Of a stretch of DNA of 64,000 nucleotides, positions 1-64,000 are shown piece after piece; positions within the stretch are counted from its first letter, which is position 1; each line of letters starts with the position of its first letter. The stretch lies in contig JBBRCK010000003.1 in assembly GCA_038205015.1 (NCBI GenBank), forward strand, positions 2,527 to 66,526, written 5' to 3'. The DNA is from Candidatus Levyibacteriota bacterium. Its GTDB lineage: Bacteria; Patescibacteriota; Microgenomatia; Levybacterales; UBA12049. The notes under the pieces were generated by a model, which was not told the DNA's origin, did no database searches, and worked only from the letters and a program-made list of their open reading frames with translations. The position numbers were made by a program, and so were the translations under genes.

Positions 1-10
1 AAACAGGTTT

Positions 11-2773
11 ATGGATAGCTCATCTGGCCAAGTGGCGCTGGAGCGTGGCGATCGTCGCCAAATTGAAGGCGTAGTTAGTCCTGATACAAAAGTAGAATTA
101 AGCGCGGTGGTTGTAAGTGGCTATCGGGATTTTGCCAGGGACCACACGCAAAAATTAATAGATTTAGTAAATGCTGGACGTTATGAGGCAATGAAAGCGC
201 AGCAAGCCACAGGTCAGGTGGCGTATCTGGAGGATAATGAATTACTTAGACTTTTTTCAGAAACTGCTGCTAACGGAACGCTGCTTCAGGTAAAATCTCA
301 ACAAGAAGTTGCAGATATTATCGCAAAACACCCATATATGATACAAAACCTTGCAGTTATAGGTGAAAGAGTTGCACGGGATAACTTAGCAGCCCTAGGA
401 ATGAGAGCTTATATGGATAGGCCCGGAACAAGAACGCGAATTGAAGATGCTCAAAGAGTAATCGATTTACCAGTTGGTCAGGGAAGAGTGACAGAGGCAT
501 ATAGCAGAGTGGTTGAGTGGGCAAACGCCAGGCAAGAACAGGGTGGAAGAGTGGGTGATCATACCAACCTACAAGATTTAGGCATTAGACTTAATAGTCG
601 TACATCCAGAGGTGTTCTTGCCACAAGCATGGCTACGGGGCTTTTATTTGGTGGCCCAGGGGGAGCTGCAGTTGGAGGCGCCCTGGCAGGAGCAGGTCTT
701 TTTGTTGGAAGTAGGCTAACAAAAGAGGGTCCAAGTATACATATTGTGCGCGATCAAAGTGTTTTAGATCGGGCACAACAGCCGGAAGAGCAGGCCAGAA
801 TGGAAGGGATTATAAAAGTTGATCCTAATCATCCCGAACGCACAACCAGAGAGCAGTTAGCAGAGGGAGAAGCGATTAAGCTGATTTATCTTAGAGCGCT
901 GTATATGAAAGACTTAAAAGTTGACCCCAGCAACTTGGATGCGTTTTCAGATCAATTTATTGATAACAATTGGGGTCCAGATGGCGCACAGACGCCCGAA
1001 AAAACTGACACTAAAATGCAGGCGGCAATTAATGAGCAATTTAATACTCTTGGTGGTCCTATGGCAGCAACTCCCGAGGATGCAAGGATAATATTTAGAA
1101 GAGCAGAAGAAATTGTTTTTATGGAGCAATTTAGATTAATACATGAAGAAAGTAAACCTGCGGTTGATACGGCAAAATTATTAACCGGAAAGCTGGTTGA
1201 AATGCAACCCGGTGGAGCTGTTGATAAAGCCAGAAAACGTGAAGCGGCAGAGGAAAAGACCTTGTTGGGAAAAGACAAAGCGGGTGTTGAGGTAACACGG
1301 GTGGCAGTGGAAAGCATGGCAGGGAAAATTAAAACATTAGTAGACGCAGATACTGTATTAAATGATGAATTAGCAAAAATTGTTGGACCTGCTGGGGCAT
1401 TAGATTATATAAATGCAGTCGCGGCTTTAAATGAAATGTTAAGTACTACAGTTGCAGCGGGCGCTAGTGTTAGAGTTGAAAATGCAGACGGTGTTCCGGT
1501 TGAGATTAGGGCAATTCCTGCTGAAGAGGAAGCCGCAAAAGCCGACGCAAGAGCAGCGATAGCTGCCATTCCACCACAGGGTACTATGACGACAATGCAA
1601 TATGATAGATTTCTCCAAAAAGCCGAGACCGATATTAATGATAGGCTCACTGCAAAACTGGAAGAATTTAAGGTTCAGCGTAAATTGATTGGAGATACGC
1701 TTACTAAATTAAGAGCTGCTCAAAAAGCCACCACAGAAACAAGGCCGGTTATAGAATCCGGAGAAGTAATTAAAGGAGCACAAGAGCTCGTTAAAATACA
1801 AGATGCATTTGATAGAGTTACTACGGCAGGTTTTACGGAAGCACATTTGTTAGCTTTTAATTTTGATCAAGAAATGGCAGACGCTAATCTTTTGAACTCA
1901 ATGAATCCTGATTTGGGTTGGCCGGAAAGCGATAATGAGATAATGCGTCCGGATCTTAGAAGCGCAATAATTCAAGCTAGAGCAAATAATAGAGAAAGAA
2001 CAAGCGTGCCTAATGCGACTGTTGTAGAAACTAATTTTAACACAGCGCGGGCTTTAAATTTTACCCTAGAAGAGCTTTCAATTTTAACTTCGGATGAATT
2101 GGTTATTTTATCTACCTCGCGAACTCCAGCTGGAACAACACGGATGACAAGACCACAGCTAATAAGAGCTCAATTGTGGGCAAGAGAAAAAGTAAGATAT
2201 ACGCAAGAGGCGATTAGACAGGAAAATACCAATATTGAATCTGCAGAAAGAGTTCAGGATGTAAATTTAGCCAGGGTTGACATGAAAGAAGAAAGGGAGC
2301 AGCTTGAAATGGTAATAGATGTTGTTAAGCATAAACAGCAAATTGAAGCTCGGGCAAATAATGCCTGGATTGACAGAGAGGTTAGAACCAGCCTTGAAGA
2401 CGTTAATCCCGTAACGGTGGTGGCCAATAGTTATACTCCCGCAGAAGTAGCTTCGGGTCTTCCGCGAAATGTACTGGAAATTATTAATATTTTAACTGAT
2501 TATCAAAATAAGTCGGATAGAAATGGCGCTTTTTCACAGATTTGGAGAAACTTTGGTTCTGTACCCAACGGGATACTTTTAGAAAGATTAAATAGCGCCT
2601 TTGAGTTTACACCGGCAATTGGCCCCGGCATACCCGATATTAATGTGTTCGCAGCCGAAATTCAAAATAGAGAAAACACCAGTCCAACTTTTAGTATGGA
2701 ATTAGGTAGAGCGCTAGGGCGCAATGCAGTTAGAGAATTTGGGCAGTGGGGAGAAAGTTTAAGTAGAATATGA
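11..2773 (+). CDS. Large hypothetical protein (920 aa visible; frame is open to window edge so N-terminus may be truncated); glycine-zipper membrane-like segment ATSMATGLLFGGPGGAAVGGALAGAGLFVGS, remainder Ala/Glu/Arg-rich predicted helical
   Basis: Long uninterrupted ORF; no stop in frame between pos 2-10; composition visibly GC/Ala-richer than neighbours; no catalytic motif recognised. Confidence 0.5.
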   Translation: MDSSSGQVALERGDRRQIEGVVSPDTKVELSAVVVSGYRDFARDHTQKLIDLVNAGRYEAMKAQQATGQVAYLEDNELLRLFSETAANGTLLQVKSQQEVADIIAKHPYMIQNLAVIGERVARDNLAALGMRAYMDRPGTRTRIEDAQRVIDLPVGQGRVTEAYSRVVEWANARQEQGGRVGDHTNLQDLGIRLNSRTSRGVLATSMATGLLFGGPGGAAVGGALAGAGLFVGSRLTKEGPSIHIVRDQSVLDRAQQPEEQARMEGIIKVDPNHPERTTREQLAEGEAIKLIYLRALYMKDLKVDPSNLDAFSDQFIDNNWGPDGAQTPEKTDTKMQAAINEQFNTLGGPMAATPEDARIIFRRAEEIVFMEQFRLIHEESKPAVDTAKLLTGKLVEMQPGGAVDKARKREAAEEKTLLGKDKAGVEVTRVAVESMAGKIKTLVDADTVLNDELAKIVGPAGALDYINAVAALNEMLSTTVAAGASVRVENADGVPVEIRAIPAEEEAAKADARAAIAAIPPQGTMTTMQYDRFLQKAETDINDRLTAKLEEFKVQRKLIGDTLTKLRAAQKATTETRPVIESGEVIKGAQELVKIQDAFDRVTTAGFTEAHLLAFNFDQEMADANLLNSMNPDLGWPESDNEIMRPDLRSAIIQARANNRERTSVPNATVVETNFNTARALNFTLEELSILTSDELVILSTSRTPAGTTRMTRPQLIRAQLWAREKVRYTQEAIRQENTNIESAERVQDVNLARVDMKEEREQLEMVIDVVKHKQQIEARANNAWIDREVRTSLEDVNPVTVVANSYTPAEVASGLPRNVLEIINILTDYQNKSDRNGAFSQIWRNFGSVPNGILLERLNSAFEFTPAIGPGIPDINVFAAEIQNRENTSPTFSMELGRALGRNAVREFGQWGESLSRI

Positions 2774-3144
2774 TTACAACCAAAGCCATAATTAATTTAT
2801 TACCATTTCAAAGCGAGTTTAAACTCGACTTGTTAGAGAAGTTTGATACTTTGTCGGAAGAAGAACAGGCAAGAACCGCTGATATTATTTGGCAAGCATT
2901 TTATATGGTGTATGATATAAAGCTTAAAAATAATGTTGACAAAATTATGACAGAAGCGGATAAAAACGGTGAAAAATTTGATCCCACTTTTTATAAAAAA
3001 GCAGCCGACAGAACTGATGATGAAATTAGGGAATTATTGGCCTCATCATCTCAAACGCTTGATTTGGAAGAAGCGAGAAAAAGCATGGAAATGATTATTA
3101 GAGAAATTAATGCCGCGAAAACAAGTAGGCCACTTAAGAATTAA
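2770..3144 (+). CDS. Small acidic hypothetical protein (124 aa), start overlaps stop of upstream ORF (ATGA), likely translationally coupled partner
   Basis: ATG at 2770 overlapping TGA 2771-2773; same strand; no recognisable domain. Confidence 0.45.
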   Translation: MITTKAIINLLPFQSEFKLDLLEKFDTLSEEEQARTADIIWQAFYMVYDIKLKNNVDKIMTEADKNGEKFDPTFYKKAADRTDDEIRELLASSSQTLDLEEARKSMEMIIREINAAKTSRPLKN

Positions 3145-3145
3145 T

Positions 3146-4936
3146 TTATCTACTTGCTCGTAAAGCATTTATAATTACCCCAACGTCAATTGCTTCTTGT
3201 AAAAAAGCTCCCTGAATTGGAGAAATGAAACCTAGCGATGCAAATCCCATTCCCAAAATACTTATTCCAATTCCAATAAAAATACTTTGTTTGGCAATAG
3301 CAACAGTTTTTTTGGAGATATTTAAGCAATCAACTACCAGCGAAAAATTTCCTCCTAGGAAAACTATATCTGCAGCTTCGGATGCAGCAGTTTGCTCCTC
3401 ATTACTAAAAACCATTCCTACGTCCGCCAGGGCTAAAGCCGGTGCGTCATTAATTCCATCTCCCACCATTGCTGTAATTTTGCCCTGCTTCTTAAGTTCT
3501 ACTATGCCTTTTTGTTTATCTTCGGGCGTTGCTTCTGCTTGAATTACAATATTTTCTCCCAAAGATGCAACTACTTTTTCGGCGGCTTCTTTTTTATCTC
3601 CGGTAAAAATATGCAATTCAAAGCCTTTTCTTTTTAAATCCTTAATAATATTTTTCGAATCTTCTTTTATTTCATCTTCAAAAGAAAACTGAGCGATTTG
3701 TTTATTGTTTTCAAAAATTCCAATTGTCATTCCGCTTTGATTTTTTAGCTTTGACAACATGTATTTTTTATTTTTAATTACTCCGGTAATGCCAACGCCA
3801 ATTTTTTCTTCGATACTTTCAGCTTTGATAACCGGTGCTTTTTTCAGTTTTGCATACTCAACAATGGCTTTAGCTAATGGATGTAATGAGTTTCTTTCAA
3901 TCCCTTCGGCAATTGCTAAAAGCTGTTTTTCTTGATAGCTTTCTTCTAAGAGTTTAAATTCAGTTACTTTAGGTTTTCCCAAGGTAATAGTGCCAGTTTT
4001 ATCAAAAATAATAGCCGTGGCTCTTGATAAAACTTCTAAACTGGCGAGTTTTTTAACAATAACATGTTTTTTGGAGGCGGCGTTAACTCCTCCAAGCAGG
4101 GCAATCGGAGTGGCAATGATTAAAGGGCAAGGTGTAGCAATTGCTAAAACCGACAAAGCTCTGGTTAAATCAAATCCTGAGAATACATAGGCAAGCCCTG
4201 TGATTACTAGGGTAACAATTGTAAAATAGCCAGAATATTTATCAGCTAGCCTGATAAAAGGAGTTTTTTCATCCTGGGCATTTCTTACCATTGCCACAAT
4301 TTTGTTATAGGCTGAGTCTTTTTGTTCTTTTATAACCTTTATGATAATTGGATTTCCAATATTTATGGTTCCGCTTCTAATTGGATCTCCTTTTATTTTT
4401 TCAATGGTATAAGGCTCTCCAGTTAGTGATGATTCATCGGTTAATCCCCCTTCGGAGACTAAGACTCCGTCCAGTCCGATAACTTCGCCCTTTCTGATAT
4501 AAATTTCTACGCCTTTTTTAATACTTTCTATTTTTACTTTTTGCCCCATTGCACCCTGATGCCAAAGAAAAACCTCGTTGGGAATTCTTTCGGCCAGCTT
4601 AGTTAAAGATTTTTTAGCCTGCGAAACGCCATAATCTTCCAGCGTTCTTCCAGAGGAAATCATTAGAGCTAAGATTGATGCAACTAAGTATTCGCGGGTT
4701 GCTAACGCTACTAAAATTGCCAAAATAGCAATATAATCTAAAGCGTACTGTTTTTTGAGAATTGAAGCTACTGTTTCGTAAAAAAGACGGTAACTTCCTA
4801 AAAGTGTAATAAAAATAACCAGTAAATTTGCAGGAATATTTAATTTTAATAAAAGTAATACTAGATAAATAATAATACCAGCCGTAATAATTGCAGGAAT
4901 TTTAAAGGCTTTGATTAGATTTATTTTTTGGTTCAT
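3146..4936 (-). CDS. P-type cation-transporting ATPase, P1B-like (TPCP motif in TM6, no N-terminal metal-binding domain)
   Basis: DKTGTIT phosphorylation motif, GDGINDAPALA hinge motif, ATPCPLIIATP membrane motif, TGE(P) actuator-like region. Confidence 0.85.
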   Translation of the reverse strand: MNQKINLIKAFKIPAIITAGIIIYLVLLLLKLNIPANLLVIFITLLGSYRLFYETVASILKKQYALDYIAILAILVALATREYLVASILALMISSGRTLEDYGVSQAKKSLTKLAERIPNEVFLWHQGAMGQKVKIESIKKGVEIYIRKGEVIGLDGVLVSEGGLTDESSLTGEPYTIEKIKGDPIRSGTINIGNPIIIKVIKEQKDSAYNKIVAMVRNAQDEKTPFIRLADKYSGYFTIVTLVITGLAYVFSGFDLTRALSVLAIATPCPLIIATPIALLGGVNAASKKHVIVKKLASLEVLSRATAIIFDKTGTITLGKPKVTEFKLLEESYQEKQLLAIAEGIERNSLHPLAKAIVEYAKLKKAPVIKAESIEEKIGVGITGVIKNKKYMLSKLKNQSGMTIGIFENNKQIAQFSFEDEIKEDSKNIIKDLKRKGFELHIFTGDKKEAAEKVVASLGENIVIQAEATPEDKQKGIVELKKQGKITAMVGDGINDAPALALADVGMVFSNEEQTAASEAADIVFLGGNFSLVVDCLNISKKTVAIAKQSIFIGIGISILGMGFASLGFISPIQGAFLQEAIDVGVIINALRASR

Positions 4937-4945
4937 TTTTTCAAG

Positions 4946-5030
4946 CGGAGGAGGTGAGATTTGAACTCACGATCCCTTGCGGGATGGCGGTTTAGTAAAC
5001 CGCTGCACTAGGCCACTATGCGACTCCTCC
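4946..5030 (-). tRNA. Type II (long variable arm) tRNA, Ser-like (G73 discriminator); anticodon loop reads UUACUAA giving nominal anticodon ACU, which is atypical
   Basis: Manual cloverleaf on minus strand: acceptor GGAGGAG/CTCCTCC, D-arm GCA..TGC, anticodon stem GCGGT/ACCGC, variable hairpin ATCCC-GCAA-GGGAT, T-arm GTGAG-TTCAAAT-CTCAC; no encoded CCA. Confidence 0.65.
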
Positions 5031-5660
5031 GGGTATATTTATTATTTTATCAAACTGCTCATAAATTCCAATCACTTTTAGTTGTATTTTATAGTCAGAA
5101 TATCTTATTGTACATGTTCCCATATAATCTTTTCTATATTTTTTGCCCCTTGGTATCGTAATGGTAGGTTTTATAAATTGAGATGTGGGAATTTTTAATA
5201 AATTACTCCAATATTTACTTATTTCATTAAAATTTTGAGTGGAATGAATTTGGAGTTTTACTCGAAATTTTGCTTCATTTAGCGGAAAGCTTATGCGAAG
5301 CAGTCTTATAAACAATTGTAATAGTAAAGGATCGGAGTTTGTCATATCAAGTTTGTTAGTAGAGGGATATTTTGAACCTTCACACCAATAAATAATAGAG
5401 ACAAGTATTTTTGCGGTAGTTTTATCAAAAATTTTAAAGTTTTTGATTATATCTTTCTCTGATGTTTTTATATCGTTTCTTCTTCTCTCATATGTTTTTA
5501 ATAAAGTGTCCCAACGTGTTGAGGAATTATCGTGCTTGCACCAATTACGAATGGTGGTTGCCGGTATTCCTGTTATTTCCTGCAGCTTTGTAAAAGAATA
5601 ATGGTATTTTGTGCGTAGGTTTTGTGCTTTTTCTAAGTCTTTGTCTTGATATTTTCTCAT
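5016..5660 (-). CDS. HTH-domain protein with C-terminal LAGLIDADG-like motif (ILVSIIYWCEGSK); putative homing-endonuclease-like / tRNA-locus-associated protein; paralog of 33841..34533
   Basis: N-terminal HTH-like TKLQEITGIPATTIRNW; shares blocks with paralog (YWxEG, NxDP, KFRVKLQIHS/IKVELHLYS, ISKYWSNLLKIP/IKFWEKELGIP, GTC); start 3 nt after tRNA-Ser 3' end, stop TAG inside downstream tRNA D-loop. Confidence 0.55.
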   Translation of the reverse strand: MRKYQDKDLEKAQNLRTKYHYSFTKLQEITGIPATTIRNWCKHDNSSTRWDTLLKTYERRRNDIKTSEKDIIKNFKIFDKTTAKILVSIIYWCEGSKYPSTNKLDMTNSDPLLLQLFIRLLRISFPLNEAKFRVKLQIHSTQNFNEISKYWSNLLKIPTSQFIKPTITIPRGKKYRKDYMGTCTIRYSDYKIQLKVIGIYEQFDKIINIPGGVA

Positions 5661-5662
5661 GG

Positions 5663-5750
5663 TGGCGGAGGGTACAGGATTCGAACCTGTGGACGGCTAT
5701 TCACCGTCACGGCTTAGCAAGCCGCTCTATTACCACTCTAGCAACCCTCC
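5663..5750 (-). tRNA. tRNA-Ser (anticodon GCU), CCA encoded
   Basis: Minus-strand cloverleaf GGAGGGT...ACCCTCC-G-CCA, anticodon stem GCGGC/GCCGT loop TTGCTAA, long variable arm GACGG-TGAATA-GCCGTC, T-arm ACAGG-TTCGAAT-CCTGT. Confidence 0.85.
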
Positions 5751-5757
5751 AGAGTAA

Positions 5758-5770
5758 TTATTATAGCATA
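5758..5770 (-). promoter_or_regulatory. Extended -10 promoter (TGcTATAAT) about 9 nt upstream of tRNA-Ser 5' end; likely drives tRNA-Ser / ORF 5016-5660 / downstream tRNA as one transcript
   Basis: Reverse complement of 5760-5768 attatagca = TGCTATAAT; weak or no -35. Confidence 0.35.
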
Positions 5771-6165
5771 GTTAAAACCCCTATCTTGAGCAAATAATTA
5801 AATTTGATACTCGTATATTTTCCCCGGGTATTTTCGTAAGTAGCAATATCGCTTGAAAATAAGTGCTCAAAATATTTTCTCATCGTCCTGATTGAGTTTC
5901 CGTATGCGGATAGAAAGCAATATCATCTGCCAACATATCATGTATAAAAGGTAGAACTACTTCTTAATTCTTGGATCAGTTAATACTTCTACATTTTCAT
6001 GATAATCACCAAATACTAATTGGAAGACATGCTGGAATGTTATCTATAAGCCTTAGTAACTTTTTCATTTTACAATTTTTTGAAATCTTCTGTTTTTGAT
6101 TTCGCTTAATGTTTTAATTAGCGTTACGCTTTGACCAGTCCTTGGTATTTTAGTATATTGTTCGT

Positions 6166-7401
6166 ATGCGCAATATATATTACCTAATACTTCTGGTGGC
6201 AATTGGGGTTGTAGTTTATTTCATGATTCCTAAATCTCCTTTTGCCCTTGATGATTATGGGCAAATAGTTAGAAATATTAGTGTTCATAGGATTCAGAAT
6301 ATTCCCTTATTTTTTACTCAAAGCATAGCATTTCCAGGACAAGGACAATCTCTATTAACGTATTACTACAAACCATTTTTATATACTTTTTATAGTTTTT
6401 TATATGCGTTGGGCAATGGATCGTCCTTTCCTTTTCATAGTTTTCAATTGGCGTTGTATATTCTAAACGCGTTGCTAGTTTTTTTATTATTTAATAAATT
6501 TTTCAGTAAAAATATGTCTTTTTTATTATCTATTATTTTTTTACTGCATCCAGCTAATAATGAAGTGGTTTCATATATTGCCAGTCTTCAAGATACTTTA
6601 TTTTTATTCTTCGGAATAACAGCTTTAAATTTACTGACTTTAAAAGATACAAAAAAATTACTTACCGTAATTAGCGTATCTATTTTAATATTGTTTTCAA
6701 TTTTTTCTAAAGAAACAGGCTTATTATTCTTAACGATATCAATTGTCTATTTAATTATTTTTAAAACAAATCTTGTTAAATACTATTTGGTTTCATTTAT
6801 TTTTAGTGGCCTAATCTATTTAGGCCTTAAGTTATTAGCATTAAATCACGTTATTTTAGTTTTACTTTCAACACCAATTCAACAAATGCCTTTTAAGGAC
6901 AGAATAATAATTATTCCCAAAATAATTTATTTTTACCTCAAGGAATTACTTTTTCCATCTATGTATTTTCCTGATGTTAAATTATTGCAAAATACAAATA
7001 TTATCACCAGTATTGGCCCTTTGTTGGCAATTATTCTAATTTTGATTCTCATAGTATTTATAGGAATTTTTATTAAGCACTATTATTCTTCATATTTTTC
7101 TATATTCATTTTTTTTACAACATGGTTTGTAATCGGTATTAGCTTTCATTCACAAATTATTCCTCTAGATGTGCCAATTGCGACTCGTTGGTTATACTTT
7201 CCAATCGTCGGGGCACTTGGTATGGTAGGGGTAGTTTTAAGCATAATAAAATCATGGACAATAAAAATAAAATATAAACGCATGTTGTTAATTGCATATA
7301 TTATTTACGTTAGTCTTCTGGTATTTGAGATTGAGGCAGAGCAGCTCAGTTATTTAAGATTAAATCCACAAAATAAAATAATTAATAGTTTAAATAATTA
7401 G
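6166..7401 (+). CDS. Polytopic membrane protein, putative GT-C-type glycosyltransferase (ArnT/PMT-like) or related membrane glycosylation enzyme
   Basis: About 11 predicted hydrophobic helices, Asp-rich first loop (ALDDYGQ); no soluble domain; assignment by architecture only. Confidence 0.4.
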   Translation: MRNIYYLILLVAIGVVVYFMIPKSPFALDDYGQIVRNISVHRIQNIPLFFTQSIAFPGQGQSLLTYYYKPFLYTFYSFLYALGNGSSFPFHSFQLALYILNALLVFLLFNKFFSKNMSFLLSIIFLLHPANNEVVSYIASLQDTLFLFFGITALNLLTLKDTKKLLTVISVSILILFSIFSKETGLLFLTISIVYLIIFKTNLVKYYLVSFIFSGLIYLGLKLLALNHVILVLLSTPIQQMPFKDRIIIIPKIIYFYLKELLFPSMYFPDVKLLQNTNIITSIGPLLAIILILILIVFIGIFIKHYYSSYFSIFIFFTTWFVIGISFHSQIIPLDVPIATRWLYFPIVGALGMVGVVLSIIKSWTIKIKYKRMLLIAYIIYVSLLVFEIEAEQLSYLRLNPQNKIINSLNN

Positions 7402-7421
7402 GATAAAAGTAATAAAGAATA

Positions 7422-7982
7422 TTAAATTTCGTAGGAAAAGATTTTGCCGGGAACATTTTCGTAAGAGCACATCTCTTCGATTGTGACGTGTTCGAAATAT
7501 CTTCGCATTGGCCTAATCGAATTACCGTGTGCTGAGATAAAAATAATGTCGTCTTTTTTCCAGGTTGGTAGTGCATCTTTTAGGAAATCTAAAACTCTAA
7601 TTTCGACATCTTTAATACTTTCGCCATTAGGCGGGGGAATATCGTATGATCTGTGCCATAGGGCAAAATCTTTTGGGTCCATTTTTGCCAATTCATCCTT
7701 ATTTTTACCGGTTAAATTGCCGTAGTCTCGTTCTTTAATTCTGGGGTCGGTGATAACTTCTACTCCCAGGTGAAATCCGTCTAAAACCAGTTCTAAAGTA
7801 TGTTTGGAGCGGATTAAATTCGATTGATAGGCTTTAGTGACTGCTTCATTTTTTAGTCTTTCTCCGATTCCCGTTGCCTCTTCGATACCCGCAGGTGTTA
7901 AGTCAACATCGTGAATTCCTGAAAAATCATGATCGAGATTATCAATAGTTTGTCCGTGCCGGAAGATAAATATCTTAGCCAT
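7422..7982 (-). CDS. Histidine phosphatase superfamily (phosphoglycerate mutase-like) protein
   Basis: N-terminal FRHGQT (RHG catalytic motif), C-terminal AHGNSIR second histidine motif. Confidence 0.8.
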   Translation of the reverse strand: MAKIFIFRHGQTIDNLDHDFSGIHDVDLTPAGIEEATGIGERLKNEAVTKAYQSNLIRSKHTLELVLDGFHLGVEVITDPRIKERDYGNLTGKNKDELAKMDPKDFALWHRSYDIPPPNGESIKDVEIRVLDFLKDALPTWKKDDIIFISAHGNSIRPMRRYFEHVTIEEMCSYENVPGKIFSYEI

Positions 7983-8027
7983 ATAAAATTAGTATATAGT
8001 ATTATACATATCGTATCTAGTAAGAGA

Positions 8028-8600
8028 TTAGGCGTAGGGATCGTAATATTTTAGGTCCGGAAAATCTTCTAAAATTTGTGATTCATAAGGTACAGTTAAA
8101 ACAGTTTGCATGCTGGTGGGTTCAAGGACCGGTTCTCCATCAAGCCCGTTTCCTACGGGTTTTCCTCTAATAATATATAACTTCCTTGGTTCATATTCAT
8201 ATCTTCCGGCCATACTATATCTTAAGTTTAGCCTAAGGTTTGGATCTCTTTTATCAACACTAGACACGCTAATTCCAGTTTCTTCCAGGGGTTCTTTTTG
8301 TCCCATCCAATTTCCCCATACTGCTTTGCTAACTTTCCCCGGAGTCTTATCAAGTTCGATATCCGGGCTCCATCTGGCAAACAATGGTCCATCTTCCATG
8401 GCTTTTAATATGTTTGGAGTAACTGAAGCTAGCGCATGCTCAAATCTTGCTTGTTCATATTCGCTCCAATATGTTCCTGTGCCAAGGAGTCTCCATTCTT
8501 TTGAAAATTGACTAAAATCTGGCTCTGGGCTTGCTTGAGCTTCGCTTTTAGTATCTTCGGGCGCTATTGCGGTTGGTTGCGATTCTGTGTCTGGACCCAT
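8028..8600 (-). CDS. Hypothetical protein (190 aa), Pro/Glu-rich N-terminus, no recognised domain; composition slightly GC-richer than neighbours
   Basis: ORF only. Confidence 0.4.
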   Translation of the reverse strand: MGPDTESQPTAIAPEDTKSEAQASPEPDFSQFSKEWRLLGTGTYWSEYEQARFEHALASVTPNILKAMEDGPLFARWSPDIELDKTPGKVSKAVWGNWMGQKEPLEETGISVSSVDKRDPNLRLNLRYSMAGRYEYEPRKLYIIRGKPVGNGLDGEPVLEPTSMQTVLTVPYESQILEDFPDLKYYDPYA

Positions 8601-8642
8601 AAATTAAAAATGACAGATTTAAAATATTAAGTCAAATTACCA

Positions 8643-8677
8643 ATAAAAAACCCCAACGAATACGTTAGGGTTTTTTT
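8643..8677 (-). terminator. Rho-independent terminator immediately 3' of tmRNA (hairpin CCCTAACG-TATT-CGTTGGGG followed by T-run on minus strand); A-run on other side makes it potentially bidirectional
   Basis: Plus strand aaaaaaccccaacgaatacgttagggttttttt. Confidence 0.55.
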
Positions 8678-8678
8678 G

Positions 8679-9038
8679 TGGAGATGTCGAGCTATGAACT
8701 CGAGTCCAAGAAAACATTTTAAAAACGTCTACAAGCTTATTCTACTTTTAAGTGTCGTTCTACTCTTTTCCAATAGACGGGAATAAATAAAACCTAGATT
8801 ATAAATTCGATAAGGACCTAATCGGCTTCCTTATTAATTTCTCAACTGTATTTATGCTCATATAGTCCCATTGAGAAAAGACATTATGAACAGCTCAACC
8901 TATTTAAGCAAATGCGTAAAGAGGTTGTGCGCTGGAACGTGAAGTTCTAGCATTTAATTTTTGACTAAGTTAACGGCGTTTAGTCATTGCCGGCTTGCAT
9001 TTTTTAAAGTGCGAATCTTGTCGATGCAATGCATCCCC
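8679..9038 (-). ncRNA. ssrA: tmRNA (SsrA), about 360 nt, tag peptide ending ...AQPLYAFA-stop
   Basis: Minus strand 5' GGGGATGCATTGCATCGACAAGA (tmRNA-like 5' end). 3' end GGAC-TCGAG-TTCATAG-CTCGA-CATCTCCA (T-arm plus acceptor). Acceptor helix GGGGATG/CATCTCC with G3-U70 wobble (Ala identity). Internal frame ...GCA CAA CCT CTT TAC GCA TTT GCT TAA (stop at plus 8904-8906). Directly downstream of smpB. Confidence 0.8.
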
Positions 9039-9092
9039 AATAGTTGGAATTATATGTCTTTTAGCTTCAAAAGTCAAGTTTTTGAGGGTAAT

Positions 9093-9524
9093 TTAGGACA
9101 ATTCCTGTTCAATTCTTCTATTAAGATCTCGTTTTTTAATCGATTCTTTTTTTTCGTATTTTTTCTTACCTTTTCCAAGCGCAACCTCAAGCTTAATAAA
9201 GCCGTGTTTTAAGTATAAAGATACCGGTACCAAAGTTAAATTAGAGCCTTCAGTTTTTGATTTTAAAGAAATAATTTCCTGTTTATGTAAGAGAAGTTTT
9301 CTCGTTCTTCTATTGTCGAATCCTTCAATTTGTCCTGGTTGATAAGGGAAGATTTTAGCATTAACCAAATAAGCTTCACTTCCGACAATTCTAATAAAAG
9401 AACCGGTTAAATCTGCCTTGCCAAGTCTTACCGATTTTACTTCGTGGCCATAAAGATTAATTCCTGCCTCAAACTTGTCTGAGAGCTGGTAATTAAAAAA
9501 GGCTTTTTTATTGGTAATTTTCAT
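9093..9524 (-). CDS. smpB: SsrA-binding protein SmpB
   Basis: Conserved SmpB blocks: GHEVKSVRLGKADLTGSFIRI, NRRTRKLLLHKQEI, GSNLTLVPVSLYLKHGFIKLEVALGKGKKKYEKK. Confidence 0.9.
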   Translation of the reverse strand: MKITNKKAFFNYQLSDKFEAGINLYGHEVKSVRLGKADLTGSFIRIVGSEAYLVNAKIFPYQPGQIEGFDNRRTRKLLLHKQEIISLKSKTEGSNLTLVPVSLYLKHGFIKLEVALGKGKKKYEKKESIKKRDLNRRIEQELS

Positions 9525-9560
9525 TCCACAATAATACGTTAAAACCTAAAAAATGGCAAT

Positions 9561-11366
9561 TTATTTAAGGTTAATTTCGTATAATTTGCCCGAGGATAAC
9601 ACATACACTTTCTTATCTTTTTCAAAAACTTCAAAATCGCTGGCGTTTTTAATAAAAGAAGCTTGATATTCAGCCTTATAATTTCCGCTTTTATCCAATA
9701 CAACAATTCTTGAGTTACCGTTATCTAAAATATAAACATTGTCAAAGTCGATATTGGAATAAATTCTAGTTGGGTTTGAAAGGTTTTTACTTAAATTATT
9801 AAGAGTAAAATTGTCTTTTTTGCCCTTAGTAAATTTGATAATTGTTCCATTTGAAAAAAGCACATAGACCGAACTATCAATTGTCATTGCGCTGGCTTTG
9901 GAAAAATCGACAGAAGAGCTATCGGCTAAATAATTTGTTTTAGAAAAACCCGAGTCTGTTTGAACAAATTTTAATATTTGATTTTGTTTTTTATCTAAAA
10001 CGTAAACATTACCAAAATATAATGCTAGTCCGCCTGCGCTTTGCCAATCACTGTCATTTTTGATTAAAGTTTTTTGGTTGGAGCCGTCTTTTTTAAGAGT
10101 AAAAATATTATTGGCAGTTAATCCATAAATATTCTTATCATCCTCAAAATAATACAGAGCGCTATTTTTCGTTTCTGCCAAAAGTAGGGGGCTTAGCGAT
10201 AAATCGATTTGTTTTTGAGGTATTTTAGCAACTTGAGACGTGCTGTTTAAAGCCGTATTTACTTTAGCCAATAAATTTAAAACTTGTTTTTCCTGGGATG
10301 AATTTTTCGGGAAACTGCTTTTGCCATTTTCTAAAATTTCTTTAGCTTTGGTAAAGCTATCATTTGCTAAATTCTGATTTAAGCCAATCAAGCCTTGTCC
10401 TTCGTTATACTTTTTAGTAGCCGGAGGATAGATGCTTTCAAAAGCTGTTTTTATTCTAGTATCACCTTGTTTTTTTAGAGCAAAAAAGACACTTCCTACA
10501 AAAACTACAATAATAATTACAACAATTGTTAAAAGGACTTTTTTAGGATGGTTTAATCCCAAATTAGAAGTAAGTTTAGGGTGTGGCAATAAATTGGTAA
10601 AAGATTTTAATTTACTTATCAGGCCTACTTGTTGATTAATGGTTGATGAATAAAAAGGTTTTTTTTCTTCAACTTTTTCTTCTATTTCTTCTGTTTCTTC
10701 TGTTTTGTCATCTTCTATTGAAAAATGCAAATCCTTTTCATCTGCCGGTACTAATTCTTCAACAGGTTTTTTATAGTTAATAATAATCGAAGATGCGCCT
10801 GATTCATCTTTTTCATGTAAAAGGGGAGCGATATTTTCGGCCGCATCTTTAGGACTTAAGCCGTCAAGCATTTCAAAAAGAGTATCGGTTGAAATAACCT
10901 TGGAAAATTGCTTAGTTTGAAGTATTAAAACATCGCCGTCTTGTAAAAATCCGGAAGCAACTTTTATAGCTTTATTCTCCTGATCATTTGCTTCCAAAAG
11001 ATGTCCAAGTTTGCCTTCTCTTTTTAAGGATAACTTACCATCCCCTAAAATATAAACGTATAAAACATTGTCGATAAAAGCTCCGATCACAAAAGAACAG
11101 CTTATTTCTTGGGGGATTTTTTCGGAAGTTAGCAAAACTGCATTTTTGATTGATTCTAGATCTTTTGTTTCTAAGGTAAAAAATTCTTGTTCTAAGCTAT
11201 CAAGAATCTCTTTTCCCAAGACATTTAAGTAATCTTTTTCCTCAGATTCTTCTTGAGTTTCCAGAGAAAGCACTGCAAAGAGTTTGCCGGCATTATAGGC
11301 CTGAGCCCAACTGTAAACGTTTGGGTTGGCAACGATTTTAGCAAATGAAAGATTAGATTCAGTCAT
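9561..11366 (-). CDS. Membrane protein with N-terminal cytoplasmic degenerate PP2C-like domain, single TM helix and approx 300-aa extracytoplasmic domain
   Basis: PPM-like blocks FAVLSLETQ (in place of FAVxDGHGG), YVYILGDGKLSL (GDSR-like), DGDVLILQT (GD-LLLCSDGL-like); TM VLLTIVVIIIVVFVGSVFFAL; weak assignment. Confidence 0.45.
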   Translation of the reverse strand: MTESNLSFAKIVANPNVYSWAQAYNAGKLFAVLSLETQEESEEKDYLNVLGKEILDSLEQEFFTLETKDLESIKNAVLLTSEKIPQEISCSFVIGAFIDNVLYVYILGDGKLSLKREGKLGHLLEANDQENKAIKVASGFLQDGDVLILQTKQFSKVISTDTLFEMLDGLSPKDAAENIAPLLHEKDESGASSIIINYKKPVEELVPADEKDLHFSIEDDKTEETEEIEEKVEEKKPFYSSTINQQVGLISKLKSFTNLLPHPKLTSNLGLNHPKKVLLTIVVIIIVVFVGSVFFALKKQGDTRIKTAFESIYPPATKKYNEGQGLIGLNQNLANDSFTKAKEILENGKSSFPKNSSQEKQVLNLLAKVNTALNSTSQVAKIPQKQIDLSLSPLLLAETKNSALYYFEDDKNIYGLTANNIFTLKKDGSNQKTLIKNDSDWQSAGGLALYFGNVYVLDKKQNQILKFVQTDSGFSKTNYLADSSSVDFSKASAMTIDSSVYVLFSNGTIIKFTKGKKDNFTLNNLSKNLSNPTRIYSNIDFDNVYILDNGNSRIVVLDKSGNYKAEYQASFIKNASDFEVFEKDKKVYVLSSGKLYEINLK

Positions 11367-11369
11367 TTT

Positions 11370-11618
11370 TTATAGTATAACAAGTGAAACGATAAAAAGC
11401 GAAATAGTAATAAGCAATAATAAAAGCGCAAACATTTTAATAATTGCAAAGTCTTTTGAAGCATGAATAATATGGTCCATCGATAAAATCTGCCTAATAA
11501 CAATTAGCAGAAATACAATTGCAAAAAAATCGGCAATCAAAAAAACAAGCTTGAAAATTAAGAAAAATCCGTTAAGTTTAAAAAGATTATTAAAATTTAA
11601 AGTATTTAGATTATTCAT
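11370..11618 (-). CDS. Small hypothetical membrane protein (82 aa, 2 TM)
   Basis: ORF with two hydrophobic helices; overlaps next gene by 8 nt. Confidence 0.35.
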   Translation of the reverse strand: MNNLNTLNFNNLFKLNGFFLIFKLVFLIADFFAIVFLLIVIRQILSMDHIIHASKDFAIIKMFALLLLLITISLFIVSLVIL

Positions 11619-12276
11619 TTCTTTTTCCTATCAGATTTGCTACCACATGAACAGCGTCCTCAGGTTTTGGTACAGATTCAAAAATAAAGTTGTCTATTGT
11701 TCCTGCGGTTTGTACCAATACGTCCCCGTAATTAAAAATAGTTCTAAGTGCGCCAATCTGGGCATAACTAACGTCTTGCACTAGGCTTATTTTTGTCGAG
11801 GCAATATTTTTATAGACTAATCCTTGGAAGTCAACGTCAATGACCCTTTTTTCAGTCACAAGATCGATATTAAAATACCAAGTTATAAAGTTAATAAATA
11901 GATAAATTGTTACTAAAAGATAATAGTAAATCACAAAAAACATATTAAATTTTTGCGGAAAGATAAATATTGAAATTTTAAAATACATTAAAATTGGAAT
12001 AATAAAAAGTGGAGCTAAGAGTAGAAGCATGCTAATTGAAAACCAAGGTAGGTTTGTAATTAGCGCTTTTCTTATGAAAAGAATTACTTTTTCATCCACT
12101 TCTTGATTCTCAAAAGTTATGTCGTTTGGATTTTTGCAGTAGGTTGTAAAGAGTCTAACAGTACCTTCTTCCTCATAATATGAGGGAGTTGTGGAGATTG
12201 GTTTTTTATCCAAAACTTCGGTTGGTTTTTTGGCAGCGGGTGCTTCTTTTTCTTCTGCGACAAAAATATCTGGCAT
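11611..12276 (-). CDS. Membrane protein with bacterial PH (bPH_2/DUF304-like) architecture: 2 TM hairpin followed by soluble beta-rich domain
   Basis: Architecture (TM pair then ~90 aa domain RVIDVDFQGLVY...) only. Confidence 0.4.
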   Translation of the reverse strand: MPDIFVAEEKEAPAAKKPTEVLDKKPISTTPSYYEEEGTVRLFTTYCKNPNDITFENQEVDEKVILFIRKALITNLPWFSISMLLLLAPLFIIPILMYFKISIFIFPQKFNMFFVIYYYLLVTIYLFINFITWYFNIDLVTEKRVIDVDFQGLVYKNIASTKISLVQDVSYAQIGALRTIFNYGDVLVQTAGTIDNFIFESVPKPEDAVHVVANLIGKRNE

Positions 12277-12277
12277 T

Positions 12278-14080
12278 TTATCTTTCTACATTATACAACG
12301 GACCGACAATTTGTATACTCGCAGGTGCCCTAAGGTTAAAATAATTTTTAAAATCACTTCCGGAGAAGTTTGTGCTTTGGCCATCTCCCGATACGCTTAC
12401 CGAAGATGTTTTTCCTGATCCAAAATCAGCAGAGATAGAAATGCTATCAATTGAAGAATAGGGAGTTACTCCCCTTGATGAAAGTTCCTGCCTCACTTTT
12501 GCCCCGTCCCAAGTGTCTGTTCCAGCAGGATTTGGTTTGTCAACTTGGTATAAGTGGTTTGTGGTACCTGAGTCCTTCTGTGCCAAAAGCAAGACATTTA
12601 CTATGTCAGCGGCTTCGGAAGATTTAAGCCAGGCAGTTTTATTATAATCTGCTCTTGAACCCCAATCGCAGTAAAACCAAGGAGAGTTTTTATCATAGGC
12701 GTTGCTATTTAAATCGGAAAAACTATTAATAGCGCCGGTTGAGTCCTGCGCATTTTTTGTAAATGAGGTTCCTGACCAGCCGATATCTGCGGATGAGTGA
12801 ACATAGCCTCCATGCGTGGATGAAAACCAAGCGGTAATTGGGTTTCCACCGCTGGACATCACAATGCCGGCAGTATCTGATACTGCTTGCTTCCAGGAAT
12901 CCGAATTTTCTTCGCGTTTAACAACTTGGCAGGATTGGCTGGGGCAAATCGAAGATGCACCGTTGTTGGTTTTTGATAAAGCGTAGCTTCTGGCGGCAAT
13001 TGCTTGTGCTTTTAATGATTCAGATGGCCAGGCTGCTGGGACTTCGTAAACATGTTTTAGATACTCCTCGATACCCCAATTGTCGTCAAAGGATTGTCCG
13101 TACTCATTAGATCCAACTACGTGAATATTGATTCCGGTATTATATCCGGTAGTATAGTCGGCGTTATAATAGGCTTTTAAAATTTGCTCTGCATTTTGAC
13201 CCGCCTCTGCTCTTGCTTTTGCGCCGTATTGATTTAATCCCACCCGATTGGGGACACCGTAGCTAAAAAAACCAAACTTGGGTGAAAAACCCGGGTCCTT
13301 GCCGACGTCTGAGGAGCAACCACCTTGAGTGTTATAGGCATAAAGTGGAATATTAAGTCCGTTTAGTCTGGTGCTTAAAATGCCTTGTTGAATGGAGTTA
13401 AGTTGGGAGAGTTGATTAGTAAGTGTTGATTGATAAGCTTTTGCGCCGGATACAATTTTATCAAGTTGTGCGGATTGGGCGTCGAGGTTTGCTTTTAGAG
13501 AACTCAAGCTTATTTCTTTAACCTCTAAATCTTTCTTTTTATTTTCCAAATCCTGGATTGTGATTACAATATTGGTAATTATTGCCTTATCCCTGTCGGC
13601 ATTGGCTTTTTGGTATCCCAAAATTTGGGTGAATTCCGATGCGGAATTGGCTGATAAGAAAATAACTAACGGGGAGTTATAGTATGATTTAATGTAATAA
13701 TCTCTGATAGTTTGATTTAAAATATTTTGCTGCTTTTCCATCTCTTTATAACCTTGGTCTATCTGTTTTCTTTTTTCCGATAAACTAAATTCAATTGATG
13801 AGACGGTGTTTTTTATGCCTTTAATTTGCGTATTTAAACTGTTAAGTCTTGATTGAAGAGGAGTAGTTGCATTAATTGAAGACTGGAGTGCTTGATTAAT
13901 AGTTGCTTCGCATTGCTTTAACAAATCTTGGCAGGCAGAGCCAAAGCCGTTATTGCCACCGCAAGCATTTTGGACATTGGACATATCGCAACTGGTATCT
14001 TGAGCTTTGGAAAAAGGAATTAAAACAATACCAACCGTTAAAAAGATTATAGAAAAAAATAAAAAGAGGATTTTTTTCAT
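12278..14080 (-). CDS. Secreted coiled-coil protein with C-terminal SpoIID/LytB domain (peptidoglycan remodelling)
   Basis: Signal peptide, long Q/N/L-rich coiled coil, SpoIID block IEEYLKHVYEVPAAWPSESLKAQAIAARSYALSK. Confidence 0.7.
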   Translation of the reverse strand: MKKILFLFFSIIFLTVGIVLIPFSKAQDTSCDMSNVQNACGGNNGFGSACQDLLKQCEATINQALQSSINATTPLQSRLNSLNTQIKGIKNTVSSIEFSLSEKRKQIDQGYKEMEKQQNILNQTIRDYYIKSYYNSPLVIFLSANSASEFTQILGYQKANADRDKAIITNIVITIQDLENKKKDLEVKEISLSSLKANLDAQSAQLDKIVSGAKAYQSTLTNQLSQLNSIQQGILSTRLNGLNIPLYAYNTQGGCSSDVGKDPGFSPKFGFFSYGVPNRVGLNQYGAKARAEAGQNAEQILKAYYNADYTTGYNTGINIHVVGSNEYGQSFDDNWGIEEYLKHVYEVPAAWPSESLKAQAIAARSYALSKTNNGASSICPSQSCQVVKREENSDSWKQAVSDTAGIVMSSGGNPITAWFSSTHGGYVHSSADIGWSGTSFTKNAQDSTGAINSFSDLNSNAYDKNSPWFYCDWGSRADYNKTAWLKSSEAADIVNVLLLAQKDSGTTNHLYQVDKPNPAGTDTWDGAKVRQELSSRGVTPYSSIDSISISADFGSGKTSSVSVSGDGQSTNFSGSDFKNYFNLRAPASIQIVGPLYNVER

Positions 14081-14162
14081 TGCATTTTATTATACCAAAC
14101 AATCACGTTTTAATTTGCAAATCTTAAAAGTTTGTGTTATCTTCCAGTTGAAAGGAAAGCGT

Positions 14163-14744
14163 ATGGAAGAGGCACCTTTAGAAGTGATTCCATCATTTGC
14201 ACCCTTGCCCAAAAAAAGGATAAATAAAAGATTTATCTACCTCAGCTTTGCAATTTTATTAATAGTTTTAATATTTTTAGGATTTATGTATTTAAGTTCT
14301 AACAAAAAAAACACAATTGATCAGGAAGCTGCGGTAACAACTCCAACTCAAGCTCCAACTGAAACACCAGTACTTACTTCTTCTATTTCGCCAACACCTT
14401 CAGTTACCAGTACTCTAACTCCAAAACCAACGGTAAATCCTGTTGATAAGGTAATGAGTTTGGACAGAAGTAAGCTTTCAATCACCGTTGAAAACGGAAG
14501 TGGCGAAACAGGCGCTGCATCTAAGGCCTCGGATGTATTAAAAAATCTTGGCTATAATGTTATAGCAATTGCAAATGCCGATAATTCAAATTATTCAAAT
14601 GTTACGATTCAGGTGAAGTCATCAAACTCAAAGTTTTTGGATTTATTAAAAAAAGATTTAGGATTTACTTATACTATTGGAACTACTTCGGCTAATCTTT
14701 CCGATGGTTTTTCTTCCGATGCTGTTGTTATAATAGGTAAGTAA
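14163..14744 (+). CDS. LytR/CpsA/Psr C-terminal domain (LytR_C) membrane-anchored protein; start moved to ATG 14163 (track start 14007 overlaps convergent upstream gene)
   Basis: RBS aaGGAAAgcgtATG; TM helix, Thr/Pro/Ser linker, LytR_C-like block LSITVENGSGETGAASKASDVLKNLGYNV. Confidence 0.65.
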   Translation: MEEAPLEVIPSFAPLPKKRINKRFIYLSFAILLIVLIFLGFMYLSSNKKNTIDQEAAVTTPTQAPTETPVLTSSISPTPSVTSTLTPKPTVNPVDKVMSLDRSKLSITVENGSGETGAASKASDVLKNLGYNVIAIANADNSNYSNVTIQVKSSNSKFLDLLKKDLGFTYTIGTTSANLSDGFSSDAVVIIGK

Positions 14745-15199
14745 TGAAGATTTATTTGGCATCAGACCACGCCGGTTTTGAGTTAAAAGAACAAGTTAAA
14801 AAATATCTTCTAACTTTAGATTACGTTGTAAAAGATTGTGGAGATTTTAATCCAACTCCGGGAGACGATTACCCATTATTTATTGCCAAAGCTGCCGAAA
14901 TGGTTTCTAAGGACCCGTTGTCAAAGGGAATTATTTTTGGAAAATCCGGATCAGGAGAAGAGATTGTTGCAAATAAGTTTAAAAACGTTAGAGCTATTTT
15001 AGGATTTTCAAAGGAGAATGTTATCTTGGCAAGACAAGATAATGATGCAAATGTTTTATCATTGGGCTGTGCTTTTGAAGATTTTGACAAAGCCTTAATA
15101 CTTGTTAAGCTGTTTTTAGAAACTCCTTTTTCAAACGAAGAAAGACACAAAAGAAGAATAGAAGAGATTAAAGAAATTGAGGAGAAAAATTATGCATAA
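14744..15199 (+). CDS. rpiB: Ribose-5-phosphate isomerase B (RpiB/LacA/LacB family)
   Basis: MKIYLASDHAGFELKEQVKKYL N-terminus typical of RpiB; ~150 aa. Confidence 0.85.
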   Translation: MKIYLASDHAGFELKEQVKKYLLTLDYVVKDCGDFNPTPGDDYPLFIAKAAEMVSKDPLSKGIIFGKSGSGEEIVANKFKNVRAILGFSKENVILARQDNDANVLSLGCAFEDFDKALILVKLFLETPFSNEERHKRRIEEIKEIEEKNYA

Positions 15200-15818
15200 T
15201 GTAATTCCCGGAATTCTGGAAACAGATTCTTTGGAAATTGAAAAAAAACTTTCTTTTATTAAGCGTTTTTCAAATAAAGTTCATATCGATATTTTAGACG
15301 GTAAATTTTGTCCGGAAATAAGTTTTAACGACCCCACTTTTTTTAAAAAATACGCCAGTGATTTCTTTATGGAAGCTCATTTGATGGTTGAAGATCCAGC
15401 ATCTTACGTTAAGCCCTTTGCTGCGAATGGTTTTAAAAGATTTTTGGGTCAAGTTGAAAAAATGAAAAATTTGGATGAATTTGTGGCTGAGGGACAGATT
15501 TTTGGAGAAGTCGGGTTAGCTTTGGATATTAATACGCCGGTTGAATCAATATCGATAAATTTTGATGATTTAGATACTGTTTTATTAATGGCTGTAAAAG
15601 CAGGTAGGTCTGGGCAAGTTTTTATGCCGGAAGTTTTAAATAAAATAAAGGCGTTGCGGGCAAAAACCAGTCTTCCAATTGAGGTTGACGGAGGAGTTAA
15701 TGAAACAACGATTGTAAGTTGTAACCAAGAAGGAGCGCGAAGATTTGTCGTTACCAGTCATATTTTTAAAGACAAGGATCCGATGCAGGCTTTTGAAAAA
15801 CTCCTTTCATTTAGTTAG
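15192..15818 (+). CDS. rpe: Ribulose-phosphate 3-epimerase
   Basis: IPGILETDSL...HIDILDGKFCPEISF matches RPE N-terminal metal/substrate block; start could also be 15177. Confidence 0.7.
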   Translation: MHNVIPGILETDSLEIEKKLSFIKRFSNKVHIDILDGKFCPEISFNDPTFFKKYASDFFMEAHLMVEDPASYVKPFAANGFKRFLGQVEKMKNLDEFVAEGQIFGEVGLALDINTPVESISINFDDLDTVLLMAVKAGRSGQVFMPEVLNKIKALRAKTSLPIEVDGGVNETTIVSCNQEGARRFVVTSHIFKDKDPMQAFEKLLSFS

Positions 15819-18120
15819 GTCTTATAAAGGTCGCGCTTGGGGTTGCCGCGAATTCGCATTTATCATTTCCCTTAACAAAGAATTCCATTTTTCCAAAGCA
15901 TGTTTTTTGCAAAACGTCAGATGGTATTTTTTCTTTTTCGTCAGGAGAATTTTGCAATAGTAACGTCATGATTTTGTTCCAAATTGGGGCAGCGCCGGTA
16001 ATTCCTGAGGCAAGACTTTGACTCATTGGTGAGTTGTCGTTGTTTCCAACCCAGACGGCAGTAAGAAATGATGGGGTAAAGCCAATTGTCCAGTTGTCCC
16101 TTTTACTGTCTGACGTTCCTGTTTTAACTGACACTGTATGGCCGGCGATGTTTAACGGAGAATTTAATCCAAACTCCCAAGATCTGGCGCCGTTATCGGC
16201 CAAAATATCTGAAATTATATAAGAGACTCCAGAAGAAAGAATTTGATTGGGTAACTCTATTTGCTTTCGATAATTAATGTCCTTTGCATAGTCGGTTAAT
16301 CTAAGGATTGGATCAAGTTCAACTTTTTTTCCGAGATTTGCAACAGTACCATAAACAGTTGCCATATCGGTCATTTTTACCTCTGCAGCGCCAAGCGTAA
16401 TTGATAAACCGTAGTTTTGAGGATTTCCCCAGGTTGTAATCCCCATATTTTTCCCTGTATCCATCATTTGCTTAAGGCCGATTTTTTGCAATGTTTTTAC
16501 GGCAGGAATATTAAAGGAATTGGCAAATGCAATTCTTAAAGGGATTCTGCCATGGAATGCACCATCATAATTTACAGGAGAATAGGGAGCCGAGCCGGGG
16601 ATAGCGTAAGTAATGGGAGAATCATCAAGCACCGTTGCCGCGGTAAATCCGTTTGATAGTGCTGCTGCGTAGGTAACAACTTTTATTGAAGATCCAGGCT
16701 GTCTTAAGGAGGTTGTAAGATTTACATTTCCGCTGTTTTGGTCTTGATAATCTTTGCTTCCAACCATTGCCAAAATATCTCCGTTTTGAGGATTAGTAAC
16801 CAAAGCCGCACCATTTGTTAGATTTAAATAAGCATCTTGATTTACTTCTTGAGTAACGATATCCTGAATCTTATTTTGTAATTTTAAATCAAGAGTGGTG
16901 ATTACATTTAATCCCCCTTTTTCAACCATAGGAAGCCCGTATTTTTTAATTAAGTACTCTTTAACGTACATCACAAAATGAGGTGCATAAATTGGAGTTT
17001 GTGGTGGTTGAAAAGTCAAATTTTCATTTAAAGCACTTTCTTCGTCCTCTTTGGTAATATATTTTAAGTTAAGCATTTTTTGTAAGACCTCTTTTTGTCT
17101 CTGACGCCAAAGATCGGGATTTTGACCGTAAGGAGAGTAGGTAGTTGGGGCCTGCGGCATGCCGGCTAAAAAGGCACTTTCTGCAAGGTCTAAGTCTTTA
17201 ACATTTTTATTAAAATATGTTTCGGATGCAGCCTCAACTCCCCAGGCTGTTCCACCATATGGTACTTGGTTAAAATACATTTCTAAGATTTGGTTTTTTG
17301 TATAAATCTTTTCCGCCCAAAATGCCAAAGCAAGCTCTCTAATTTTTCTTTGAATTGTTTTTTCGGGCGTTAACAGAGTGGATTTAATAAGTTGTTGGGT
17401 AATCGTTGATCCTCCCTGAATTGATTTTCCGGAAAAATTGGCTATGGTTGCTCTTATCATTGCGTTTATGTCAAAGCCGGGGTTTTTATAAAAATCTTTA
17501 TCTTCGATGGCAATAGTGGCGTTGATAAAGTTATTGGGAATTGACCCTAAAGGCACCAAAGTTCTATTTTCATTGGCAAAAATTTGATATAAAAGGATTC
17601 CGTTTCTGTCAAAAATTTTAGTAGTTTGAGGTATTTCTCGTTCAGAAAGTTGGCTTGGATTAGGAAGGCTATGTACAAAAACATAAGCTCCGAAAGGGAT
17701 GAAGGCTATTAAAAAGCAAAATATAAAGCCTAAAACAAAATATTTAAACTTAATTACTATATGTTTTGGAACAGGATAAATTGTGATTTCATTCTGCGGT
17801 AGCGTTTTAATTTTTTGGATTCGTTTTTTTCTTTTTTGGGAATTAAATTTTCTGGTAATCCTTTTCCAAAACAAGCGACTTTTAAACTTAAAAATTTCAA
17901 AATTATAGCGTATTTTTTTTAGTTTTGATTTTCTGTAGGATTTAATTTCTTTTTCGGATTTTATCAAAGTGCTTTTAAGATACAAATAGGTTTTAAGAAG
18001 CAGCTCAAAGACGGTTTTAAAAAAGAAAATCACAAGATTACCGATTGCCGTTAAGCTTAAAACGATAACTTTTATTATTATGATTAAAATATCCATAGGT
18101 AAGTTGAAGGTTGTGGCCAA
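15811..18120 (-). CDS. Class A penicillin-binding protein (GT51 transglycosylase + transpeptidase), copy 1
   Basis: GT51 GGSTITQQLIKS; TPase SxxK RQPGSSIKVV, SFN, KTGTSD. Confidence 0.85.
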   Translation of the reverse strand: MATTFNLPMDILIIIIKVIVLSLTAIGNLVIFFFKTVFELLLKTYLYLKSTLIKSEKEIKSYRKSKLKKIRYNFEIFKFKSRLFWKRITRKFNSQKRKKRIQKIKTLPQNEITIYPVPKHIVIKFKYFVLGFIFCFLIAFIPFGAYVFVHSLPNPSQLSEREIPQTTKIFDRNGILLYQIFANENRTLVPLGSIPNNFINATIAIEDKDFYKNPGFDINAMIRATIANFSGKSIQGGSTITQQLIKSTLLTPEKTIQRKIRELALAFWAEKIYTKNQILEMYFNQVPYGGTAWGVEAASETYFNKNVKDLDLAESAFLAGMPQAPTTYSPYGQNPDLWRQRQKEVLQKMLNLKYITKEDEESALNENLTFQPPQTPIYAPHFVMYVKEYLIKKYGLPMVEKGGLNVITTLDLKLQNKIQDIVTQEVNQDAYLNLTNGAALVTNPQNGDILAMVGSKDYQDQNSGNVNLTTSLRQPGSSIKVVTYAAALSNGFTAATVLDDSPITYAIPGSAPYSPVNYDGAFHGRIPLRIAFANSFNIPAVKTLQKIGLKQMMDTGKNMGITTWGNPQNYGLSITLGAAEVKMTDMATVYGTVANLGKKVELDPILRLTDYAKDINYRKQIELPNQILSSGVSYIISDILADNGARSWEFGLNSPLNIAGHTVSVKTGTSDSKRDNWTIGFTPSFLTAVWVGNNDNSPMSQSLASGITGAAPIWNKIMTLLLQNSPDEKEKIPSDVLQKTCFGKMEFFVKGNDKCEFAATPSATFIRPN

Positions 18121-18156
18121 TTATACTATAGGTAAGCTAAGTTTAAAAGCCTTACT

Positions 18157-20355
18157 TTATGGTTTAGGCATGGGAGTAGGGGTCGGATGCGGGCAGGACA
18201 TACAGTATTTATCTCCAGTTGCATCGGTAAAGATTGTTTGTTCTTTGGGTTCCGTATTATCAACCTGTCCTTTTTTGGCTAAATCCTGAGTAGTTTTATC
18301 GATCAAGACACTTTCCTTAGCTACCGATCCGGCTAATTTTTCGGTTCCTTTGATAAAATATTCAAATCTGGTTGGGCAGGCAACGTCGGTTTGCGGAAAA
18401 AAACCGGTATCAGAGCAAACCTGTTTTTGAATAACGTTTGTCGGTCTTGATAATGCTTCCTGCGGTTTTTCTTTAAGAAGTTCTGACATAATGTCATTCC
18501 AAATCGGCGCTGCTCCGGTAATACCAGAAACAAGCCCGCTCATTGGCGTATTGTCGTCGTTGCCAACCCAGGTTGCAACTAAAATGGAAGGGGTGTATCC
18601 AATTGTCCAGTTGTCGCGATAATCATTAGTGGTACCGGTTTTTACAGATACTATTTGATTTTTAATTTTAAGTTGGGAATTGTCTCCAAATTCCAAAAGT
18701 CTAGCTCCGTTATCAGCTAAAATGTCGGAAATGATATAAGAAACACCGTCAGGCAAGACCTTTTTCCCAAAAATAGGACTCTGTGGAGCTTTATATTCTT
18801 CTAATACTTTTCCACCCTTGTCAGTTATTTTTAGTATAGGATGGAGGTCAATTCTATATCCTCCGTTTGCAAAAACTCCAAAGGCAGTTGCCATATCTAC
18901 CATTTTGACTTCCGCTCCGCCAAGAGTCAGGGAAAGTCCGTAATTTTCAGGATGGTTAAAAGTGGTAATTCCCATGGCTGAAGCCGTAGCAGTCATTTCA
19001 TCCACTCCGTTTAGTTTTAGCATTTTAACGGCAGGAATATTTAAAGAATTTCCTAAAGCATAGCGCATCTGAACCAATCCATGCCATTTTCCGTCGTAGT
19101 TTAGCGGGCAGTAATCTTTTCCGCCCTGATTTGGATAACAGGTTGGTCCGTCAACAAAAGTCATTGCTGCGTTATATTTATTAATTAATCCAACTACATA
19201 ATTTACCGGTTTTATTGAAGACCCAGGTTGTCTTAAGGAGGTAGTAATATTTACATTCCCGGCAATTTCGTTATTGAAATAATCTTTGCTTCCAACCATT
19301 GCCAAAATTTCTCCTGTTCCTGGCTTAGTAACTAGTGAAGAACCATTGGTAACGTGATAATATTTAGGAAGTGCGTTTACTTCATCGGCGACTGATTGTT
19401 GCGCCAAATCCTGGATTTTTATGTCAAGACTGGTAATTACCTTAAGACCGCCTACTTCAACGGCCTTTTCTCCGTATTTGGCAATTAATAAATCCTTGAT
19501 ATACAAAACAAAATGAGGAGCCTTAATGTTATCTGAGATTTTCTTGTAGTTTAGATTTTCCTGCGCTGCTTTGTTCATTTGAGCTTTGGTAATATAGCCT
19601 TGATCTTGCATGGCTTTTAAGACTTCAATTTGCCTTGCTTTGGCAAGCTCGGGCTGTGAGCCAAACGGGGAATATTTAGTTGGAGATTGGGGAAGGCCGG
19701 CTAAAAGTGCGCTTTGAGCTAAATTCAGATCTTTGGCATGTTTTCCAAAATAACGCTGCGCCGCCGCCTCGATTCCATAAGAAGTTCCTCCATATGGGCT
19801 TTGATTTAAGTACATCTCAAGAATTTGTGCTTTTGAATAAATTATTTCTGTTGCAAAAGATAAAATTATCTCTTTTATCTTTCTGAGGACGGTTTGCTCC
19901 TGAGTCAGGAGGCTATTTTTTACCAATTGTTGAGTAAGAGTTGATCCTCCTTGAATTTGTTTGTGAAAAACAGTTGAGATAAAAGCCCTGGTAATTCCGC
20001 GCAAATCGATTGCGCCGTGCTCATAAAAGTTTCTATCCTCAATTGAAATAGTGGCTTGTTGCATGTATTTGGGGACAACGGCAAGTTTTATAAAAGTCTG
20101 ATTTTTTTTATCGTAAATGTTGTATAAAAGCTCACCGTTTCTATCATAAATTACAGTTGATTGAGGATTTGAAGAGCTCGATAATCTGGTTGGGAGAGGA
20201 AGATCTTTGAGAATAAAGAAGTAAAACAGACCGCAAAAAATTATAAAAGAAGAAAGTAAGAGAATCTCTATTTTTGTAAAGTCTCTATTTTTTATTTTTT
20301 TTACTATTTTTTTGTGTGGAGAAAGATTGCGAATAAACTCAAAGCGCATGCTCAA
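18157..20355 (-). CDS. Class A penicillin-binding protein, copy 2 (tandem paralog)
   Basis: GGSTLTQQLVKN; RQPGSSIKPV; KTGTTN. Confidence 0.85.
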   Translation of the reverse strand: MSMRFEFIRNLSPHKKIVKKIKNRDFTKIEILLLSSFIIFCGLFYFFILKDLPLPTRLSSSSNPQSTVIYDRNGELLYNIYDKKNQTFIKLAVVPKYMQQATISIEDRNFYEHGAIDLRGITRAFISTVFHKQIQGGSTLTQQLVKNSLLTQEQTVLRKIKEIILSFATEIIYSKAQILEMYLNQSPYGGTSYGIEAAAQRYFGKHAKDLNLAQSALLAGLPQSPTKYSPFGSQPELAKARQIEVLKAMQDQGYITKAQMNKAAQENLNYKKISDNIKAPHFVLYIKDLLIAKYGEKAVEVGGLKVITSLDIKIQDLAQQSVADEVNALPKYYHVTNGSSLVTKPGTGEILAMVGSKDYFNNEIAGNVNITTSLRQPGSSIKPVNYVVGLINKYNAAMTFVDGPTCYPNQGGKDYCPLNYDGKWHGLVQMRYALGNSLNIPAVKMLKLNGVDEMTATASAMGITTFNHPENYGLSLTLGGAEVKMVDMATAFGVFANGGYRIDLHPILKITDKGGKVLEEYKAPQSPIFGKKVLPDGVSYIISDILADNGARLLEFGDNSQLKIKNQIVSVKTGTTNDYRDNWTIGYTPSILVATWVGNDDNTPMSGLVSGITGAAPIWNDIMSELLKEKPQEALSRPTNVIQKQVCSDTGFFPQTDVACPTRFEYFIKGTEKLAGSVAKESVLIDKTTQDLAKKGQVDNTEPKEQTIFTDATGDKYCMSCPHPTPTPMPKP

Positions 20356-20418
20356 TATAATATCACTACTTTAACTTGCTTACAACGCATTTTAATAATT
20401 GTTATAATTGTAGAGTAG

Positions 20419-21444
20419 ATGAACGTCTTTCAATTTATCACTACTTTATCGATACCATTTTTAGGATTTAATTGGATTGATATTTTTATTATTTTAATAT
20501 TAGCTTTTTACACTTTTGAAGGCTATTCCCAAGGATTTTTGGTAGCTACCACAGATTTCGCTTCATTTATAGTTTCCTTTGCATTAGGGCTAACTTTTTA
20601 TGGAAAGATCGCCTCATTTTTGGTTAATAACTTTCATTTACTGCATGGGTTTGCTAACGCCATCGGATTTTTTATCGCCGCAGTATTTTTTGAGGTAATT
20701 TTTACCGTTTTAATTAGAAATCTAGTTTTAAAAACCAGCCTTTTTGAGAAAGAAGGATTTAAAAATAAAACAATTGAAAGCATTAATAATTTCTTAGGCG
20801 TAGTTCCGGGATTTTTGTCGGGATTTTTGTTAGCGGCCTTTATTTTAAGTTTAATTATTACTCTTCCTTTATCGGTATTTTTAAAAAATTCGGTAAATAA
20901 TTCAAAAATTGGTAGCGTTTTGGTTTTTAATACTCAAGGATTTGCAAAACAATGGGGTGATGTTTTTGGTGGGGCAGTAAACGACACATTGTCTTTTTTA
21001 ACAGTTGAGCCAAAGGGAAACGAGAAAGTTGACCTTCATTTTACCACTAAAGATGTAAGTGTTAGCAAAGTTGATGAGCAAAAAATGCTAACGATGGTAA
21101 ATGGTGAAAGGCAAAAGGTTGGCTTAAACAGTTTATCTTTTTCCGAAGATTTGGCAAAAGTTGGTAGAGCACATTGCCAAGATATGTTTGCCAGAGGCTA
21201 TTTTTCGCATTACACTCCCGAGGGATTATCTCCGTTTGACAGAATGATGGCGGCGAGTATAAATTTTAATTATGCGGGGGAAAATTTGGCATTGGCGCCT
21301 AGTATTGAGTTGGCAATGAGTGGTTTAATGCAAAGTCCGGGACATAAAGCAAATATCCTTTCTCAAAATTTTAACAGGGTTGGAATTGGGGTAATTGATG
21401 GTGGAGTATATGGCGAGATGTTTTGTCAGGAATTTATGGATTGA
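20419..21444 (+). CDS. CvpA-family membrane domain fused to C-terminal CAP/SCP (PR-1-like) extracellular domain
   Basis: N-terminal 4-TM CvpA-like region; C-terminal CAP blocks GHCQDMFARGYFSHYTPEG, GENLA, PGHKANILSQNFNRVGIGV. Confidence 0.6.
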   Translation: MNVFQFITTLSIPFLGFNWIDIFIILILAFYTFEGYSQGFLVATTDFASFIVSFALGLTFYGKIASFLVNNFHLLHGFANAIGFFIAAVFFEVIFTVLIRNLVLKTSLFEKEGFKNKTIESINNFLGVVPGFLSGFLLAAFILSLIITLPLSVFLKNSVNNSKIGSVLVFNTQGFAKQWGDVFGGAVNDTLSFLTVEPKGNEKVDLHFTTKDVSVSKVDEQKMLTMVNGERQKVGLNSLSFSEDLAKVGRAHCQDMFARGYFSHYTPEGLSPFDRMMAASINFNYAGENLALAPSIELAMSGLMQSPGHKANILSQNFNRVGIGVIDGGVYGEMFCQEFMD

Positions 21445-21446
21445 AT

Positions 21447-22532
21447 ATGAATTTAAAAAATATTGAAAGAGAAGACTTTAAGGGCAAAAAAGTATTTTTA
21501 AGGGTAGATTTAGATGTACCGATAAAGTCGGGAAAAATATTGGATGATTTGCGGCTTAAAGCTTGGTTTCCGACGTTAGAATTTCTTCTTAAAAATGGCG
21601 CAGAAGTTGTGTTAGCAGGTCATTTGGGAAGACCTAAGAAGCAATTTCCAATTTCTAATTTCCAATTTTCAAAAGAAAACGAGAAATTTAGTTTAAAGCC
21701 GATTGCACAATGGGTTAATAATCAGCTTGAGTTGCATTCGGATTTAGATGAGGTAGAGGTAAACAGATTTAAAGCTTTTAAAACTAAAGGAAGTGTAATA
21801 ATTCTGGAAAATCTGAGGTTTTATAAAGAAGAAGAGGAAGACGATGAGGAATTTTCTAAACAACTTGCTTTATTTGCAGACATATACGTAAACGATGCCT
21901 TTGCCTCAAGTCATAGAGCACATGCTTCAATTGTTGGAATTACCAAATTTCTGCCCTCGTTTGCAGGTATAAGGCTTTTGGAGGAAGTAAAAGTTTTATC
22001 TCAAATTTTGGAAAATCCAAAAAAGCCTATGTGCGTGATTTTGGGTGGAGCAAAAATCGAAACAAAACTTCCCTTGGTTGAAAAAATGCACCAATTTGCG
22101 GATTATGTTTTGGTTGGTGGGGAAATTGCAGAGAATACTAAGGTTTTATTAAAAGTTGCACACGAGAAAATATCTGCAGAACAACATACAAAGTCTGCTC
22201 TTTTAATTGCAGATTTAACATCCAATCAAAAAGATATAACGCAAAAGAGTGCGCAAAATTTTTTACAGATTGCGCAAAAGTGCGAAACAATTGTTTGGAA
22301 TGGGCCAATGGGAATGGTAGAAGAAGAGAAAAGTAAATCAGGAACTTTAGATTTGGCAACTGGACTTTCAAAAATTCTTGGATATAAAATAGTTGGGGGA
22401 GGAGACACTTTAAGTTTTCTTAAAGAAAATAATCTGCTAAAACATTATGATTTTGTTTCAATTGGCGGTGGGGCAATGCTTGAGCTTCTGGCAGGTGAAG
22501 AACTTCCGGGATTAGTAGTTTTAGAAAAATAA
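21447..22532 (+). CDS. pgk: Phosphoglycerate kinase (ATG 21447 preferred over TTG 21423)
   Basis: KKVFLRVDLDVP, AGHLGRPKK, GGGDT...GGGAMLE. Confidence 0.9.
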   Translation: MNLKNIEREDFKGKKVFLRVDLDVPIKSGKILDDLRLKAWFPTLEFLLKNGAEVVLAGHLGRPKKQFPISNFQFSKENEKFSLKPIAQWVNNQLELHSDLDEVEVNRFKAFKTKGSVIILENLRFYKEEEEDDEEFSKQLALFADIYVNDAFASSHRAHASIVGITKFLPSFAGIRLLEEVKVLSQILENPKKPMCVILGGAKIETKLPLVEKMHQFADYVLVGGEIAENTKVLLKVAHEKISAEQHTKSALLIADLTSNQKDITQKSAQNFLQIAQKCETIVWNGPMGMVEEEKSKSGTLDLATGLSKILGYKIVGGGDTLSFLKENNLLKHYDFVSIGGGAMLELLAGEELPGLVVLEK

Positions 22533-22666
22533 CTTCAAGCCGTAATTAATTTGAAGTATGTCTTTATTCCGTTTAAAACCTCGGCATTTGCATCGCATAA
22601 AAAGAGTAATCCAGATTGCAGAACATAATTAATTTTAAGAATCTAATACTTCAGAATAAAGAATAG

Positions 22667-24097
22667 TTAGCGCTTAATATAATAGTCTACCTTGCTATCA
22701 GAATATTCGAGTTTCCATATACTGCTTGCCGACAATAGATACATATCAAGATTTGTGCCCGGCACAGCAATGGCCCAAGAAAAATTTTGTTTTTCAAAAG
22801 CCTGTGTCCAAACGTTACTATTATAAATGTCGACAAAATCTTTAAACGGATTAATTCCATTTTCTTCCCAAACAGTCATTCTTCCATCAATGAAGGTTTT
22901 TATTTGAGGAACGCGCCAAATAAGATAACTACCCATGCTGTAATTATTAAATCCCCGTCCCCGTGGTGGATTCTCATTTAAGAAATCGCTTAGTTTTTCG
23001 GAACAACGTAAATTTAAGCAATAAACATTCCAGTTAAATGTATTAAGGCTAACTGCTGGTAATCTGATCAGTAAAGCGTAACAAAGCAATGCAAAAGTAA
23101 TTGACAAAGCCAGTAAATTCAGAATTTTGTGCCATTTAACAGTCACCATGCCTTGAATATACTTGAAGAAAATAAGGGCGACGGGAAAAGAACACAAGAC
23201 ATAAATTAAAAGATATCTCCGAAAGCCTAAAGTTAGAAAAAAGAAAATCGTGTTGATAAGGACATGCGGTAAAAATTTTTTCCAATCCTTGATAAGTATA
23301 AAAGCGGATATTATCAACAGTACTGCGGAATAAATAAAAAAGATTATTTGTCCCGGGGAGCCGTTGGGAATCGGCCTCCATTCTGCTATGTGAGATTGCA
23401 TTTGTGAAGATATAGCGTTTTTAAAATCTTCTGTAAAAACCCTATAAGTAAAGGGGTTAATAAAACAGGCTAACACAGATAGTATAAAAATGCTTAATTC
23501 AGTTAACAACTCTTTTTGTTTTTTTACATCACGAAATCCTAAGATTATCCTCCATGCCAAAAATATAAACCAAATACTAAGCCCCAGAATGAAACCGCCA
23601 TGTAGGTTGGCCCATATCAGAAAAACAAAAGGGAGGTAAATAAACCGCTTTTTATTAATAAGAGAATATACAATGGCTAAGCCTAGGATAGTATCCAATT
23701 GCGCTCTCATTCCAAGCCAAGCGACACCAGAGAGTATGAGAAATGGGGGTAATAAGAACATTTTTAACCATGGTTTAACCTTGTAAGCTAAAGTAATGAA
23801 TATAAATGCCAGAGTAACGGTTGCTGCGCCCCAGATAGACAATCCGACAAAGCCAAATGTTTTAAAAAATGGGTAAAGTATGACTTCATAACCCCAGGAA
23901 GGATTAACCCAATAATAATTGGGTAAGGAGGAGGAGAAAATATTTCTAGTTAATATTTTTCCGGTTTGCCAAAAATATTGCCCATATCTTAAGTGCCATC
24001 CTAAATCCGGATCAGTTGGAGGCCAAAGCATGAAGGTAAAGACGACAACTATAATTAAAATTTCTAAAATTATAGGCAGAAGCAGACTTTTCTTCAT
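22667..24097 (-). CDS. Polytopic membrane protein (476 aa), possible GT-C-like glycosyltransferase/polymerase
   Basis: About 12 hydrophobic helices, TDPDLGWHLRYGQY first loop; architecture only. Confidence 0.4.
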   Translation of the reverse strand: MKKSLLLPIILEILIIVVVFTFMLWPPTDPDLGWHLRYGQYFWQTGKILTRNIFSSSLPNYYWVNPSWGYEVILYPFFKTFGFVGLSIWGAATVTLAFIFITLAYKVKPWLKMFLLPPFLILSGVAWLGMRAQLDTILGLAIVYSLINKKRFIYLPFVFLIWANLHGGFILGLSIWFIFLAWRIILGFRDVKKQKELLTELSIFILSVLACFINPFTYRVFTEDFKNAISSQMQSHIAEWRPIPNGSPGQIIFFIYSAVLLIISAFILIKDWKKFLPHVLINTIFFFLTLGFRRYLLIYVLCSFPVALIFFKYIQGMVTVKWHKILNLLALSITFALLCYALLIRLPAVSLNTFNWNVYCLNLRCSEKLSDFLNENPPRGRGFNNYSMGSYLIWRVPQIKTFIDGRMTVWEENGINPFKDFVDIYNSNVWTQAFEKQNFSWAIAVPGTNLDMYLLSASSIWKLEYSDSKVDYYIKR

Positions 24098-24176
24098 AAG
24101 ATAAATCTATAGCACTCAATTAGTAATTGCAAGGGAAGTATTGAGTAATTTAGCCTCAAAATGATATAATTGTTTT

Positions 24177-24329
24177 ATGAAATGCTCTACGTGTGGCCAA
24201 GAAATGAAACTATTGTCCGTAGATACAACTATTAGTCACAAAAACAGCAAGTATTATAAGAGAACGATTTATTGGTGCGAAGAAGATGATATCTGGGTTA
24301 CAACAGAAATCCCAAAAGATTTGGATTAA
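24177..24329 (+). CDS. Small (50 aa) YgiT/MqsA-type zinc-finger protein, below ORF-track cutoff; probably leaderless
   Basis: MKCSTCGQEMKLL...YWCEEDDIW; extended -10 aTGaTATAAT at 24162-24170 placing TSS at/near ATG 24177. Confidence 0.45.
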   Translation: MKCSTCGQEMKLLSVDTTISHKNSKYYKRTIYWCEEDDIWVTTEIPKDLD

Positions 24330-24402
24330 TTCACTTAGCTTAGTATTTAAGATTTTCCACTTGTTCTTAATTTAAAAACTTTGTTATACTAGTTTCACTG
24401 TC

Positions 24403-25485
24403 ATGATAAGAACTGCCATTAACGGATACGGAAGGATTGGGCGCGTAGCGCACAGAGTAATTTTAGAAAAATATCTACAAGAAATCGATATTGTTGCAAT
24501 TAATGCAGGTTCCTCAACCGACATTAAGGGTTGGATGTATTTATTAAAATACGACACTTCTTATGGCCCAATCTATTCCATGGATGTTTCGTATCAAGAG
24601 GCGGATGCAAATCCTCAACTTAAAGATTTAATTGGTTATTTATTAATAGATAGTAAAAAAATTCCTGTTTTGTCACAAAAAGACCCAACACTTCTTCCTT
24701 GGGGAAATTTAGGAATAGATGTAGTTATCGAATCAACGGGTCATTTTACAGACGAAGAAGGGCTAAAAAAGCATCTGACGGCAGGTGCTAAGGGTGTTGT
24801 TTTATCTGCACCGGCAAAAGACGGAAATGTGCCAACTTACGTTATGTCGGTTAATAACGATAAGTATCAGGGTGAATCCGCAATCAACAATGCTTCTTGC
24901 ACCACTAACTGTATTGCGCCGGTTGCAAGGGCAATGGTTGACGCATTCGGGGTTGATAAAGCAATGATGACCACGGTTCATGGATATACTTCGGACCAAG
25001 AATTACAAGACGGAGGACACAAAGACTACCGAAGAGCAAGAGCAGCGGCGCAAAACATAATTCCAACCTCAACAGGCGCAACCATTGCGGCAGCTCAGGC
25101 GGTTCCTGAATTAAAAGGACTGTTTGAAGGACTTTCCTTAAGAGTTCCGGTTGCAGTTGGTTCGTTGTCGGATTTTACCTTTCTGCTTAAAAGAGACACG
25201 ACGGTAGAAGAAGTTAATGATATTTTAAAGCAATCAGCGGCTGCTCCCGAATACGCCGGAATTCTTTCAGTAACTTCAGAGCCCTTGGTCTCATCGGATA
25301 TTGTTGGAAGCTCATATTCTTCAATTGTTGATTTATCATTAACTCAAGTAATTGGTAATATGGTAAAAATTGTTGCTTGGTATGATAATGAATACGGCTA
25401 TGCAAATAGATTAGTTGAGGAAGTAATTATGATGGGGAAAAGGCCTACAGTTCAAGAGCCCCTGCCGCCTCAAATTACTCCATAA
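24403..25485 (+). CDS. gap: Glyceraldehyde-3-phosphate dehydrogenase
   Basis: INGYGRIGR, ASCTTNCIAP catalytic Cys block. Confidence 0.9.
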   Translation: MIRTAINGYGRIGRVAHRVILEKYLQEIDIVAINAGSSTDIKGWMYLLKYDTSYGPIYSMDVSYQEADANPQLKDLIGYLLIDSKKIPVLSQKDPTLLPWGNLGIDVVIESTGHFTDEEGLKKHLTAGAKGVVLSAPAKDGNVPTYVMSVNNDKYQGESAINNASCTTNCIAPVARAMVDAFGVDKAMMTTVHGYTSDQELQDGGHKDYRRARAAAQNIIPTSTGATIAAAQAVPELKGLFEGLSLRVPVAVGSLSDFTFLLKRDTTVEEVNDILKQSAAAPEYAGILSVTSEPLVSSDIVGSSYSSIVDLSLTQVIGNMVKIVAWYDNEYGYANRLVEEVIMMGKRPTVQEPLPPQITP

Positions 25486-25503
25486 ATAGTTATTGCATTA
25501 CTA

Positions 25504-26055
25504 TTGTATAATAGCAACATGAATAAGCTTATACCCTTTTTTGTACTATTTTTTATATTTTCCTTAACCAGTTTTTCTTTTGCAAAAGATGCCGTTTCTA
25601 GCCCATCGGCAGAAATAGTTCAGTACGACCTTCCGTACCCTGGGATTTTACCGGATAATCCTTTATATTTTCTAAAAGCAGTTAGAGATAACCTGATTAG
25701 GTTTTTTATTACGGACTCTTTGAAAAAAGGGGAATATGATCTTTTAATGTCGGATAAACGATTAGCCAGTTCGCAAAAACTTTTAGACGAAGGTAAAGTA
25801 GATTTATCGATAACCACGCTTTCAAAGTCTGGCAACTATTTTTATAGTTCTATTGAAAATATTGTAAAGGCGAAAAAAGAAGGACAAAATGCCAATCCTT
25901 TATTAGACAAACTCTTAACGGCGTCAAAAAAACATCAAGAAATAATTTCTGAAATGACAAGAAAAGCAAGCGGAAAAAACAAACAAGCGGTCCTAGGATT
26001 ATTGGAAAGAGCAAGAGATTTTCAAATAAAGGTAGAACAAAATAAGCCTAGATAA
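25504..26055 (+). CDS. Hypothetical secreted protein (signal peptide, 183 aa)
   Basis: N-terminal hydrophobic signal, otherwise helical K/E-rich. Confidence 0.4.
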   Translation: MYNSNMNKLIPFFVLFFIFSLTSFSFAKDAVSSPSAEIVQYDLPYPGILPDNPLYFLKAVRDNLIRFFITDSLKKGEYDLLMSDKRLASSQKLLDEGKVDLSITTLSKSGNYFYSSIENIVKAKKEGQNANPLLDKLLTASKKHQEIISEMTRKASGKNKQAVLGLLERARDFQIKVEQNKPR

Positions 26056-26211
26056 GTGCTTTTTCTGCCCCTTAAGAATAAATTTTTTACCCGGAACTTT
26101 ATGTATAGAGAATATGTTTTTTGTTCCTTTTTTTAAACTTTACCAAAAGATAGGAAAACTGAAGCTGAAAAACATACTGACCCTCTTTGATACAGATATT
26201 AATAGTTGACG

Positions 26212-26256
26212 CCATAGTCCTAGTGTCATATTATTTTTTTGGCACTATATCTAGTG
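26212..26256 (+). promoter_or_regulatory. Tandem NrdR-box-like palindromes (CCATAGTCCTAGTG and CACTATATCTAGTG), centres 31 bp apart, upstream of nrdR-nrdJ
   Basis: Imperfect 14-bp palindromes resembling NrdR box (CACwAtATaTwGTG) at 26212-26225 and 26243-26256; spacing of three helical turns typical of NrdR operators. Confidence 0.45.
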
Positions 26257-26308
26257 ATTGAAAGTCAAAATTTAAGAGTTAAGGGTCAAAAATAGGAAAT
26301 TTTGATTT

Positions 26309-26773
26309 TTGCCTTTTAAATTTATGAAGTGTCCATATTGCGGAAGCAAAGAAACAGAAGTAGTAGAAACCAGAGACTCTGAAGACCTGGAGACAATAAG
26401 AAGAAGGCGAGAGTGTATAACGTGTAAGAAAAGGTTTACAACTTACGAACGAATAGAAAACATTAATTTAATAGTAATCAAAAAAGACGGAAAACGGGAG
26501 CAGTTTAACAGAGATAAATTAAAAGCCGGAATAATCAGATCTTGCGAAAAAACAAAAGTATCTCTTGAAGATATTGAAAAAATAGTAACGGAAATCGAAA
26601 GAGAATTAAGGGGAGAAGCGAGTGTTGAGGTTGAAAGTAAGAAAATCGGACAAATGGTTGCCAGTAGGCTTAAGGCACTAGATAAAGTCGCTTACATCAG
26701 ATTCTCGAGCGTTTTTAGAAGATTTGTAGATGTAGAGGATTTTGAAAAAGAAGTAAAAAGATTAATAAAATAA
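26309..26773 (+). CDS. nrdR: Transcriptional repressor NrdR (zinc ribbon + ATP-cone)
   Basis: MKCPYCGS...CITCKKRFTTYERIE zinc ribbon; ATP-cone IVIKKDGKREQFNRDKL. Confidence 0.9.
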   Translation: MPFKFMKCPYCGSKETEVVETRDSEDLETIRRRRECITCKKRFTTYERIENINLIVIKKDGKREQFNRDKLKAGIIRSCEKTKVSLEDIEKIVTEIERELRGEASVEVESKKIGQMVASRLKALDKVAYIRFSSVFRRFVDVEDFEKEVKRLIK

Positions 26774-26775
26774 TT

Positions 26776-29205
26776 ATGAAATTAGACGGAATGAGACAAA
26801 AAGTATTTTTAGACAGATATTCTTTAAGAGATACCAAGGGTAATCCTACAGAGAAAACCCCGGATGAGATGTGGAAGAGGGTTGCAAAGGCAATTTCCGG
26901 AGTTGAAAAACCAAAAGACCGCAAAAAATGGGAGAAAAAGTTTTACGACGTAATGGATGGCTTTAAATTTTTACCAGGAGGAAGAATTTTATCAGGTGCT
27001 GGAACAGGATATGACGTTACATACTTTAACTGCTTTGTAATCCCAAACCCACCAGACTCCCGCGAGGGGATAATGGAAAATTTAACCCAAATGATTGAGA
27101 TTATGGCAAGAGCAGGTGGAGTGGGAGTTAATTTATCTTCCCTTCGGCCAAGAGGGTCAAGAGTTAAAAAGGTTAATGGATTTTCTTCAGGACCTTTAAA
27201 TTGGGCGTCACTTTATTCAGTAGCGACAAAAGATATTGTTCAGCAGGGTGGTTCAAGGAGGGGAGCGTTAATGCTAATGCTTAATGATTGGCATCCGGAT
27301 ATAGAAGAATTCATAACCAAGAAGCAGGATTTAACTCAGCTTAACGGGGCTAACCTTTCGGTTTGTGTTTCCGATGCTTTTATGGAAGCTGTTAAGAAAA
27401 ATGCAGATTGGGATTTAGTCTTTGCAGACTTAGATGATAAAAAATATGACACAAAATGGACAGGAGATATGGATGTGTGGAAAAAATTAGGCGGAAAAAC
27501 AAAAGTTATAAAAACAGTGAAAGCAAAGGATCTCTGGGATTTAATTTGTAAGGCAGCATGGACTTCTGCCGAGCCAGGTCTTCACTTTTTGGATAGAAGT
27601 AATAAGAGAAGTAATACTTGGTATTTCGAAAGACTTTCAGCCACAAATCCTTGCGGAGAACAACCTTTATCTCCTTGGGCAGTTTGTAATTTAGGCGCAA
27701 TGAATTTAGCAGCCTACGTTGATAAAAAGGGTCAGTTTGACTATGACAATTTTGGAAAAGATGTAAAGGTTGCCATGCGATTTTTAGACAATGTAATTGA
27801 CGATACGTATTATTTTTATAAGGAAAATGAAAAAGTTGCCAAAGATATTAGAAGAACCGGACTTGGAATTTTGGGACTGGCAGACGCTTTAATCAAAATG
27901 AAAGTTAAATACGGTTCTGACGAATCCTTACCGGTTATTGAAAAAATATTTAAAACCTTAAGAGATAATGCGTATATTGCATCTTCTGACATGGCCGTTG
28001 AAAAAGGAATTTTTCCTAAATTTAACAAAGAAAAATATTTACAAGGTTTCCATTTAAAAAAACTTCCTGAAGAAATAAGACAAAAAATTGCAAAACAAGG
28101 AATAAGAAATGCAGTTTTATTAACAATTGCCCCAACAGGAACGACAGGTCTTCTTTCGGGAGCTTCATCGGGGATTGAGCCAGTTTATGAATTCCAGTTT
28201 ATAAGAAAGGATAGGCTTGGTGAACACATGATGTATCACCCACTCTATGAAGAGTTCAAAAAAGAAAATCCAAATGTAGAAAAACCGGATTATTTTGTCT
28301 CGGCAAATGATTTAACTCCAGAAGAGCACGTTAGAGTTCAAGCAATTGCTCAGGATTATATCGATTCATCAATTTCAAAAACCGTTAATGCACCCAAAAC
28401 ACATACGGTTGATGACGTAAAAAGACTTTATGAATTAGCCTACGACTCTGGTCTTAAGGGAATTACTTATATGAGGGATGGATCAAGACAAGGAGTTTTA
28501 GAAAGAGTTGAAGAGAAAAAAGAAGAAGTAAAAGAACTACCAAAACAACTAGCCAGCCTTCCGGTTATGCCAAGGCCGGTGATGGTAGAAGGGGTAACGT
28601 ATCAGTCAGATACTCCGGTTGGTAAAACCTTTATAACTATTAATCACAATGAAGGTAATGAGCCATTCGAAGTGTTTATAACGGTTGGAAAATCTGGATC
28701 AGACGTAACCGCAATGGCTGACGCATTAGGAAGAATGATTTCTCTTAATCTAAGACTTAACGGGGGACTTGCACCACGAGAAAGAGTTAGGCAAATTGTT
28801 GCGCAGCTGATTGGAATCGGCGGAGCGAGATCAATTGGTTTTGGTGCAAATAAAGTTTTGTCTCTTCCCGATGCCGTTGCTAAAGTACTTTCCAAGCATT
28901 TTGAGTTTAGGGTTAACGGGGTAGTAGAAGATAGGCCAAGAATTGTTAATGGAGTAGAAAATGGCCACACTAGCGGAAACGGACACGCGCAGGCTATGTC
29001 AGCAGCTCAAGAAAGTATTAAAAAAGATAAAGAAGAAATCGTTAAGCTTGAGCAATTAAGTTTGCAAACTCCATCGGGCTCTTTGTCTGTAACTGAAGGA
29101 ACGGCGACAGGACTTTATGATATCTGTCCGGACTGCGGCGGAGCAAGTTTGGCATATGAAGAAGGTTGTAAAAAATGTTATGCATGCGGATATTCCGAAT
29201 GCTAG
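26776..29205 (+). CDS. nrdJ: Ribonucleoside-diphosphate/triphosphate reductase, class II (adenosylcobalamin-dependent) NrdJ-like
   Basis: ATNPCGEQPL active-site block, C-terminal Cys cluster CPDCGG...CKKCYACGYSEC; no NrdB partner; B12 salvage genes adjacent. Confidence 0.8.
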   Translation: MKLDGMRQKVFLDRYSLRDTKGNPTEKTPDEMWKRVAKAISGVEKPKDRKKWEKKFYDVMDGFKFLPGGRILSGAGTGYDVTYFNCFVIPNPPDSREGIMENLTQMIEIMARAGGVGVNLSSLRPRGSRVKKVNGFSSGPLNWASLYSVATKDIVQQGGSRRGALMLMLNDWHPDIEEFITKKQDLTQLNGANLSVCVSDAFMEAVKKNADWDLVFADLDDKKYDTKWTGDMDVWKKLGGKTKVIKTVKAKDLWDLICKAAWTSAEPGLHFLDRSNKRSNTWYFERLSATNPCGEQPLSPWAVCNLGAMNLAAYVDKKGQFDYDNFGKDVKVAMRFLDNVIDDTYYFYKENEKVAKDIRRTGLGILGLADALIKMKVKYGSDESLPVIEKIFKTLRDNAYIASSDMAVEKGIFPKFNKEKYLQGFHLKKLPEEIRQKIAKQGIRNAVLLTIAPTGTTGLLSGASSGIEPVYEFQFIRKDRLGEHMMYHPLYEEFKKENPNVEKPDYFVSANDLTPEEHVRVQAIAQDYIDSSISKTVNAPKTHTVDDVKRLYELAYDSGLKGITYMRDGSRQGVLERVEEKKEEVKELPKQLASLPVMPRPVMVEGVTYQSDTPVGKTFITINHNEGNEPFEVFITVGKSGSDVTAMADALGRMISLNLRLNGGLAPRERVRQIVAQLIGIGGARSIGFGANKVLSLPDAVAKVLSKHFEFRVNGVVEDRPRIVNGVENGHTSGNGHAQAMSAAQESIKKDKEEIVKLEQLSLQTPSGSLSVTEGTATGLYDICPDCGGASLAYEEGCKKCYACGYSEC

Positions 29206-29214
29206 TTGATTAAA

Positions 29215-29346
29215 AGTTAAATATAGGTAATCTTGGTGTAAATCCAGGGCTGTGCCGCAACTGTTAAAGTCAGAAAACTATATTTAATTTAAATGCCCGA
29301 GCAGGACACTATCATATCCTTCTCGGAATAAGAGAAGGATTTTTTT
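29215..29346 (+). promoter_or_regulatory. Cobalamin (B12) riboswitch with intrinsic terminator expression platform, upstream of DUF4430-membrane-PduO operon
   Basis: AGGUAAUCUUGGUGUAAAUCC, GCUGUGCCGCAACUGU, AGUCAGAAAAC match Cbl riboswitch core/B12 box; terminator CCTTCTC-GGAATAA-GAGAAGG + T7 at 29318-29346. Confidence 0.6.
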
Positions 29347-29709
29347 ATGAAAAGCAAAATAATAATTCTTATCACCTTAGTAGTTTTAGTTTTAACAGTA
29401 ACTGGTGTAGTGATAACTAATGTTAAAAATAAACCAGTAAGTGGTCAATTAATAGTAGCTGCTAAAACAACAGATGCCTTTTCTTATAAGGGTGAGAATG
29501 GAAAAAACGCGCTAATAATCTTAAAAAAAATGGCGAAAGTTGAGCAGGGTTCAAGCGGTTTGGTTACATCAATCAATGGTAGATTAGCACTTAGTTTAAA
29601 AAGAGAGTTCTGGGCTTTTTATGTAAACGGAAAGATGGCAAATGTTGGTCCCGCCGAGTATAATACCAAAGATCAAGATTTAATTAAATGGCAAATAGAA
29701 AAATATTAA
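29347..29709 (+). CDS. DUF4430-like small exported/membrane-anchored protein (family recurrently associated with cobalamin uptake operons)
   Basis: N-terminal TM/signal, C-terminal FWAFYVNGKMANVGPAEY...DLIKW block. Confidence 0.45.
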   Translation: MKSKIIILITLVVLVLTVTGVVITNVKNKPVSGQLIVAAKTTDAFSYKGENGKNALIILKKMAKVEQGSSGLVTSINGRLALSLKREFWAFYVNGKMANVGPAEYNTKDQDLIKWQIEKY

Positions 29710-30230
29710 TGAAAAAAATAATAAGTCCAATCTCTATAATTTTATTCGCAGTAATTTTAAGATTACTACCGCATCCGCCAAATTTAGTTCCGATCGCTGC
29801 AATGGCGTTGTTTGGAGGTTATTATCTTAATAAGAAATTTGCGCTAGTAATTCCTTTGATTGCTATGTTTATTTCAGACATTTTTTTAGGTTTTCATGCA
29901 ACTATGCCGTATGTTTACGGGAGCTTTCTTTTAACAGGAATATTGGGCTTATGGCTAAAAAACCATAGACACGCGAGAAATATTGTTGGAGGGACATTAT
30001 TATCGTCAATTGCATTCTTCTTAATTACAAATTTTGGGGTTTGGGCACAAGGCTCGTATGCAAGAGATGTTAGTGGGCTTTTCCAAAGCTATATCATGGG
30101 AATACCTTTTCTTAGAAATACTCTGCTTGGTGATCTTGGTTATGTTGGTTTGTTTTTCGGTTCTTATGAACTAGCTAAGTTTTTGATATTAGAGCATGGT
30201 TTCAGTAGGGTATTAACGATTAAAAAATAA
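29709..30230 (+). CDS. Small polytopic membrane protein, candidate B12 transporter substrate-capture (ECF S-like) component; ATG 29709 overlapping upstream stop (TAATG) preferred over 29688
   Basis: 5-6 hydrophobic helices, ~174 aa, sits between riboswitch-controlled DUF4430 and PduO; function by context only. Confidence 0.35.
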   Translation: MKKIISPISIILFAVILRLLPHPPNLVPIAAMALFGGYYLNKKFALVIPLIAMFISDIFLGFHATMPYVYGSFLLTGILGLWLKNHRHARNIVGGTLLSSIAFFLITNFGVWAQGSYARDVSGLFQSYIMGIPFLRNTLLGDLGYVGLFFGSYELAKFLILEHGFSRVLTIKK

Positions 30231-30231
30231 C

Positions 30232-30777
30232 ATGCCAATTTATACACGATTTGGTGATAAAGGAAAGACAGCTCTTCATACCGGAAAAACAGTTTCTAAG
30301 GCGAGCACAAGGGTAGAAGCCTATGGAAATTTAGATGAATTAAATAGTTTTTTAGGAGTTGTTTTATTCGAGCTTAAAGATAAAAAAATAAAAGCAGAAA
30401 TTTTACAAATTCAAAATGATTTATTTGAAATTGGCGCAAACCTTGCGGGGCCGGGGGAAAAAGGGTATTCGGGATTTGGAGAAAAATTAAAAAAAAGAGT
30501 GCTGGAGTTTGAAAAGACAATCGATGTATTAACAAATAAGCTCCCTAAGCTTAAAAACTTTATTTTGCCAGGCGGAAAAACAGGCTCGCTTTTGCATTAT
30601 GCCAGAACTGTTTCCAGGCGCGCCGAAAGAAGGACTGTTGCATTAGCCGGAAAAGAAGAGGTTTTAGAAGAAGTGTTGATTTATTTAAATAGACTTTCGG
30701 ATCTTTTATTTACATTTGCAAGATATATAAATTATAAAGAAAAACAAAAAGAAACCATTTGGACTACAAAGCCTTAG
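30232..30777 (+). CDS. PduO-type ATP:cob(I)alamin adenosyltransferase
   Basis: MPIYTRFGDKGKTALHTG...EAYGNLDELNSFLGV typical PduO/MMAB N-terminus. Confidence 0.85.
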   Translation: MPIYTRFGDKGKTALHTGKTVSKASTRVEAYGNLDELNSFLGVVLFELKDKKIKAEILQIQNDLFEIGANLAGPGEKGYSGFGEKLKKRVLEFEKTIDVLTNKLPKLKNFILPGGKTGSLLHYARTVSRRAERRTVALAGKEEVLEEVLIYLNRLSDLLFTFARYINYKEKQKETIWTTKP

Positions 30778-30818
30778 CATTTATTGTTCTTTATTTAGCT
30801 AAATGTTATGATTAATTC

Positions 30819-33770
30819 ATGGACGACGCTGCTCAGAAACAAAATCCAAATCCGAATTTGAAACCCGATCAAGTTTTAGTAAATGGCCAACCGCAGGTAA
30901 ATAATCAACAACCCCCACTAGTTGGTACAGCCAACAAAGAAGCTGGAGTGAGTACTCCATATATTGAACGCTCTCAGCCGGAGATTAAAACTGACTTTTC
31001 TACTCAGGGATTTATTCAAAATACTCAAGCACCTGTTCCGCACGTTCCTGAAGTAGGCCTAGAAGCTAGCGCAGAATCAACACCTGTACAAACAGAGCCA
31101 ACCGGCAAGGTTGTTTTGCCGATGACAGAAGGCGAAGCAGACAAGACTTTAAATAAGAGCCAGTCGAAATTTAATTTACATGAAAATATAGAAGGTGAAT
31201 ATACAGAAGATTCATTACCGTTTTTTGCAACGTTAATAAAAAAAATTTTTAAAGAAATGCGCAAAAGACTTGTTCCCGGTCCCTCAATGTTAGCATTCTT
31301 GCCGCTTATTCCTATGGCTTATGCACAACAAACAGTTGACTTATGTCCAAGAGGAAACTTTCGCATATTATGCTTTCTTACTGCTCAGCGGGCTGTGACA
31401 ACAGTGTCAAGTTCAAATTCTTCAGGGGCAAATATTTTACTGGCAATTTTTTTAGTACTGGTAATTTTATCTGTAACAGTTTTATTAATTCTTGGAATTT
31501 TATACCTTTTATTCATTTGGTATAAAAACAGGGATAGAGAAAAACAATCTCTTGAATCAACGCTCTTACAGATTGCAGTTCCTAAGGATAATGAAATAAA
31601 AATCGATGCCGCAGAACAGCTTTTTGCAAGTTTTTCCGGAATACGAGCTCATGGAATGTTTGCTTTTTTAAAGAATCCTCCGCATATCTCCTTTGAAATA
31701 GTGGGAATGTCCGAGGATATAAAATTTTATATTTATACCCCAAATAAATATAGAGATATGGTAGAAAAACAAATTAATGCCTCATATCCGGATGCAGAGA
31801 TAAGGGTGGTTGAGGAAAAAGGAGCTAAAGAGGGATATATTATTGGTAATGAATACAATATTTTCAGTAAAGATGGAAAAGTTGCTTTTGCATCGTTAAA
31901 ACTGAAAGATTCAAATTATAAGCCTTTAAAAGTCTACAAAGACTTTGCAGTTGATCCGCTGGCTTCAATCACTTCGGTTTTAGCTAAAATGAGTCATGGA
32001 GAAGGTGCGGCAGTTCAGATTTTAATAACAGGTGCTGATTCCAAGTGGAGTAAGATGGGGAGAAAATTTATCTCGGGTGTCAAGAAAACAGAATCAAATC
32101 CCGAGACCGCTAAGTATTCGGCAGACCCTAAAGAGCTGGAGGCAGTCGAGGGTAAAGTATCCAAACCCGGCTTTCAAGCGGTAGTAAGGCTTGTGGTGTC
32201 TTCAAGTTCGCAAGAAGCAGCCACGGTGCACCTTGAAAATATTATTAATTCCTTCGGACAATTTGAAGGATATAACGCTTTTACTAAAAATAAACACTGG
32301 CTTAAAGGGAATTTTATAACAGATTTTGTCTATAGATTTTTCCCATCGGGCGGTAATCTTTCGATTCTAAATAGCGAAGAATTAGCGAGCATGTTCCATT
32401 TTCCAAATAAAAGTGTTACTACGCCTCATATTTATTGGATTAACGCAAAAAGAGCTCCCGCGCCGGCACAAATTCCGGATTCAGGACTATATCTTGGTAT
32501 GAGTACTTTTAGGGGAATTGCTAAACCTGTATATATGAGAGATGACGATAGAAGAAGACACACTTACATTATTGGAAAAACAGGTGTTGGAAAATCGGAA
32601 ATGTTAAAACAAATGATTCTCCAGGATGTTAATGAGGGAAAAGGACTTGCGGTAATTGATCCGCATGGAGATTTAATCGAAGATGTTATGAAAATGATTC
32701 CTCCGGAAAGAGCAGAGGATGTAATCTTATTCGATCCTTCGGATACTGAAAGACCGCTGGGATTAAATATGTTAGAGGCAAAAACTGAGCAGGAAAAACA
32801 CTATATTGTTTCTTCAATCGTAGGACTTATGTACAAGCTTTACGATCCAAACAAGACCGGCATCATTGGCCCTAGATTTGAGCATGCCATTAGAAATGCA
32901 ATGCTTACGGTAATGAGTGAACCTGGAAGCACTTTTATAGAGGTGGTAAGAGCCCTAACCGATGCAAATTTCGTCCAAGAGCTACTTCCAAAAGTGCAAG
33001 ATCCGATAGTCAGGCGTTACTGGACAGACCAGATTGCTCAAACTAATGATTTTCATAAGTCCGAAACTCTTGATTATATAGTTTCTAAATTCGGAAGATT
33101 TGTTACTAACAAAATGATTCGAAACATTATCGGACAAAGTGAATCTGCTTTTGATTTCAGAAAGATAATGGATGAGGGGAAGATTCTTTTAGTTAATTTA
33201 TCTAAAGGAAAAATCGGAGAAGAAAACGCAGCCTTTTTAGGCTTAGTTTTGGTTCCTAGAATTTTAATTGCCGCCATGAGCAGGCAAGATATTGCACAGG
33301 AAGATAGAAAAGACTTTTACCTGTACGTTGACGAATTCCAGAATTTTGCAACTCCTGATTTTGCCCAAATTCTATCCGAAGCCAGGAAGTTTAAATTAAA
33401 CTTAATCGTTGCCAATCAGTTTATCGGACAAATGGATGAAGATGTTAAAAACGCGATTTTTGGAAACGTTGGAACAATAATGTCATTTAGAGTTGGCGTA
33501 ACAGATGCAAATTATCTGATGCATGAATTCCAACCGGTTTTTACAGAGACAGATTTAATTAATGTTGATGTTTATAACGCATATGTAAAGACAATAGTAG
33601 GGAACGAGCCGGTTACGCCTTTTTCCATTGATACTTCAAAAGATATGACTAAGGAAAAGGGCTTAGAGAATCCAAGAGTGGCAGAACTTGTCAGGGAGCT
33701 TTCCAGGCTAAAATATGGAAAAGATGTGGCGAGCCTTGAGGTTAATATTGCGCAAAGAGCCAGGCTGTAA
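30819..33770 (+). CDS. Membrane-anchored P-loop ATPase of FtsK/HerA superfamily (VirD4/TraD/TraG-coupling-protein-like); Q/P/N-rich disordered N-terminus (~160 aa), 2-3 TM, C-terminal ATPase
   Basis: Walker A YIIGKTGVGKSEML, DPHGDL, Walker B LYVDEFQNF, NLIVANQF; low-complexity N-terminus NPNPNLKPDQVLVNGQPQVNNQQPPL. Confidence 0.6.
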   Translation: MDDAAQKQNPNPNLKPDQVLVNGQPQVNNQQPPLVGTANKEAGVSTPYIERSQPEIKTDFSTQGFIQNTQAPVPHVPEVGLEASAESTPVQTEPTGKVVLPMTEGEADKTLNKSQSKFNLHENIEGEYTEDSLPFFATLIKKIFKEMRKRLVPGPSMLAFLPLIPMAYAQQTVDLCPRGNFRILCFLTAQRAVTTVSSSNSSGANILLAIFLVLVILSVTVLLILGILYLLFIWYKNRDREKQSLESTLLQIAVPKDNEIKIDAAEQLFASFSGIRAHGMFAFLKNPPHISFEIVGMSEDIKFYIYTPNKYRDMVEKQINASYPDAEIRVVEEKGAKEGYIIGNEYNIFSKDGKVAFASLKLKDSNYKPLKVYKDFAVDPLASITSVLAKMSHGEGAAVQILITGADSKWSKMGRKFISGVKKTESNPETAKYSADPKELEAVEGKVSKPGFQAVVRLVVSSSSQEAATVHLENIINSFGQFEGYNAFTKNKHWLKGNFITDFVYRFFPSGGNLSILNSEELASMFHFPNKSVTTPHIYWINAKRAPAPAQIPDSGLYLGMSTFRGIAKPVYMRDDDRRRHTYIIGKTGVGKSEMLKQMILQDVNEGKGLAVIDPHGDLIEDVMKMIPPERAEDVILFDPSDTERPLGLNMLEAKTEQEKHYIVSSIVGLMYKLYDPNKTGIIGPRFEHAIRNAMLTVMSEPGSTFIEVVRALTDANFVQELLPKVQDPIVRRYWTDQIAQTNDFHKSETLDYIVSKFGRFVTNKMIRNIIGQSESAFDFRKIMDEGKILLVNLSKGKIGEENAAFLGLVLVPRILIAAMSRQDIAQEDRKDFYLYVDEFQNFATPDFAQILSEARKFKLNLIVANQFIGQMDEDVKNAIFGNVGTIMSFRVGVTDANYLMHEFQPVFTETDLINVDVYNAYVKTIVGNEPVTPFSIDTSKDMTKEKGLENPRVAELVRELSRLKYGKDVASLEVNIAQRARL

Positions 33771-33772
33771 AG

Positions 33773-33801
33773 TTGACAAACCCCGCCAAAATTTGTACTA
33801 T
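33773..33801 (+). promoter_or_regulatory. Sigma70-type promoter TTGACA-17-TACTAT for ORF 33841
   Basis: ttgacaaaccccgccaaaatttgtactat. Confidence 0.4.
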
Positions 33802-33840
33802 TGAAATATATCCTTATAATATTAATTTGGGTGTTCGGTT

Positions 33841-34533
33841 ATGGCAAGAGTTATTGATAGACAAAAAGCAATTGAGTTAAGAAAGAAAGGTCAAACTTAC
33901 AGCGAAATAAGGCATAAGCTGAATATTTCTAAAAGCACGCTTTCTGATTGGTTATCAAAATTTCCGCTAACTGCAGAACAGTTAATTAAGCTTGAAAAGA
34001 GTAGAAAACGAAATAACTTTTTGGGCATAGAAAAAATTAGATTAACAAAACAAAGGAAAAGAGAAAATCGAATAAATACTATTTATGAAATAGAAAAAAA
34101 ACGTTGGCGGTCTTTAAGTATTAAAGAACTTGAGTTGGCGGGCCTTTTCCTTTATTGGGGAGAAGGGAGGAAAAACCTAAAAAGCGCCTTGGCAATTAAT
34201 AATACAGATCCACAAGTGGTTAAATTTGCCTTACGCTGGATGACAGAAGCATTAAAAATTTCCAAAAACAGAATTAAAGTAGAATTGCATCTTTATTCGG
34301 ATATGAATATATTAAGCGAGATAAAATTTTGGGAAAAAGAGCTTGGAATTCCAAAGTTTCAATTTTATAAGCCTTACATAAAAATAAATACTAAAGCCGC
34401 AGTTGACCATAAGGGGTTTGGGCATGGCACATGTGGGTTGATCGTAAATGATGTTAGGCTAAAAGAAAAAGTTATGATGAGTATTAAGGCAATTTCCAAT
34501 CGATGTTCTACGAAAATTGAAGCTATGGTATAA
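33841..34533 (+). CDS. HTH-domain protein with LAGLIDADG-like motif (ELAGLFLYWGEGRK); paralog of 5016..5660; stop 12 nt before tRNA-Ile
   Basis: HTH GQTYSEIRHKLNISKSTLSDWL; conserved blocks shared with paralog (see 5016..5660). Confidence 0.55.
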   Translation: MARVIDRQKAIELRKKGQTYSEIRHKLNISKSTLSDWLSKFPLTAEQLIKLEKSRKRNNFLGIEKIRLTKQRKRENRINTIYEIEKKRWRSLSIKELELAGLFLYWGEGRKNLKSALAINNTDPQVVKFALRWMTEALKISKNRIKVELHLYSDMNILSEIKFWEKELGIPKFQFYKPYIKINTKAAVDHKGFGHGTCGLIVNDVRLKEKVMMSIKAISNRCSTKIEAMV

Positions 34534-34545
34534 TTATCTTTACTT

Positions 34546-34617
34546 GCGCCTGTAGTTCATCGGTAGAACAATTGTCTTATAAACAATAGGTGTTTGGTTC
34601 GACTCCAAGCAGGCGCA
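34546..34617 (+). tRNA. tRNA-Ile (anticodon UAU)
   Basis: Acceptor GCGCCTG/CAGGCGC, D GTTC..GAAC, anticodon stem ATTGT/ACAAT loop CTTATAA, T-arm TTTGG-TTCGACT-CCAAG, discriminator A. Confidence 0.75.
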
Positions 34618-34638
34618 CAGCGTCTTAATTTTTTTGCT

Positions 34639-35499
34639 TTAAAGTTCGGTTAAAACTGAAGAATCTTTGCCGCGTTCTGGCACATACTGGAGATATCTTT
34701 CGGTTGTTGAAAGTCTTTTATGCCCTAAAACCTTAGATAGGGAAACTAGTGACACCCCATGTTTTAAGTGATGAGCAACGAAAGTATGTCTTAAATCATT
34801 TACCTTGGCATCTTTAATTTCTGCTAATCTAAAATACCTTTCAACCGCGGTTCTAATGTTTCTAATTAAGAAAGGTTTTCCGGATTTAGTAATAAAAAGG
34901 TGGTCGTCAGTCACTTTTGGCCTTAAATCTGAATATCTAGCTAATGCTTCTTGAGCTCTTTTGTTTAATGGAACAATTCTGTCGGCATGTTTTTCAAAAG
35001 GTGAAATATGTAGCGTGTCTTTGGTTACGTCGGAAAGTCTAAGGTTAGCAAGCTCACCGATTCTAATACCGGTTTGCAAGAGTAATTCTATAACAGCAAA
35101 CATTCTGGCGTCGTTTCTTGCAGCATCGCGTAGCGCTCTGTATTCGGTCGGAGTAAGTATTCTAGGTGGAGCAAGCTGGTACTTAGGGTGTGAGACTAAA
35201 AGGGAAGGGTCGTCGGTAATATATTCGCTTACTTTTAAGAATCTATAAAAAGTTCTGGTGGAGTTAATTTTTCGAGAAATTGACTTTGGAGTATAGCCTT
35301 CTTTACCTAGTTTTGCCAAAAATGCTTCGATATCTTCTTTTGCAACTTCATGAACCTGATTTCTTTGAAGCTCTTCTAAAAAGGCTATTAATTGGTCAAT
35401 ATCTTTACCGTATGCAACCACAGTAGAAGCAGACTTTTTGTTGTCCTTTAAAAAGTTTTTAAATTCATTATGGGCATCTCTTAATTTGATTGGTTTCAT
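34639..35499 (-). CDS. Tyrosine recombinase XerC/XerD-like
   Basis: N-terminal SAM-like core-binding domain; C-terminal R...HxxR...Y: LRHTFVAHHLKHG...GHKRLSTTERYLQ. Confidence 0.85.
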   Translation of the reverse strand: MKPIKLRDAHNEFKNFLKDNKKSASTVVAYGKDIDQLIAFLEELQRNQVHEVAKEDIEAFLAKLGKEGYTPKSISRKINSTRTFYRFLKVSEYITDDPSLLVSHPKYQLAPPRILTPTEYRALRDAARNDARMFAVIELLLQTGIRIGELANLRLSDVTKDTLHISPFEKHADRIVPLNKRAQEALARYSDLRPKVTDDHLFITKSGKPFLIRNIRTAVERYFRLAEIKDAKVNDLRHTFVAHHLKHGVSLVSLSKVLGHKRLSTTERYLQYVPERGKDSSVLTEL

Positions 35500-35622
35500 A
35501 TAATAATAAATTCAAAGCTAGACTAAGAATTATTGTATCCTATAATATCACTAATTTTCACACTAGTCAAGCACGAAAAAGCCCTATAGCAGATTTATAT
35601 GGTATTATATAGTTAAGTTGAT

Positions 35623-35961
35623 ATGAAAAAGGTTCTTTATATATTCACGGTCATAGTTTTAAGTATTATTATTAGTAATTTGCTTCATTCAATTTATGAT
35701 TTATGGCACAAGCAAGACCTGATAACTACAGCCACAAAACAGCTTGACGCTGAAAAACTCAAAAATGCCAAGCTAAAAGGAGAGCTTTCTTATGTAAAAA
35801 CCCAGCAATTTGTTGATGAAACAGCCAGAAATAAGCTGTTTTTAATAAAACCGGGGGAGCAACAGGTTTTAATCTCAAAAGATTTATTAAAGCTAAATAC
35901 CGGGGATCAAAAAAAGAGTAATCTTTCAAACTGGCAAAAGTGGCTGAATCTTTTCTTCTAG
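35623..35961 (+). CDS. Septum formation initiator FtsB/DivIC-like
   Basis: Single N-terminal TM, coiled coil, C-terminal ETARNKLFLIKPGEQQVLI block typical of DivIC/FtsB. Confidence 0.6.
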   Translation: MKKVLYIFTVIVLSIIISNLLHSIYDLWHKQDLITTATKQLDAEKLKNAKLKGELSYVKTQQFVDETARNKLFLIKPGEQQVLISKDLLKLNTGDQKKSNLSNWQKWLNLFF

Positions 35962-36035
35962 TACCAGGGGTGAGATTCGAACTCACGACCGCAAGGATAT
36001 GAATCTTGTGCTCTAACCAACTGAGCTACCCTGGC
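35962..36035 (-). tRNA. tRNA with anticodon CAU (elongator Met or lysidine-type Ile2)
   Basis: Acceptor GCCAGGG/CCCTGGT (G1-U72), D GCTC..GAGC, anticodon loop TTCATAT, T-arm GTGAG-TTCGAAT-CTCAC. Confidence 0.8.
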
Positions 36036-36096
36036 TCGCAATTATTTTAACATTTACTTCAAATTGAAGCAAATTTGTGCTATAATAGTAAAACGC

Positions 36097-36385
36097 GCGG
36101 GGTAGTGTACAGTGCACGTGAGGCTTAATAAAATGGGCCGTTTTGATAGTAATATTAAAAATGAACTTGGCTATATCGGTGAACTCCTGATTAAATCAGG
36201 ACAATACCGAGGGAAGTCCTTAAAAAAGACCCCGTAGAGACTACACGCCGAGCTCCCCAATTTAATTGGGGATGATGATATAGTCCGACACTCTAAGTAA
36301 TTGGAGAAACAGTGCATAATCTCACAGGCTAGGCGCAACTCCTAGCCCCGCAACAAGTTAACCCACTTCGAAAGATGTGGGTTTT
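36097..36385 (+). ncRNA. Candidate structured ncRNA (~290 nt), identity unresolved (RNase P RNA-like GAGGGAAGUCC element but not confirmed)
   Basis: Extended -10 TGcTATAAT at 36078-36086. 5'/3' closing helix GCGGGG/CCCCGC. Several perfect hairpins: CCCCAAUU-UAAUUGGGG, GGCUAGG-CGCAACU-CCUAGCC, UCCUGAUU-AAA-UCAGGA. Intrinsic terminator at 36361-36386. No ORF of 60 aa or more. Confidence 0.35.
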
Positions 36386-36387
36386 TA
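36361..36387 (+). terminator. Rho-independent terminator (ACCCAC-ttcgaaagat-GTGGGT + TTTTT) ending the candidate ncRNA just before murD
   Basis: Hairpin plus T-run. Confidence 0.55.
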
Positions 36388-36395
36388 TTGTATAA

Positions 36396-37712
36396 TTGCC
36401 ATTAATGAACTTAAAAGATAAAAAAATTGCAGTAATCGGAGAGGGAGTAGAGGGGCTTTCTTCAAAAAAATATTTAGAAAGTAAGGGCGCAATTGTCACA
36501 ATTCTAGATAAAAAACAAGGCGATGATTATCTTCAAAACCTGAATGAATATGATTTAGTTATAAGAAGCCCCGGAATAAAATTAGAGCTTTTAAAAGATG
36601 TTTCTCAAGAAAAAATAACGTCACAAACAAAACTTTTTTTTGATCTTTCTCCTGCAAAAATTATCGGAGTAACAGGAACAAAAGGAAAGGGAACCACTTC
36701 TTCTTTAATTTACGAAATGCTAAGAAAAGAAGGTTTTGATGCGTATCTAGGAGGCAATATTGGTGTTTCTCCATTTGAGTTTTTGGATAAATTAAATGTT
36801 CACTCAGTTGTGGTCTTAGAGTTGTCGAGTTTTCAGTTAATTGATTTAGAAAAAAGTCCAAATATTGCAGTAATGTTAATGACAACTTCAGAGCATTTGG
36901 ACTGGCATAAATCACAAGAAGAATATCTTACTGCCAAAAGAAATATTTTAAGATTTCAAAAAGAAGAAGACATTGCAATTATTAATAAAGACTATTTGGC
37001 AAGTCGGGAATCGGACGTAGAGACAAACGGACAGGTTTACTATATTAGTAGAGAAGAAGAAGTAAATAGGGGATGTTTTGTAAAAGAAAACGCGGTTTGG
37101 ATGAGAACGGGTGATTTGGAAGAGAAAGTAATTAATACTCAAGAAGTATTAATTCCCGGTGCTCATAATCTGGAAAACGTTTGCGCTTCGGCTCTCGCCT
37201 CGTTTTTGGCAGGAGTTCAGATTCATAATATTACTCAAGTTTTAAAGACCTTTAAGGGCTTAGAACATAGACTTGAATTAATCACAACAATTAAGGGTGT
37301 TAGATACTTTGATGATTCGTTTTCAACCACGCCTGAAACCGCAATCGCGGCAATAAATGCATTTAATAATCCCGAAATTTTAATATTGGGAGGTTCATCT
37401 AAAAATTCGGATTTTAAAGTTTTGGGAGAAGCTATCTCAAACGCTACAAATATAAAGGCAATTATTGGGATTGGAATTGAGTGGCCAAGAATAAAAGCAG
37501 AAATCAAAGAACCAAGGTCTGAAATTTACTTTATAGAAGGTGCAGATAGTATGGAGAAAATAGTGGTTGCGGTTTCAAAATTAGCAGTTGATGGCGATGT
37601 TGTTCTTTTGTCTCCAGCTTGTGCGTCTTTTGATATGTTTAAAAATTACAAAGAAAGAGGCGAACAATTTAAAAGAGAAGTCCTGCTCTTAAAAGAAAAT
37701 GAGTCAAATTAG
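36396..37712 (+). CDS. murD: UDP-N-acetylmuramoylalanine--D-glutamate ligase
   Basis: Rossmann N-term KKIAVIGEGVEG, Mur ligase P-loop GVTGTKGKGTTSS, size 438 aa. Confidence 0.85.
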   Translation: MPLMNLKDKKIAVIGEGVEGLSSKKYLESKGAIVTILDKKQGDDYLQNLNEYDLVIRSPGIKLELLKDVSQEKITSQTKLFFDLSPAKIIGVTGTKGKGTTSSLIYEMLRKEGFDAYLGGNIGVSPFEFLDKLNVHSVVVLELSSFQLIDLEKSPNIAVMLMTTSEHLDWHKSQEEYLTAKRNILRFQKEEDIAIINKDYLASRESDVETNGQVYYISREEEVNRGCFVKENAVWMRTGDLEEKVINTQEVLIPGAHNLENVCASALASFLAGVQIHNITQVLKTFKGLEHRLELITTIKGVRYFDDSFSTTPETAIAAINAFNNPEILILGGSSKNSDFKVLGEAISNATNIKAIIGIGIEWPRIKAEIKEPRSEIYFIEGADSMEKIVVAVSKLAVDGDVVLLSPACASFDMFKNYKERGEQFKREVLLLKENESN

Positions 37713-38874
37713 CTTTAAAATAGTCAAAAAAGATAAAAAATTAAAAATGAGAGCGGGAATAATTTCTACGCCCCACGGAGATATTGAAACGCCAATTTTT
37801 ATTCCGGTTGGAACAAATTCTTCTGTAAAATCTGTTAGTCCTCGTGACCTAAAAGAAATGGGTGCCCAAATAATTCTTTCAAACACCTACCATTTACATC
37901 TTCGGCCTGGCGAGGATTTAATAAAAAAGTTCGGAGGGCTTTCTAAATGGATGTCTTGGGGTGGTCCTACAATGACAGATTCAGGTGGGTTTCAGGTTTT
38001 TTCTTTAGGAATTGGCTTAGAGCACGGGGTTGGAAAACTTTTAAGAGAAGAGGAGGGAGAAGCAAAGCCAAGGCTTAATAAAATAACACAAGAAGGAGTA
38101 ACATTTCAATCTCATTTAGACGGGAGCAAGCAATATTTATCACCTGAAGTTTCAATTGCGATTCAAGAAAAAATTGGAGCTGATTTAATTGTTTCTTTTG
38201 ATGACTTAGAATCTCCTAAATATAATCACAAAGAAACAGAAAAGTCTTTGGATTTAACAGAGGATTGGTCACTTCGTTCAATTGCCGCTCACAAAAGAAA
38301 AGATCAATTATTATATGGCGTAACGCATGGGGGAAGCTTTGAGGATTTAAGGGTAAAATCTGCCAAATTTATCGATGAAAACTTTGATGCAATTGCTTTG
38401 GGAGGTGCTCATAAAAATAAACAAGATATGAGTAAGATTGTTGAATGGACAATTGCCAATGTGTCGGATGAAAAACCTCGGCACATGTTGGGAATTGGGG
38501 AAGTGGACGATATTTTTGAGCTGATTGAAAGAGGAATTGACACTTTTGACTGTGTTATTCCAACTAGAATTGGAAGAACTGGATATTTCTTTGTTTCTCC
38601 ACCACAAGGAAATACTAAAAATAGATTCAGAATGGATATTAATAAACCTCAGTTTAGAACCGACCCAAAACCCTTGGATAAAAACTGCAGTTGCTATACT
38701 TGTCAGAATTTTACACGCGCATATCTTTTTCATTTATTCAGAAATAGAGAGCTTTTGGCATACAGCTTAATTAGTACTCATAACGTTCATTTTTTAGTAA
38801 ATTTAACAAAACAAATAAGAAAGGTAATTCTTGAGGATAAATTTCAAGCACTTAAGAAAAAGTGGTTGGTGTGA
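37699..38874 (+). CDS. tgt: Queuine tRNA-ribosyltransferase
   Basis: TPIFIPVGT, DCVIPTRIGRTG, zinc site CSCYTCQNFTRAYLFHL. Confidence 0.9.
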   Translation: MSQISFKIVKKDKKLKMRAGIISTPHGDIETPIFIPVGTNSSVKSVSPRDLKEMGAQIILSNTYHLHLRPGEDLIKKFGGLSKWMSWGGPTMTDSGGFQVFSLGIGLEHGVGKLLREEEGEAKPRLNKITQEGVTFQSHLDGSKQYLSPEVSIAIQEKIGADLIVSFDDLESPKYNHKETEKSLDLTEDWSLRSIAAHKRKDQLLYGVTHGGSFEDLRVKSAKFIDENFDAIALGGAHKNKQDMSKIVEWTIANVSDEKPRHMLGIGEVDDIFELIERGIDTFDCVIPTRIGRTGYFFVSPPQGNTKNRFRMDINKPQFRTDPKPLDKNCSCYTCQNFTRAYLFHLFRNRELLAYSLISTHNVHFLVNLTKQIRKVILEDKFQALKKKWLV

Positions 38875-38886
38875 TAATATAAAAGC

Positions 38887-39861
38887 ATGAGTAAAGTTGT
38901 TTTTTCAGGAATTCAGCCATCGGGAAATTTGCATATTGGAAATTATATCGGTGCAATTTCGCAGTGGGTGGCAATGCAAAATGAAAGGGATAGTATTTTT
39001 TGTATTGTTGATTTACACGCCATAACTGTTCCTCAGGATCCAACTAAGTTAAAAGAAAAAGTTTTGGAAGTCGCTGCTTTATATTTGGCCTGTGGAATTA
39101 ATCCTGAAAAATCACATATTTTTGTACAAAGCGAAAATCCAAATCATCCATATTTAGCCTGGATTTTAAACACTATTACTCCGTTTGGACAATTAGAGAG
39201 AATGACGCAGTTTAAAGATAAGGCAGAAAAGCACGAGGCAAATGCAGGGCTTTTTGATTACCCTGTGTTAATGGCAGCAGATATTTTGCTTTATCAAACC
39301 GATGAGGTACCGGTTGGTGAAGATCAAAAACAGCATATTGAACTAACCAGGGATTTAGCTGAGAAGTTCAATAGTAAGTTTGGCGAAACTTTTAAACTTC
39401 CAATTCCGGTTATCGGTAAAGAAACAGCCAGAATAATGAGCTTACAAGACCCGGCTTCTAAAATGAGTAAATCTGATAGCAATCCACTCGGAACAATAAA
39501 TTTATTAGATTCAGAGGATTTAGTTAAAGAAAAAATTAAAAAAGCTATTACTGATTCAGGTACTCAAATTTCAAGAGATCAAGGGTCAGAAGGGTTATCG
39601 AATCTTTTTAGTATATATTCTAGCTTTAAAAGTCAGACGTTAACAGATTCTTATATTGAATTAGAAGGAAAATCTTATGGAGAATTTAAAACTTTGCTAT
39701 CAAATCTAGTTTGGAAAGAATTATCAGAGATTCAAAATAAATATCAGGAAATAAGAGCTGATGAAGCAAAGCTTAGAAAAATTCTAGATGAAGGAAGAGA
39801 TTTTGCAATAGAAAAGTCTTCTCAAACCCTTGCTCAAGTTAAAGAAAAAGTAGGATTGTAA
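38887..39861 (+). CDS. trpS: Tryptophanyl-tRNA synthetase
   Basis: HIGN (HIGH) in FSGIQPSGNLHIGNYIGA, KMSKS. Confidence 0.9.
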   Translation: MSKVVFSGIQPSGNLHIGNYIGAISQWVAMQNERDSIFCIVDLHAITVPQDPTKLKEKVLEVAALYLACGINPEKSHIFVQSENPNHPYLAWILNTITPFGQLERMTQFKDKAEKHEANAGLFDYPVLMAADILLYQTDEVPVGEDQKQHIELTRDLAEKFNSKFGETFKLPIPVIGKETARIMSLQDPASKMSKSDSNPLGTINLLDSEDLVKEKIKKAITDSGTQISRDQGSEGLSNLFSIYSSFKSQTLTDSYIELEGKSYGEFKTLLSNLVWKELSEIQNKYQEIRADEAKLRKILDEGRDFAIEKSSQTLAQVKEKVGL

Positions 39862-39883
39862 GCTTTCTTTTGAGCCTCCCGTG

Positions 39884-39892
39884 TGTTATAAT
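39884..39892 (+). promoter_or_regulatory. Extended -10 promoter TGtTATAAT; predicted TSS within ~2 nt of ftsH ATG 39902 (leaderless or near-leaderless)
   Basis: gtgTGtTATAATttccgaactATG. Confidence 0.35.
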
Positions 39893-39901
39893 TTCCGAAC
39901 T

Positions 39902-41755
39902 ATGGCTAGCCTTAAAAGACCCAAGAAACTAAAGCACGTTAAAGTAAAAATGAAGCTTTCGTGGAAAAACATAATTATTTATGCTTTTCTAATTCTTTTT
40001 ACCGGATTTATATTTTTTGGCGCAAGTCAATCTTCAACTACCTCATTTGACCAGACTATAAAAACAGTACCGTTGTCTCAACTTATTAACGATGTAAAAA
40101 TGGGAAAAGCATCAACGATTAATGTTTATCCAAATAAAATAAGCGCACCCGAAAAAAGTATAACTTTAGAAAGTTTTAAAGAGGCAAATGCTGACGTTTA
40201 CCAACTTTTTAAAAATGCCGGAGTTTCTTTAGATAAAACAAAAGTTGTTATAAAAGATGAAACTAGCCTTAATAATTGGATAAATATACTCTCGGGAGTA
40301 CTCCCAATTGTTCTTATGGTTGCATTTTTTTACTTTATTTTCAGACAGGCAAGGGGAGCGCAGGAAAATATATTCTCTTTTGGTAAATCTTCGGCCAAGC
40401 TTTTTTCTAAAGATACTCCCAAAGTAAGTTTTGCCGATGTTGCGGGAGTTGACGAAGCAAAACAGGAATTAACAGAAGTAGTTGATTTTCTTAAAAACCC
40501 AGGAAAATATAAAGCTATGGGAGCAAGAACCCCAAAGGGAGTTTTAATGGTTGGTCCATCTGGAACCGGAAAAACTCTTTTGGCAAGAGCAACAGCCGGA
40601 GAAGCAGGAGTAGCTTTCTTTTCTATGGCAGGGAGCGAATTTATGGAAATGCTGGTTGGAGTTGGAGCATCGAGGGTAAGAGATTTATTTAATAACGCCA
40701 AAAAAGCTCAACCGGCAATTATTTTTATCGATGAAGTTGATGCAATCGGAAGACAAAGAGGTTCAGGTTTTATGGGCGGACACGACGAAAGAGAGCAGAC
40801 TCTAAATCAGATTTTGGTTGAAATGGATGGTTTTACTCCAAACGAACAGTTGGTAGTAATGGCAGCAACAAACCGACCCGACGTTTTGGATCCGGCCTTA
40901 GTTAGGCCCGGTAGATTTGATAGAAGAGTTGTTTTGGAGTTTCCTGATGTTAAGGGGAGAGAGGCAATTTTAGCAATTCATGCAAAAGGAAAGCCGTTTG
41001 AAAAAAACGTTGATTGGATAAAAATTGCCAAAAGAACAGTTGGCTTTTCCGGCGCTGATTTAGAAAACATGCTAAATGAATCAGCTATCTTGGCAGCACG
41101 TTTAGGTAAAAAAGAAATCGATATGAGCGATTTGGAAGAAGCCGCAACAAAAGTAAAATTGGGACCTGAAAAAAAGAGATTGCAATCAGACTTAGACAGA
41201 AAAATGACAGCTTATCATGAGGCGGGTCACGCTTTGGTTTCTTGGTTTATGCCAAATATGGACCCAGTTCACAGGATTTCAATTGTTTCAAGAGGAATGA
41301 GTTTGGGGCACACGATGATGGAGCCAATGGATAGAATTCATGAAACAAAGACCCATCTAATAGAAGAAATAGCGGTAATGCTTGGAGGAAGAGCGGCTGA
41401 AAATATAGTGTTTAAAGATATGACAACCGGAGCATCAGATGATATTGCTAAAGCAACAGAAGTCGCCCGGGCAATGGTGGTTGAATACGGAATGAGTGAA
41501 TTGGGCCCGATTAATTTAGACGGAGATAAAAGAAATCCTTACGAACAGTCGACAGTCTCACCAGATATGGCTTCAAAAATTGACGGACAAGTTAAGCAGC
41601 TTACAGATGAAGGCTATAGGCAAGCAGTGGAAATTCTTAAAAAATTAAGAACAAAACTTGATGTTTTAGCCGAAGAACTTTTAAAGAAGGAAACTTTGGA
41701 ATCGGAAGAATTTGAAAAGTTGATAGGCTTAAAACCTGCTCTTTTAACAGCTTAG
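39902..41755 (+). CDS. ftsH: ATP-dependent zinc metalloprotease FtsH (start at ATG 39902; track start 39881 would contain its own -10)
   Basis: AAA Walker A GPSGTGKT, SRH, HEAGHA zinc motif. Confidence 0.9.
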   Translation: MASLKRPKKLKHVKVKMKLSWKNIIIYAFLILFTGFIFFGASQSSTTSFDQTIKTVPLSQLINDVKMGKASTINVYPNKISAPEKSITLESFKEANADVYQLFKNAGVSLDKTKVVIKDETSLNNWINILSGVLPIVLMVAFFYFIFRQARGAQENIFSFGKSSAKLFSKDTPKVSFADVAGVDEAKQELTEVVDFLKNPGKYKAMGARTPKGVLMVGPSGTGKTLLARATAGEAGVAFFSMAGSEFMEMLVGVGASRVRDLFNNAKKAQPAIIFIDEVDAIGRQRGSGFMGGHDEREQTLNQILVEMDGFTPNEQLVVMAATNRPDVLDPALVRPGRFDRRVVLEFPDVKGREAILAIHAKGKPFEKNVDWIKIAKRTVGFSGADLENMLNESAILAARLGKKEIDMSDLEEAATKVKLGPEKKRLQSDLDRKMTAYHEAGHALVSWFMPNMDPVHRISIVSRGMSLGHTMMEPMDRIHETKTHLIEEIAVMLGGRAAENIVFKDMTTGASDDIAKATEVARAMVVEYGMSELGPINLDGDKRNPYEQSTVSPDMASKIDGQVKQLTDEGYRQAVEILKKLRTKLDVLAEELLKKETLESEEFEKLIGLKPALLTA

Positions 41756-41762
41756 GCGTAAT

Positions 41763-41791
41763 TGACATTAAAAAATATTGTCGATATATTT
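41763..41791 (+). promoter_or_regulatory. Sigma70-type promoter TTGACA-17-TATATT upstream of 41797 ORF
   Basis: ttgacattaaaaaatattgtcgatatatt. Confidence 0.4.
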
Positions 41792-41796
41792 AAATT

Positions 41797-42444
41797 ATGG
41801 TAAAGAAAGAATCTACGAAAATCACTGTTTTTTCCAAAAAAGAAGCGATTAATTTTGGTTTTGAAGTTTCCAAAGAGAATGTGCTTTTTTTCTTGAGTCT
41901 TTTTGTAGTTTGGGCATTTGTTGCAATTATCTCTTCCTCTATTCAGAATGCCTTAAATGCCAATAAGCAAGTTATTATTTCCTTTATATTCAGTCTGGCG
42001 ATGTGGGTTGTAAATTCAATAATTTCAATGGGGTTTATTAATATTGCTTTAGAATTTGTTGACAAGAAAAAGCCAGAACTTAAAGATATTTATTTCACTA
42101 AAAAAATATTTAATTATATTTTAGCCTCGTCTTTACGAACAATCATTACGGTTTTTGGCTTTATTCTTTTTATAGTTCCGGGAATTATCCTTTCAATAAA
42201 ACTTCAGTACTCACAGTATTTAATTGTAGATAAGGGCTTTGGCGTGGTTGACTCACTTAAGGGGAGTTGGGAAATGACCAAGGGTGTTAAGTGGAATCTT
42301 TTTCTCTTGGGTTTACTTTTAGGCCTTATCAACATTTTAGGATTATTATGCCTTCTAGTTGGACTTTTGATAACAGTTCCTCTTACTATGCTTGCCGAGG
42401 CTTATGTTTACAGGAAACTTCTTGCTCAGGTTAACCTCAAATAG
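41797..42444 (+). CDS. Hypothetical polytopic membrane protein (215 aa)
   Basis: 4-5 hydrophobic helices; no motif recognised. Confidence 0.4.
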   Translation: MVKKESTKITVFSKKEAINFGFEVSKENVLFFLSLFVVWAFVAIISSSIQNALNANKQVIISFIFSLAMWVVNSIISMGFINIALEFVDKKKPELKDIYFTKKIFNYILASSLRTIITVFGFILFIVPGIILSIKLQYSQYLIVDKGFGVVDSLKGSWEMTKGVKWNLFLLGLLLGLINILGLLCLLVGLLITVPLTMLAEAYVYRKLLAQVNLK

Positions 42445-42459
42445 GCTATAATCGGTTTT

Positions 42460-43371
42460 ATGAATAAACTTGTTCTAATAGACGGGAATGCCATAATTCA
42501 CAGAGCTTTTCATGCACTTCCTCCTTTAAATGCCAATGGCGGTACGCCTACCAACGCAGTTTACGGATTTTTTATGATGCTTTTTAAGGTAATTCAGGAC
42601 TTAAAGCCGGAATACCTAATAGTTTGTTTTGATAAGAAAGCACCGACTTTTAGAAAACAAATGTATGTTGGATATCAGGCTAAAAGACCAAAGATGTCTG
42701 ATGATTTAATTCCACAAATTGATATCGTCCACAAGGCGCTAGATAGGGCTAAGATTACTCATTTTGAAGTAGACGGATACGAAGCGGATGATCTAATCGG
42801 GACAATCTCTGTTGAGGCAAAAAAAGAAGGGTTGCAGACAATAATTGTTTCAGGAGATAGAGATTTGTTGCAGCTGGTAAACGATAGAGTTTTAATGCTG
42901 GCGCCAATTGTTGGAATTACAAAAATGATTCTTTTTGATGAAAGCAAGGTTAGAGAAAAATATGGTTTAAATCCGGAACAAATTGTTGACTATAAAGCCT
43001 TGGTGGGTGACCCATCGGATAACTATCCCGGAGTTACAGGAATTGGACCTAAAACCGCCAGCGGCTTACTGGCAGAATATCAAAGCCTGGAGAATTTATA
43101 CGCCAATATTTCCAAGCTTCCTCTAAAAATACAGGAAAAACTGGCTCAAGATGCAGAGCAGTCGGCGATGGCCAAAAGACTGGCTACTATTATTAAAGAT
43201 GCACCAATTACTTTTAAAAAAGAAGAGGCACAGGCTAATAAAATGGATCAAGAGGCTTTAAAAAAAGTTTTCGAAGAGTTAAACTTTAGAAGTTTGCTAA
43301 CCAGATTTCCAAACACCGAGGAAGTTAAGGTAGAAAAAAAGAAAGATGATACCCAACTTGGTCTTTTATGA
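42460..43371 (+). CDS. 5'-3' exonuclease (Pol I N-terminal/FEN-like, stand-alone)
   Basis: LVLIDGNAIIHRAFHALPPL, SGDRDLLQL, GDPSDNYPGV H3TH. Confidence 0.85.
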   Translation: MNKLVLIDGNAIIHRAFHALPPLNANGGTPTNAVYGFFMMLFKVIQDLKPEYLIVCFDKKAPTFRKQMYVGYQAKRPKMSDDLIPQIDIVHKALDRAKITHFEVDGYEADDLIGTISVEAKKEGLQTIIVSGDRDLLQLVNDRVLMLAPIVGITKMILFDESKVREKYGLNPEQIVDYKALVGDPSDNYPGVTGIGPKTASGLLAEYQSLENLYANISKLPLKIQEKLAQDAEQSAMAKRLATIIKDAPITFKKEEAQANKMDQEALKKVFEELNFRSLLTRFPNTEEVKVEKKKDDTQLGLL

Positions 43372-44465
43372 AAGTTGCAATTGTTCATGATTATATAAAA
43401 GAATATGGGGGAGCAGAAAGGGTGCTTGAGGCTTTATCTGAAATTTATCCAAACGCGCCAATTTATACTGCATTTTGCGATGAAAGTTCAACCGCTTATG
43501 AGCATTTTAAAACCAGGCAAATTATCTCTTCTTGGTTTAACTATGTTCCATTTGCTTCAAAATTAGCCTCACCCCTTCGGTTTTTAACTCCTCTTATTTG
43601 GGGCAGTTTTAATTTTTCTAAATATGACGTAGTTATTTCATCTGCCAGTTGGTATATAACCAAAGGATTCAAAAAAAATGGAGATAAACTTACCGAAATT
43701 TGTTATTGTCATACTCCTCCGCGTTGGCTATACGGATATTCAACCAGTGTTAACTTTCAAAAATATAAGCTTGTAAAAATATATGCTGCAATTGTTGGGC
43801 ATTTTTTAAGACTTTACGATTTTGAAAGAGCACAAAAAGTCGACTATTTTATTGCAAATTCAAAAGAAGTTGCGGCTAGAATTGACAAGTTCTATCGAAA
43901 ACCATCAATTATCATTTATCCGCCGGTTTCTTTACCAAAAGTTGAGCACGTTGAAAAAAGCGATTATTACTTTATTGTTTCTAGAATTGTTGGGGCAAAG
44001 GGCTTGGAGTTGGCAGTTGAAGCGGCAGTTAGAGAAGGATTTAAGTTAAAAATTGCCGGTTCTCCGGCAGGATATTATTTTGAACACAATAAGTTAGTTA
44101 AAAAATCAAAGGGAAAGGTTGAATTTTTAGGACAAGTTAGCGATGAGGAGTTGGCAAAACTTTATAAAGGTGCAAAGGGTTTTTTGGCTTTGGCAAAAGA
44201 TGAAGATTTTGGCATAACGCCGGTTGAAGCAATGCTTTCAGGCACTCCAGTTGTTGCTTTTAATGGCGGGGGATATAAAGAAACAGTAGTTGACGGAAAA
44301 ACAGGAATAATATTTAATGATTATTCAATTGATGGGTTAATTACGGCTATTAAAAGGCTTGAGAACACAAAAATTGATCCTCAAAATTGTATTGGACAAG
44401 CGCAAAAGTTTTCTAAAGAGAGATTTAAAAGAGAAATAAAAGAATTTGTTGAAAAACATGCCTGA
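43368..44465 (+). CDS. Glycosyltransferase family 4
   Basis: EDFGITPVEAMLSGTPVVAF (E-x7-E GT4 motif). Confidence 0.8.
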   Translation: MKVAIVHDYIKEYGGAERVLEALSEIYPNAPIYTAFCDESSTAYEHFKTRQIISSWFNYVPFASKLASPLRFLTPLIWGSFNFSKYDVVISSASWYITKGFKKNGDKLTEICYCHTPPRWLYGYSTSVNFQKYKLVKIYAAIVGHFLRLYDFERAQKVDYFIANSKEVAARIDKFYRKPSIIIYPPVSLPKVEHVEKSDYYFIVSRIVGAKGLELAVEAAVREGFKLKIAGSPAGYYFEHNKLVKKSKGKVEFLGQVSDEELAKLYKGAKGFLALAKDEDFGITPVEAMLSGTPVVAFNGGGYKETVVDGKTGIIFNDYSIDGLITAIKRLENTKIDPQNCIGQAQKFSKERFKREIKEFVEKHA

Positions 44466-45321
44466 ACTTCCAGAAGTTGAAACATTAAAATTAGGTCTTC
44501 AGAAATACCTTGTTGGTAGAAAAATTGAAGATATAAAAATCCTCGTGCCAAAAATATTTCAAGGAAATACAAAAGATGTAATTGGCGCAAAAGTTGTTGA
44601 TATTAAAAGAGTAGGCAAGGGTTTAATTGTTGAGCTTGATAATGATTTTGATTTAGTGGTGCATTTAAAAATGACTGGTCAAATGATTTATCGGGGAAAA
44701 GAAACTAAGAATGTCGTTTTGTCCAAAAAAGCCGGTGGAGAAGTTCCCTCAAAATATAGTCACGTAATATTTTTTCTAGATAAAGATGCAAAACTTTATT
44801 ATAACGACCTGCGTCGATTTGGTTATATTAAGGTAATTAAAAAATCGGAAGTAAAAAGTTTGCCATTTTTTAAGGAAATGGGTCCGGAGCCTTATAATAA
44901 CCCGGATTTTGGTCAAAAAACTTTAAGCTTAAAAGGTTTCCAGTCAGTTTTAGAAAAAAGCGGACTGCCGGTAAAAGTAATTTTAATGGATCAGAAAAAA
45001 ATTGGAGGAATCGGCAATATTTATGCTAACGAAGCTTTGTTTTTGTCTAGTATTAATCCAAAAAGAAAAGCAAAAGATGTAACTAAAGACGAAATAGCTT
45101 TGCTTTATAAGTCAATTTATAAGGTTATTGATAAGGGACTTCGTTTCGGTGGATCTTCGGATGAAAATTTTGTGAATGTTTTAGGACAAGATGGTCAGTA
45201 TCAACAGTATTTTTTAGCCTATGGTCAAGAAAAGGAAAAGTGTTCAATTTGCGGAGGAATCATCGAAAAAATTCAATTAGGAAGCCGTGGTACCTACTTT
45301 TGCCCCAAGCACCAAAAATAA
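44458..45321 (+). CDS. fpg: Formamidopyrimidine-DNA glycosylase (Fpg/Nei family); start at MPELPEV (Pro2 catalytic)
   Basis: MPELPEVETL, H2TH, C-terminal zinc finger CSICGG...CPKHQ. Confidence 0.85.
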   Translation: MPELPEVETLKLGLQKYLVGRKIEDIKILVPKIFQGNTKDVIGAKVVDIKRVGKGLIVELDNDFDLVVHLKMTGQMIYRGKETKNVVLSKKAGGEVPSKYSHVIFFLDKDAKLYYNDLRRFGYIKVIKKSEVKSLPFFKEMGPEPYNNPDFGQKTLSLKGFQSVLEKSGLPVKVILMDQKKIGGIGNIYANEALFLSSINPKRKAKDVTKDEIALLYKSIYKVIDKGLRFGGSSDENFVNVLGQDGQYQQYFLAYGQEKEKCSICGGIIEKIQLGSRGTYFCPKHQK

Positions 45322-45373
45322 TTATTGATTTTTATAAGTCTTATTGTTAGTATAAGCTGCTGGCAATTAATAA

Positions 45374-46087
45374 TTGCTTTATTTTATGGCTTACAGCGAA
45401 AAAGTAGTCATGTCCATAGGAGGATCACTCATTATTCCGGGTGGAGGGATTGATGTTAAGTTTTTAATTAAACTTAATACCTTTATTAGAAAGCAACTGG
45501 CGAAGAATAAAAACCGCCAGTTTTTTTTGGTTATTGGAGGCGGACAAATTGCCAGACATTACAGAGATGCTGGAGAAAAAGTAATAAGACACACTTTAAC
45601 CAGAGACGATTTAGATTGGTTGGGGGTTCACGCCACCAGGCTAAATGCTCAACTTATCAGAACAATTTTTCGAGAAATAGCCCATCCTCATTTAATTAAG
45701 CATTACGAAATAATTAGAAAAGTTACAGAACCGGTTGTAGTTGCCGCAGGTTGGAAGCCTGGTTGGTCTACCGATTTTGATGCAATCTTGCTTTGCGAAG
45801 ACTATGGAGTCTCTGAGGTTATTAATTTAAGCAATATCAAAAAAGTTTATGATAAAGATCCAAGGAAATATAAAAATGCTAAACCAATTGATAAGATTTC
45901 ATGGAAAAATTTTAGAAAATTAGTGGGTGATAAATGGATTCCCGGCATGCATGCGCCGTTTGATCCGGTCGCATCTGAAAAAGCAGAGAAATTAGGCATT
46001 AAAGTAGTTGTTTTGTCAGGCCATGATTTTAAAAATTTAGATAACTATTTTAACAATAAAAAATTTGAAGGAACCGTGATAGAATAA
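45374..46087 (+). CDS. pyrH: Amino-acid-kinase-family protein, probable archaeal-type uridylate kinase
   Basis: VVMSIGGSLI, LVIGGGQIARHY; ~225-237 aa. Confidence 0.55.
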   Translation: MLYFMAYSEKVVMSIGGSLIIPGGGIDVKFLIKLNTFIRKQLAKNKNRQFFLVIGGGQIARHYRDAGEKVIRHTLTRDDLDWLGVHATRLNAQLIRTIFREIAHPHLIKHYEIIRKVTEPVVVAAGWKPGWSTDFDAILLCEDYGVSEVINLSNIKKVYDKDPRKYKNAKPIDKISWKNFRKLVGDKWIPGMHAPFDPVASEKAEKLGIKVVVLSGHDFKNLDNYFNNKKFEGTVIE

Positions 46088-46091
46088 CTCC

Positions 46092-47138
46092 ATGCTAAAA
46101 AGCATTTCTCTTCAGCATTTTAGAAGCTACGAAAAAGCAGAATTTAGCTTTGAACAAACCAACCTGGTCGTTGGTCCAAATACTTCTGGAAAAACTAACT
46201 TAATTGAAAGTATTTATCTTTTATCCTCTGGTAAAAGTTTTAGAACTGATAAAGATTTTCAAATGATAAATTTCAAAAGCGATTTCGCAAGAATTAAGGG
46301 TGAAATTGAAGACGAAGAGCTTGAGGTTTTATTAACCAACGGACAAGTTAACGGTAAGTCTCAGTATAAAAAGTTTCTGGTAAATGGGGTGCCGAAGAGG
46401 CGGGTTGATTTTTCCGGCAAGCTTTTATCGGTTATTTTCTCGCCTTCGGATTTAGATATTATTATTGATTCGCCTCACCTTAGAAGGAATTTTTTGGATG
46501 AGGTTTTAGAACAAGTTGATAGAGAATATCGACTGGCTGATTTATCGTATGTTAAGGCAATAAGGCAAAGGAACGCACTTTTGGAAATAACCAGAGAAAC
46601 GGGCGTTAGAAATCAGAAACAATTTGAATATTGGGATAATTTAGTTATTGAGAATGGACAAAAGATCACCCAAAAAAGACAAGAGTTTATTGATTATCTA
46701 AATTTAGAAACAAAAGACATTTTTAATTTTCAAGTTCATTATGATAAAAGTTTAATTTCCAGAGAAAGACTCGACCAATATAGAGAAGAAGAAGTAATGT
46801 CGGGAGTTACGTTGGTTGGTCCGCATAGAGATGATTTTTCCGTTTTAATGTTAAATGGTGGTAAAATTGCGCACGATATTAAGCATTATGGTTCAAGAGG
46901 TCAACAGAGATTAGCGATTTTACAACTTAAAAAATTACAGCTTTTATACGTAGAAAAGTTTTTAGGTAAAAGACCGATATTAATACTTGATGATATTTTT
47001 TCAGAACTCGATGAAGGACATATTAAGCATATCTTTGACCAAATCGGTAAACAACAGACGATAATTACTACAACGCATAAAGAATTTATTCCCCCGAAAC
47101 TTTTAAAAAAAATGAAGATAATTAGTTTTATAAAATAA
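46092..47138 (+). CDS. recF: DNA replication and repair protein RecF
   Basis: ISLQHFRSYEKAEFSFEQTNLVVGPNTSGKTNLIESIYLLSSGKSFR; C-terminal ILILDDIFSELD Walker B-like. Confidence 0.8.
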   Translation: MLKSISLQHFRSYEKAEFSFEQTNLVVGPNTSGKTNLIESIYLLSSGKSFRTDKDFQMINFKSDFARIKGEIEDEELEVLLTNGQVNGKSQYKKFLVNGVPKRRVDFSGKLLSVIFSPSDLDIIIDSPHLRRNFLDEVLEQVDREYRLADLSYVKAIRQRNALLEITRETGVRNQKQFEYWDNLVIENGQKITQKRQEFIDYLNLETKDIFNFQVHYDKSLISRERLDQYREEEVMSGVTLVGPHRDDFSVLMLNGGKIAHDIKHYGSRGQQRLAILQLKKLQLLYVEKFLGKRPILILDDIFSELDEGHIKHIFDQIGKQQTIITTTHKEFIPPKLLKKMKIISFIK

Positions 47139-47957
47139 ATGCAAGAGTTTAATCCAGTTGATTTAAAACAACTTTATATCCCTTCTCCAAATTCCAAAAA
47201 AGGGGACAACGGAAAACTCATGATTGTTGCCGGATCGATTCTTTTTCATGCCGCATCTTTATGGCCCTTAGAAGTGGCATCAAGAATTGTAGATATGGTA
47301 TTTTACTCATCAGTCTCTATGAACAAAGAAATTGTTCAAAAAGATAAGAATAGATTTAGAAACGGGATTGTAATACCACGGCATAAAATTGGAAAATATG
47401 TACAAGAAGCAGACTGTATTTTAATCGGGCCAGGCCTTCCAAGAGATAGTGGAAAAGAAAAAGAGGAAGAAAGCACTAAGGATTTAACAGAAAAATTACT
47501 TACAGAATTTCCTAATAAAAAATGGGTTGTAGATGGTGGATCATTACAAGTAATTAATCCAAATATTTTACCGAAAGCTTCAATAATAACTCCTAATAAA
47601 AAAGAGTTCGAAATGCTTTTTAAATGTCAAGCAAGCTTTGAAAACGCAATTAAGATGGCCAAAAAGTATGGAATCACAATTCTTTTAAAAGGGAAAGAAG
47701 ACATAGTTGCAGACAAGCATAAAAATGTAATCATAAAAGGAGGGAATGCCGGTATGACTAAAGGTGGTACGGGAGATGTTTTGGCAGGACTTACAGCCTC
47801 ATTTTATTCTAAAAACAACGCATTCTTATCAGCAACTTGCGCTTCTTATATCAATAAGCAAGCCGGAGACTCTCTTTATAAAACCCAAGGACTTTACTTT
47901 AATGCTTCTGATTTAGTAAATGAAATTCCTAAAATAATGAAGGAGTTTATTCGTTGA
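47139..47957 (+). CDS. NAD(P)H-hydrate dehydratase (YjeF C-terminal/carbohydrate kinase domain)
   Basis: KGDNGKLMIVAGS, GTGDVLAGLTASF. Confidence 0.8.
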   Translation: MQEFNPVDLKQLYIPSPNSKKGDNGKLMIVAGSILFHAASLWPLEVASRIVDMVFYSSVSMNKEIVQKDKNRFRNGIVIPRHKIGKYVQEADCILIGPGLPRDSGKEKEEESTKDLTEKLLTEFPNKKWVVDGGSLQVINPNILPKASIITPNKKEFEMLFKCQASFENAIKMAKKYGITILLKGKEDIVADKHKNVIIKGGNAGMTKGGTGDVLAGLTASFYSKNNAFLSATCASYINKQAGDSLYKTQGLYFNASDLVNEIPKIMKEFIR

Positions 47958-48222
47958 TTTTTTCGGAGACCTTTGAAAGTTGATAGGTAACAAATACTGC
48001 CAGAGCAGTCACGACAAAAGCGTAGATTACAAGAGAGATTATTCCGCTCCCGTTTGGTAAGAATTTTTTAACGTAAGAATTTACAAGTTCTTGGATTAAA
48101 CTATTCCAAGCTAGGGCTGCAACTAAACCAAAACCAGAGGTTGCTAGGGTTAGCATTTGCTTAATTAACTCCTGGTGTAATTTTTTTTCTTTAGGTGTTT
48201 CTTTTCGGGAATTGTTCGGCAT
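47947..48222 (-). CDS. Small hypothetical protein with C-terminal TM helix (91 aa)
   Basis: ORF, hydrophobic C-terminus. Confidence 0.35.
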   Translation of the reverse strand: MPNNSRKETPKEKKLHQELIKQMLTLATSGFGLVAALAWNSLIQELVNSYVKKFLPNGSGIISLVIYAFVVTALAVFVTYQLSKVSEKINE

Positions 48223-48248
48223 TTAATGCTATAATTATAGCACGTTTT

Positions 48249-49295
48249 ATGTATAAACCAAAATATTCAATTACTAACAAAATCCTCAAAAATATCGGTA
48301 ATATCGAAGCTTCGAAAGAAGTTATTGATCATGCCCCACTGCTTCCGTATTTTGAAAAAGAATTCAGGGAAAGTGCTTTGGTTAGAAGTGTTCATTATGG
48401 AACTCATATTGAGGGAAACGAGCTTAATTTAACCGAAGCTGAAAAAGTAATTAAAGGCCAGGATATTGTTGCAAGAGATAGAGATATTCAGGAGGTAATA
48501 AATTATCGAAAAGTAATTGATTATATCGGAAAATCACAAAATAGAAATGCCAAAGAAGCAGTCGGCGATGAAACAATCAAAGAGCTTCATAAGCTAACTG
48601 TTGATAGAATTTTGCCTTCTGAGCAATGCGGGGTTTTTAGAAAAACGCAGGTAGTTGTCAAAAACAGCCAAACAGGAGAAGTATCTTTTAGGCCGCCAAT
48701 GGCAGTTGCGATAACTTTTCAGATAAAAAATCTTTTGGAATTTATTAATTCAGAAGATGAAATGCACCCTGTTTTAAAATCCGGAGCGGTTCATTTTGAA
48801 CTGGTTAGAATTCATCCCTTTTTAGACGGAAACGGAAGGGTAGCAAGGGCTTTTGCAACCTTAATCTTATATAGAGAAGGTTATGATATCAGAAGATTTT
48901 TTTCGCTGGAGGAATATTTTGATAAGAGTGCAATTGAATATTATCAAGCTTTGCAAAGTGTTGAGAAAAAAGAGGGAGACTTAACGGATTGGCTTGAATA
49001 TTTTACTTTTGGTTTATCGGTAGAGCTTTCCAAAATAAGAGAAAGAGTAGAGAGTATTTCAATTGACGCAAAGTTAAAAGAAAAATTGGGAGGAGAGCCG
49101 ATTCTTTTATCGCCCAGGCAGATTAAGATTATTGAATATATTCAAAAGGTTGGTTATCTTCAAAACCAAGCATTCGAAAGCTTGTTTCCGATGGTTTCCG
49201 AAGATACGATACTTAACGAAATAAAGGGTTTGGCAAGTGTAGGAATTATTAAAAAGCATGGTGTAACCAAGGGTGCAAAATATATCATGGCGTAA
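48249..49295 (+). CDS. Fic/Doc family protein with C-terminal wHTH
   Basis: Fic motif HPFLDGNGRVARAF; ATG 48249 preferred (track start overlaps convergent gene). Confidence 0.85.
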   Translation: MYKPKYSITNKILKNIGNIEASKEVIDHAPLLPYFEKEFRESALVRSVHYGTHIEGNELNLTEAEKVIKGQDIVARDRDIQEVINYRKVIDYIGKSQNRNAKEAVGDETIKELHKLTVDRILPSEQCGVFRKTQVVVKNSQTGEVSFRPPMAVAITFQIKNLLEFINSEDEMHPVLKSGAVHFELVRIHPFLDGNGRVARAFATLILYREGYDIRRFFSLEEYFDKSAIEYYQALQSVEKKEGDLTDWLEYFTFGLSVELSKIRERVESISIDAKLKEKLGGEPILLSPRQIKIIEYIQKVGYLQNQAFESLFPMVSEDTILNEIKGLASVGIIKKHGVTKGAKYIMA

Positions 49296-49298
49296 TTT

Positions 49299-51053
49299 AT
49301 GAAATTTAAAGAACTTACCGACTATTTTGAAAAACTGGAAAATACCTCTTCAAGACTTGCCCTAATTGAAATTCTTTCAGAGCTTTTTAAAAAAACTCCA
49401 GCATCGGAGATTGAAATGATAACTTATTTAATTCAAGGCCGGCTGGCGCCTTTTTTTGTGCCCTTAGAGATTGGAATGGCGGAAAAAACAGTGGCGCAAT
49501 CAATTGCTAATGCTTATGGAATTAGAAGAGAGGTTGTTCTTAAGTCTTATCAGCGCTTAGGAGATATGGGAAAAGTAGCAGAAGAGTTAGGTGAAAAATC
49601 AATTCAAAAGTCAAAATTTACAGTTGGCGAAGTGTTTAAAATCTTAATTGAAATTGCCAATATGAAAGGTGAGGGAACCGTTGAAAAAAGGCAGACACTT
49701 TTATCAGATTTACTTAAGAAATTAGATTCAACATCTGCAAAGCATTTGGTTAGAATTCCACTTGGAAATACACGCCTTGGGATTGGAGATCCAACTGTAC
49801 TAGACGGGCTAGCAACGGCAAAATTAGGAGATAAATCTAAAAGAAAGCTTTTGGAAGGAGCATATAATCGAACTTCAGATTTAGGTTTAATTGCAAAAAC
49901 TTTGTGGGAAAAAGGTGTTTCGGGAGTCGAAAAATTGGAAGTAAGAGTTGGCTCTCCAATTCGCTCGGAACTTTGCGAAAGACTCCCAAACCCTGAAAAA
50001 GTAATCGAAAAAATGTCTTTCGACACCGCTCAGGATAAAGTAGGGGTTAACGTACAATTAAAATTTGACGGGTTCAGGGTCCAGATTCACAAAGACGGAG
50101 GAATTATTAGAATGTTCTCCAGAAATTTGGAGGAAATGACTCACATGTTTCCGGAATTAACCCAAGCCGCCAAAAAGCAAATTAAGGCAAAAACAGTTAT
50201 TCTGGATTCCGAAGCGCTGGCTTACAATCCCGAGTCGGAAGAATTTCTACCGTTTCAGGAAACAACAAAAAGAAGAAGAAAGCACGGCATTGAAGAAATG
50301 GTAAAAACCCTTCCTTTAAAAGCATTTGTTTTTGACATTTTATATAAAGACGGAAAACAATTGCTGGACGAGCCACTTAGAAAAAGAATGGAGATTTTAA
50401 AAGAAACCATTACCGAAGATGATGTTTTGATAAGAACAGAAAACCAAACCGTAAAAGATGCAAAAGAACTGGGAATTTTATTGGAAGATGCAATTTCCAA
50501 GGGCTTGGAGGGGTTGGTTATAAAACGCTTGGAAAGCCCCTACGAAGCGGGTGGTAGGAACTTTAACTGGGTCAAGCTAAAACGACACTCATCCGGAGAG
50601 TTAAACGATACAATTGACTGTGTGGTCTTAGGATACATATCAGGAAAAGGTAAAAGAACGGCTTTTGGAGCAGGAGCCTTACTGGTGGGAGTTTATGATA
50701 AGAAATTAGATGAATTTGTAACGGTTAGTAAGATCGGTACCGGCTTAACCGATGAAGAATGGAGAGAGATTCACAAAAGAGCAGATAAAATAAGTTTGGA
50801 ACATAAGCCGGCAAGAGTAAGTTCCTCAATCATTCCTTCAGTTTGGATTAAACCTGAAATTGTAATTGAAGTTTTGGCAGATGAAATAACGCGTTCTCCA
50901 ATTCATACTGCAGGAAAAATAGATAAAGAATCAGGATACGCGCTTAGATTTCCTAGACTAGTATCATTTCGCTCGTTGGATAAAAAAGCGGAAGATGCAA
51001 CGTCAGTTGAGGAATTAATTGAAATGTATAAGCTGCAGGGAAAACAAGATTAA
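49299..51053 (+). CDS. ATP-dependent DNA ligase (archaeal/eukaryotic type)
   Basis: Motif I KFDGFRVQIH (KxDGxR), EGLVIK, OB-fold region. Confidence 0.85.
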   Translation: MKFKELTDYFEKLENTSSRLALIEILSELFKKTPASEIEMITYLIQGRLAPFFVPLEIGMAEKTVAQSIANAYGIRREVVLKSYQRLGDMGKVAEELGEKSIQKSKFTVGEVFKILIEIANMKGEGTVEKRQTLLSDLLKKLDSTSAKHLVRIPLGNTRLGIGDPTVLDGLATAKLGDKSKRKLLEGAYNRTSDLGLIAKTLWEKGVSGVEKLEVRVGSPIRSELCERLPNPEKVIEKMSFDTAQDKVGVNVQLKFDGFRVQIHKDGGIIRMFSRNLEEMTHMFPELTQAAKKQIKAKTVILDSEALAYNPESEEFLPFQETTKRRRKHGIEEMVKTLPLKAFVFDILYKDGKQLLDEPLRKRMEILKETITEDDVLIRTENQTVKDAKELGILLEDAISKGLEGLVIKRLESPYEAGGRNFNWVKLKRHSSGELNDTIDCVVLGYISGKGKRTAFGAGALLVGVYDKKLDEFVTVSKIGTGLTDEEWREIHKRADKISLEHKPARVSSSIIPSVWIKPEIVIEVLADEITRSPIHTAGKIDKESGYALRFPRLVSFRSLDKKAEDATSVEELIEMYKLQGKQD

Positions 51054-51337
51054 GATATTTGGAATAAAACTTTAGCTACAGCAGAAAATTTCTTTTTCAA
51101 ACTGGGTTTTGTAATCCGATCAATTTCTTCAGTAGGTTTTGAATCAAAAATTGCAATTTTTCCATCCATATGCCATGTTCCAATTGGAGTAACTACTCTT
51201 CCTATTTCTTCTAGGTCAGGTGGGGTAGTGAGCATCATTTTATTAATTTCTTTTTGAGAATAAAGCTTTGGTTTCTCAGCAGTTTGAGTTCTGGGAATAA
51301 TTCTTCCAATATCTAATCCGTGTTCAGCAATTGCCAT
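51050..51337 (-). CDS. Hypothetical protein (95 aa)
   Basis: ORF only; 4-nt overlap with ligase stop. Confidence 0.3.
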   Translation of the reverse strand: MAIAEHGLDIGRIIPRTQTAEKPKLYSQKEINKMMLTTPPDLEEIGRVVTPIGTWHMDGKIAIFDSKPTEEIDRITKPSLKKKFSAVAKVLFQIS

Positions 51338-51414
51338 AAAATAAATTCATTTTAATTGTATTCCTTTAAGACAAGATTTGTCTAGACTTTTTTTATTTGT
51401 GTTAAAATGGCCGT

Positions 51415-52740
51415 ATGGATTTCGTTGCTGATTTGCATCTTCACTCCAAATACTCCCGTGCTGTTTCTCCCCAGATGAATTTATTAAATATGGATTTATG
51501 GGCTAAAAAGAAGGGATTAGATATTCTTTCAACAACCGACTGGACACACCCTTTATGGCTGAGAGAAATTCAACGAGAATTAGTTGAGGATGCAAAAGGA
51601 CTATTTAAATTAAAAAATCAAAAAAAATCCAAAACAAGATTTTTATTATCAGTTGAAGTTTCCAGTATATATACTCAAGGAGGAAGGGGAAGAAGAATCC
51701 ACAATTTAATTTTTTCACCAAGTTTTGTAACCTGTGAAAAAATTAACAAAGAATTAATCAAAAGAGGTTGTAATTTAGGATCAGATGGAAGGCCAATTAT
51801 TGGCTTATCTTCAATTGCTTTGGTAGAAATGGTTTTATCTATTGATAGCAAGGCTTTAATTATTCCCTGCCATGCTTGGACACCCTGGTTTTCTTTGTAT
51901 GGCTCAAATTCCGGCTTTGATTCAATCGAAGAATGCTTTGGAGAATATGCAAAATATATTTACGCTGTAGAGACAGGGTTATCGTCCGACCCTTATATGA
52001 ATTGGCAGATTAAAGAGTTAGATAACCTTTCAATTTTATCTAATTCCGATGCTCATTCAATGGCAAAAATGGGAAGAGAAGCGACTGTTTTTAAAACTAC
52101 AAAAAACAAAATTTCCTACGACGACATTGCTTCTGCAATCAAAAGAGAGAATAAGGGAACGGAAATTTTTTATACCATAGAGTTTTATCCTGAAGAGGGG
52201 AAATACCACTATACCGGCCATAGAAACTGCAATTTTGTGCAGGATCCAAGCCAAACCAAAGAAAAAGGGAGTATTTGTCCGGTTTGCCACCGGTCCTTAA
52301 CGGTTGGCGTGATGCACCGGGTTGAGGAGTTGGCAAGAGGCAGTTTTCCTAAAGAGGTTTCAACAATTAATCAAAACGGCGTTAAATGGATTGTTGATCC
52401 ATCTAAAAAGCATCCTCCGTTTGTAAAATTGGTTCCATTAAATGAAATTATCGCCGAAAGTCTTTCGTCAACGGTTGCAAGCTTAAAAGTAAAAACTTTA
52501 TTTGATGATTTATGTAAAGAGTTTGGTAGCGAATTAGATATCCTACTAAAAACTCCAATCTCTGATATCGAAAAATTTGCTGGTCCAAGAGTTGCTGAGG
52601 GAGTGGGGAAGGTAAGAAAGGGAGATATTGTAATACTGCCGGGCTTTGACGGACAGTATGGAGTTGTAAAAATCTGGGATGATAAAAAGATTTCGGAGAA
52701 ATCCCAAGAAACAAAAACCCAGTTGGGAATTGACTTTTAA
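51415..52740 (+). CDS. PHP-domain protein with internal Cys/His zinc-binding cluster (possibly endonuclease-Q-like; tentative)
   Basis: N-terminal DLHLHSKYS PHP motif; HRNC...CPVCH cluster. Confidence 0.6.
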   Translation: MDFVADLHLHSKYSRAVSPQMNLLNMDLWAKKKGLDILSTTDWTHPLWLREIQRELVEDAKGLFKLKNQKKSKTRFLLSVEVSSIYTQGGRGRRIHNLIFSPSFVTCEKINKELIKRGCNLGSDGRPIIGLSSIALVEMVLSIDSKALIIPCHAWTPWFSLYGSNSGFDSIEECFGEYAKYIYAVETGLSSDPYMNWQIKELDNLSILSNSDAHSMAKMGREATVFKTTKNKISYDDIASAIKRENKGTEIFYTIEFYPEEGKYHYTGHRNCNFVQDPSQTKEKGSICPVCHRSLTVGVMHRVEELARGSFPKEVSTINQNGVKWIVDPSKKHPPFVKLVPLNEIIAESLSSTVASLKVKTLFDDLCKEFGSELDILLKTPISDIEKFAGPRVAEGVGKVRKGDIVILPGFDGQYGVVKIWDDKKISEKSQETKTQLGIDF

Positions 52741-52785
52741 TTTTAGTAAAGATACATTTAACTTATATAGGAAAGGAGGTGAAAA

Positions 52786-53232
52786 ATGAATTATTTAAAT
52801 CAACTTACAAAAGCCCTCGATGAAAATTATAAAAAACTTCCCGTACTTCCTAAAGGAGTAAATGAGTTTATAGTCAGTGTTGCCCCTTGGTTAGCATTGG
52901 TATTTGGAGTATTGGCAATAGTTACGGGTTTGGGAGCGTTTGGTTTGTTAACAGCACTTTCTCCTGTTGCAATGTATGCAGGTGCCGGAGGATATGCTTT
53001 TACAGGACTTTTAGCAGCAGTAGTACTTTTGCTACAAGGTGTTGTAGAGCTTTTAGCCTTTCCGGGACTTAAAGCAAGGAAAGTAAAAGGGTGGAACTTA
53101 ATGTTTTATAGCCTTCTTTTAAGTGTATTAAGTTCTGTAGTTGCTCTTAGCGTTGGAAGCGTGGTTGGAGCAGTCGTAGGCTTTTTAATAGGTTATTATT
53201 TCTTGTATCAAGTAAAATCTTATTATAAATAG
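52786..53232 (+). CDS. Hypothetical membrane protein (148 aa, 4 TM, Gly/Ala-rich helices)
   Basis: Hydrophobic ORF with RBS aGGAGGtgaaaaATG. Confidence 0.4.
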   Translation: MNYLNQLTKALDENYKKLPVLPKGVNEFIVSVAPWLALVFGVLAIVTGLGAFGLLTALSPVAMYAGAGGYAFTGLLAAVVLLLQGVVELLAFPGLKARKVKGWNLMFYSLLLSVLSSVVALSVGSVVGAVVGFLIGYYFLYQVKSYYK

Positions 53233-53334
53233 GCCTTGATGTAAGATAATTGTAAAAATATATACTAGTTTATATTAGTATATATTTTTATATTGTAATA
53301 AAGGCTTGATTAAAAGTGGTAAAATAGCATAAAT

Positions 53335-53943
53335 ATGAAATTGATTGTAGGACTTGGTAACCCCGGAGAAGAACACGCAAAAACAAGACATAATCTCGGT
53401 TTTATGGTACTTGATGCCTTATTTAAAGACTATGCCACCCCAAAAGACTCATTTAGAGAAGAGAAGAAGTTTAAGGCAGAAATTGCGGAAATAGTCTGGC
53501 AGCCTAAAAAAGGAAAGATGGAAAAAGTAATTCTGGTAAAACCTACAACTTTTATGAACGGGTCGGGAATTTCAACTTCTTTAATTGCAAAGTTTTATAA
53601 AATCCAAGCCCAAGATGTTTGGGTTGTTCACGATGAAATTGATTTGCCGCTGGGTGGAATGAAGATAAGAATAGGGGGTTCTTCGGCGGGACATAAGGGA
53701 GTAGAGTCGATTTTACAAAAACTAGGAACGGAAAAATTCTGGAGATTTAGAATGGGAATTGGTCCTCAAAAAAGTAAGGTTGAAGGAAAAAGATTAAAAC
53801 CAATTGATAATTTTGTTTTAGGAGGATTTAGTGAAAGTGAAAAAGGAAAACTTAGAGAAATAATAAAAAGAGGCGTAAAAGCAATCGAAGATGCCTTGGA
53901 GGAAGGAATGGAAAGATCCATGAACCGCTTTAATACTAAATGA
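53335..53943 (+). CDS. pth: Peptidyl-tRNA hydrolase
   Basis: MKLIVGLGNPGEEHAKTRHNLGF. Confidence 0.9.
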   Translation: MKLIVGLGNPGEEHAKTRHNLGFMVLDALFKDYATPKDSFREEKKFKAEIAEIVWQPKKGKMEKVILVKPTTFMNGSGISTSLIAKFYKIQAQDVWVVHDEIDLPLGGMKIRIGGSSAGHKGVESILQKLGTEKFWRFRMGIGPQKSKVEGKRLKPIDNFVLGGFSESEKGKLREIIKRGVKAIEDALEEGMERSMNRFNTK

Positions 53944-54206
53944 AAAAAGTCTCCCAAATCTTAAAAGATTTTAATCCCACCAAAGATAAATATATTTCCC
54001 GGGATTTTCAGGCGCTTGGAATTCATCTGGCAGAAGAAATGGATGATTATAAAAATAGGGGAATGTGGATTAAGTTGGCAAAAACTAACCACAGGGCTAT
54101 TTTAGAACAAGCGCTGTCTTTTGTGTCGGACAGTAAAGCTGATAATAAGATTGGTTTATTTTTATGGAAGTTAAAACAGTTAAAAACTTTAAAAAAAGTT
54201 AAATAA
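53940..54206 (+). CDS. Hypothetical protein (88 aa)
   Basis: ORF with ATGA overlap to pth. Confidence 0.35.
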   Translation: MKKVSQILKDFNPTKDKYISRDFQALGIHLAEEMDDYKNRGMWIKLAKTNHRAILEQALSFVSDSKADNKIGLFLWKLKQLKTLKKVK

Positions 54207-54207
54207 A

Positions 54208-54474
54208 ATGCAAGCAAAAATTTATATACTGGGTTTTGTTCAGGGTGTCGGATTTAGACGGTTTGTTAAAAAAAATGGGTTAAAGCTTGGGCTTAAGGGA
54301 TTTGTTAGAAACTTAGATGATGGACGAGTTGAAGCTGTTATTCAGGGTTCTAAGACAGAGATTGAGAAACTCATTAAGATAATTGAGAAGGGAACATTTT
54401 TTTCCGACGTTAAATCGGTTGACGTAAATTGGGAGGAGGAGGATATCTTAAGTGATTTCCAGATTCTTAAGTGA
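54208..54474 (+). CDS. acyP: Acylphosphatase
   Basis: ILGFVQGVGFRRFV and GFVRNLDDGRVEAVIQG signature blocks. Confidence 0.85.
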   Translation: MQAKIYILGFVQGVGFRRFVKKNGLKLGLKGFVRNLDDGRVEAVIQGSKTEIEKLIKIIEKGTFFSDVKSVDVNWEEEDILSDFQILK

Positions 54475-54492
54475 TATAATTTTACTCTATCT

Positions 54493-55242
54493 ATGTTTGT
54501 AAGTATTTTATTTTTTACATTTTTAGCATCGATTGTCTCTTTACTTTTGGTTTCAGCACTTTTATTAAAAGAAAAGTTTATACACCGTTTTTCTTTTTCT
54601 CTTGTTGCTTTTGCGGCCGGGGCATTACTGGCAACAGCTTTTTTAGACACATTTAAAGAAGCAATAAAAATAGCGGGAGATTCTGTTTTTCTATGGGTAG
54701 CTCTTTCTTTCGCTGGCTTTTTTATAATAGAAAGACTTTTTGTTTTCATACATCATCATGATGAAGATACTGCTTTCGGTAAAGAGACGGAGTTTAAAAT
54801 TTCAACACCCTTTCTTCTTTTCGGAGACGGTTTACATAACTTCATAGATGGAGCATCTATCGCAGCAAGCTTTTTAGTAAGTTTTCCCTTAGGAGTTGTA
54901 ACGAGTATAACTGTATTTATTCACGAAATTCCTCATGAGCTTGGGGATTTTGGTATATTAATTCATAAAGGATGGGGAAGAAAAAAAGTTTTATGGTTTA
55001 ATATCTTAACGGGATTTACTGCTATCTTTGGAGCTGTTTTAGCTTTTTATCTTGGGAACATTTTTGATAAAGCAGTTCCTTTTCTTCTTGCAATAACAAC
55101 CGGAAATTTTCTTTATCTATCCGCAACCAACCTTGTTCCTGAAATTCACAATAAAGCAAAGCAAAGTCTTGCTATAAAGGAATCTTTTTTCTTTATTTTG
55201 GGGATTCTTCTAATTGCTTTTCTTATTCAAATATTAGGATAG
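54493..55242 (+). CDS. ZIP-family metal transporter (ZupT-like)
   Basis: HEIPHELGDFGIL signature, His-rich HHHDED loop. Confidence 0.85.
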   Translation: MFVSILFFTFLASIVSLLLVSALLLKEKFIHRFSFSLVAFAAGALLATAFLDTFKEAIKIAGDSVFLWVALSFAGFFIIERLFVFIHHHDEDTAFGKETEFKISTPFLLFGDGLHNFIDGASIAASFLVSFPLGVVTSITVFIHEIPHELGDFGILIHKGWGRKKVLWFNILTGFTAIFGAVLAFYLGNIFDKAVPFLLAITTGNFLYLSATNLVPEIHNKAKQSLAIKESFFFILGILLIAFLIQILG

Positions 55243-55782
55243 CTATTTAATTTTACAAACTACTTTTTGGTGGTAATTTTTAAAAGAATACCAAAAAGAA
55301 AAAGCCAAAAGCCCAATTACCAAAAGATGAACTTCTAGTCCTCCAAAAGGAAGAAAAGATAATGCTCCGGCCAGTCCTAATAGTGAAAGTAGAGAAAAAC
55401 CACAAGAACAGCTTCCTGCAACCATTATTCCTAATGCTGTTATCCCACCAATAGTAAGAGTTATTTTACCGCCTGCTTCTTTAAGATTTTTAAGTGTTTT
55501 AACAAGTATAAGTAAATTAGCGCCTACTAAAAGTGAAGAAATGATTAATAGCATAAAGTCTCTTTGTCCCAAGGCAGAATATGCCCCAATAATTAATTCT
55601 TTTAAAAGGGTAAGTTTAAATAGAAGCGGTCCATCACCCAAGATAAATGCCTGAATCAATCGATAATTAATAATTAAAACCGACAAACAATAATAAATGA
55701 AAGAGGTAAAAAGTATGATTAAAAGGGAAGAGGGGTTTAAAAAGTTGTTCTTAAAAGTTTCCTTAAGAGTGGGAAGGGCCAT
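55243..55782 (-). CDS. Hypothetical membrane protein with CxC motif, adjacent to DsbA-like gene (possible redox partner)
   Basis: 5 TM helices; GSCSCGFS. Confidence 0.35.
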   Translation of the reverse strand: MALPTLKETFKNNFLNPSSLLIILFTSFIYYCLSVLIINYRLIQAFILGDGPLLFKLTLLKELIIGAYSALGQRDFMLLIISSLLVGANLLILVKTLKNLKEAGGKITLTIGGITALGIMVAGSCSCGFSLLSLLGLAGALSFLPFGGLEVHLLVIGLLAFSFWYSFKNYHQKVVCKIK

Positions 55783-55783
55783 T

Positions 55784-56566
55784 TTATTTTGCTAGTTCTT
55801 TATCGATAATTGTTTTAAAGGCAGAGTAGGGCTGTGCTCCGACAACTGCGATACCATTTATAAATATTGTTGGTGTTCCGGAAACGCCTGCCGCTTGACC
55901 ATCAGCTAAATCCTTGCTGACATCGGCATTAAACTTTTTACTTGATAAACAGGTTTTAAATTGATCACCATTTAGCCCAAGATTTACAGCTACTTGAGTT
56001 AATCCGTCGGTGTTATACATTGATGTATCGGATTCGGATGGCTGGTTTTTATAAAGATAATCATGATATTCCCAGAATTTTCCCTGGTCATTTGCGCAAG
56101 CCACGGCATTTGAAGCAACAACTGAGGCATCTCCTAAGAATGCGAAATCTCTAAAATATAATTTAACTTTTCCCGTATCTACATAGTCTTTAATTAATTG
56201 AGATTCGCTATCTGTAAAAAACTTTTCGCAGAAAGGGCATCGGTAATCTGCAAATTGTACAACTGTAACTTTTGCATCTGCTTTTCCAAGAAAGGGCATT
56301 TTGCCGACTCCAACGTCTACTTTTTGCCCGTCGGTTAATCCTTGTTGTTGTGAGGGTTGTGCGGCGGCCGGTGCGGCGGCTTGGTTATTTAAGGCTTGCC
56401 CTTTTTCTAAATATTGAATTTTTGTGACTAATACACCGATTAAAAAAGCAGCAATTACTAAAAGAAAGACTAAGGCTTGAGTGGTGGTTAATTTTTTAAG
56501 CAAATTAAACAAGGAGTTTACGAGTTGGTTAGCTTTTTTAACTATCGGAACGTTATTTTTTGCCAT
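55784..56566 (-). CDS. DsbA-like thioredoxin-fold thiol-disulfide oxidoreductase, membrane-anchored
   Basis: N-terminal TM; CPFC active site in FADYRCPFCEKF. Confidence 0.75.
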   Translation of the reverse strand: MAKNNVPIVKKANQLVNSLFNLLKKLTTTQALVFLLVIAAFLIGVLVTKIQYLEKGQALNNQAAAPAAAQPSQQQGLTDGQKVDVGVGKMPFLGKADAKVTVVQFADYRCPFCEKFFTDSESQLIKDYVDTGKVKLYFRDFAFLGDASVVASNAVACANDQGKFWEYHDYLYKNQPSESDTSMYNTDGLTQVAVNLGLNGDQFKTCLSSKKFNADVSKDLADGQAAGVSGTPTIFINGIAVVGAQPYSAFKTIIDKELAK

Positions 56567-56665
56567 AGCGTTATTCTATATTTTTTAAAAAACTCATGTC
56601 AAGAGTTAAAATACAGTTGACAGATTTTAATATTATAGTATAAGCTTTGCTAAGAAATAGCTTCT

Positions 56666-57670
56666 ATGGCAAAAATTGTTTTTTTTGATACAGAAAAATG
56701 GGAAGAAGAGTATGTAAAGAATGCTCTTTTGGGACTTGATGCAATATTAACCAGCGAAAAGCTTGATGAAACTACTTTTTCCAAATACCAAGATGCAGAA
56801 ATTATTTCCTGTTTTATTTATAGTAAGCTCACCAAAAATATTTTAGAAAAACTTCCTAATTTGAAATTTATTGCTACCCGTTCGATGGGGTATGACCATA
56901 TTGATTTAGAATACTGTAAATTAAAGGGAATAATGGTTGCAAATGTTCCAAAATATGGTGCGCATACTGTTGCAGAGCATACCTTTGCTTTAATTTTGGC
57001 AATTTCTAGAAAAATTGTTCCAAGTGTTGAACAGGCTAGAAGAGGAGATTTCTCAAGTACCGGACTTGAAGGATTTGATTTAAGCGGGAAGACGTTGGGA
57101 GTAATTGGAACGGGGAATATTGGAGTAAATGTTTGCAATCTGGGCTTGTCGTTTGGGATGAGTGTACTGGCATATAATAGAAGTCAAAATCCGGAACTGG
57201 TTTCGAAGGGAGTTAAGTATGTTTCTTTAGATGAATTATTGGCCGGCTCTGACATAATTACGCTTCATCTTCCACATACCAAAGAAACTGAGCACATTAT
57301 TAATCTTTCAAATTTAGACAAAATTAAAAAAGGAGCGGTTTTAATCAATACGGCAAGGGGTTCTTTGGTTGAAACTCAAGCGATTGCCGAGGGTTTAGAA
57401 AAGGGGATTTTATCCGCCGCAGGACTGGATGTCTTAGAAGAGGAAGCACATCTAAGGGAAGAAAAGGAATTTTTGTCCGAAGAGTATCTTAAAAACATCG
57501 ATATTAAGACACAACTTATTAATCATGTTTTGTTAACAAGAGATGATGTCGTAATCACTCCTCATAACGCATTTAATAGTAAAGAAGCAGTGGAAGAGAT
57601 AATGGAGACTTCAGTTTACAATATTAAAAACTTTGCTGCAGGTACTCCTAGTAATATTGTTGGACAATAA
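56666..57670 (+). CDS. D-isomer-specific 2-hydroxyacid dehydrogenase
   Basis: GVIGTGNIGV NAD-binding, catalytic R/E/H region LINTARG...HNAF. Confidence 0.85.
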   Translation: MAKIVFFDTEKWEEEYVKNALLGLDAILTSEKLDETTFSKYQDAEIISCFIYSKLTKNILEKLPNLKFIATRSMGYDHIDLEYCKLKGIMVANVPKYGAHTVAEHTFALILAISRKIVPSVEQARRGDFSSTGLEGFDLSGKTLGVIGTGNIGVNVCNLGLSFGMSVLAYNRSQNPELVSKGVKYVSLDELLAGSDIITLHLPHTKETEHIINLSNLDKIKKGAVLINTARGSLVETQAIAEGLEKGILSAAGLDVLEEEAHLREEKEFLSEEYLKNIDIKTQLINHVLLTRDDVVITPHNAFNSKEAVEEIMETSVYNIKNFAAGTPSNIVGQ

Positions 57671-57756
57671 ATTTGTTCAACAGAAATCTTAATTGAATAA
57701 ATAATTACGGGTTGACTTAAACCTCTCGTTTCTGTATTTTAGATAGGGAGGTAAAT

Positions 57757-58083
57757 ATGGCAGATATAAATTTTACAGATCAAAATTTCCAACAAGAAGT
57801 CTTGGAATCAAAATCGCCGGTTTTGGTTGATTTTTGGGCAGAGTGGTGTGCTCCTTGTCGAATTGTTTCTCCGATAGTTGATGAATTGGCAACAGAATAT
57901 GGAGAAAAATTAAAAGTAGGAAAGTTAAACGTTGATGAAAGCGGTAAGACAGCACAAAGCTATGGAGTAATGAGTATTCCAAGTCTTTTAGTCTTTAAAG
58001 ATGGAAAAGTTATTAAAACCATGATTGGAGCTCAAAGCAAAGATAATTTTAAAAGAGAAATAGACAGTGTTTTAGGCGCTTAA
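57757..58083 (+). CDS. trxA: Thioredoxin
   Basis: WAEWCAPCR active site. Confidence 0.9.
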   Translation: MADINFTDQNFQQEVLESKSPVLVDFWAEWCAPCRIVSPIVDELATEYGEKLKVGKLNVDESGKTAQSYGVMSIPSLLVFKDGKVIKTMIGAQSKDNFKREIDSVLGA

Positions 58084-58093
58084 ATTCTTCAAA

Positions 58094-59005
58094 ATGATTT
58101 ACGACGTAATAATTATTGGCAGTGGTCCTGCAGGCTTAACCGCAGCAATTTATACAACCCGAGCAGATTTAAAAACTCTACTTGTTGCCGGTGGAAAATG
58201 GGGAGGACAGTTAATGCTGACAACTTTGGTTGAAAATTTTCCCGGTTTTCCCGAAGGCATTCAGGGACCGGATTTAATGTCCAATATGCGAAAACAAGCT
58301 GAGCATTTTGGGACAGAATTTATTGATGAAGATTTTGTTTCTGCAGATTTCTCCACGAAACCCTTTAAAATAACCGTCTCGGATAAAACCTACGAAGCAG
58401 AATCAGTAATTATTGCAACAGGAGCCGATACAAAATGGTTGGGCGTTAAGGGTGAGTCGGAAAAAATTGGCAGAGGAGTTTCAAGTTGCGCGCCCTGCGA
58501 CGGGGTCTTTTTTAGAAACAAAAATGTAATTGTTGTTGGTGGAGGAGATTCTGCGATGGAGGAAGCATTGGTGTTAACTAAGTTTGCAACTTCAGTGACT
58601 TTAGTTCATCGAAAAGATTCTTTTAAAGCCTCGGAAATAATGCAAAAAAGAGTGAGAGAAAATCCCAAAATTAAAATAATGTTTAATTCAGAGGTTGTAG
58701 AGGTTTTGGGTGATACAAATGTAACAGGAGTTAAGGTTAAGAATAATTTAACTGATAAAGAAGAAGAAATGTCAATTGATGGAATTTTTGTAGCTGTGGG
58801 GCATATGCCAAATACCTCAAGACTTAAGGATATAGAGTTAGACGAAGCCGGTTTTATAAAAGTTCACGATCATTTTTTAACTAATAAAGAGGGCGTTTTT
58901 GTGGCTGGAGATGTGCATGATTCTCATTACAAACAAGCAATCACCGCCGCCGGATATGGTTGTGCCGCTGCGTTAGAAGCGCAAAAGTGGCTTGAGGAGA
59001 AGTAA
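58094..59005 (+). CDS. trxB: Thioredoxin-disulfide reductase
   Basis: IIGSGPAGLTAA FAD site, CAPCDG redox-active disulfide, GGGDSAMEEA NADPH site. Confidence 0.9.
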   Translation: MIYDVIIIGSGPAGLTAAIYTTRADLKTLLVAGGKWGGQLMLTTLVENFPGFPEGIQGPDLMSNMRKQAEHFGTEFIDEDFVSADFSTKPFKITVSDKTYEAESVIIATGADTKWLGVKGESEKIGRGVSSCAPCDGVFFRNKNVIVVGGGDSAMEEALVLTKFATSVTLVHRKDSFKASEIMQKRVRENPKIKIMFNSEVVEVLGDTNVTGVKVKNNLTDKEEEMSIDGIFVAVGHMPNTSRLKDIELDEAGFIKVHDHFLTNKEGVFVAGDVHDSHYKQAITAAGYGCAAALEAQKWLEEK

Positions 59006-59026
59006 CGATACCTCTATAATAAGTTT

Positions 59027-60238
59027 GTGCAAGCAAAACTACTAAAATTAAAACTGGAACGCATCAAAACCATAATTATTTTTCATAAAGTTTCATTGAT
59101 TATACTTACGGGACTAACAATTGTTTTTGTTTCCGCAGTTATATTTTTAAGTTTTAGTTTGGCAGGGAAAAATCAGACAAATCTTGCTTTAGAAAAGAAG
59201 TTAAAAGATGTTTCTATTAAGCTCAAGTTTTTAGAAAATCAAGATCAATACAAGATTAATTTGGGTTTAAAAGAAAATATAAAAAACATACAAACATTAT
59301 ATAAGGATTCTTTAGGCTTGTATCAACGAATTCTTGATTTAAAAACCCAAAAACAAGATACAAAAGATTTAGATAAGGAGTTTGCCAAAGGATTAAGTTA
59401 TCTATCTGATTTAAATTACTCTTCGGGTTCTGCGAGTTTTAAAATTTTAGCATTTGATATAAACAAGAAGGAAGCTGATTTAGCGGCCGCTCAAGTTCAA
59501 GCTTCAGCTCCACAAAATCAAAATATACTCCAGAGTAATACGCCTCCATCAAGTGGTTTCTCAGTACAAAGTGTTTCAACTGATAATGTAAATTTTACGG
59601 TTTATATTATTGCAGCAGATTTAAATTCGACAAAAGTGGTTGTTGATACAGCATCGGGTAGTGATTGTGGCAATAATTGTCCAACCCTTCCTTTATCTGA
59701 TTATGTTTCAAGAAGTGGAGCTTATGCTGGAATAAATGGTTCGTATTTTTGTCCAGCAGAATATCCCAGTTGTGTCGGAAAAACAAATTCTTTTGACTTA
59801 CTCGCTATGAATAAAAATAAAGTCTACTTTAATTCTTCAAATAATGTTTATTCAACAAATCCAGCAGTTATTTTTTCAGGAAATTCTGCAAGATTTGTCG
59901 GTCAAGCCTTGGAATGGGGAAGAGATACAGGAGTTGATGCGGTACTTTCTAATTATCCGCTTTTAGTAAGTGGTGGAAATGTTGTTTATGGTGGGGGCGG
60001 AGATGCAAAATTTGCTCCAAAAGGAGCAAGGGGATTTGTTGCCAATAAGGGGAACACTGTTTATATAGGTTTTGTTTTAAATGCAACTATGCAAGAAAGC
60101 GCAAAAGTTTTAAAAGTATTAGGTATGGATAATGCGATGAACTTAGATGAAGGTGGTTCAACGGCTTTATGGTCAGGGGGTTATAAATTAGGGCCAGGAA
60201 GAAATATTCCCAACGCACTCCTTTTTATTAGAAAATAA
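59027..60238 (+). CDS. Membrane-anchored phosphodiester glycosidase family (NAGPA/DUF2233-like) protein
   Basis: TM, coiled region, C-terminal GINGSYF...NLDEGGSTAL blocks. Confidence 0.5.
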   Translation: MQAKLLKLKLERIKTIIIFHKVSLIILTGLTIVFVSAVIFLSFSLAGKNQTNLALEKKLKDVSIKLKFLENQDQYKINLGLKENIKNIQTLYKDSLGLYQRILDLKTQKQDTKDLDKEFAKGLSYLSDLNYSSGSASFKILAFDINKKEADLAAAQVQASAPQNQNILQSNTPPSSGFSVQSVSTDNVNFTVYIIAADLNSTKVVVDTASGSDCGNNCPTLPLSDYVSRSGAYAGINGSYFCPAEYPSCVGKTNSFDLLAMNKNKVYFNSSNNVYSTNPAVIFSGNSARFVGQALEWGRDTGVDAVLSNYPLLVSGGNVVYGGGGDAKFAPKGARGFVANKGNTVYIGFVLNATMQESAKVLKVLGMDNAMNLDEGGSTALWSGGYKLGPGRNIPNALLFIRK

Positions 60239-60239
60239 T

Positions 60240-60929
60240 TTAAGCTTTTGTTAGTTCAACAAGGTCATTTGATGTTAGATCTAAGCTTGGTGAAAAATAG
60301 TAACTGATTCCCAAAGGTTTTATTTTTTTTGCCATTTCGAGCCTAGCTTCAGCTATTAGCCCTGTATTTTCCCTGGCTGTTTTAACCGCACCGTTTAATA
60401 TAGCTATTGGCTTATCTCCTTGTTCTGAATCTGTAAAATGTGAAGAATAAGGACTTCTTGTAAGCATATGTACTCCACCAGAGTCTAAGACGATTAAAGC
60501 TTTAAGCGCTGAGCCAAGAAATTTATTTATATCTAGGTCAGAAAATATAGTTGTTGCTATTTTTAGGTTTTCTGCCATAGGATGCGTATGAATATTAACT
60601 ATGTCATTCATAAAAGGACTAAAAGTTCTCAGTCCATAAGGTAGAGCTGGCGAGCTAATATCTTGCTCAGTCCCAATAAAAATTTTGCTTTTAATAAGTT
60701 TACCCCTATCTAAGCCGATTATTAATCCTCTTTCTTTTCCATCTTGTTGAGTTGCATCCACCATTTCTTTCCATCTTTCTTGTGCGATAATTTCTGGTGA
60801 AAATCTTAGGGTTTGAGCCATTGCCCATTGCTCTAATCCTGGAAGTGTTTCATTATTAATAATTTCTGCATGTATGGTTGGTGGAAATTCGGATGAATCA
60901 ATACTCATGTAATCATACGAGTATACCAA
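60240..60929 (-). CDS. Hypothetical protein (229 aa); imperfect JAB/MPN-like H-x-H...S-x-x-D pattern
   Basis: NIHTHPMAENLKIATTIFSDLD spacing not canonical. Confidence 0.35.
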   Translation of the reverse strand: MVYSYDYMSIDSSEFPPTIHAEIINNETLPGLEQWAMAQTLRFSPEIIAQERWKEMVDATQQDGKERGLIIGLDRGKLIKSKIFIGTEQDISSPALPYGLRTFSPFMNDIVNIHTHPMAENLKIATTIFSDLDINKFLGSALKALIVLDSGGVHMLTRSPYSSHFTDSEQGDKPIAILNGAVKTARENTGLIAEARLEMAKKIKPLGISYYFSPSLDLTSNDLVELTKA

Positions 60930-60975
60930 AATTAATTCATTGACAACTTAATATCTTATTGAGATTATATTATTA

Positions 60976-61449
60976 ATGAATAAGTTAATTAAATTATTAT
61001 TTGCAGTTATAGTTTGTGAGGGGATTGGGATTTTAGGTTCATTGTTTACAATCTCTCAAATATTAACTTGGTATCAAGGCTTAAATAAGCCATTTTTTTC
61101 TCCTCCGAATTGGGTTTTTGGGCCGGTTTGGACGATGCTTTATGGTTTAATGGGAATTTCTATTTTCCTTATTTTTGAAGCTAAAATCAAAAAAAGAGAA
61201 AGAAATAACCTTTTACTTTTATTCTCCTTACAACTTCTTCTTAATTTTTTATGGTCGGTAATTTTCTTCGGTATGCATTTATCAGCAGTTGCTTTTATAG
61301 AAATTATTTTTCTTTGGACCACAATTCTAATACTTATTATTAAGTTTTATAAATATTCAAAATTATCTTCATATTTATTAATTCCATATCTTTTTTGGGT
61401 AAGTTTTGCTTCACTTCTTAACATTTCGGTTGCTTTATTAAATAAGTAA
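60976..61449 (+). CDS. TspO/MBR family protein
   Basis: WYQGLNKPFFSPPNWVFGPVWTMLY. Confidence 0.85.
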   Translation: MNKLIKLLFAVIVCEGIGILGSLFTISQILTWYQGLNKPFFSPPNWVFGPVWTMLYGLMGISIFLIFEAKIKKRERNNLLLLFSLQLLLNFLWSVIFFGMHLSAVAFIEIIFLWTTILILIIKFYKYSKLSSYLLIPYLFWVSFASLLNISVALLNK

Positions 61450-61461
61450 TTTAGCCTCGAT

Positions 61462-61686
61462 TTGACATTTATTTTTATTAGGTTTAGAATATTTTCTTGG
61501 ATTATGACAATAGAACAGCTAAGAGAATTTACATTGGCAGAACTTAATGGCCCCAAAAACGTAGTTGGGTATCCGGATTTATCTTGGTATCCCACTCAGG
61601 TACCTATTCATATAGAGGGGCAACCTATTGTACTACGACCCCACGGAGAGGCTAAGCTTCGAAAGCTTCAAGCAAAAGGTAAGTAA
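61462..61686 (+). CDS. Hypothetical small protein
   Basis: ORF only; real start may be ATG 61504. Confidence 0.3.
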   Translation: MTFIFIRFRIFSWIMTIEQLREFTLAELNGPKNVVGYPDLSWYPTQVPIHIEGQPIVLRPHGEAKLRKLQAKGK

Positions 61687-61717
61687 GCAGTATTTATCAA
61701 TAAAATGATATAATTTT

Positions 61718-62764
61718 TTGATGCAAAAAGAAAAACATTACATCCCCGCGGTTGATGCATTAAGAATAATTTCAATTTTAGCCGTAATTTTTATCCATAC
61801 TACTACCAGGACGCTGGAAGCTTCTTTTTTTGACCTTCGAAACCTTCCTATAACATTTTTTATTAACCAAGTATTAAGATTTGCAGTGCCTTTGTTTTTT
61901 ATTATTTCCGGTTTCGTTTTGGAATTAAATTTTCATCTACACGAAAGTTACCTTGCTTATTTTAAAAAGAGAATTAACCGAATTTTTTTACCATATCTTT
62001 TTTGGAGTGCAATTTATTATTTTTTTGTATATAAAGTACATACCGAAAACTTTTTCTACGCCGTTATCAAAGGGGATGCTTCTTATCAGCTATATTTCAT
62101 TCCTGCTCTTTTAATTTTCTATTTTCTTTTTCCCTTTATTCATAATTTTTATAAGTTTTTTAACAGTAAATGGTTACTAATTGTTTTAGGTATATTACAG
62201 TTAAGTTTTCTATATTTTGATTATTATGTTCGTCAGCTAACGCTTTTTTATCCAATAACAATTGCTTTACTGAATTTTTTTGTTTTTTATCTAGGAATTG
62301 CAATTGCAAACAATCATGAGAGATTTATTTCTTTCGCAAAAAAATGGAAGTTAATCTTATTCATTAGCTTATTGGCATTTGCTGTATACATTAATTTTGA
62401 AGGTTTAACTTATTATTTAAAAACTCATAATTATCTTGCATTTTATTCTTCATGGAGGCCAAGTATTTTCATTTACACTTTATTGATAGGGAGCTTTCTG
62501 TATTATTTATTTGACAGAAATTTTAAATATACTATTATTATCAAAACTTTGTCGCGACTTTCTTTTTTTGTATTTTTTATTCACGTAATTATTCTTGAAG
62601 TAGTTTGGTACGCAATTGGTAAGAATTTATTTGCTTTGACTAACGGAAAAATTTCTCATCAACTTTGGTACGACCCATTGTACTTTCTTGCAGTTACAAT
62701 CGTTTCTTTTTCGATAGCCTTTATCGTGCATAAAATTCCATATCTCTCTAAAATAAGCGGGTGA
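61718..62764 (+). CDS. Acyltransferase family 3 (OafA-like) membrane protein
   Basis: IPAVDALRIISILAVIFIHTT N-terminus, 10 TM. Confidence 0.65.
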   Translation: MMQKEKHYIPAVDALRIISILAVIFIHTTTRTLEASFFDLRNLPITFFINQVLRFAVPLFFIISGFVLELNFHLHESYLAYFKKRINRIFLPYLFWSAIYYFFVYKVHTENFFYAVIKGDASYQLYFIPALLIFYFLFPFIHNFYKFFNSKWLLIVLGILQLSFLYFDYYVRQLTLFYPITIALLNFFVFYLGIAIANNHERFISFAKKWKLILFISLLAFAVYINFEGLTYYLKTHNYLAFYSSWRPSIFIYTLLIGSFLYYLFDRNFKYTIIIKTLSRLSFFVFFIHVIILEVVWYAIGKNLFALTNGKISHQLWYDPLYFLAVTIVSFSIAFIVHKIPYLSKISG

Positions 62765-62809
62765 GTTAATCAGTTTGACATCAATTTGAATTAACAATAC
62801 AATTTCTTT

Positions 62810-63214
62810 ATGGGTAAATTAAATATAATTACAAAAGGAATTATTGGATTATTAACACTTGAATTTATTTTGGGTATGGTAATGAATTTATACGCAGTTT
62901 CTCCAGATGATCCAGGATATTTAACAGAATCGCCATTAATTAAGTATTCTTCTATAACTCATATGGTAAGCGGAATTGCCTTGCCGCTACTTGCCTTAAT
63001 ACTTTTAGTACTTGCTTTTAAAAGTAAAAAACAAAATCTTAAGGTGTGGGCGATTTATGGTTTTATTAGCATGTTGATGGCAACAGCTGGGGGAATTGGA
63101 GCAGTAATGTTAAAAGATAGCGCATCTGAACTTTCGTCTTTTGTAATGTCGTTAGGATTTATTGCTTCTTTTCTAACTTATGGTAAATTTTACTTTCTTC
63201 TTAAAAATAAATAA
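62810..63214 (+). CDS. Hypothetical membrane protein (134 aa, 4 TM)
   Basis: ORF only. Confidence 0.4.
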   Translation: MGKLNIITKGIIGLLTLEFILGMVMNLYAVSPDDPGYLTESPLIKYSSITHMVSGIALPLLALILLVLAFKSKKQNLKVWAIYGFISMLMATAGGIGAVMLKDSASELSSFVMSLGFIASFLTYGKFYFLLKNK

Positions 63215-63256
63215 GTGCTAGGCATAATTTAGCCATAAATGATATAATCTCCACTT

Positions 63257-63643
63257 ATGATAGAAACTGAAACTAGTTTTGGTATTAAGCCGGAGGGGCC
63301 AAGTGAAAGCGTTTTTGTTAATCCACCCGAAGGAGCAGTCATGCCGGTAATTTCTTTATTAAGGCTTGCAGAAAGAGAAGGGGTATATGCAACTCTGTCT
63401 GATAAAGCTCGGGAAAGACTGGAAATGTATTTTTTAACCGGTCTGCCAATTACGAAGATTGCAGGTATTCAGCATGTTTCGAAACAAGCAGTAAATCAGA
63501 CCATAAGAAAAGCTCCCGAGATGTTGTATAAAAAAATGACCAAAGATGTTGTAATGCGAAAAACAACTATTAGTTATAGGGAGATATTAGGAATTTATTC
63601 AGATTACAGAATTTATCTTGCTGCAAAAAAGGGTGGAGAATAA
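63257..63643 (+). CDS. Putative DNA-binding protein with sigma-70 region-4-like HTH
   Basis: LTGLPITKIAGIQHVSKQAVNQTIRKA. Confidence 0.4.
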   Translation: MIETETSFGIKPEGPSESVFVNPPEGAVMPVISLLRLAEREGVYATLSDKARERLEMYFLTGLPITKIAGIQHVSKQAVNQTIRKAPEMLYKKMTKDVVMRKTTISYREILGIYSDYRIYLAAKKGGE

Positions 63644-63669
63644 AATATTTCTATTCCCCTTGACACATT

Positions 63670-63698
63670 TCTAGCCTTATGTTAATATCCAAAGTGTG
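63670..63698 (+). promoter_or_regulatory. Sigma70-type promoter TTGACA-17-TAATAT preceding a ~160-nt leader and tRNA-Ala
   Basis: ttgacacatttctagccttatgttaatat. Confidence 0.45.
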
Positions 63699-63862
63699 AA
63701 TGAATCTAGTTCAGGCGTGAGTCTGATGCTAAGAGGAAATTACTTTATGATGACACTTAGAAAAATAACTTTTTCAGCCGTATAAATTGCGGTTTTAGTG
63801 CCTCATACGGGTTTCCTCTAAATTAATTCATAGTATTTTTGATATTGGATTCGTGAGCGAAC

Positions 63863-63935
63863 GGGCCGTTAGTTCACCCGGTAGAACACTTCATTTGCAA
63901 TGAAGAGGTAGGCGGTTCGAGTCCGCCACGGTCCA
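63863..63935 (+). tRNA. tRNA-Ala (anticodon UGC) with G3-U70
   Basis: Acceptor GGGCCGT/ACGGTCC (G3-T70), anticodon stem CTTCA/TGAAG loop TTTGCAA, T-arm GGCGG-TTCGAGT-CCGCC, discriminator A. Confidence 0.85.
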
Positions 63936-64000
63936 CAAAACTTTACTTGTTGTTTAGCACGTAGCGCTTGTCACATGCGTGACCGCTACTTGCAAAATAA

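What the first reader, a model, noticed from the sequence alone, without database searches (positions are those of the whole stretch)
11..3144. Compositionally foreign 920-aa glycine-zipper protein plus translationally coupled small ORF at window edge
- The first ORF is visibly GC- and Ala/Gly/Arg-richer than the rest of the window (the first few hundred nt look near 45-50 percent GC).
- It is open to the window start, so it may be longer.
- It contains a glycine-zipper membrane-like segment (GLLFGGPGGAAVGGALAGAGLFVG), as seen in pore-forming or secreted toxins and membrane-inserting effectors.
- The rest is long helical sequence.
- It is followed by a small acidic ORF with an ATGA start/stop overlap, reminiscent of effector-immunity or chaperone pairing.
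- No homology to housekeeping families was recognised. It is a candidate horizontally acquired effector or surface protein.
Basis: partly seen in the sequence, partly recalled or inferred. Interest (0 to 1): 0.55.

Follow-up and report, generated by a model that had tools for sequence, protein, structure and literature searches.

The report
Conserved membrane-hairpin protein and small partner
The two genes are real and belong to the host genome, not to imported DNA: they are part of a three-gene set of unknown function, conserved in a group of tiny (probably Patescibacteria/CPR) bacteria and, in some relatives, sitting inside the type IV secretion gene cluster.

Summary
An ORF open to the window start (2..2773, +) overlaps a 124-aa acidic ORF (2770..3144) by ATGA. 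It carries a 34-residue uncharged glycine-zipper segment and has the highest GC of 56 ORFs.

The "foreign" reading fails. GC3 is normal. The GC expected from the amino-acid composition with the window's own codon preferences (0.422) matches the observed 0.429. Relatives show the same excess and the same gene order.

The full protein is 969 aa; 46 codons lie upstream of the window. It has 115 cluster representatives, nearly all 900-1050 aa, and 102 of 103 long members have the Gly-rich segment near residue 230. The small partner follows it in all 13 lineages examined and is better conserved than the large protein. A tail-anchored acidic protein is always encoded divergently upstream, across a 48-54 bp region that reads as two overlapping promoters.

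In 5 of 13 lineages the trio touches type IV secretion genes, in two different gene orders; it does not in this window. No Pfam, NCBIfam, PHROG, PADLOC, PDB, plasmid, phage or pCF10 match was found.

Best guess (0.4): a membrane-anchored cytoplasmic complex accessory to the secretion system. A secreted pore-former with its chaperone is not excluded.

The parts
2..2773 (+). Coding sequence of the large protein ('B'), residues 47-969 of 969. The first 46 codons and the promoter lie upstream of the window.
   Evidence: ORF list and translation. P0001 (969 aa) is 100% identical, and L001 holds the full gene. The N-terminal 49 aa are conserved in P0002.
182..559 (+). Conserved N-terminal domain (full-length residues 107-232): Y-EAMK, Y.ED..ML..F, ER.ARD.LAA.G.RA, PG.RT, DQG, GGR motifs.
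   Evidence: Alignments A3 and A6 and the conservation profile.
611..712 (+). Glycine-zipper hydrophobic segment (full-length residues 250-283) with a central GGP, flanked by Arg residues. Proposed membrane (re-entrant) hairpin.
   Evidence: It is the only consistent hydrophobic segment. It is present in 102 of 103 long family members, with median length 40 aa, 24% Gly and a start near residue 232 +/- 32. A faint match to the SlyB Gly-zipper exists in PDB (E 0.23).
1913..1987 (+). Conserved 'GWPE ... R..IIQARAN' motif (full-length residues 684-708). W686 is invariant in 60 members.
   Evidence: Alignments A5 and A6.
2432..2557 (+). Most conserved block of the family (full-length residues 857-898): Y..AE..SGLPRNVLE..NILT.YQ...DRNGAF..IW.N.G. 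E861 and Y880 are invariant.
   Evidence: Alignments A5 and A6 and the conservation profile.
2770..2773 (+). ATGA stop/start overlap that couples translation of the small partner to the large protein.
   Evidence: Sequence. By the gene calls, the same 4-nt overlap occurs in 9 of the 12 other lineages examined. L018 probably has it too if a later ATG is used (not checked). L021 and L023 have 4-7 nt gaps.
2770..3144 (+). Small acidic partner ('C'), 124 aa, predicted to be five helices.
   Evidence: 25 homologous clusters at 34-59% identity, always directly after a large family member. AF2 pLDDT is 85. pI is 4.88.

Best explanation
**What it is.** The finding is most of a native, vertically inherited three-gene module. 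The module is restricted to a lineage of small-genome bacteria; Patescibacteria/CPR is inferred from context, not proven.

**Components.**
- A: a 355-597 aa acidic helical protein with a single C-terminal (tail-anchor) hydrophobic segment. It is encoded divergently, just upstream of the window.
- B: the ~970-aa helical protein of the finding.
- C: the 124-aa acidic five-helix protein, made by termination-reinitiation at the ATGA overlap and therefore in step with B.

**Proposed mechanism (inferred).**
- B inserts into the cell's own membrane through its Gly-zipper helix-GGP-helix hairpin. Both large helical domains stay in the cytoplasm.
- C binds B as a stoichiometric stabilising subunit or chaperone.
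- A joins them at the membrane.
- The complex works as a cytoplasmic-face accessory platform of the lineage's type IV secretion apparatus (VirB2-like pilins, PrgI/VirB3, TrsD-like, VirB4), which typically lacks a nearby coupling protein.
- A and B-C are driven by two fully overlapping back-to-back sigma70-like promoters. These leave almost no leader, so the mRNAs would be leaderless.

**Shown versus inferred.** Shown: the genes, their conservation, the coupling, the native composition, the hydrophobic segment and the neighbourhoods. Inferred: topology, complex formation, the T4SS role and the leaderless transcription.
For: **Native, not imported**
- GC3 z = 0.8.
- Observed GC 0.429 against 0.422 expected from amino-acid composition.
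- The family-wide GC excess appears in 11 of 12 loci.
- Synteny is conserved with the upstream gene and the P-type ATPase.
- The family is absent from plasmids, phages and IMG/VR.

**A real family**
- 115 representatives, 94 with E<=1e-10, almost all 900-1050 aa.
- The Gly-rich uncharged segment is present in 102 of 103 long members.

**The trio is conserved even at about 20% identity** (L021, L022, L023).

**Partner, not immunity**
- C is better conserved than B.
- The ATGA overlap is conserved in most lineages.

**T4SS link**
- In L009/L010, L011/L012, L018 and L020 the trio lies between T4SS_pilin genes and 23S_rRNA_IVP-PrgI-TraC-like-VirB4-hydrolases.
- In L023/L024, whose protein is about 22% identical, four pilin genes follow it convergently. 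This is a different gene order.
- The window itself encodes a VirD4/TrwB-like protein at 30819-33770.
- The published Patescibacteria T4SS descriptions match these clusters (PMC12102498; PMC10633639).

**Cytoplasmic orientation**
- B has no signal peptide.
- A has a tail anchor.
- Arg residues lie at both edges of the hydrophobic segment; the N flank averages +1.3 against a background of -0.15.

**Promoters**
- TTGAAA-17-TAATAA and its mirror image lie in a 48-54 bp divergent region.
- The exact palindrome pattern TAGTTGA-N14-TCAACTA occurs once per locus in 13 fetched loci (about 8 distinct) and nowhere in the window.
Against: - In the window's own clade and in 8 of 13 lineages, no T4SS gene lies within about 10 kb. 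tblastn with the L009/L011 T4SS proteins finds nothing in the 64-kb window.
- Four of the five T4SS-adjacent lineages form one clade, so there are only about two independent associations.
- No trio protein shows homology to any pCF10 T4SS component; hhalign probabilities are all below 7%.
- Topology is not established. The C-flank charge is near neutral (+0.24), and the segment in this protein (15 + 18 residues) is short for two full spans.
- The structure of B could not be predicted (pLDDT 38).
- Taxonomy was not verified: records are titled only 'MAG: bacterium'.
Confidence: 0.4

Rival explanations
1. B is a substrate of the type IV secretion system. It would be a helical protein that inserts its glycine-zipper hairpin into the membrane of the host bacterium to form a pore or conduit. 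C would be its cytoplasmic chaperone or adaptor, and the highly conserved C-terminal block would act as the export signal. This is a refined form of the first reader's effector-plus-chaperone idea.
For: - The Gly-zipper segment is the family hallmark.
- The partner is small, acidic, helical and translationally coupled.
- The strongest conservation lies in the C-terminal ~110 residues.
- B has no Sec signal.
- The trio is embedded in T4SS clusters in 5 lineages.
- These T4SSs are thought to export proteins rather than DNA (PMC10633639; PMC12102498).
- Own knowledge: known T3SS translocator-chaperone and IcmQ-IcmR pairs have this layout.
Against: - Homology is full-length with a fixed size, and only one copy was seen per locus examined. 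There is no domain shuffling.
- C is more conserved than B.
- A tail-anchored partner A points to a resident membrane complex.
- The module persists away from T4SS genes in most lineages.
- There is no match to XVIPCD-type or other effector domains in Pfam.
Confidence: 0.22
2. The trio is a housekeeping membrane or cell-envelope organiser of this lineage, for example a scaffold for division, membrane shaping or cell-surface assembly. It would have no mechanistic tie to type IV secretion, and the adjacency in some genomes would be historical accident.
For: - Most lineages, including the window, place it among housekeeping genes: P-type ATPase, histidine phosphatase, SmpB/tmRNA, SpoIID, PBPs.
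- It is deeply conserved, and its tightly conserved promoter region suggests a core function.
Against: - T4SS genes are a small part of such genomes, yet they flank the trio in two different arrangements.
- There is no similarity to any known cytoskeletal or division protein in Pfam, NCBIfam or PDB.
Confidence: 0.25
3. A horizontally acquired toxin/effector-immunity island, as the finding's title suggests.
For: - It has the highest GC of the window's ORFs.
- It has a glycine zipper.
- A small ORF lies downstream.
- tRNA-Ser genes lie about 2 kb downstream.
Against: - Codon usage is native.
- Synteny is conserved in relatives.
- The small ORF is more conserved than the large one.
- There are no plasmid, phage, viral or defence-library matches.
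- There are no mobility genes next to it.
Confidence: 0.03
4. A prophage remnant: a tape-measure-like protein, which is long, helical and carries Gly-rich hydrophobic segments, together with its chaperone.
For: General resemblance only: length, helicity and a Gly-rich hydrophobic stretch (own knowledge of tape-measure proteins).
Against: - No PHROG match.
- No relatives in IMG/VR or in INPHARED phages.
- No phage genes in any of the roughly 20 neighbourhoods.
Confidence: 0.02

Closest known systems
Patescibacteria type IV secretion clusters (Quinonero-Coronel et al. 2025, PMC12102498; Southlakia epibionticum SEML1_0006-0019, Wang et al. 2023, PMC10633639)
   Same: - In five related lineages the trio lies inside exactly this kind of cluster: VirB2-like pilin arrays, PrgI, TrsD/TraC-like, VirB4 and cell-wall hydrolases. 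In L010 the cluster is next to dnaN/dnaA.
- In Southlakia a 998-aa hypothetical protein (SEML1_0011) sits directly upstream of PrgI, the same position as B in L009/L011.
   Different: - Neither paper describes B, C or A.
- SEML1_0011 was given a permease KEGG number and a fold match to a T4SS protein, and it has no small ORF after it. It may therefore be a different, polytopic protein.
- In the window the trio is not next to T4SS genes.
Membrane-inserting secretion-system proteins with small acidic chaperones (Legionella IcmQ-IcmR; T3SS translocators IpaB/YopB with IpgC/SycD) - own knowledge
   Same: - A helical protein with a central hydrophobic hairpin.
- An adjacent small acidic helical partner.
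- A genomic tie to a secretion apparatus.
   Different: - No sequence, profile or fold similarity.
- B is two to five times longer.
- The partner is downstream and translationally coupled.
- A third, tail-anchored component is present.
Glycine-zipper membrane proteins (SlyB/Gly-zipper_Omp families; VacA, CdzC/D-type pore formers) - own knowledge
   Same: Repeated GxxxG in an uncharged 30-50 residue stretch with a central turn. The family profile makes a faint match to SlyB (E 0.23).
   Different: - No Pfam Gly-zipper model matches at E<=1.
- Those proteins are small lipoproteins or secreted toxins. Here the zipper is an internal segment of a 1000-aa cytoplasm-type helical protein.

Membership tests
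Horizontally acquired genomic island | Synonymous codon usage or GC3 deviating from the host genome | tested here: not met
   - GC3 is 0.302 against 0.271 +/- 0.038.
- Observed GC is 0.429 against 0.422 expected from amino-acid composition, z 0.7.
- Synonymous log-likelihood z is -1.5.
Horizontally acquired genomic island | Patchy distribution, broken synteny, mobility genes at the borders | tested here: not met
   - The same flanking genes appear in relatives at about 33-43% protein identity.
- No adjacent integrase or transposase.
- No plasmid, phage or viral relatives.
Polymorphic toxin / effector-immunity pair | Modular toxin domain that varies between homologues, with a fast-evolving cognate immunity gene | tested here: not met
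   - Homology is full-length and the protein length is constant.
- The partner is 59% identical where the large protein is 40-41%.
- One oddity remains: L005 diverges from L002 exactly after the ATGA junction. It is unresolved and may be an assembly chimera.
Glycine-zipper Pfam families (Gly-zipper_Omp, _OmpA, _YMGG) | Match to the family HMM | tested here: not met
   No Pfam family at E<=1 for the 920-aa protein.
Glycine-zipper motif (structural feature, not a family) | Repeated GxxxG in an uncharged hydrophobic stretch | tested here: met
   - 5 GxxxG motifs in 34 residues in this protein.
- The family median is 3 motifs in 40 residues, seen in 102 of 103 long members.
Type IV secretion core components (VirB1/PrgK, VirB3/PrgI, VirB4/PrgJ, VirB6/PrgH, VirB8/PrgL, VirD4/PcfC) | Sequence or profile homology to a prototype component | tested here: not met
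   - No Pfam or NCBIfam hits.
- hhalign of the B, C and A profiles against 21 pCF10 proteins gives probabilities all below 7%.
Type IV secretion accessory gene (by neighbourhood) | Encoded within or next to the virB4/pilin cluster | tested here: inconclusive
   - Met in 5 of 13 lineages, in two gene orders.
- Not met in the window or in 8 other lineages.
Secretion chaperone / adaptor (IcmR, IcmS/IcmW, T3SS class II) | Small acidic helical protein encoded next to, and co-expressed with, its client | tested here: met
   124 aa, pI 4.88, five helices at pLDDT 85, ATGA coupling, always adjacent.
Secretion chaperone / adaptor (IcmR, IcmS/IcmW, T3SS class II) | Homology or shared fold with a known chaperone, and binding to the client | tested here: not met
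   - No PDB sequence match better than Rop-like noise (E 0.007).
- No Foldseek match at E<=0.001 in PDB or BFVD.
- Binding is not testable with these tools.
Phage tape-measure protein | Match to PHROG tape-measure families, or a location among tail genes | tested here: not met
   - No PHROG match.
- No phage or viral-contig relatives.
- No phage neighbours.
Orthologue of Southlakia SEML1_0011 | Sequence homology to SEML1_0011 | not testable with these tools
   Only its length, position and annotations are available.

The most novel reading that the evidence does not exclude
The trio is a previously unrecognised functional arm of the Patescibacteria type IV secretion system. B would be exported, with C as its chaperone and A as its membrane receptor. 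It would drive its glycine-zipper hairpin into the host bacterium's membrane, forming the conduit through which these metabolically dependent epibionts take up host molecules.
Probability: 0.15. Interest if true: 0.85.

Novelty: new variant of a known kind. Interest (0 to 1): 0.42.

Why it matters
Patescibacteria depend on host bacteria, and their unusual type IV secretion system is essential for epibiotic growth in the one species tested (PMC10633639). Its substrates and its substitute for a coupling protein are unknown.

This is a deeply conserved, unannotated three-gene module. It has a membrane-inserting segment and a chaperone-like partner, and it sits inside that cluster in several lineages. 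That makes it a concrete candidate for one of the missing parts and gives the field something to delete, localise and model.

The 48-54 bp region that appears to hold two fully overlapping divergent promoters has its core elements conserved across loci whose proteins are only about 20% identical. It is a small regulatory curiosity in its own right.

If the T4SS link proves accidental, this is simply one more conserved hypothetical family of a poorly studied phylum.

Tried and rejected
**Searches that found nothing or too little**
- Pfam, NCBIfam, PHROGs and PADLOC on B, C and A gave nothing above noise.
- The word-indexed homologue search for B found only 1 relative, and a second run with a 5-sequence profile found only self. 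Candidates were swamped by low-complexity words. The exhaustive HMMER search was needed to see the family.
- Profile searches of PDB sequences with B, A and C returned only coiled-coil, Rop or SlyB-level noise.
- tblastn of B against plasmids and phages found no match.
- The IMG/VR scan found none. The metagenome scan found one locus. Genome scans found two loci titled only 'MAG: bacterium', so taxonomy is unresolved. Cluster look-up gave no names.
- A literature search by assembly accession, and one for 'glycine zipper' plus Patescibacteria, returned nothing.

**Structure**
- AF2 of B with a 2-sequence alignment gave pLDDT 38, which is unusable. Deeper alignments could not be submitted under the tool's sequence restriction.

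**Comparisons**
- hhalign against the pCF10 T4SS proteins found no homology.
- There are no internal repeats in B.
- The homology between the two types of upstream gene is equivocal: hhalign probability 12%, over the C-terminal 90 residues only.
- The positive-inside analysis of the hairpin flanks is suggestive for the N flank and neutral for the C flank.

**Readings rejected**
- Horizontal transfer.
- Toxin-immunity pair.
- Tape-measure protein or prophage remnant.
- Defence system.
Full report
**1. The observation**

The window starts inside a long + strand ORF. The first ATG is at 11 and the stop at 2771-2773. The frame is open back to base 2.

A 124-aa ORF (2770-3144) begins with an ATG that overlaps that stop as ATGA.

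The first three kilobases have 46.1, 41.2 and 38.4% GC against 35.5% for the window. The ORF's 42.9% is the highest of 56 ORFs.

That stretch holds five GxxxG motifs and a central GGP.

The small ORF is acidic, with pI 4.88. Pfam and NCBIfam give nothing above noise for either protein. The description is therefore accurate. The one exception is glycine, which is not enriched overall: 6.6% in both this protein and the rest. Ala is 11.7% against 6.6% and Arg 7.8% against 3.5%.

**2. The true gene**

An identical protein of 969 aa (P0001) is on record. A 7.3-kb contig (L001) overlaps the window. It shows the start 147 nt upstream of window position 11. The extra 49 residues are conserved in the closest homologue.

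**3. Not foreign**

The GC excess sits in codon positions 1 and 2 (0.564 and 0.421). GC3 is 0.302, against 0.271 +/- 0.038 for the other ORFs.

I re-coded the protein's amino-acid sequence with the synonymous preferences of the other 55 ORFs. This predicts 42.2% GC, and 42.9% is observed. The residual has z = 0.7, and synonymous-usage likelihood has z = -1.5. The composition therefore follows from an Ala/Arg/Glu-rich protein.

The same gene is GC-richer than its surroundings in 11 of 12 related loci. Gene order is kept in relatives whose proteins are only about 33-43% identical: a divergent upstream gene, then the large gene, the small gene and a convergent P-type ATPase.

No relative exists in 72,556 plasmids, 50,697 phage records or IMG/VR.

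**4. The family**

The word-indexed search found one relative (39% identity, 968 aa). The exhaustive profile search of 1.84 billion cluster representatives found 115 proteins, 94 of them at E<=1e-10 and almost all 900-1050 aa.

The proteins align over their whole length.

| Feature | Full-length residues |
|---|---|
| Variable N-terminus with an HPF motif | before 107 |
| Conserved N-domain | 107-232 |
| Gly/Ala-rich uncharged segment | 250-283 in this protein |
| Conserved juxtamembrane stretch (R..R.G.R, YLRA.Y, LDA.S.QF) | after 283 |
| Variable helical middle | middle third |
| 'GWPE...IIQARAN' motif | 684-708 |
| 'SGLPRNVLE..NILT.YQ...DRNGAF..IW' (best-conserved block) | 857-898 |

The Gly-rich segment is found in 102 of 103 long members. 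Its median length is 40 residues, it is 24% Gly, and it starts at residue 232 +/- 32. It is the only hydrophobic segment the family shares. There is no N-terminal signal-like sequence. There are no internal repeats.

AF2 with the two admissible sequences failed (pLDDT 38), although the model is mostly helical.

**5. The partner and a third gene**

The small protein has 25 homologous clusters at 34-59% identity. In every one of the 13 lineages whose neighbourhood I could read, it directly follows a large family member. The gene calls show the same 4-nt overlap in 9 of the 12 other lineages. L018 probably has it too if a later ATG is used, which I did not check. L021 and L023 have 4-7 nt gaps. 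This includes members only about 20% identical to the window protein (L021, L022, L023).

The small protein is better conserved than its large neighbour: 59% against 40-41% for the same genome pair.

Its AF2 model is confident (pLDDT 85, five helices). The model matches nothing in PDB or BFVD at E<=0.001.

A gene is always encoded divergently upstream. Its product is a 355-597 aa acidic helical protein whose only hydrophobic segment is at the extreme C-terminus, that is, a tail anchor. Window-type and distant versions are homologous by BLAST. The versions in the T4SS-embedded clade are only equivocally related (hhalign probability 12%).

**6. The control region (just outside the window)**

The two divergent start codons are 48-54 bp apart in nearly all loci. 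Seven distinct loci, including L022, share the core TAGTTGA-N14-TCAACTAATAATA, ending 4-6 nt before the large gene's ATG. L022's protein is only about 21% identical to the window's.

The exact pattern TAGTTGA-N(10-18)-TCAACTA occurs once in each of 13 fetched loci. Several of these are the same species, leaving about 8 distinct. It occurs nowhere in the 64-kb window, where 0.01 hits are expected by chance.

It reads as TTGAAA-17-TAATAA on the top strand and TTGATT-17-TATTAT on the bottom strand. These would be two fully overlapping back-to-back promoters, each leaving 5-9 nt before its ATG. Near-leaderless mRNAs and mutually exclusive polymerase binding are inferences from this reading.

L021 carries TACTTGA-N14-TCAAGTA, a change mirrored on both arms. 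L023 changed one arm only. A dimeric regulator site is therefore possible but not shown.

**7. Neighbourhoods**

There are two context classes.

- *No T4SS genes nearby.* In the window's clade and several others the trio lies among housekeeping genes: P-type ATPase, histidine phosphatase, SmpB/tmRNA, SpoIID and PBPs.
- *Between pilins and PrgI/VirB4.* In L009/L010, L011/L012, L018 and L020 the trio lies between VirB2-like T4SS_pilin genes and a block of 23S_rRNA_IVP, PrgI, TraC/TrsD-like, VirB4 and envelope hydrolases. In L010 this block is next to dnaN/dnaA.
- *Pilins downstream.* In L023/L024 four pilin genes follow the trio convergently, a different arrangement.

These clusters match the published Patescibacteria T4SS (PMC12102498). 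In Southlakia epibionticum that system is essential for epibiotic growth and lacks recognisable coupling and relaxase proteins (PMC10633639).

Southlakia has a 998-aa hypothetical protein (SEML1_0011) directly upstream of PrgI. I could not obtain its sequence. Its annotations (permease KEGG number, fold match to a T4SS protein, no small ORF after it) suggest it may be a different protein.

A rough NJ tree puts four of the five T4SS-adjacent lineages in one clade. There are thus about two independent associations.

The window has no VirB4, PrgI or pilin relatives by tblastn. It does encode a 983-aa VirD4/TrwB-like protein at 30819-33770.

**8. Interpretation**

*Shown.* This is a native, deeply conserved, co-expressed trio with one tail-anchored member, one Gly-zipper member and one small soluble member. 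It is recurrently, but not universally, tied to T4SS genes. It has no detectable relation to any curated family, to the pCF10 T4SS proteins, to defence systems or to phage proteins.

*Inferred.* B is anchored in the cell's own membrane by a helix-GGP-helix hairpin with both domains in the cytoplasm. The grounds are the missing signal peptide, the Arg-lined flanks and the tail-anchored partner. C is its stoichiometric partner or chaperone. The complex serves the T4SS at the cytoplasmic face.

I rate this at 0.4. The main rivals are:
- an exported pore-forming substrate with its chaperone (0.22);
- a T4SS-independent envelope organiser (0.25);
- horizontal acquisition, toxin-immunity and prophage readings, which are essentially excluded.

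**9. Novelty and score**

The genes are ordinary in the sense that they are conserved hypothetical proteins of an under-studied lineage. They are not the foreign effector island proposed.

They are nevertheless an undescribed family with a clear anatomy and a plausible link to a system whose substrates and docking components are unknown. Because function remains inferred and taxonomy unverified, I score interest at 0.42. I class it as a new variant of a known kind: an accessory or substrate module of a secretion system.

Noticed in passing
L001 2092-2139 (immediately upstream of the window; equivalent regions in L002, L007, L013, L015, L016, L019, L022, L023): A 48-54 bp divergent intergenic region carries the core palindrome TAGTTGA-N14-TCAACTAATAATA. 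It reads as two fully overlapping back-to-back sigma70-like promoters with almost no leader. Seven distinct loci share the core, although their proteins are only about 20-40% identical. L021 has a mirrored base change on both arms.
   Followed up: yes
window 36097-36350 (+): The Rfam group I intron (36116-36307) appears to interrupt an unannotated tRNA-like gene. The flanks read GCGGGG...GAGGCTTAA | intron | AATCTCAC...CCCCGC, so it may be tRNA-Leu(UAA). ARAGORN did not call it.
   Followed up: partly
window 4945-5750 (-): Two tRNA-Ser genes, one called with the odd anticodon ACT, flank a 214-aa ORF (5016-5660). The ORF has no Pfam match and overlaps the first tRNA by 15 nt.
   Followed up: no
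window 26309-30777 (+): Gene order: NrdR, then a class II (B12-type) ribonucleotide reductase, then an AdoCbl-II riboswitch (29209-29288), then DUF4430, DUF6580 and a PduO-type cobalamin adenosyltransferase. This looks like a riboswitch-controlled B12 salvage or uptake operon placed right behind its B12-dependent enzyme.
   Followed up: partly
window 30819-33770 (+): A 983-aa protein has a TrwB/VirD4-type coupling-protein domain (E 4e-10). It stands alone, far from any VirB4, as reported for many Patescibacteria.
   Followed up: partly
window 33841-35499: An HTH protein, tRNA-Ile(TAT) and a tyrosine recombinase (phage-integrase family) lie together. This may be an integration site or a Xer-type recombinase.
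   Followed up: no
L005 5023-5411 versus L002 8019-8405: L005 is 100% identical in DNA to L002 through the whole 2.9-kb large gene. It then drops to about 70% identity within about 10 nt after the ATGA junction. This is either a chimeric metagenome assembly or recombination exactly at the large/small gene boundary.
   Followed up: partly
L014 66-2616: In one relative the large gene is split into 103-, 312- and 128-aa pieces, while the small partner is intact. This is either frameshift errors in a long-read assembly or a pseudogene.
   Followed up: no
L009 1544-1750, L011 4996-5160 (also P0032, P0041): Members of the T4SS-embedded clade carry an extra ~45-residue Gly/Ala-rich, mildly hydrophobic N-terminal extension. 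The window protein lacks it.
   Followed up: no
L009 5138-6893, L011 1240-1623 and 8520-8897, L020 5105-5314: Genes for 23S_rRNA_IVP (four-helix-bundle, bAvd-like) proteins are interspersed in the T4SS clusters. One lies directly after the small partner.
   Followed up: no

Follow-up and report, generated by a model that had tools for sequence, protein, structure and literature searches.

The stretch of DNA analysed here (64,000 nucleotides from a Candidatus Levyibacteriota bacterium, a tiny-genome member of the CPR/Microgenomates; hereafter the window) carries on its plus strand a compact series of genes that opens with a sigma-70-like promoter (26206..26234) and proceeds through nrdR, nrdJ, a cobalamin riboswitch and three further genes. 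The promoter combines a -35 element TTGACG (26206-26211) and a -10 element TATTAT (26229-26234) across a 17-nt spacer, and with 10 of 12 matches it is the top-scoring sigma-70-like site across positions 26000-31000. Two putative NrdR boxes, neither assigned to a strand, overlap this region with a spacing of 31 bp. Box 1 (GCCATAGTCCTAGTGT; 26211..26226) lies between the -35 and -10 elements and agrees with the consensus at 9 of 16 positions, being degenerate with its right half alone well kept, and box 2 (GCACTATATCTAGTGA; 26242..26257) sits directly 3' of the -10 hexamer and agrees at 13 of 16. A single box with three or fewer mismatches occurs twice in the 64 kb against 0.98 expected and is not significant alone, but the composite layout TTGAC-box1-cATATtAT-box2, spaced 31-32 bp, is found again ahead of nrdR at about 25 related loci, where the mean box-pair score is 21.8 compared with 18.5 (sd 1.2) in shuffles, some 2.7 sd higher.

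The nrdR gene (26324..26773) encodes a repressor with Zn-ribbon and ATP-cone domains (PF22811, PF03477; TIGR00244 at 191.8 bits, cut-off 124.65). Its mechanically called reading frame opens at a TTG (26309), and as the family match begins only at residue 6 (MKCPYCG), the likely start is the ATG at 26324. Following a gap of 2 nt, nrdJ (26776..29205) encodes a class II, adenosylcobalamin-dependent ribonucleotide reductase (RNR; PF02867 at 3e-124, PF00317, PF12637), which matches TIGR02504 (NrdJ_Z) at 580.8 bits over a cut-off of 399.95 and carries a TSCPD domain and a Cys-rich C-terminal tail. The protein also barely clears the NrdE_NrdA model (342.3 vs 341.05 bits), as expected from the barrel common to both. 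A prior reading made from the letters alone (the sequence-only reading) had proposed a tandem NrdR-box-like pair 31 bp apart, followed by nrdR and a B12-dependent RNR; both sites were located in a layout that recurs among relatives, and both genes score above their family cut-offs. Among the larger reading frames of the window scanned against Pfam, there is no radical-generating NrdB/F-like gene, no other RNR and no cob/cbi gene, cobS and cobT included; nothing in these 64 kb contradicts B12 auxotrophy or the role of nrdJ as sole RNR.

Four nucleotides past the nrdJ stop codon begins the aptamer of a class II cobalamin riboswitch (29209..29288; RF01689, AdoCbl-II), which scores 59.7 bits (gathering score 36.5) over the full length of the model (positions 1-81), with an E-value of 1.5e-14 locally and of 4e-12 across the whole window. 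In an alignment of 73 distinct homologues, which was fitted to the RF01689 model and hence favours the structure, pairing holds in 89% of cells, compensatory two-sided changes are seen at 19 of 22 pairs, and the covariation score of 0.58 compares with 0.15 for shuffles and 0.05-0.14 for slid controls. Compensatory changes uphold the helices of the four-way junction (P1/P3, P4, P5 and P6). The L5 loop, GCCGC, lacks one base relative to the Rfam consensus loop and is invariant among the homologues, so that no covariation is available for the L5-L13 kissing loop that would link the aptamer to the regulatory hairpin; its candidate partners, the GG within CAGGA (29304-29305) and the GG within the terminator loop (29325-29326), each offer at most two or three Watson-Crick pairs. 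With its J1/3 bulge and simple P6 loop, the aptamer resembles class IIa in architecture as described in PMC7367189.

The linker 3' of the aptamer and the region beyond it can adopt two alternative structures. The linker presents a conserved switching motif, CCCGAGCAGGA (29296..29306), that runs uninterrupted in 34 of the 62 class II riboswitch matches and is broken by inserted hairpins in nine more (43/62 in total); at four loci (L008, L012, L017 and L063), the motif's CAGGA(A) lies directly 5' of the next ATG, at the position of a Shine-Dalgarno sequence. When the transcript is folded as far as 29334, this strand enters a predicted anti-terminator or anti-sequestor helix (29297..29326) in which CCGAG (29297-29301) pairs with CUCGG (29322-29326), and AGGA (29303-29306) with UCCU (29317-29320), at -11.9 kcal/mol. 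A compensatory change in this helix, CCCGCG with CGCGG, is seen at one homologous locus (L023). The competing structure is a terminator-like hairpin (29316..29346) of -13 to -14.6 kcal/mol, with a stem of 29316-29324 and 29332-29340, a GGAAUAA loop and a run of seven U residues (29340-29346). This hairpin also buries the Shine-Dalgarno sequence GAGAAGGA (29332-29339) of a gene whose AUG (29347) directly follows the U7 run. The two helices are mutually exclusive and alike in energy. The sequence-only reading had placed a cobalamin riboswitch with a terminator platform immediately after nrdJ, and each element was recovered; its suggested family, RF00174, was ruled out in favour of the class II model, and its interval of 29215-29346 is seen to span both the aptamer and the expression platform.

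The first gene beyond the platform (29347..29709) encodes a DUF4430 protein (PF14478 at 1.5e-12, 48.2 bits, cut-off 23.8) that is the equivalent of CbrS. A membrane-anchor helix at the N-terminus is followed by a disordered linker and a transcobalamin-beta-like domain (SLBB, beta-grasp) at about residues 41-120. The N-terminus presents a hydrophobic stretch of approximately 19 residues (MKSK-IIILITLVVLVLTVTGVVI), modelled as a helix preceding a low-confidence linker, and a hydrophobic N-terminal segment is present in 30 of 30 homologues. The AF2 model has a pLDDT above 95 over residues 41-120, and a Foldseek search aligns it with the beta-domain of human transcobalamin (5no0) over 78 columns at an rmsd of 2.1 A, 26% identity and a probability of 1.0. 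The top seven matches are all either transcobalamin-family chains (5no0, 3kq4, 4kki, 2pmv and 4zrp), intrinsic factor and haptocorrin among them, or the two chains of 3u7z, a bacterial DUF4430 structure. As modelled, the domain would sit outside the cytoplasm, tethered to the membrane. Bacterial SLBB members were predicted to scavenge B12 at the cell surface by Burroughs et al. (2007; PMC1796856), and the transcobalamin beta-domain contacts cobalamin (PMC1796856); a corrinoid is the presumed ligand of the DUF4430 domain.

The second gene (29709..30230; PF20221 at 3e-52) encodes a polytopic membrane protein of the DUF6580 family. Its longest reading frame opens at 29688, but homologue alignments start at about residue 8, and the likely start codon is the ATG at 29709, which overlaps the DUF4430 stop as TAATG. 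The AF2 model (pLDDT 90) resembles the S-components of energy-coupling factor (ECF) transporters, FolT and RibU being the top Foldseek matches with TM-scores of 0.5-0.56 and a weak E-value of 0.29. Against the PDB, the sole match to the family profile is CbrT (6FNP_A), again weak (E 0.38). A direct hhalign comparison with the N-terminal half of CbrT covers 112 columns at 78% probability and an E-value of 1.8e-5, although the CbrT alignment consists mostly of truncated sequences, and the two proteins share PN-x-P and IS(D/N)I(F/Y)LGF motifs. CbrT itself matches the S-component profiles PF12822 and PF07155; neither is found in the DUF6580 protein, where PF20221 alone matches at E-values up to 0.01, and there is no NCBIfam match to the window protein. 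DUF6580 models as an ECF S-component-like fold and may be a weak, profile-level relative of CbrT.

Separated from the DUF6580 stop by 1 nt, the third gene (30232..30777) encodes a PduO-type ATP:cob(I)alamin adenosyltransferase (PF01923 at 1.4e-54; TIGR00636 at 195.3 bits, cut-off 108.45). All three products had been anticipated from the sequence, as an exported DUF4430-like protein, a small polytopic membrane protein and a PduO-type enzyme, and a comparison of the first with transcobalamin-like folds had been proposed; the PF14478 match with its hydrophobic anchor, the PF20221 assignment, the adenosyltransferase profiles and the beta-domain superposition bear out these expectations.

In many Levybacteria-like genomes, the order DUF5667-nrdR-nrdJ-[riboswitch]-DUF4430-DUF6580-pduO-TraG-like is syntenic, and at four other loci (L002, L013, L024 and L037), as in the window, the aptamer starts just a few nucleotides past the nrdJ stop. 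A cobalamin riboswitch is found upstream and on the same strand in 62 of 80 DUF6580 loci drawn from CPR, Ignavibacteriota and Bacteroidota, of class II in the CPR and of class I (RF00174) in the other two phyla. DUF6580 typically has DUF4430, PduO, a TonB-dependent receptor or an alpha/alpha-toroid protein as a neighbour. In the two Ignavibacteriota/Bacteroidota loci that were scanned, a TonB-dependent receptor lies between riboswitch and DUF6580, other loci of these phyla having similar-sized reading frames in that position, and some CPR loci follow the order riboswitch-DUF4430-alpha/alpha toroid-DUF6580. The riboswitch is missing at about a quarter of the 80 loci, among them those of an nrdJ-pduO-DUF4430-DUF6580 type (L006, L021, L058, L071 and L076), and L016/L046 have none at the nrdJ junction. 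The link of DUF6580 to B12 is strong, and relatives retain DUF4430 and the membrane protein together with the riboswitch. The description of these genes as "grafted" onto nrdR-nrdJ is misleading, since the order is syntenic among relatives and parallels the nrdJ-cbrS-cbrT-pduO cluster of Lactobacillales.

From the family memberships, folds, RNA covariation, alternative helices and gene and riboswitch context described above, it is probable that this locus forms an operon of two tiers providing the class II RNR with coenzyme B12, combining an NrdR-controlled promoter with riboswitch-gated capture, import and adenosylation. In the first tier, the single promoter with its two overlapping NrdR boxes would drive nrdR-nrdJ, and because the boxes lie over the promoter, transcription would track the nucleotide pool through NrdR, by analogy with the known working of this repressor family. 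In the second, the membrane-tethered DUF4430 domain would capture a corrinoid outside the cell, DUF6580, modelled with about six helices in an S-component-like arrangement, would move it across the membrane, and PduO would adenosylate the imported corrinoid, thereby trapping the cofactor and yielding AdoCbl for NrdJ. The earlier proposal of the DUF4430 and membrane proteins as candidate B12 uptake parts agrees with the families, the structure models and above all the comparative context. DUF6580 is the predicted B12 transporter of this line.

How DUF6580 would be energized admits two readings, each of which is possible without being the favoured expectation. We tentatively propose that, beside CbrT and BtuM, it makes up a third and independent family of B12 transporters of the S-component type, one that dispenses with an ECF ATPase, receives its corrinoid directly from DUF4430 and is driven by PduO-dependent trapping; under the same joint proposal, some lineages would add a separate alpha/alpha-toroid protein to form a "split bacterial transcobalamin". 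It is also conceivable that DUF6580 is an ordinary group II ECF S-component akin to CbrT, dependent on an EcfA/A'/T module elsewhere in the genome, and therefore the "minimal" route would not be minimal. The S-component-like fold and the profile similarity to CbrT are consistent with this dependence, as are a precomputed PF12822 match in a close homologue (P0078) and the fact that genes of group II S-components are normally unlinked to the ECF module (PMC5997447). Against it, the scanned reading frames of the 64-kb window include neither an ECF module nor an ABC ATPase, none adjoins DUF6580 in the 80 loci, and the roughly 800 kb around those 80 genes hold only two ABC ATPases, both unrelated. 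Moreover, DUF6580 follows a TonB-dependent receptor in the scanned Ignavibacteriota/Bacteroidota loci, the setting of the module-independent BtuM (PMC6072759).

Cobalamin riboswitches also govern transporters of cobalt and of cobalamin precursors, and the DUF4430-DUF6580 pair might accordingly import, in place of complete cobalamin, an incomplete corrinoid such as cobinamide, a precursor of the lower ligand, or cobalt. CbrT indeed takes cobinamide besides cobalamin (PMC5997447), and at one locus (L015) a CobS gene lies downstream of pduO, with reading frames after it that by look alone resemble CobC and CobT. This substitution is nevertheless unlikely: PduO and NrdJ, the sole consumers visible in the window and in most relatives, both need a complete cobamide, the scanned reading frames of the window include neither cobS nor cobT, the DUF4430 fold matches the cobalamin-contacting domain of transcobalamin (PMC1796856), and the partner in the scanned Ignavibacteriota/Bacteroidota loci is a TonB-dependent receptor under the same riboswitch.

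Within the proposed two-tier operon, the aptamer would serve as an attenuator between nrdJ and the salvage genes. Since it starts only a few nucleotides past the nrdJ stop, there is no space for a promoter between the genes, and the salvage genes are presumably co-transcribed with nrdJ. Where cobalamin is scarce, CCCGAGCAGGA would pair with UCCUUCUCGG, blocking the terminator and freeing the Shine-Dalgarno sequence, such that transcription and translation run on into the three translationally coupled genes. With cobalamin bound, the aptamer would contact the regulatory domain through its L5 loop and the hairpin of 29316-29340 with its U7 run would form, halting the transcript after nrdJ and burying the Shine-Dalgarno sequence of the first salvage gene. 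Such an OFF direction, like cobalamin as the ligand, is a prediction. As the thermodynamic minimum of the full-length RNA already has the terminator formed, regulation would have to be kinetic. That minimum, a promoter-like TTGGCA-16-AAAAAT inside the 3' end of nrdJ (29149-29176) and the description of an activating corrinoid riboswitch (PMC10327014) could each be taken to mean that the hairpin and U7 are a constitutive nrdJ terminator, with the salvage genes on their own promoter and the aptamer acting in translation only or as an ON switch, but this is improbable given that such promoter matches occur at chance level (15 sites vs 13.6 expected), that during transcription a conserved rival helix of comparable stability would be the first to fold, and that uptake genes under cobalamin riboswitches are classically ligand-repressed (PMC5028336).

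The main value of the locus lies in the functional prediction for DUF6580. A large fraction of the prokaryotes that depend on B12 still have no identified inner-membrane transporter for it (PMC6072759), and the DUF6580 family, of which no mention was found in the searchable literature, has 4,870 representatives at the 50% identity level (E up to 1e-3). Its members are found in three phyla behind cobalamin riboswitches of two classes, take the position of CbrT in the nrdJ-cbrS-X-pduO cluster and follow a TonB-dependent receptor in the scanned Ignavibacteriota/Bacteroidota loci; together, these three lines of context argue for a specific and testable function. If DUF6580 is truly a third S-component-type family that needs no ECF module, it would represent the minimal B12 import route of CPR bacteria and the missing inner-membrane step after the TonB-dependent receptor in many Ignavibacteriota and Bacteroidota. 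For the CPR, a DNA-precursor synthesis tied to a scavenged cofactor would be a concrete dependency on neighbouring organisms. The operon would also unite two signals, NrdR acting at the promoter and an internal riboswitch setting whether transcription stops after nrdJ or continues.

Several known systems resemble parts of this arrangement. NrdR-box-regulated nrd operons, as reportedly described by Rodionov and Gelfand (2005), carry tandem 16-bp palindromes about three helical turns apart. The window likewise has two boxes 31 bp apart over the -35/-10 region and start site, and its nrd operon includes nrdR itself; unlike in those operons, its predicted box 1 is degenerate (9/16).

Like the env8 hydroxocobalamin and class IIa riboswitches (Johnson 2012, as summarised in PMC5028336 and PMC7367189), the riboswitch of the window has an aptamer of some 80 nt built as a compact four-way junction, in which J1/3 forms a bulge and P6 a simple hairpin, and a single-stranded linker leads from it to a regulatory hairpin that contains the ribosome-binding site. 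It differs in that this hairpin is followed by the U7 run to give a terminator-like dual platform, in its competition with the conserved CCCGAGCAGGA strand, and in lying inside an operon, straight after a coding gene. The DUF4430 domain has the same beta-grasp with hairpin insert as the beta-domain (SLBB) of transcobalamin, intrinsic factor and haptocorrin, but stands alone on a membrane anchor without an alpha/alpha-toroid partner. The toroid has a neighbouring gene of its own in other CPR loci (L017, L033, L051, L063 and L081, with that of L051 judged from its sequence only).

Amongst solitary transporters, BtuM from Thiobacillus denitrificans is an S-component-type B12 transporter encoded beside btuR (Rempel et al. 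2018; PMC6072759), and such placement next to a cobalamin adenosyltransferase suggests metabolic trapping. DUF6580 resembles it in being small, in its modelled S-component-like fold, in the lack of an adjacent ECF module and in the adjoining adenosyltransferase, which is here of the PduO type and not BtuR/CobA. BtuM associates with BtuB in Gram-negatives much as DUF6580 does with the TonB-dependent receptor of the scanned Ignavibacteriota/Bacteroidota loci. No BtuM chain was matched by the DUF6580 profile at E-values up to 10 or appeared in the Foldseek list, and the invariant or nearly invariant columns of the family alignment (A1) hold no Cys that would correspond to the cobalt-ligating cysteine of BtuM.

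The closest parallel is the nrdJ-cbrS-cbrT-pduO cluster of Lactobacillus delbrueckii (Rodionov 2009, as cited in Santos et al. 2018, eLife, PMC5997447), where CbrT is an experimentally proven S-component for B12 and cobinamide (PMC5997447; PDB 6FNP) and CbrS is a DUF4430 protein, as confirmed in five Lactobacillales loci (L082-L086). The window has the same order of class II RNR, DUF4430, small S-component-type membrane protein and PduO, and its DUF6580 protein appears to align with CbrT, albeit weakly and at the profile level, with two motifs in common. Its RNR is of the NrdJ_Z type (TIGR02504) and adjoins nrdR, whereas that of Lactobacillales bears RNR_Alpha and RNR-II insertion domains; a class II riboswitch separates nrdJ from the salvage genes, whereas none was found in two Lactobacillales loci (L082 and L085); and, unlike for ECF-CbrT, no ECF module is visible in the window. 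The gene layout is already known from Lactobacillales, but the predicted membrane importer belongs to a different family, PF20221 (DUF6580) in the window in place of the PF12822/PF07155 of CbrT.

The strongest evidence for reading this locus as a B12-salvage cluster comes from its comparative context, sampled as 80 DUF6580 (PF20221) loci from species-representative genomes. A cobalamin riboswitch lies upstream of the DUF6580 gene, on the same strand, in 62 of these 80 loci, and belongs to class II in the CPR and to class I (RF00174) in Ignavibacteriota and Bacteroidota. The window itself stems from a CPR bacterium of the Microgenomates/Levybacteria type, as the names given to close homologues of its proteins indicate. 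Genomes of the Levybacteria-like group share the syntenic order DUF5667-nrdR-nrdJ-[riboswitch]-DUF4430-DUF6580-pduO-...-TraG-like, so that the association of DUF4430 and the membrane protein with the riboswitch, expected from the sequence-only reading, is indeed retained among relatives. Loci apparently devoid of DUF4430 encode an anchored protein of 225-273 aa with a Pro/Thr linker and with DUF4430 as its C-terminal domain. Other CPR lineages display the order riboswitch-DUF4430-alpha/alpha-toroid protein-DUF6580 (L017, 5524-7660; L051, 3113-4889; L081, 2094-3917; L033, 3006-5002; L063, 2985-4990; L handles denote related loci), where the toroid is prenyltransferase- or squalene-cyclase-like, that of L051 being judged by sequence only. 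These DUF4430 and toroid neighbours amount to the two transcobalamin domains presented as separate genes, and L033 additionally encodes a BtuF-like binding protein (PF01497) 3' of DUF6580. In Ignavibacteriota and Bacteroidota, a gene for a TonB-dependent receptor stands between the riboswitch and DUF6580 in the two loci scanned, and other loci of these phyla carry ORFs of similar size at the receptor position. Only two ABC ATPases, both unrelated, were found in the ~800 kb surrounding the 80 DUF6580 genes. A variant order, nrdJ-pduO-DUF4430-DUF6580, in which no riboswitch was detected, occurs in five Shapirobacteria- or Roizmanbacteria-like loci (L006, L021, L058, L071 and L076), and L016 and L046 lack a riboswitch between nrdJ and DUF4430, with one present 3' of pduO instead; the uptake genes are therefore often, but not always, gated by a riboswitch.

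The cobalamin riboswitch proposed to follow nrdJ is present in the window, but its expected class, RF00174, is rejected, as Rfam assigns it to the class II family RF01689 (AdoCbl-II; 29209-29288) with a full-length match of 59.7 bits (gathering score 36.5). The aptamer begins 4 nt 3' of the nrdJ stop. A covariance model built from five riboswitch examples and run on 80 related loci returned 74 matches with E no higher than 1, and in the alignment of these matches 89% of cells are paired and compensatory changes are seen at 19 of 22 pairs. The covariation score of 0.58, compared with 0.15 in shuffles and 0.05-0.14 in slid controls, strongly supports the four-way junction. A further, weak match of this model in the window (1165-1252; 19.2 bits, E 0.018) lies inside a 920-aa ORF, is absent from the Rfam results and was treated as a chance match.

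The expression platform 3' of the aptamer features a conserved 11-nt motif, CCCGAGCAGGA (29296-29306), which is unbroken in 34 of the 62 class II riboswitch matches and interrupted by inserted hairpins in 9 more. This motif can pair with UCCU-U-CUCGG (29317-29326) to form an anti-terminator of -11.9 kcal/mol on the nascent transcript, mutually exclusive with a terminator hairpin (29316-29340; -13 to -14.6 kcal/mol) whose U7 tract ends at 29346. The anti-terminator of L023 bears a compensatory change (CCCGCG with CGCGG). The 3' strand of the hairpin comprises the Shine-Dalgarno sequence GAGAAGGA, 7 nt 5' of the AUG at 29347, and in four relatives (L008, L012, L017 and L063) the conserved motif places its CAGGA(A) just 5' of the ATG, at an SD-like position. 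The terminator platform and three downstream genes claimed from the sequence alone are borne out, the genes being DUF4430, DUF6580 and pduO. Loop L5 is invariant, and two candidate GG dinucleotides could each contact it through only 2-3 Watson-Crick pairs; an OFF switch is the prediction under either candidate. In published class II cobalamin riboswitches, ligand-dependent docking of L5 on the regulatory hairpin hides the ribosome-binding site (PMC5028336, PMC7367189), a logic that the platform in the window fits. Since the aptamer and the stop codon of nrdJ are adjacent in the window and in several relatives, the simplest reading is that of an attenuator within an operon: in the presence of B12 the transcript would end after nrdJ, and in its absence transcription and translation would continue past the riboswitch into the salvage genes.

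Upstream of nrdR, a sigma-70-like promoter (TTGACG, 26206-26211; TATTAT, 26229-26234), the best site in the region, is overlapped by both members of a pair of NrdR-box-like palindromes spaced 31 bp apart, the first degenerate (26211-26226; 9/16 consensus positions matched) and the second good (26242-26257; 13/16). A single NrdR box is close to chance level in 64 kb (2 observed, 0.98 expected) and not significant; the claim is based on the occurrence of two boxes together, on where they lie and on their conservation. The layout TTGAC-box1-cATATtAT-box2, with a spacing of 31-32 bp, recurs 5' of nrdR in ~25 related loci, where the mean score of the pair is 21.8 compared with 18.5 +/- 1.2 in shuffles. 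The downstream nrdR (TIGR00244; likely start ATG 26324) adjoins nrdJ (26776-29205), a class II RNR matching TIGR02504 at 580.8 bits with its TSCPD domain present, and the tandem boxes ahead of these two genes stand as first described. The nrdJ of the window is uninterrupted; in L017, L041, L046 and L058 the match falls into two in-line pieces separated by a gap of ~1.0-1.1 kb (about 1,060-1,075 nt; 1170-2048 and 3123-4580 in L046), a pattern that an intein or some other insert in the RNR gene could produce. Elsewhere in the window, a thioredoxin-reductase-like flavoprotein (PF07992; 58094-59005, plus strand) and a 108-aa ORF 5' of it (57757-58083, plus strand) may constitute a reductant system for NrdJ.

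Coupling among the three gated genes is tight: the stop of DUF4430 and the start of DUF6580 overlap as TAATG, and a gap of 1 nt separates DUF6580 from pduO. The DUF4430 (29347-29709) product has a helix that would anchor it in the membrane, then a disordered linker, then a domain modeled confidently over residues 41-120 (pLDDT >95). The solved structures nearest to this domain are those of a bacterial DUF4430 protein and of the beta-domains from human transcobalamin, intrinsic factor and haptocorrin. Superposition of the model on the human transcobalamin beta-domain (rmsd 2.1 A, 26% identity) confirms the suspected likeness to transcobalamin-like folds, and B12 scavenging has been predicted for such bacterial SLBB domains (Burroughs et al. 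2007; PMC1796856). By its TIGR00636 match of 195 bits, the pduO product belongs unambiguously to the PduO family. The evidence supports the B12-salvage interpretation, except for the riboswitch class and for the genome-wide claims of B12 auxotrophy and a sole RNR; as to the latter, a Pfam scan of the larger window ORFs found no cob/cbi gene, second RNR, ECF module or ABC ATPase, a result from 64 kb of a ~70-kb contig that says little on the genome.

Many Levybacteria-like relatives bear a second class II cobalamin riboswitch directly 3' of pduO (L016, 6157-7391; L055, 6104-7706; L035, 6073-7503; L046, 6018-7222; L015, 5802-7288), and L013 presents a tandem pair 5' of DUF6580 (3177-4982). The linker motif of these second riboswitches is a variant, UCCGAGCAGAA, and the gene they control (6306-7391 in L016) encodes a fast-evolving protein of 360-520 aa, with pairwise identity of ~20-43% among most members. 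No Pfam match was found in the 7 members scanned and no meaningful NCBIfam match in 15, a search of the PDB recognised only a C-terminal CxxC...CxxC zinc ribbon, and no homologue was found in the window; this family is B12-regulated and has no assigned function. In L015, the second riboswitch and its gene are followed, within 7289-9429, by a CobS gene (PF02654), then an ORF that by look starts like a histidine phosphatase (CobC-like) and CobT-like ORFs, which suggests that some relatives may attach the lower ligand or remodel corrinoids.

Further features of the window include a 983-aa protein (30819-33770, plus strand) that combines a long N-terminal extension with an ATPase domain of the VirD4/TraG/TrwB coupling-protein type, and whose gene starts 41 nt 3' of pduO with no terminator in the gap. 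A tRNA (34546-34617) and a minus-strand integrase gene (34639-35499) lie nearby; across many relatives the coupling-protein gene keeps synteny with the nrdJ-pduO block, so that it does not obviously belong to a mobile element. A group I intron (RF00028, 90 bits; 36116-36307, plus strand) is flanked (~36093-36350) by GCGGGGTAG...GTGAGGCTT and AATCTCAC...CCCCGCA, which resemble the halves of one tRNA gene interrupted at its anticodon loop; this tRNA is missing from the ARAGORN calls, which gave only a tRNA-Met on the opposite strand (35961-36035). A tmRNA gene (RF00023, 108.6 bits) occupies 8676-9038 on the minus strand. Large ORFs lacking Pfam matches are typical of CPR genomes, and five of 411-920 aa (11-2773, 6166-7401, 9561-11366, 22667-24097 and 51415-52740) have none at E up to 1e-5 or 1e-6.

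The main value of the locus is a well-founded functional prediction for DUF6580, a large uncharacterised membrane-protein family of which a literature search found no mention under either DUF6580 or PF20221. The window protein (PF20221, 3e-52) is modeled confidently (pLDDT 90), and the structures it most resembles are those of the ECF S-components FolT and RibU, though the matches are weak at TM 0.5-0.56 and E of at least 0.29; no S-component Pfam model matched it. Its residues H29, N32, D64, W89, N115 and D149 are invariant. A profile of 32 DUF6580 homologues found exactly one match among PDB sequences, 6FNP_A (E 0.38), the chain of CbrT, an S-component of L. delbrueckii specific for B12 (PMC5997447). 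Alignment of the two families by hhalign, with a CbrT alignment of mostly truncated sequences, gave 78% probability and E 1.8e-5, and brought the motifs PN-x-P and IS(D/N)I(F/Y)LGF into register. Membership of the BtuM family is rejected, as no counterpart of the BtuM cysteine ligand is present.

The original cbrS/cbrT prediction is said to be that of Rodionov in 2009. In L. delbrueckii, cbrT resides within an nrdJ-cbrS-cbrT-pduO cluster, and ECF-CbrT was shown to carry both cobalamin and cobinamide (Santos et al., PMC5997447). In Lactobacillales CbrT loci, nrdJ is separated from cbrT by one or more genes encoding DUF4430, with PduO following; cbrS is therefore DUF4430 and the window follows the same design. 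BtuM (PMC6072759), to which DUF6580 does not belong, offers a functional parallel should uptake need no ECF module and rely on trapping by the adenosyltransferase, as is possible. Unlike the Lactobacillales cluster, the window bears nrdR and NrdR boxes at its 5' end and a class II riboswitch between nrdJ and the salvage genes, no riboswitch having been found in the Lactobacillales loci examined, and DUF6580, a different membrane-protein family, takes the place of CbrT.

Follow-up and report, generated by a model that had tools for sequence, protein, structure and literature searches.

A Patescibacteria-wide membrane ATPase of the DUF8128/VirD4-like family, apparently joined to its small partner protein in a Levybacteria genome

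The locus and its conserved neighbourhood

The window, i.e. the whole 64 kb stretch of DNA analysed here, contains an ORF of 983 codons with an ATG start at 30819..33770 on the plus strand. The encoded 983-aa protein has a Walker A motif (GKTGVGKS, residues 586–593, nt 32574–32597), a DPHGD motif (residues 614–618, nt 32658–32672), and a Walker B motif (DEFQNF, residues 838–843, nt 33330–33347), and the ORF and the three motifs agree with the initial annotation. The ORF and its motifs are real and not due to chance, because homologues match at E = 0 over ~790 aa and residues 1–152 match a small-protein HMM at E = 9e-25. The nearest relatives are ~790-aa proteins from Levybacteria MAGs, 74–87% identical, which bears out the CPR origin proposed earlier.

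Upstream of the ATPase gene lie genes for NrdR, class II ribonucleotide reductase (RNR), DUF4430 and DUF6580 proteins, and a PduO-type cobalamin adenosyltransferase. It is followed by an HTH_23 protein gene, tRNA-Ile(TAT), a 286-aa XerC/D-type tyrosine recombinase on the minus strand (34639–35499; Phage_int_SAM_1 and Phage_integrase), DivIC, a MurD-like ligase, TGT, TrpRS, and FtsH. The order NrdR, RNR, PduO, small gene, ATPase, XerD, and DivIC is syntenic in Microgenomates, whereas the context in Parcubacteria is a different but also housekeeping one, in which CysRS precedes the ATPase gene and a DnaX-like gene follows it. We scanned essentially all ORFs of at least 100 aa with Pfam, and those without a Pfam match with NCBIfam. 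These scans recognised no family of T4SS, relaxase, pilin, or competence proteins in the window, in agreement with the earlier claim that T4SS and conjugation genes are missing nearby, although several ORFs without family assignment may hide divergent components.

The tyrosine recombinase, the HTH_23 protein, and tRNA-Ile directly downstream could be taken as marks of an integrated conjugative element, of which the ATPase would be the remnant coupling protein. We regard this origin as extremely improbable. The recombinase is of the XerC/D type, varies little in length (~286 aa) or position among about 30 loci, and is therefore a housekeeping gene. The GC content (0.36–0.38) is the same as that of the flanks, the gene order is conserved between genera, the protein identity follows taxonomy, and the family scan of the window found no relaxase or mating-pair genes.

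We collected 80 related loci from Levy-, Woese-, Shapiro-, Gottesman-, and Dojkabacteria, Saccharibacteria, Uhr- and Doudnabacteria, and Paceibacterota, among which the identity drops with taxonomic distance from 85% to 38%. Across CPR classes, the identity to the window ATPase is 38–45% and the ATPase motifs are invariant; 6,171 clusters (50% identity) match it at E ≤ 1e-30. The product of the ORF is a chromosomally encoded, vertically inherited membrane ATPase that occurs throughout Patescibacteria and belongs to the DUF8128/VirD4-like family.

Domain architecture of the ATPase

In the usual layout of the family, one TM helix precedes a DUF8128 domain (PF26449), which is followed by a VirD4/TrwB-type ATPase carrying an all-alpha insert and then by a conserved C-terminal tail. 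The homologues carry PF26449, PF10412, and PF12696, and NCBI names them "type IV secretion system DNA-binding domain-containing" or "TraM recognition domain-containing" proteins. The window ATPase has the same order, with an optional signal-like segment and a short outside loop ahead of the TM helix. The main TM helix (residues 204–235, 31428..31523, plus strand), followed by the positively charged KNRDREKQ, is the sole strongly hydrophobic segment, with a 19-residue Kyte-Doolittle mean of up to 3.4, and corresponds to a long helix in the AF2 model (H56–91, 837-residue numbering). The proposed membrane anchor is thus located, and nearly all homologues have a single TM.

The cytoplasmic alpha/beta domain DUF8128 (residues 241–551, 31539..32471, plus strand) follows. 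PF26449 is precomputed on all listed homologues; the initial annotation had missed this ~310-aa domain between the TM helix and the ATPase. When we searched the PDB using Foldseek with the AF2 domain model (pLDDT 87.9, pTM 0.88), the top 14 matches were all TrwK/VirB4 chains (E = 4e-8 to 1.6e-5) with a query-normalised TM of about 0.5, and the next match was an unrelated fold (E = 2e-4, TM 0.29). The model thus predicts that DUF8128 folds like the N-terminal domain of VirB4. Given this fold, the protein is a VirB4-like two-domain ATPase with a coupling-protein-type motor.

The motor itself (residues 557–941, 32487..33641, plus strand) was identified as a VirD4/TrwB/TraD-like RecA-fold ATPase of the coupling-protein type by Pfam, PDB searches, and Foldseek. 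TrwB_AAD_bind matched with 39.6 bits against a cut-off of 20.5 (E = 4e-10) and DUF87 with 26.5 bits, above its cut-off, on the P-loop region. TraG-D_C reached 21.3 bits, just below the cut-off of 22, which counts against a coupling-protein role, and NCBIfam gave sub-threshold matches to SXT_TraD and the CD1115 VirD4-like family. TrwB and DotL headed the PDB sequence and profile searches, and Foldseek aligned about 410 columns with the TrwB chains of ~424 residues at a target-normalised TM of about 0.6 and an rmsd of about 5 Å. The closest motors in all searches were TrwB, DotL, and Cag-beta. The Foldseek and profile comparison of subfamilies therefore places the motor closest to conjugative coupling proteins, and both the membership in the FtsK/HerA/VirD4 superfamily of membrane-anchored P-loop ATPases and the likeness to coupling proteins, as first annotated, hold.

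Between Walker A and Walker B, residues 656–786 (32784..33176, plus strand) form an all-alpha insertion, modelled by AF2 as nine helices at model residues 511 to 640. It probably corresponds to the all-alpha domain of coupling proteins, and the TrwB chains aligned by Foldseek include this domain of TrwB. The C-terminal helical tail (residues 943–983, 33645..33767, plus strand) contains ELSRLKYGK and is modelled as two helices, H806–820 and H824–836. Among 14 sequences from diverse CPR classes, S816, R817, and G821 of the tail (837-residue numbering) are invariant and Y820 is nearly so.

The membrane anchor, the common superfamily, and the neighbouring genes might also suggest an FtsK-like motor for chromosome segregation or dimer resolution, working with a XerC/D-type recombinase (286 aa) and the divisome protein DivIC. 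Genes for both lie at positions +1 to +5 in about 30 of the 80 loci, among them a Dojkabacteria locus and the rearranged locus L047. FtsK_SpoIIIE, however, reached only 14.8 bits (cut-off 24), and this over the P-loop alone, and no gamma domain was found, which excludes the FtsK/SpoIIIE clade that had been named as the competing assignment. The protein has one TM instead of four or more, and its closest motors are TrwB and DotL. Loci of Parcubacteria and of the Saccharibacteria type lack the link to XerD, which hence looks like lineage synteny, and the saccharibacterium TM7x has a separately annotated ftsK, TM7x_00370 (PMC10768705). We consider an FtsK-like function very improbable.

The small partner protein and its fusion

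Residues 1–152 (30819..31274, plus strand) are Q/P/E/T-rich and disorder-like, with a biased composition over residues 1–146 (P 10%, E 10%, Q 9%, T 8%, N 7.5%), and close with the amphipathic helix FFATLIKKIFKEMRKRL. The HMM that they match was built from 36 stand-alone small proteins, and in 37 loci it also matches an ORF that lies upstream of the ATPase gene on the same strand. The stop of the small gene overlaps the ATPase start or is at most 7 nt away in 23 of the 36 loci measured. The ATPase is thus not "lone", as it had been described, but has a conserved small partner gene, apparently translationally coupled. The stand-alone protein, which ends with ...LIKKIFNKMHKKITGGK before the stop in L001 and with ...LIKKFFEKMRFLGKK in L081, is signal-less and free of TM helices, belongs to no family in Pfam or NCBIfam, and has no VirB3 or PrgI match. 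Judging from the sequence, the Q/P-rich first ~150 residues appear to be this partner gene joined in frame to the ATPase in this genome. The fusion is known from one assembly, which counts against the overall reading proposed below; no fusion of the window type was found among the best 120 database matches to the small-protein profile, which are all stand-alone proteins of 106–190 aa, or in JGI metagenomes.

Such rarity might also be explained by an assembly or sequencing artefact, or by a recent, functionally neutral lesion, in which case the living cell would encode the ~150-aa partner separately, as usual, from an ATPase of ~837 aa that starts at M147, with the identity of the ATPase untouched. 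Two ORFs are present in every related locus examined bar the window and L054, including L081, which is fully syntenic and 76% identical. The 120 stand-alone database matches and the missing junction sequence in JGI metagenomes point the same way, and M147 MRKRLVPGPSMLAFLPLIPMAYA alone would be a plausible signal peptide matching the start of 842-aa homologues. However, the join is in frame, and the homology to both genes is intact on either side, including through an A8/T5 homopolymer run. Because the two genes of L081 are in different frames, a fusion would require a deletion of a specific length class, e.g. 28 nt, and random error is an unlikely source. In L054, a second and independent natural fusion joins the small protein to DUF8128 without a TM between them (...SLPLTPVEIESS...LRWLGEWCVRQIRK...VLLPRDNEI). 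A fused topology with both ends in the cytoplasm is also physically consistent. On these grounds, an artefact or neutral lesion seems somewhat unlikely.

The initial annotation placed the Q/P-rich N-terminus outside the cytoplasm, which is at odds with its homology to a signal-less small protein encoded by a separate gene in 37 relatives. Since L054 moreover fuses the same protein to the cytoplasmic DUF8128 without a TM, the N-terminus is most likely cytoplasmic. A signal-peptide-like segment (residues 147–169, 31257..31325, plus strand), MRKRLVPGPSMLAFLPLIPMAYA, less hydrophobic than the main TM helix, contains the possible internal start M147 (nt 31257) and aligns with the N-terminal signal-like sequences of the 842–848-aa homologues P0019, P0023, and P0026, such as MRQFYKKLISIFTLIILLYKAVPSYA followed by QTTVDICP. 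Its mean hydropathy of about 1.4 (Kyte-Doolittle, calculated by hand) is lower than that of a typical TM helix. The following residues 170–203 (31326..31427, plus strand), with the two conserved cysteines of CPRGNFRILC, are predicted by the positive-inside rule to form a short extracytoplasmic loop, which is kept as CPxGxFNxxCF in the same three homologues and absent from the ~790-aa ones. In the fusion, segment 147–169 would need to serve as the first membrane-spanning segment, so that the protein would cross the membrane twice and its fused N-terminal part would remain cytoplasmic. Alternatively, an extra product with a cleavable signal peptide might be made from M147.

Possible role and comparison with known systems

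Most Patescibacteria have a chromosomal T4SS elsewhere, near dnaA; their VirB4, a FATA-nested clade, occurs in 2,417 genomes (80%), often near dnaA, and 5,713 VirD4-type homologues occur in 2,918 of 3,035 genomes (96%), with just 148 near virB4 (PMC12102498). The T4SS cluster of S. epibionticum has no recognisable coupling protein (PMC10633639). The best overall explanation of our data, with about an even chance of being correct, is a DUF8128/VirD4-like ATPase with a fused partner, serving a chromosomal T4SS-like apparatus. Its most likely role would be that of a remotely encoded coupling or energising ATPase of an apparatus of the MPF-FATA type, supplying or driving the export of protein or nucleic-acid substrates and not plasmid conjugation. 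It might form a ring, probably a hexamer, that works as an ATP-driven motor at the cytoplasmic face of the membrane, as TrwB/VirD4 and VirB4 do, and the small partner, as an adaptor or regulator, might use its C-terminal amphipathic helix to bind the membrane-proximal end of DUF8128. The functions in DNA uptake or host interaction suggested at first would be speculative.

Several observations count against a T4SS-coupling role. No T4SS gene was recognised in the window, the neighbours are housekeeping genes in conserved synteny, and canonical coupling proteins have no DUF8128-like domain. The conservation of 75–87% over about 790 aa within Levybacteria is, as a judgement and not a measured comparison, unusually strong for a coupling protein. 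The ATPase and its small partner might constitute an autonomous, T4SS-independent housekeeping translocase exapted from an ancestral conjugation coupling protein, working in some other core process of Patescibacteria, e.g. nucleic-acid import or export or protein export, with no docking to a VirB4/VirB6 channel. The purely housekeeping context, syntenic over Microgenomates and replaced by another in Parcubacteria, the very strong conservation, and the vertical-looking identity gradient would suit such a motor. Its homologue in S. epibionticum is dispensable for epibiotic growth whereas the T4SS genes are essential, which, together with the spread over 96% of genomes against 80% for VirB4, fits a T4SS-independent or redundant role; so few homologues near virB4 (148 of 5,713) favour it as well, and exaptation is left possible by the authors (PMC12102498). 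However, ordinary systems often encode coupling proteins away from virB4 (PMC12102498). MAG incompleteness may account for part of the gap in spread, no other channel or substrate gene shows a consistent linkage in the related loci, and outside CPR full-length homologues lie within pilin-containing T4SS-like clusters. We consider an autonomous translocase unlikely.

The homologues outside CPR, on haloarchaeal and Bacillales megaplasmids, share full-length homology with the window ATPase (25–30% identity over 87–98% of the query) and the same DUF8128 domain followed by a TraM-recognition ATPase. On the Natrinema plasmid pNVE500, T4SS_pilin is followed by three unknown genes, the gene of a 1102-aa "conjugal transfer protein", a DUF8128 ORF, and the gene of a T4CP-like ATPase; here the DUF8128 part is annotated as a separate, stand-alone ORF of 395 aa, which the domain matches at E = 4e-16. 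A Pontibacillus homologue has an Mbov_0395-type pilin-like gene and a DUF87 ATPase in its neighbourhood. These homologues are plasmid-borne and have a T4SS pilin and another large conjugal-transfer ATPase next to them, whereas the window gene is core chromosomal.

With FtsK/SpoIIIE and HerA, the protein shares the ASCE P-loop superfamily. It lacks the gamma domain and the multi-TM N-terminus of FtsK, and its FtsK_SpoIIIE score is below the cut-off. HerA (4d2i) is matched by Foldseek at E = 1.5e-11 and DUF87, the HerA central domain, is above its cut-off, but there is no match to a HerA-type N-terminal barrel, as DUF8128 matches VirB4 chains alone, and no NurA partner. Like TrwB of R388, VirD4, TraD, and DotL, the protein is anchored in the membrane near its N-terminus, and its RecA-type P-loop domain contains an all-alpha insert, both Walker motifs, and a DPxGD-like motif after Walker A. 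It differs from them in the extra ~310-aa DUF8128 between TM and ATPase, in one strong TM instead of two, and in a housekeeping context without a linked relaxase or T4SS. The identity to TrwB in the structural alignment is ~16%, and the sequence match is essentially to the P-loop region alone.

VirB4/TrwK, the inner-membrane-complex ATPase of the R388 T4SS, likewise consists of an N-terminal alpha/beta domain and a C-terminal RecA ATPase, and VirB4 chains are the best Foldseek matches to the whole model (E = 2e-16) and the sole convincing ones to DUF8128. Yet at the sequence level the window protein matches no VirB4 family: it has no CagE_TrbE_VirB match, AAA_10 reaches just E = 0.05, and a profile search of PDB sequences yields TrwB and DotL and no VirB4. 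Patescibacteria also possess a bona fide VirB4 of their own, distinct from this protein. VirB4, too, is accompanied by a small protein encoded upstream, VirB3, and the two are sometimes fused (PMC12102498), but the partner described here lacks TM helices and matches neither VirB3 nor PrgI. Finally, the window gene almost certainly belongs to the orphan T4CP homologues of Patescibacteria in Quinonero-Coronel et al. 2025 (PMC12102498), which are VirD4/TraD/TrwB-like by HMM, sit on the chromosome in nearly all genomes, and are usually distant from virB4. Excerpts of that study describe neither the DUF8128 domain and its VirB4-like fold nor the abutting small gene, and the window ATPase differs from those homologues in having its partner fused. 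This kind of ATPase is already known in Patescibacteria but uncharacterised, and the present gene is a further member.

Predicted architecture of the ATPase

The ORF at 30819–33770 (+) starts with ATG and encodes 983 amino acids, with the three motifs reported in the initial annotation in place: the Walker A GKTGVGKS (residues 586–593), DPHGD (614–618), and the Walker B DEFQNF (838–843). Pro, Glu, Gln, Thr, and Asn are overrepresented in residues 1–146, and the sole strongly hydrophobic stretch covers residues ~204–235. Among Pfam profiles, TrwB_AAD_bind matched residues 575–892 with 39.6 bits against a cut-off of 20.5, TraG-D_C stayed narrowly below its cut-off (21.3 vs. 22 bits), and DUF87 matched the P-loop region only (residues 579–649, 26.5 vs. 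23.2 bits). Membership of a housekeeping FtsK/SpoIIIE clade, which would have refuted the initial annotation, was also checked: FtsK_SpoIIIE matched residues 569–601 only and, with 14.8 bits, stayed far below its cut-off of 24, and neither the FtsK gamma domain nor CagE_TrbE_VirB had a Pfam match in the ATPase. AAA_10 gave E = 0.05 (13 bits vs. a cut-off of 27.5). In NCBIfam, SXT_TraD and the CD1115 VirD4-like family yielded sub-threshold matches, all equivalogs of type IV coupling proteins (T4CPs) were far under their cut-offs, and VirB4_plasma and helicase_HerA scored 16 bits against 590 and 16.5 bits against 970, respectively. Sequence and profile searches of PDB chains returned TrwB and DotL first, and VirB4 was not found among their matches. 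The sequence evidence points to a motor that would belong with the coupling proteins.

An AF2 model of residues 147–983, built with 69 homologues of 45–85% identity (pLDDT 83.8, pTM 0.68), contains an all-α insert of nine helices at model residues 511–640. When the whole model was compared with the PDB using Foldseek, the best matches were full-length R388 TrwK/VirB4 chains (E = 2e-16 to 8e-12, ~870 columns), followed by HerA (1.5e-11), TrwB (2.5e-11), and Cag-beta. TrwB (1e9s) aligned over ~410 columns with its ~424-residue chains, with a target-normalised TM of 0.59–0.62 and an rmsd of ~5 Å. The DUF8128 domain modelled alone (pLDDT 87.9, pTM 0.88) matched TrwK/VirB4 chains in all of the top 14 PDB hits (E = 4e-8 to 1.6e-5, probability 1.00, query-normalised TM ~0.5), the next being an unrelated fold with E = 2e-4. 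Profiles and Foldseek results together describe a protein in which a VirB4-type N-terminal domain is predicted to be joined to a T4CP-type motor with an all-α insert. From the initial assignment as FtsK/HerA/VirD4-like, the VirD4/TraD-type motor of the FtsK/HerA superfamily is retained and membership of the FtsK/SpoIIIE and HerA families themselves is dropped, while the predicted VirB4-like N-terminal domain had to be added.

Family membership and gene neighbourhoods

The closest homologues are ~790 aa long and 74–87% identical, their named source organisms are Levybacteria and other Patescibacteria, and databases name homologues 'type IV secretion system DNA-binding domain-containing', 'TraM recognition domain-containing', or 'DUF87 domain-containing'. 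Precomputed hits place PF26449 (DUF8128) with PF10412 and/or PF12696 on all close homologues, PF02534 also occurs among the homologues, and every homologue listed, at 41–87% identity to the ATPase, carries PF26449. Our direct Pfam scan of the ATPase gave no PF26449 match, presumably because the Pfam copy predates that model, and membership in the DUF8128 family is thus based on close homology to PF26449-carrying proteins rather than on a direct profile match. At E ≤ 1e-30, 6,171 clusters matched among 1.84 billion representatives at 50% identity, and a full-text literature search for 'DUF8128' retrieved no paper. The gene is an ordinary new member of an abundant, already catalogued, uncharacterised family.

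We collected 80 related loci from species-representative genomes, covering Levy-, Woese-, Shapiro-, Gottesman-, Dojka-, and Saccharibacteria, Uhr- and Doudnabacteria, and Paceibacterota. Full-length identity ranges between 85% and 38% and drops broadly as the source taxa become more distant, the pattern expected under vertical inheritance. The Walker motifs GKTGVGKS and DEFQNF are invariant in the 69 homologues and in 14 sequences of diverse CPR classes, whose alignment also has the conserved blocks RAEDVI-F-P-D--RP-GLN, ILSEARK, and the C-terminal SRLKYGR. Relatives of 1,400–2,000 aa, scanned for informative fused domains, contained TPR repeats or nothing, and DUF8128 was absent from them.

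The gene neighbours are those described initially. On the 5′ side of the ATPase gene lie NrdR, class II ribonucleotide reductase, DUF4430, DUF6580, and a PduO-type cobalamin adenosyltransferase, and on the 3′ side an HTH_23 protein, tRNA-Ile(TAT), a XerC/D-type recombinase on the opposite strand, and DivIC, with a MurD-like ligase, TGT, TrpRS, and FtsH farther on. Pfam scans of essentially all window ORFs of at least 100 aa, with NCBIfam scans of the ORFs without a Pfam match, recognised no type IV secretion system (T4SS), relaxase, pilin, or competence genes in the 64 kb window, in agreement with the earlier remark that no T4SS or conjugation genes are nearby. The recombinase could be taken for the trace of an integrated conjugative element of which the ATPase would be a remnant, but it is the syntenic XerC/D gene, and the GC content around the ATPase gene (0.36–0.38) equals that of the flanks, which makes this explanation practically negligible. 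The adjacent XerD might also accommodate an FtsK-like role; since the ATPase lacks the defining FtsK features and TM7x has a separately annotated ftsK, we regard such a role as very improbable.

A strong terminator-like hairpin was observed at 29316–29340, just 5′ of the DUF4430 gene, and the spacer between PduO and the fused ORF is just 41 nt long, so the ATPase may be co-transcribed with the DUF4430-DUF6580-PduO cobalamin genes. A promoter and terminator scan returned promoter-like sites at the frequency expected by chance, none of them decisive. No Shine-Dalgarno motifs were found at the start codons of window genes, and starts at M1, M147, and M157 are therefore not separable by that test. 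TATAAT-like boxes near the ATG of several window genes suggest that leaders are short or missing.

In Microgenomates, the common order is NrdR, ribonucleotide reductase, PduO, often a zinc-ribbon protein of ~370 aa, a small partner protein, the ATPase, XerD (minus strand), and DivIC. The zinc-ribbon protein (~350–425 aa, C-terminal ribbon, no family) is encoded between the cobalamin adenosyltransferase and the partner in 12 relatives (4859–5962 in locus L001 and 4211–5356 in L081) and is absent between 30777 and 30819 of the window. Parcubacteria have CysRS 5′ and a DnaX-like gene 3′ of the ATPase, and the small ORFs 5′ of the ATPase are of other kinds there. Across the CPR loci, no T4SS component shows a consistent linkage to the ATPase. 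Neighbour clusters of other CPR lineages, including DnaX-like (c10), CysRS (c30), zinc-ribbon (c13), and what looks like a small polytopic membrane protein (c39), were considered as partners and rejected, being housekeeping or unknown genes without consistent occurrence. In one group of related loci, a SpoIID-domain gene block lies directly 3′ of the ATPase. The window carries such a block at 9093–14080 (−), encoding SmpB, a protein of 601 aa that matches NHL repeats weakly, an unknown protein of 221 aa, and a SpoIID-domain protein of 600 aa; in up to 18 other loci (L018, L021–L023, L027–L030, L032–L034, L036, and L052 among them), genes from the block follow the DUF8128 ATPase immediately on its 3′ side, and in the window the block has moved ~17 kb from the ATPase and to the other strand.

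Homologues of the HTH_23 protein are found directly 3′ of the ATPase in six other loci. The two HTH_23 paralogues of the window, at 33841–34533 (+) and 5016–5660 (−), both have a LAGLIDADG-like core (ELAGLFLYWGEGRK and IIYWCEGSKY), and each abuts tRNA genes, tRNA-Ile(TAT) (34546–34618, predicted by ARAGORN) for one and two tRNA-Ser genes (4945–5030 and 5663–5750) for the other. The tRNA-Ile(TAT) may be unusual, since in most bacteria AUA is read by a CAT tRNA carrying lysidine. Elsewhere in the window, a 920-aa, A/R/E-rich ORF at 11–2773 (+) has a GC content of 0.44 against a window mean of ~0.35, together with a strong GC skew, and matches nothing in Pfam or NCBIfam; a foreign origin or the rapid evolution of a large protein may lie behind this.

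The small partner and its fusion to the ATPase

The ~790-aa homologues span just 77–80% of the 983-aa query. By clustering the ORFs of the 80 loci, we found a separate same-strand ORF of 114–236 aa immediately 5′ of the ATPase in 31 Microgenomates loci; its product is homologous to the first ~150 residues of the window protein. A profile HMM of this small-protein set then detected the partner in 37 loci and matched window residues 1–152 with E = 9e-25. The partners begin with a variable Q/P-rich stretch, carry E-x-GV once or twice and an LP(L/M)T--E motif, and end in an amphipathic helix (S-RWLAEWC-R-IK; FLATLIKKIF-KM for the clade of the window); signal peptides, TM helices, and Pfam or NCBIfam families are all absent from the partner family. 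In 23 of the 36 measured loci, the partner stop codon and the ATPase start overlap or are no more than 7 nt apart, with ATGA overlaps in L003, L011, L016, and L020, which suggests that the two genes are translationally coupled.

The closest syntenic relative, locus L081, has the gene order of the window and 76% identity. Its 143-aa partner ends with ...LIKKFFEKMRFLGKK before the stop codon, and its 842-aa ATPase starts 4 nt after that stop with the signal-peptide-like MFTNYKKFIPFLTLALYLFKAAPSFA, continuing as ETNVTLCP. The window junction reads ...LIKKIFKEMRKRLVPGPSMLAFLPLIPMAYA, continuing as QQTVDLCP. The comparison indicates that the partner stop, the spacer, and the first ATPase codons are missing in the window and that the two genes have been joined in frame; judging from the HMM match and this comparison, the Q/P-rich N-terminus is the fused partner gene. 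Because partner and ATPase are in different frames in L081, the fusion would require a deletion of a specific length class, e.g., 28 nt. The best 120 database matches to the partner profile included no fused partners, all being stand-alone proteins of 106–190 aa. The exact junction 30-mer had 0 matches in JGI metagenome contigs, and a protein-level scan of JGI metagenomes with the first 260 residues found one distant locus and not the junction. The window fusion is unique, known from this one assembly. An assembly error or a neutral lesion could account for the fusion, a question separate from that of the role, and we consider this a real possibility, if less likely than not.

A second, independent fusion is present in locus L054, where ...SLPLTPVEIESS...LRWLGEWCVRQIRK of an 884-aa protein leads straight into VLLPRDNEI..., where DUF8128 starts, and an intervening TM helix is missing. 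This fusion provides Rosetta-stone evidence that partner and ATPase act together and that the partner lies on the cytoplasmic side. Small same-strand ORFs directly 5′ of the ATPase were also observed in Parcubacteria, Saccharibacteria-type, and other loci (L059 9401–9922, L078 6163–6540, and L018 9799–9984, among others). They belong to other sequence families, one of them ending with LIRAWLRLIPGVNKFFLEQEAKIKADK, and may be analogous in function to the Microgenomates partner.

Positive charges are located N-terminal to residues 147–169 (KKIFKEMRKR) and C-terminal to residues 204–235 (KNRDREK). From its N- to its C-terminus, the fused protein would comprise a cytoplasmic partner domain, a weakly hydrophobic signal-like segment, an outside loop of ~34 aa with two cysteines, a TM helix, and cytoplasmic DUF8128 and ATPase domains. 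Alternatively or additionally, translation starting at M147 would give the ATPase a cleavable signal peptide of the ordinary kind. The extracytoplasmic location originally proposed for the Q/P-rich N-terminus is not supported by the charge pattern and the fused-partner reading, including the fusion in L054, and the idea of this region as an external host-contact domain has to be corrected.

Possible role and comparison with known systems

In a study of Patescibacteria genomes, VirB4 is reported in 2,417 of 3,035 genomes, where it forms a clade that nests within the monoderm/archaeal MPF-FATA class and is often encoded near dnaA (PMC12102498). The same study counts 5,713 VirD4-type T4CP homologues in 2,918 genomes (96%), only 148 of them near virB4 (PMC12102498). 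Some of the genomes with related loci have a second ATPase paralogue, of 1009 aa at 15138–18167 in L056, ~3 kb 3′ of the first copy, and split at 87–2901 in L079 into a DUF8128 membrane protein of 425 aa and an ATPase of 510 aa; these paralogues fit the approximately two T4CP homologues per genome in that study (PMC12102498). Outside CPR, tblastn identified full-length homologues (25–30% identity, 87–98% coverage) on Bacillales and haloarchaeal megaplasmids, and partial matches in Streptomyces, Staphylococcus, Clostridium, and Sulfolobus plasmids. On Natrinema pNVE500, a T4SS_pilin gene is followed by three unknown genes and then, in this order, by those for a 'conjugal transfer protein' of 1102 aa without significant similarity to the window protein, a 395-aa DUF8128 ORF (E = 4e-16 to the window domain), and a 1027-aa TraM-recognition ATPase, and a Pontibacillus homologue is near a Mbov_0395-type pilin-like gene and a DUF87 ATPase. 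These contexts indicate that the DUF8128 ATPase of plasmid systems is the second, coupling-type ATPase of a monoderm/archaeal-style T4SS.

The most likely role of the ATPase, to which we give about an even chance, is to serve the chromosomal T4SS-like apparatus of the phylum, from a distant locus, as its coupling or energising ATPase. The protein would form an ATP-driven, ring-shaped motor at the inner membrane face, and the small partner would bind close to DUF8128 and act as adaptor or regulator. The essential T4SS of S. epibionticum has been described without recognisable coupling and relaxase proteins (PMC10633639). Its T4SS genes are essential and its T4CP homologue is not, with exaptation considered possible (PMC12102498). 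This dispensability, together with a distribution wider than that of VirB4 and extreme conservation in housekeeping synteny, speaks for the main rival, a T4SS-independent core translocase, which we judge unlikely though worth serious consideration. Its more specific form, in which the DUF8128 ATPase and partner constitute a phylum-wide translocase exapted from a monoderm/archaeal conjugation coupling protein and powering nucleic-acid or protein traffic at the epibiont–host interface, seems unlikely. If this form were true, the VirB4-type N-terminal domain kept on a T4CP-type motor would place the protein midway in evolution between VirB4 and the coupling proteins, and the partner would be shown by its fusions in the window and L054 to be an integral subunit.

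Patescibacteria rely on other cells, and their secretion machines are among the first candidates for the means by which they obtain what they need. The orphan VirD4-type family now has an anatomy, consisting of a VirB4-like N-terminal domain, a coupling-type motor, and a conserved small partner that has been fused to the ATPase in two lineages, features that lead to testable ideas on partner binding, T4SS docking, and topology. FtsK/SpoIIIE proteins are characterised by their family profile, the gamma domain, and a multi-TM N-terminus, whereas the window ATPase has none of these and one strong TM helix. HerA combines an N-terminal barrel with a NurA partner, whereas the N-terminal domain of the window protein matches VirB4 and no NurA gene lies near the ATPase. 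The predicted fold of DUF8128 is like that of the N-terminal domain preceding the ATPase domain in VirB4, but the window protein does not match the VirB4 family profiles, and VirB4 is encoded with VirB3, VirB6, and VirB8-like genes, none of which was recognised in the window, where the partner has neither TM helices nor a VirB3/PrgI match. T4CPs have a TM anchor directly before the nucleotide-binding domain and are linked to T4SS and/or relaxase genes, whereas ~310 aa of DUF8128 separate the TM helix at residues 204–235 from the motor and no such genes were recognised in the window or in most of the 80 loci. What the ATPase has in common with T4CPs are a P-loop domain of the FtsK/HerA superfamily in which Walker A and Walker B are intact, the profile match, and the predicted TrwB-like fold with its all-α insert.
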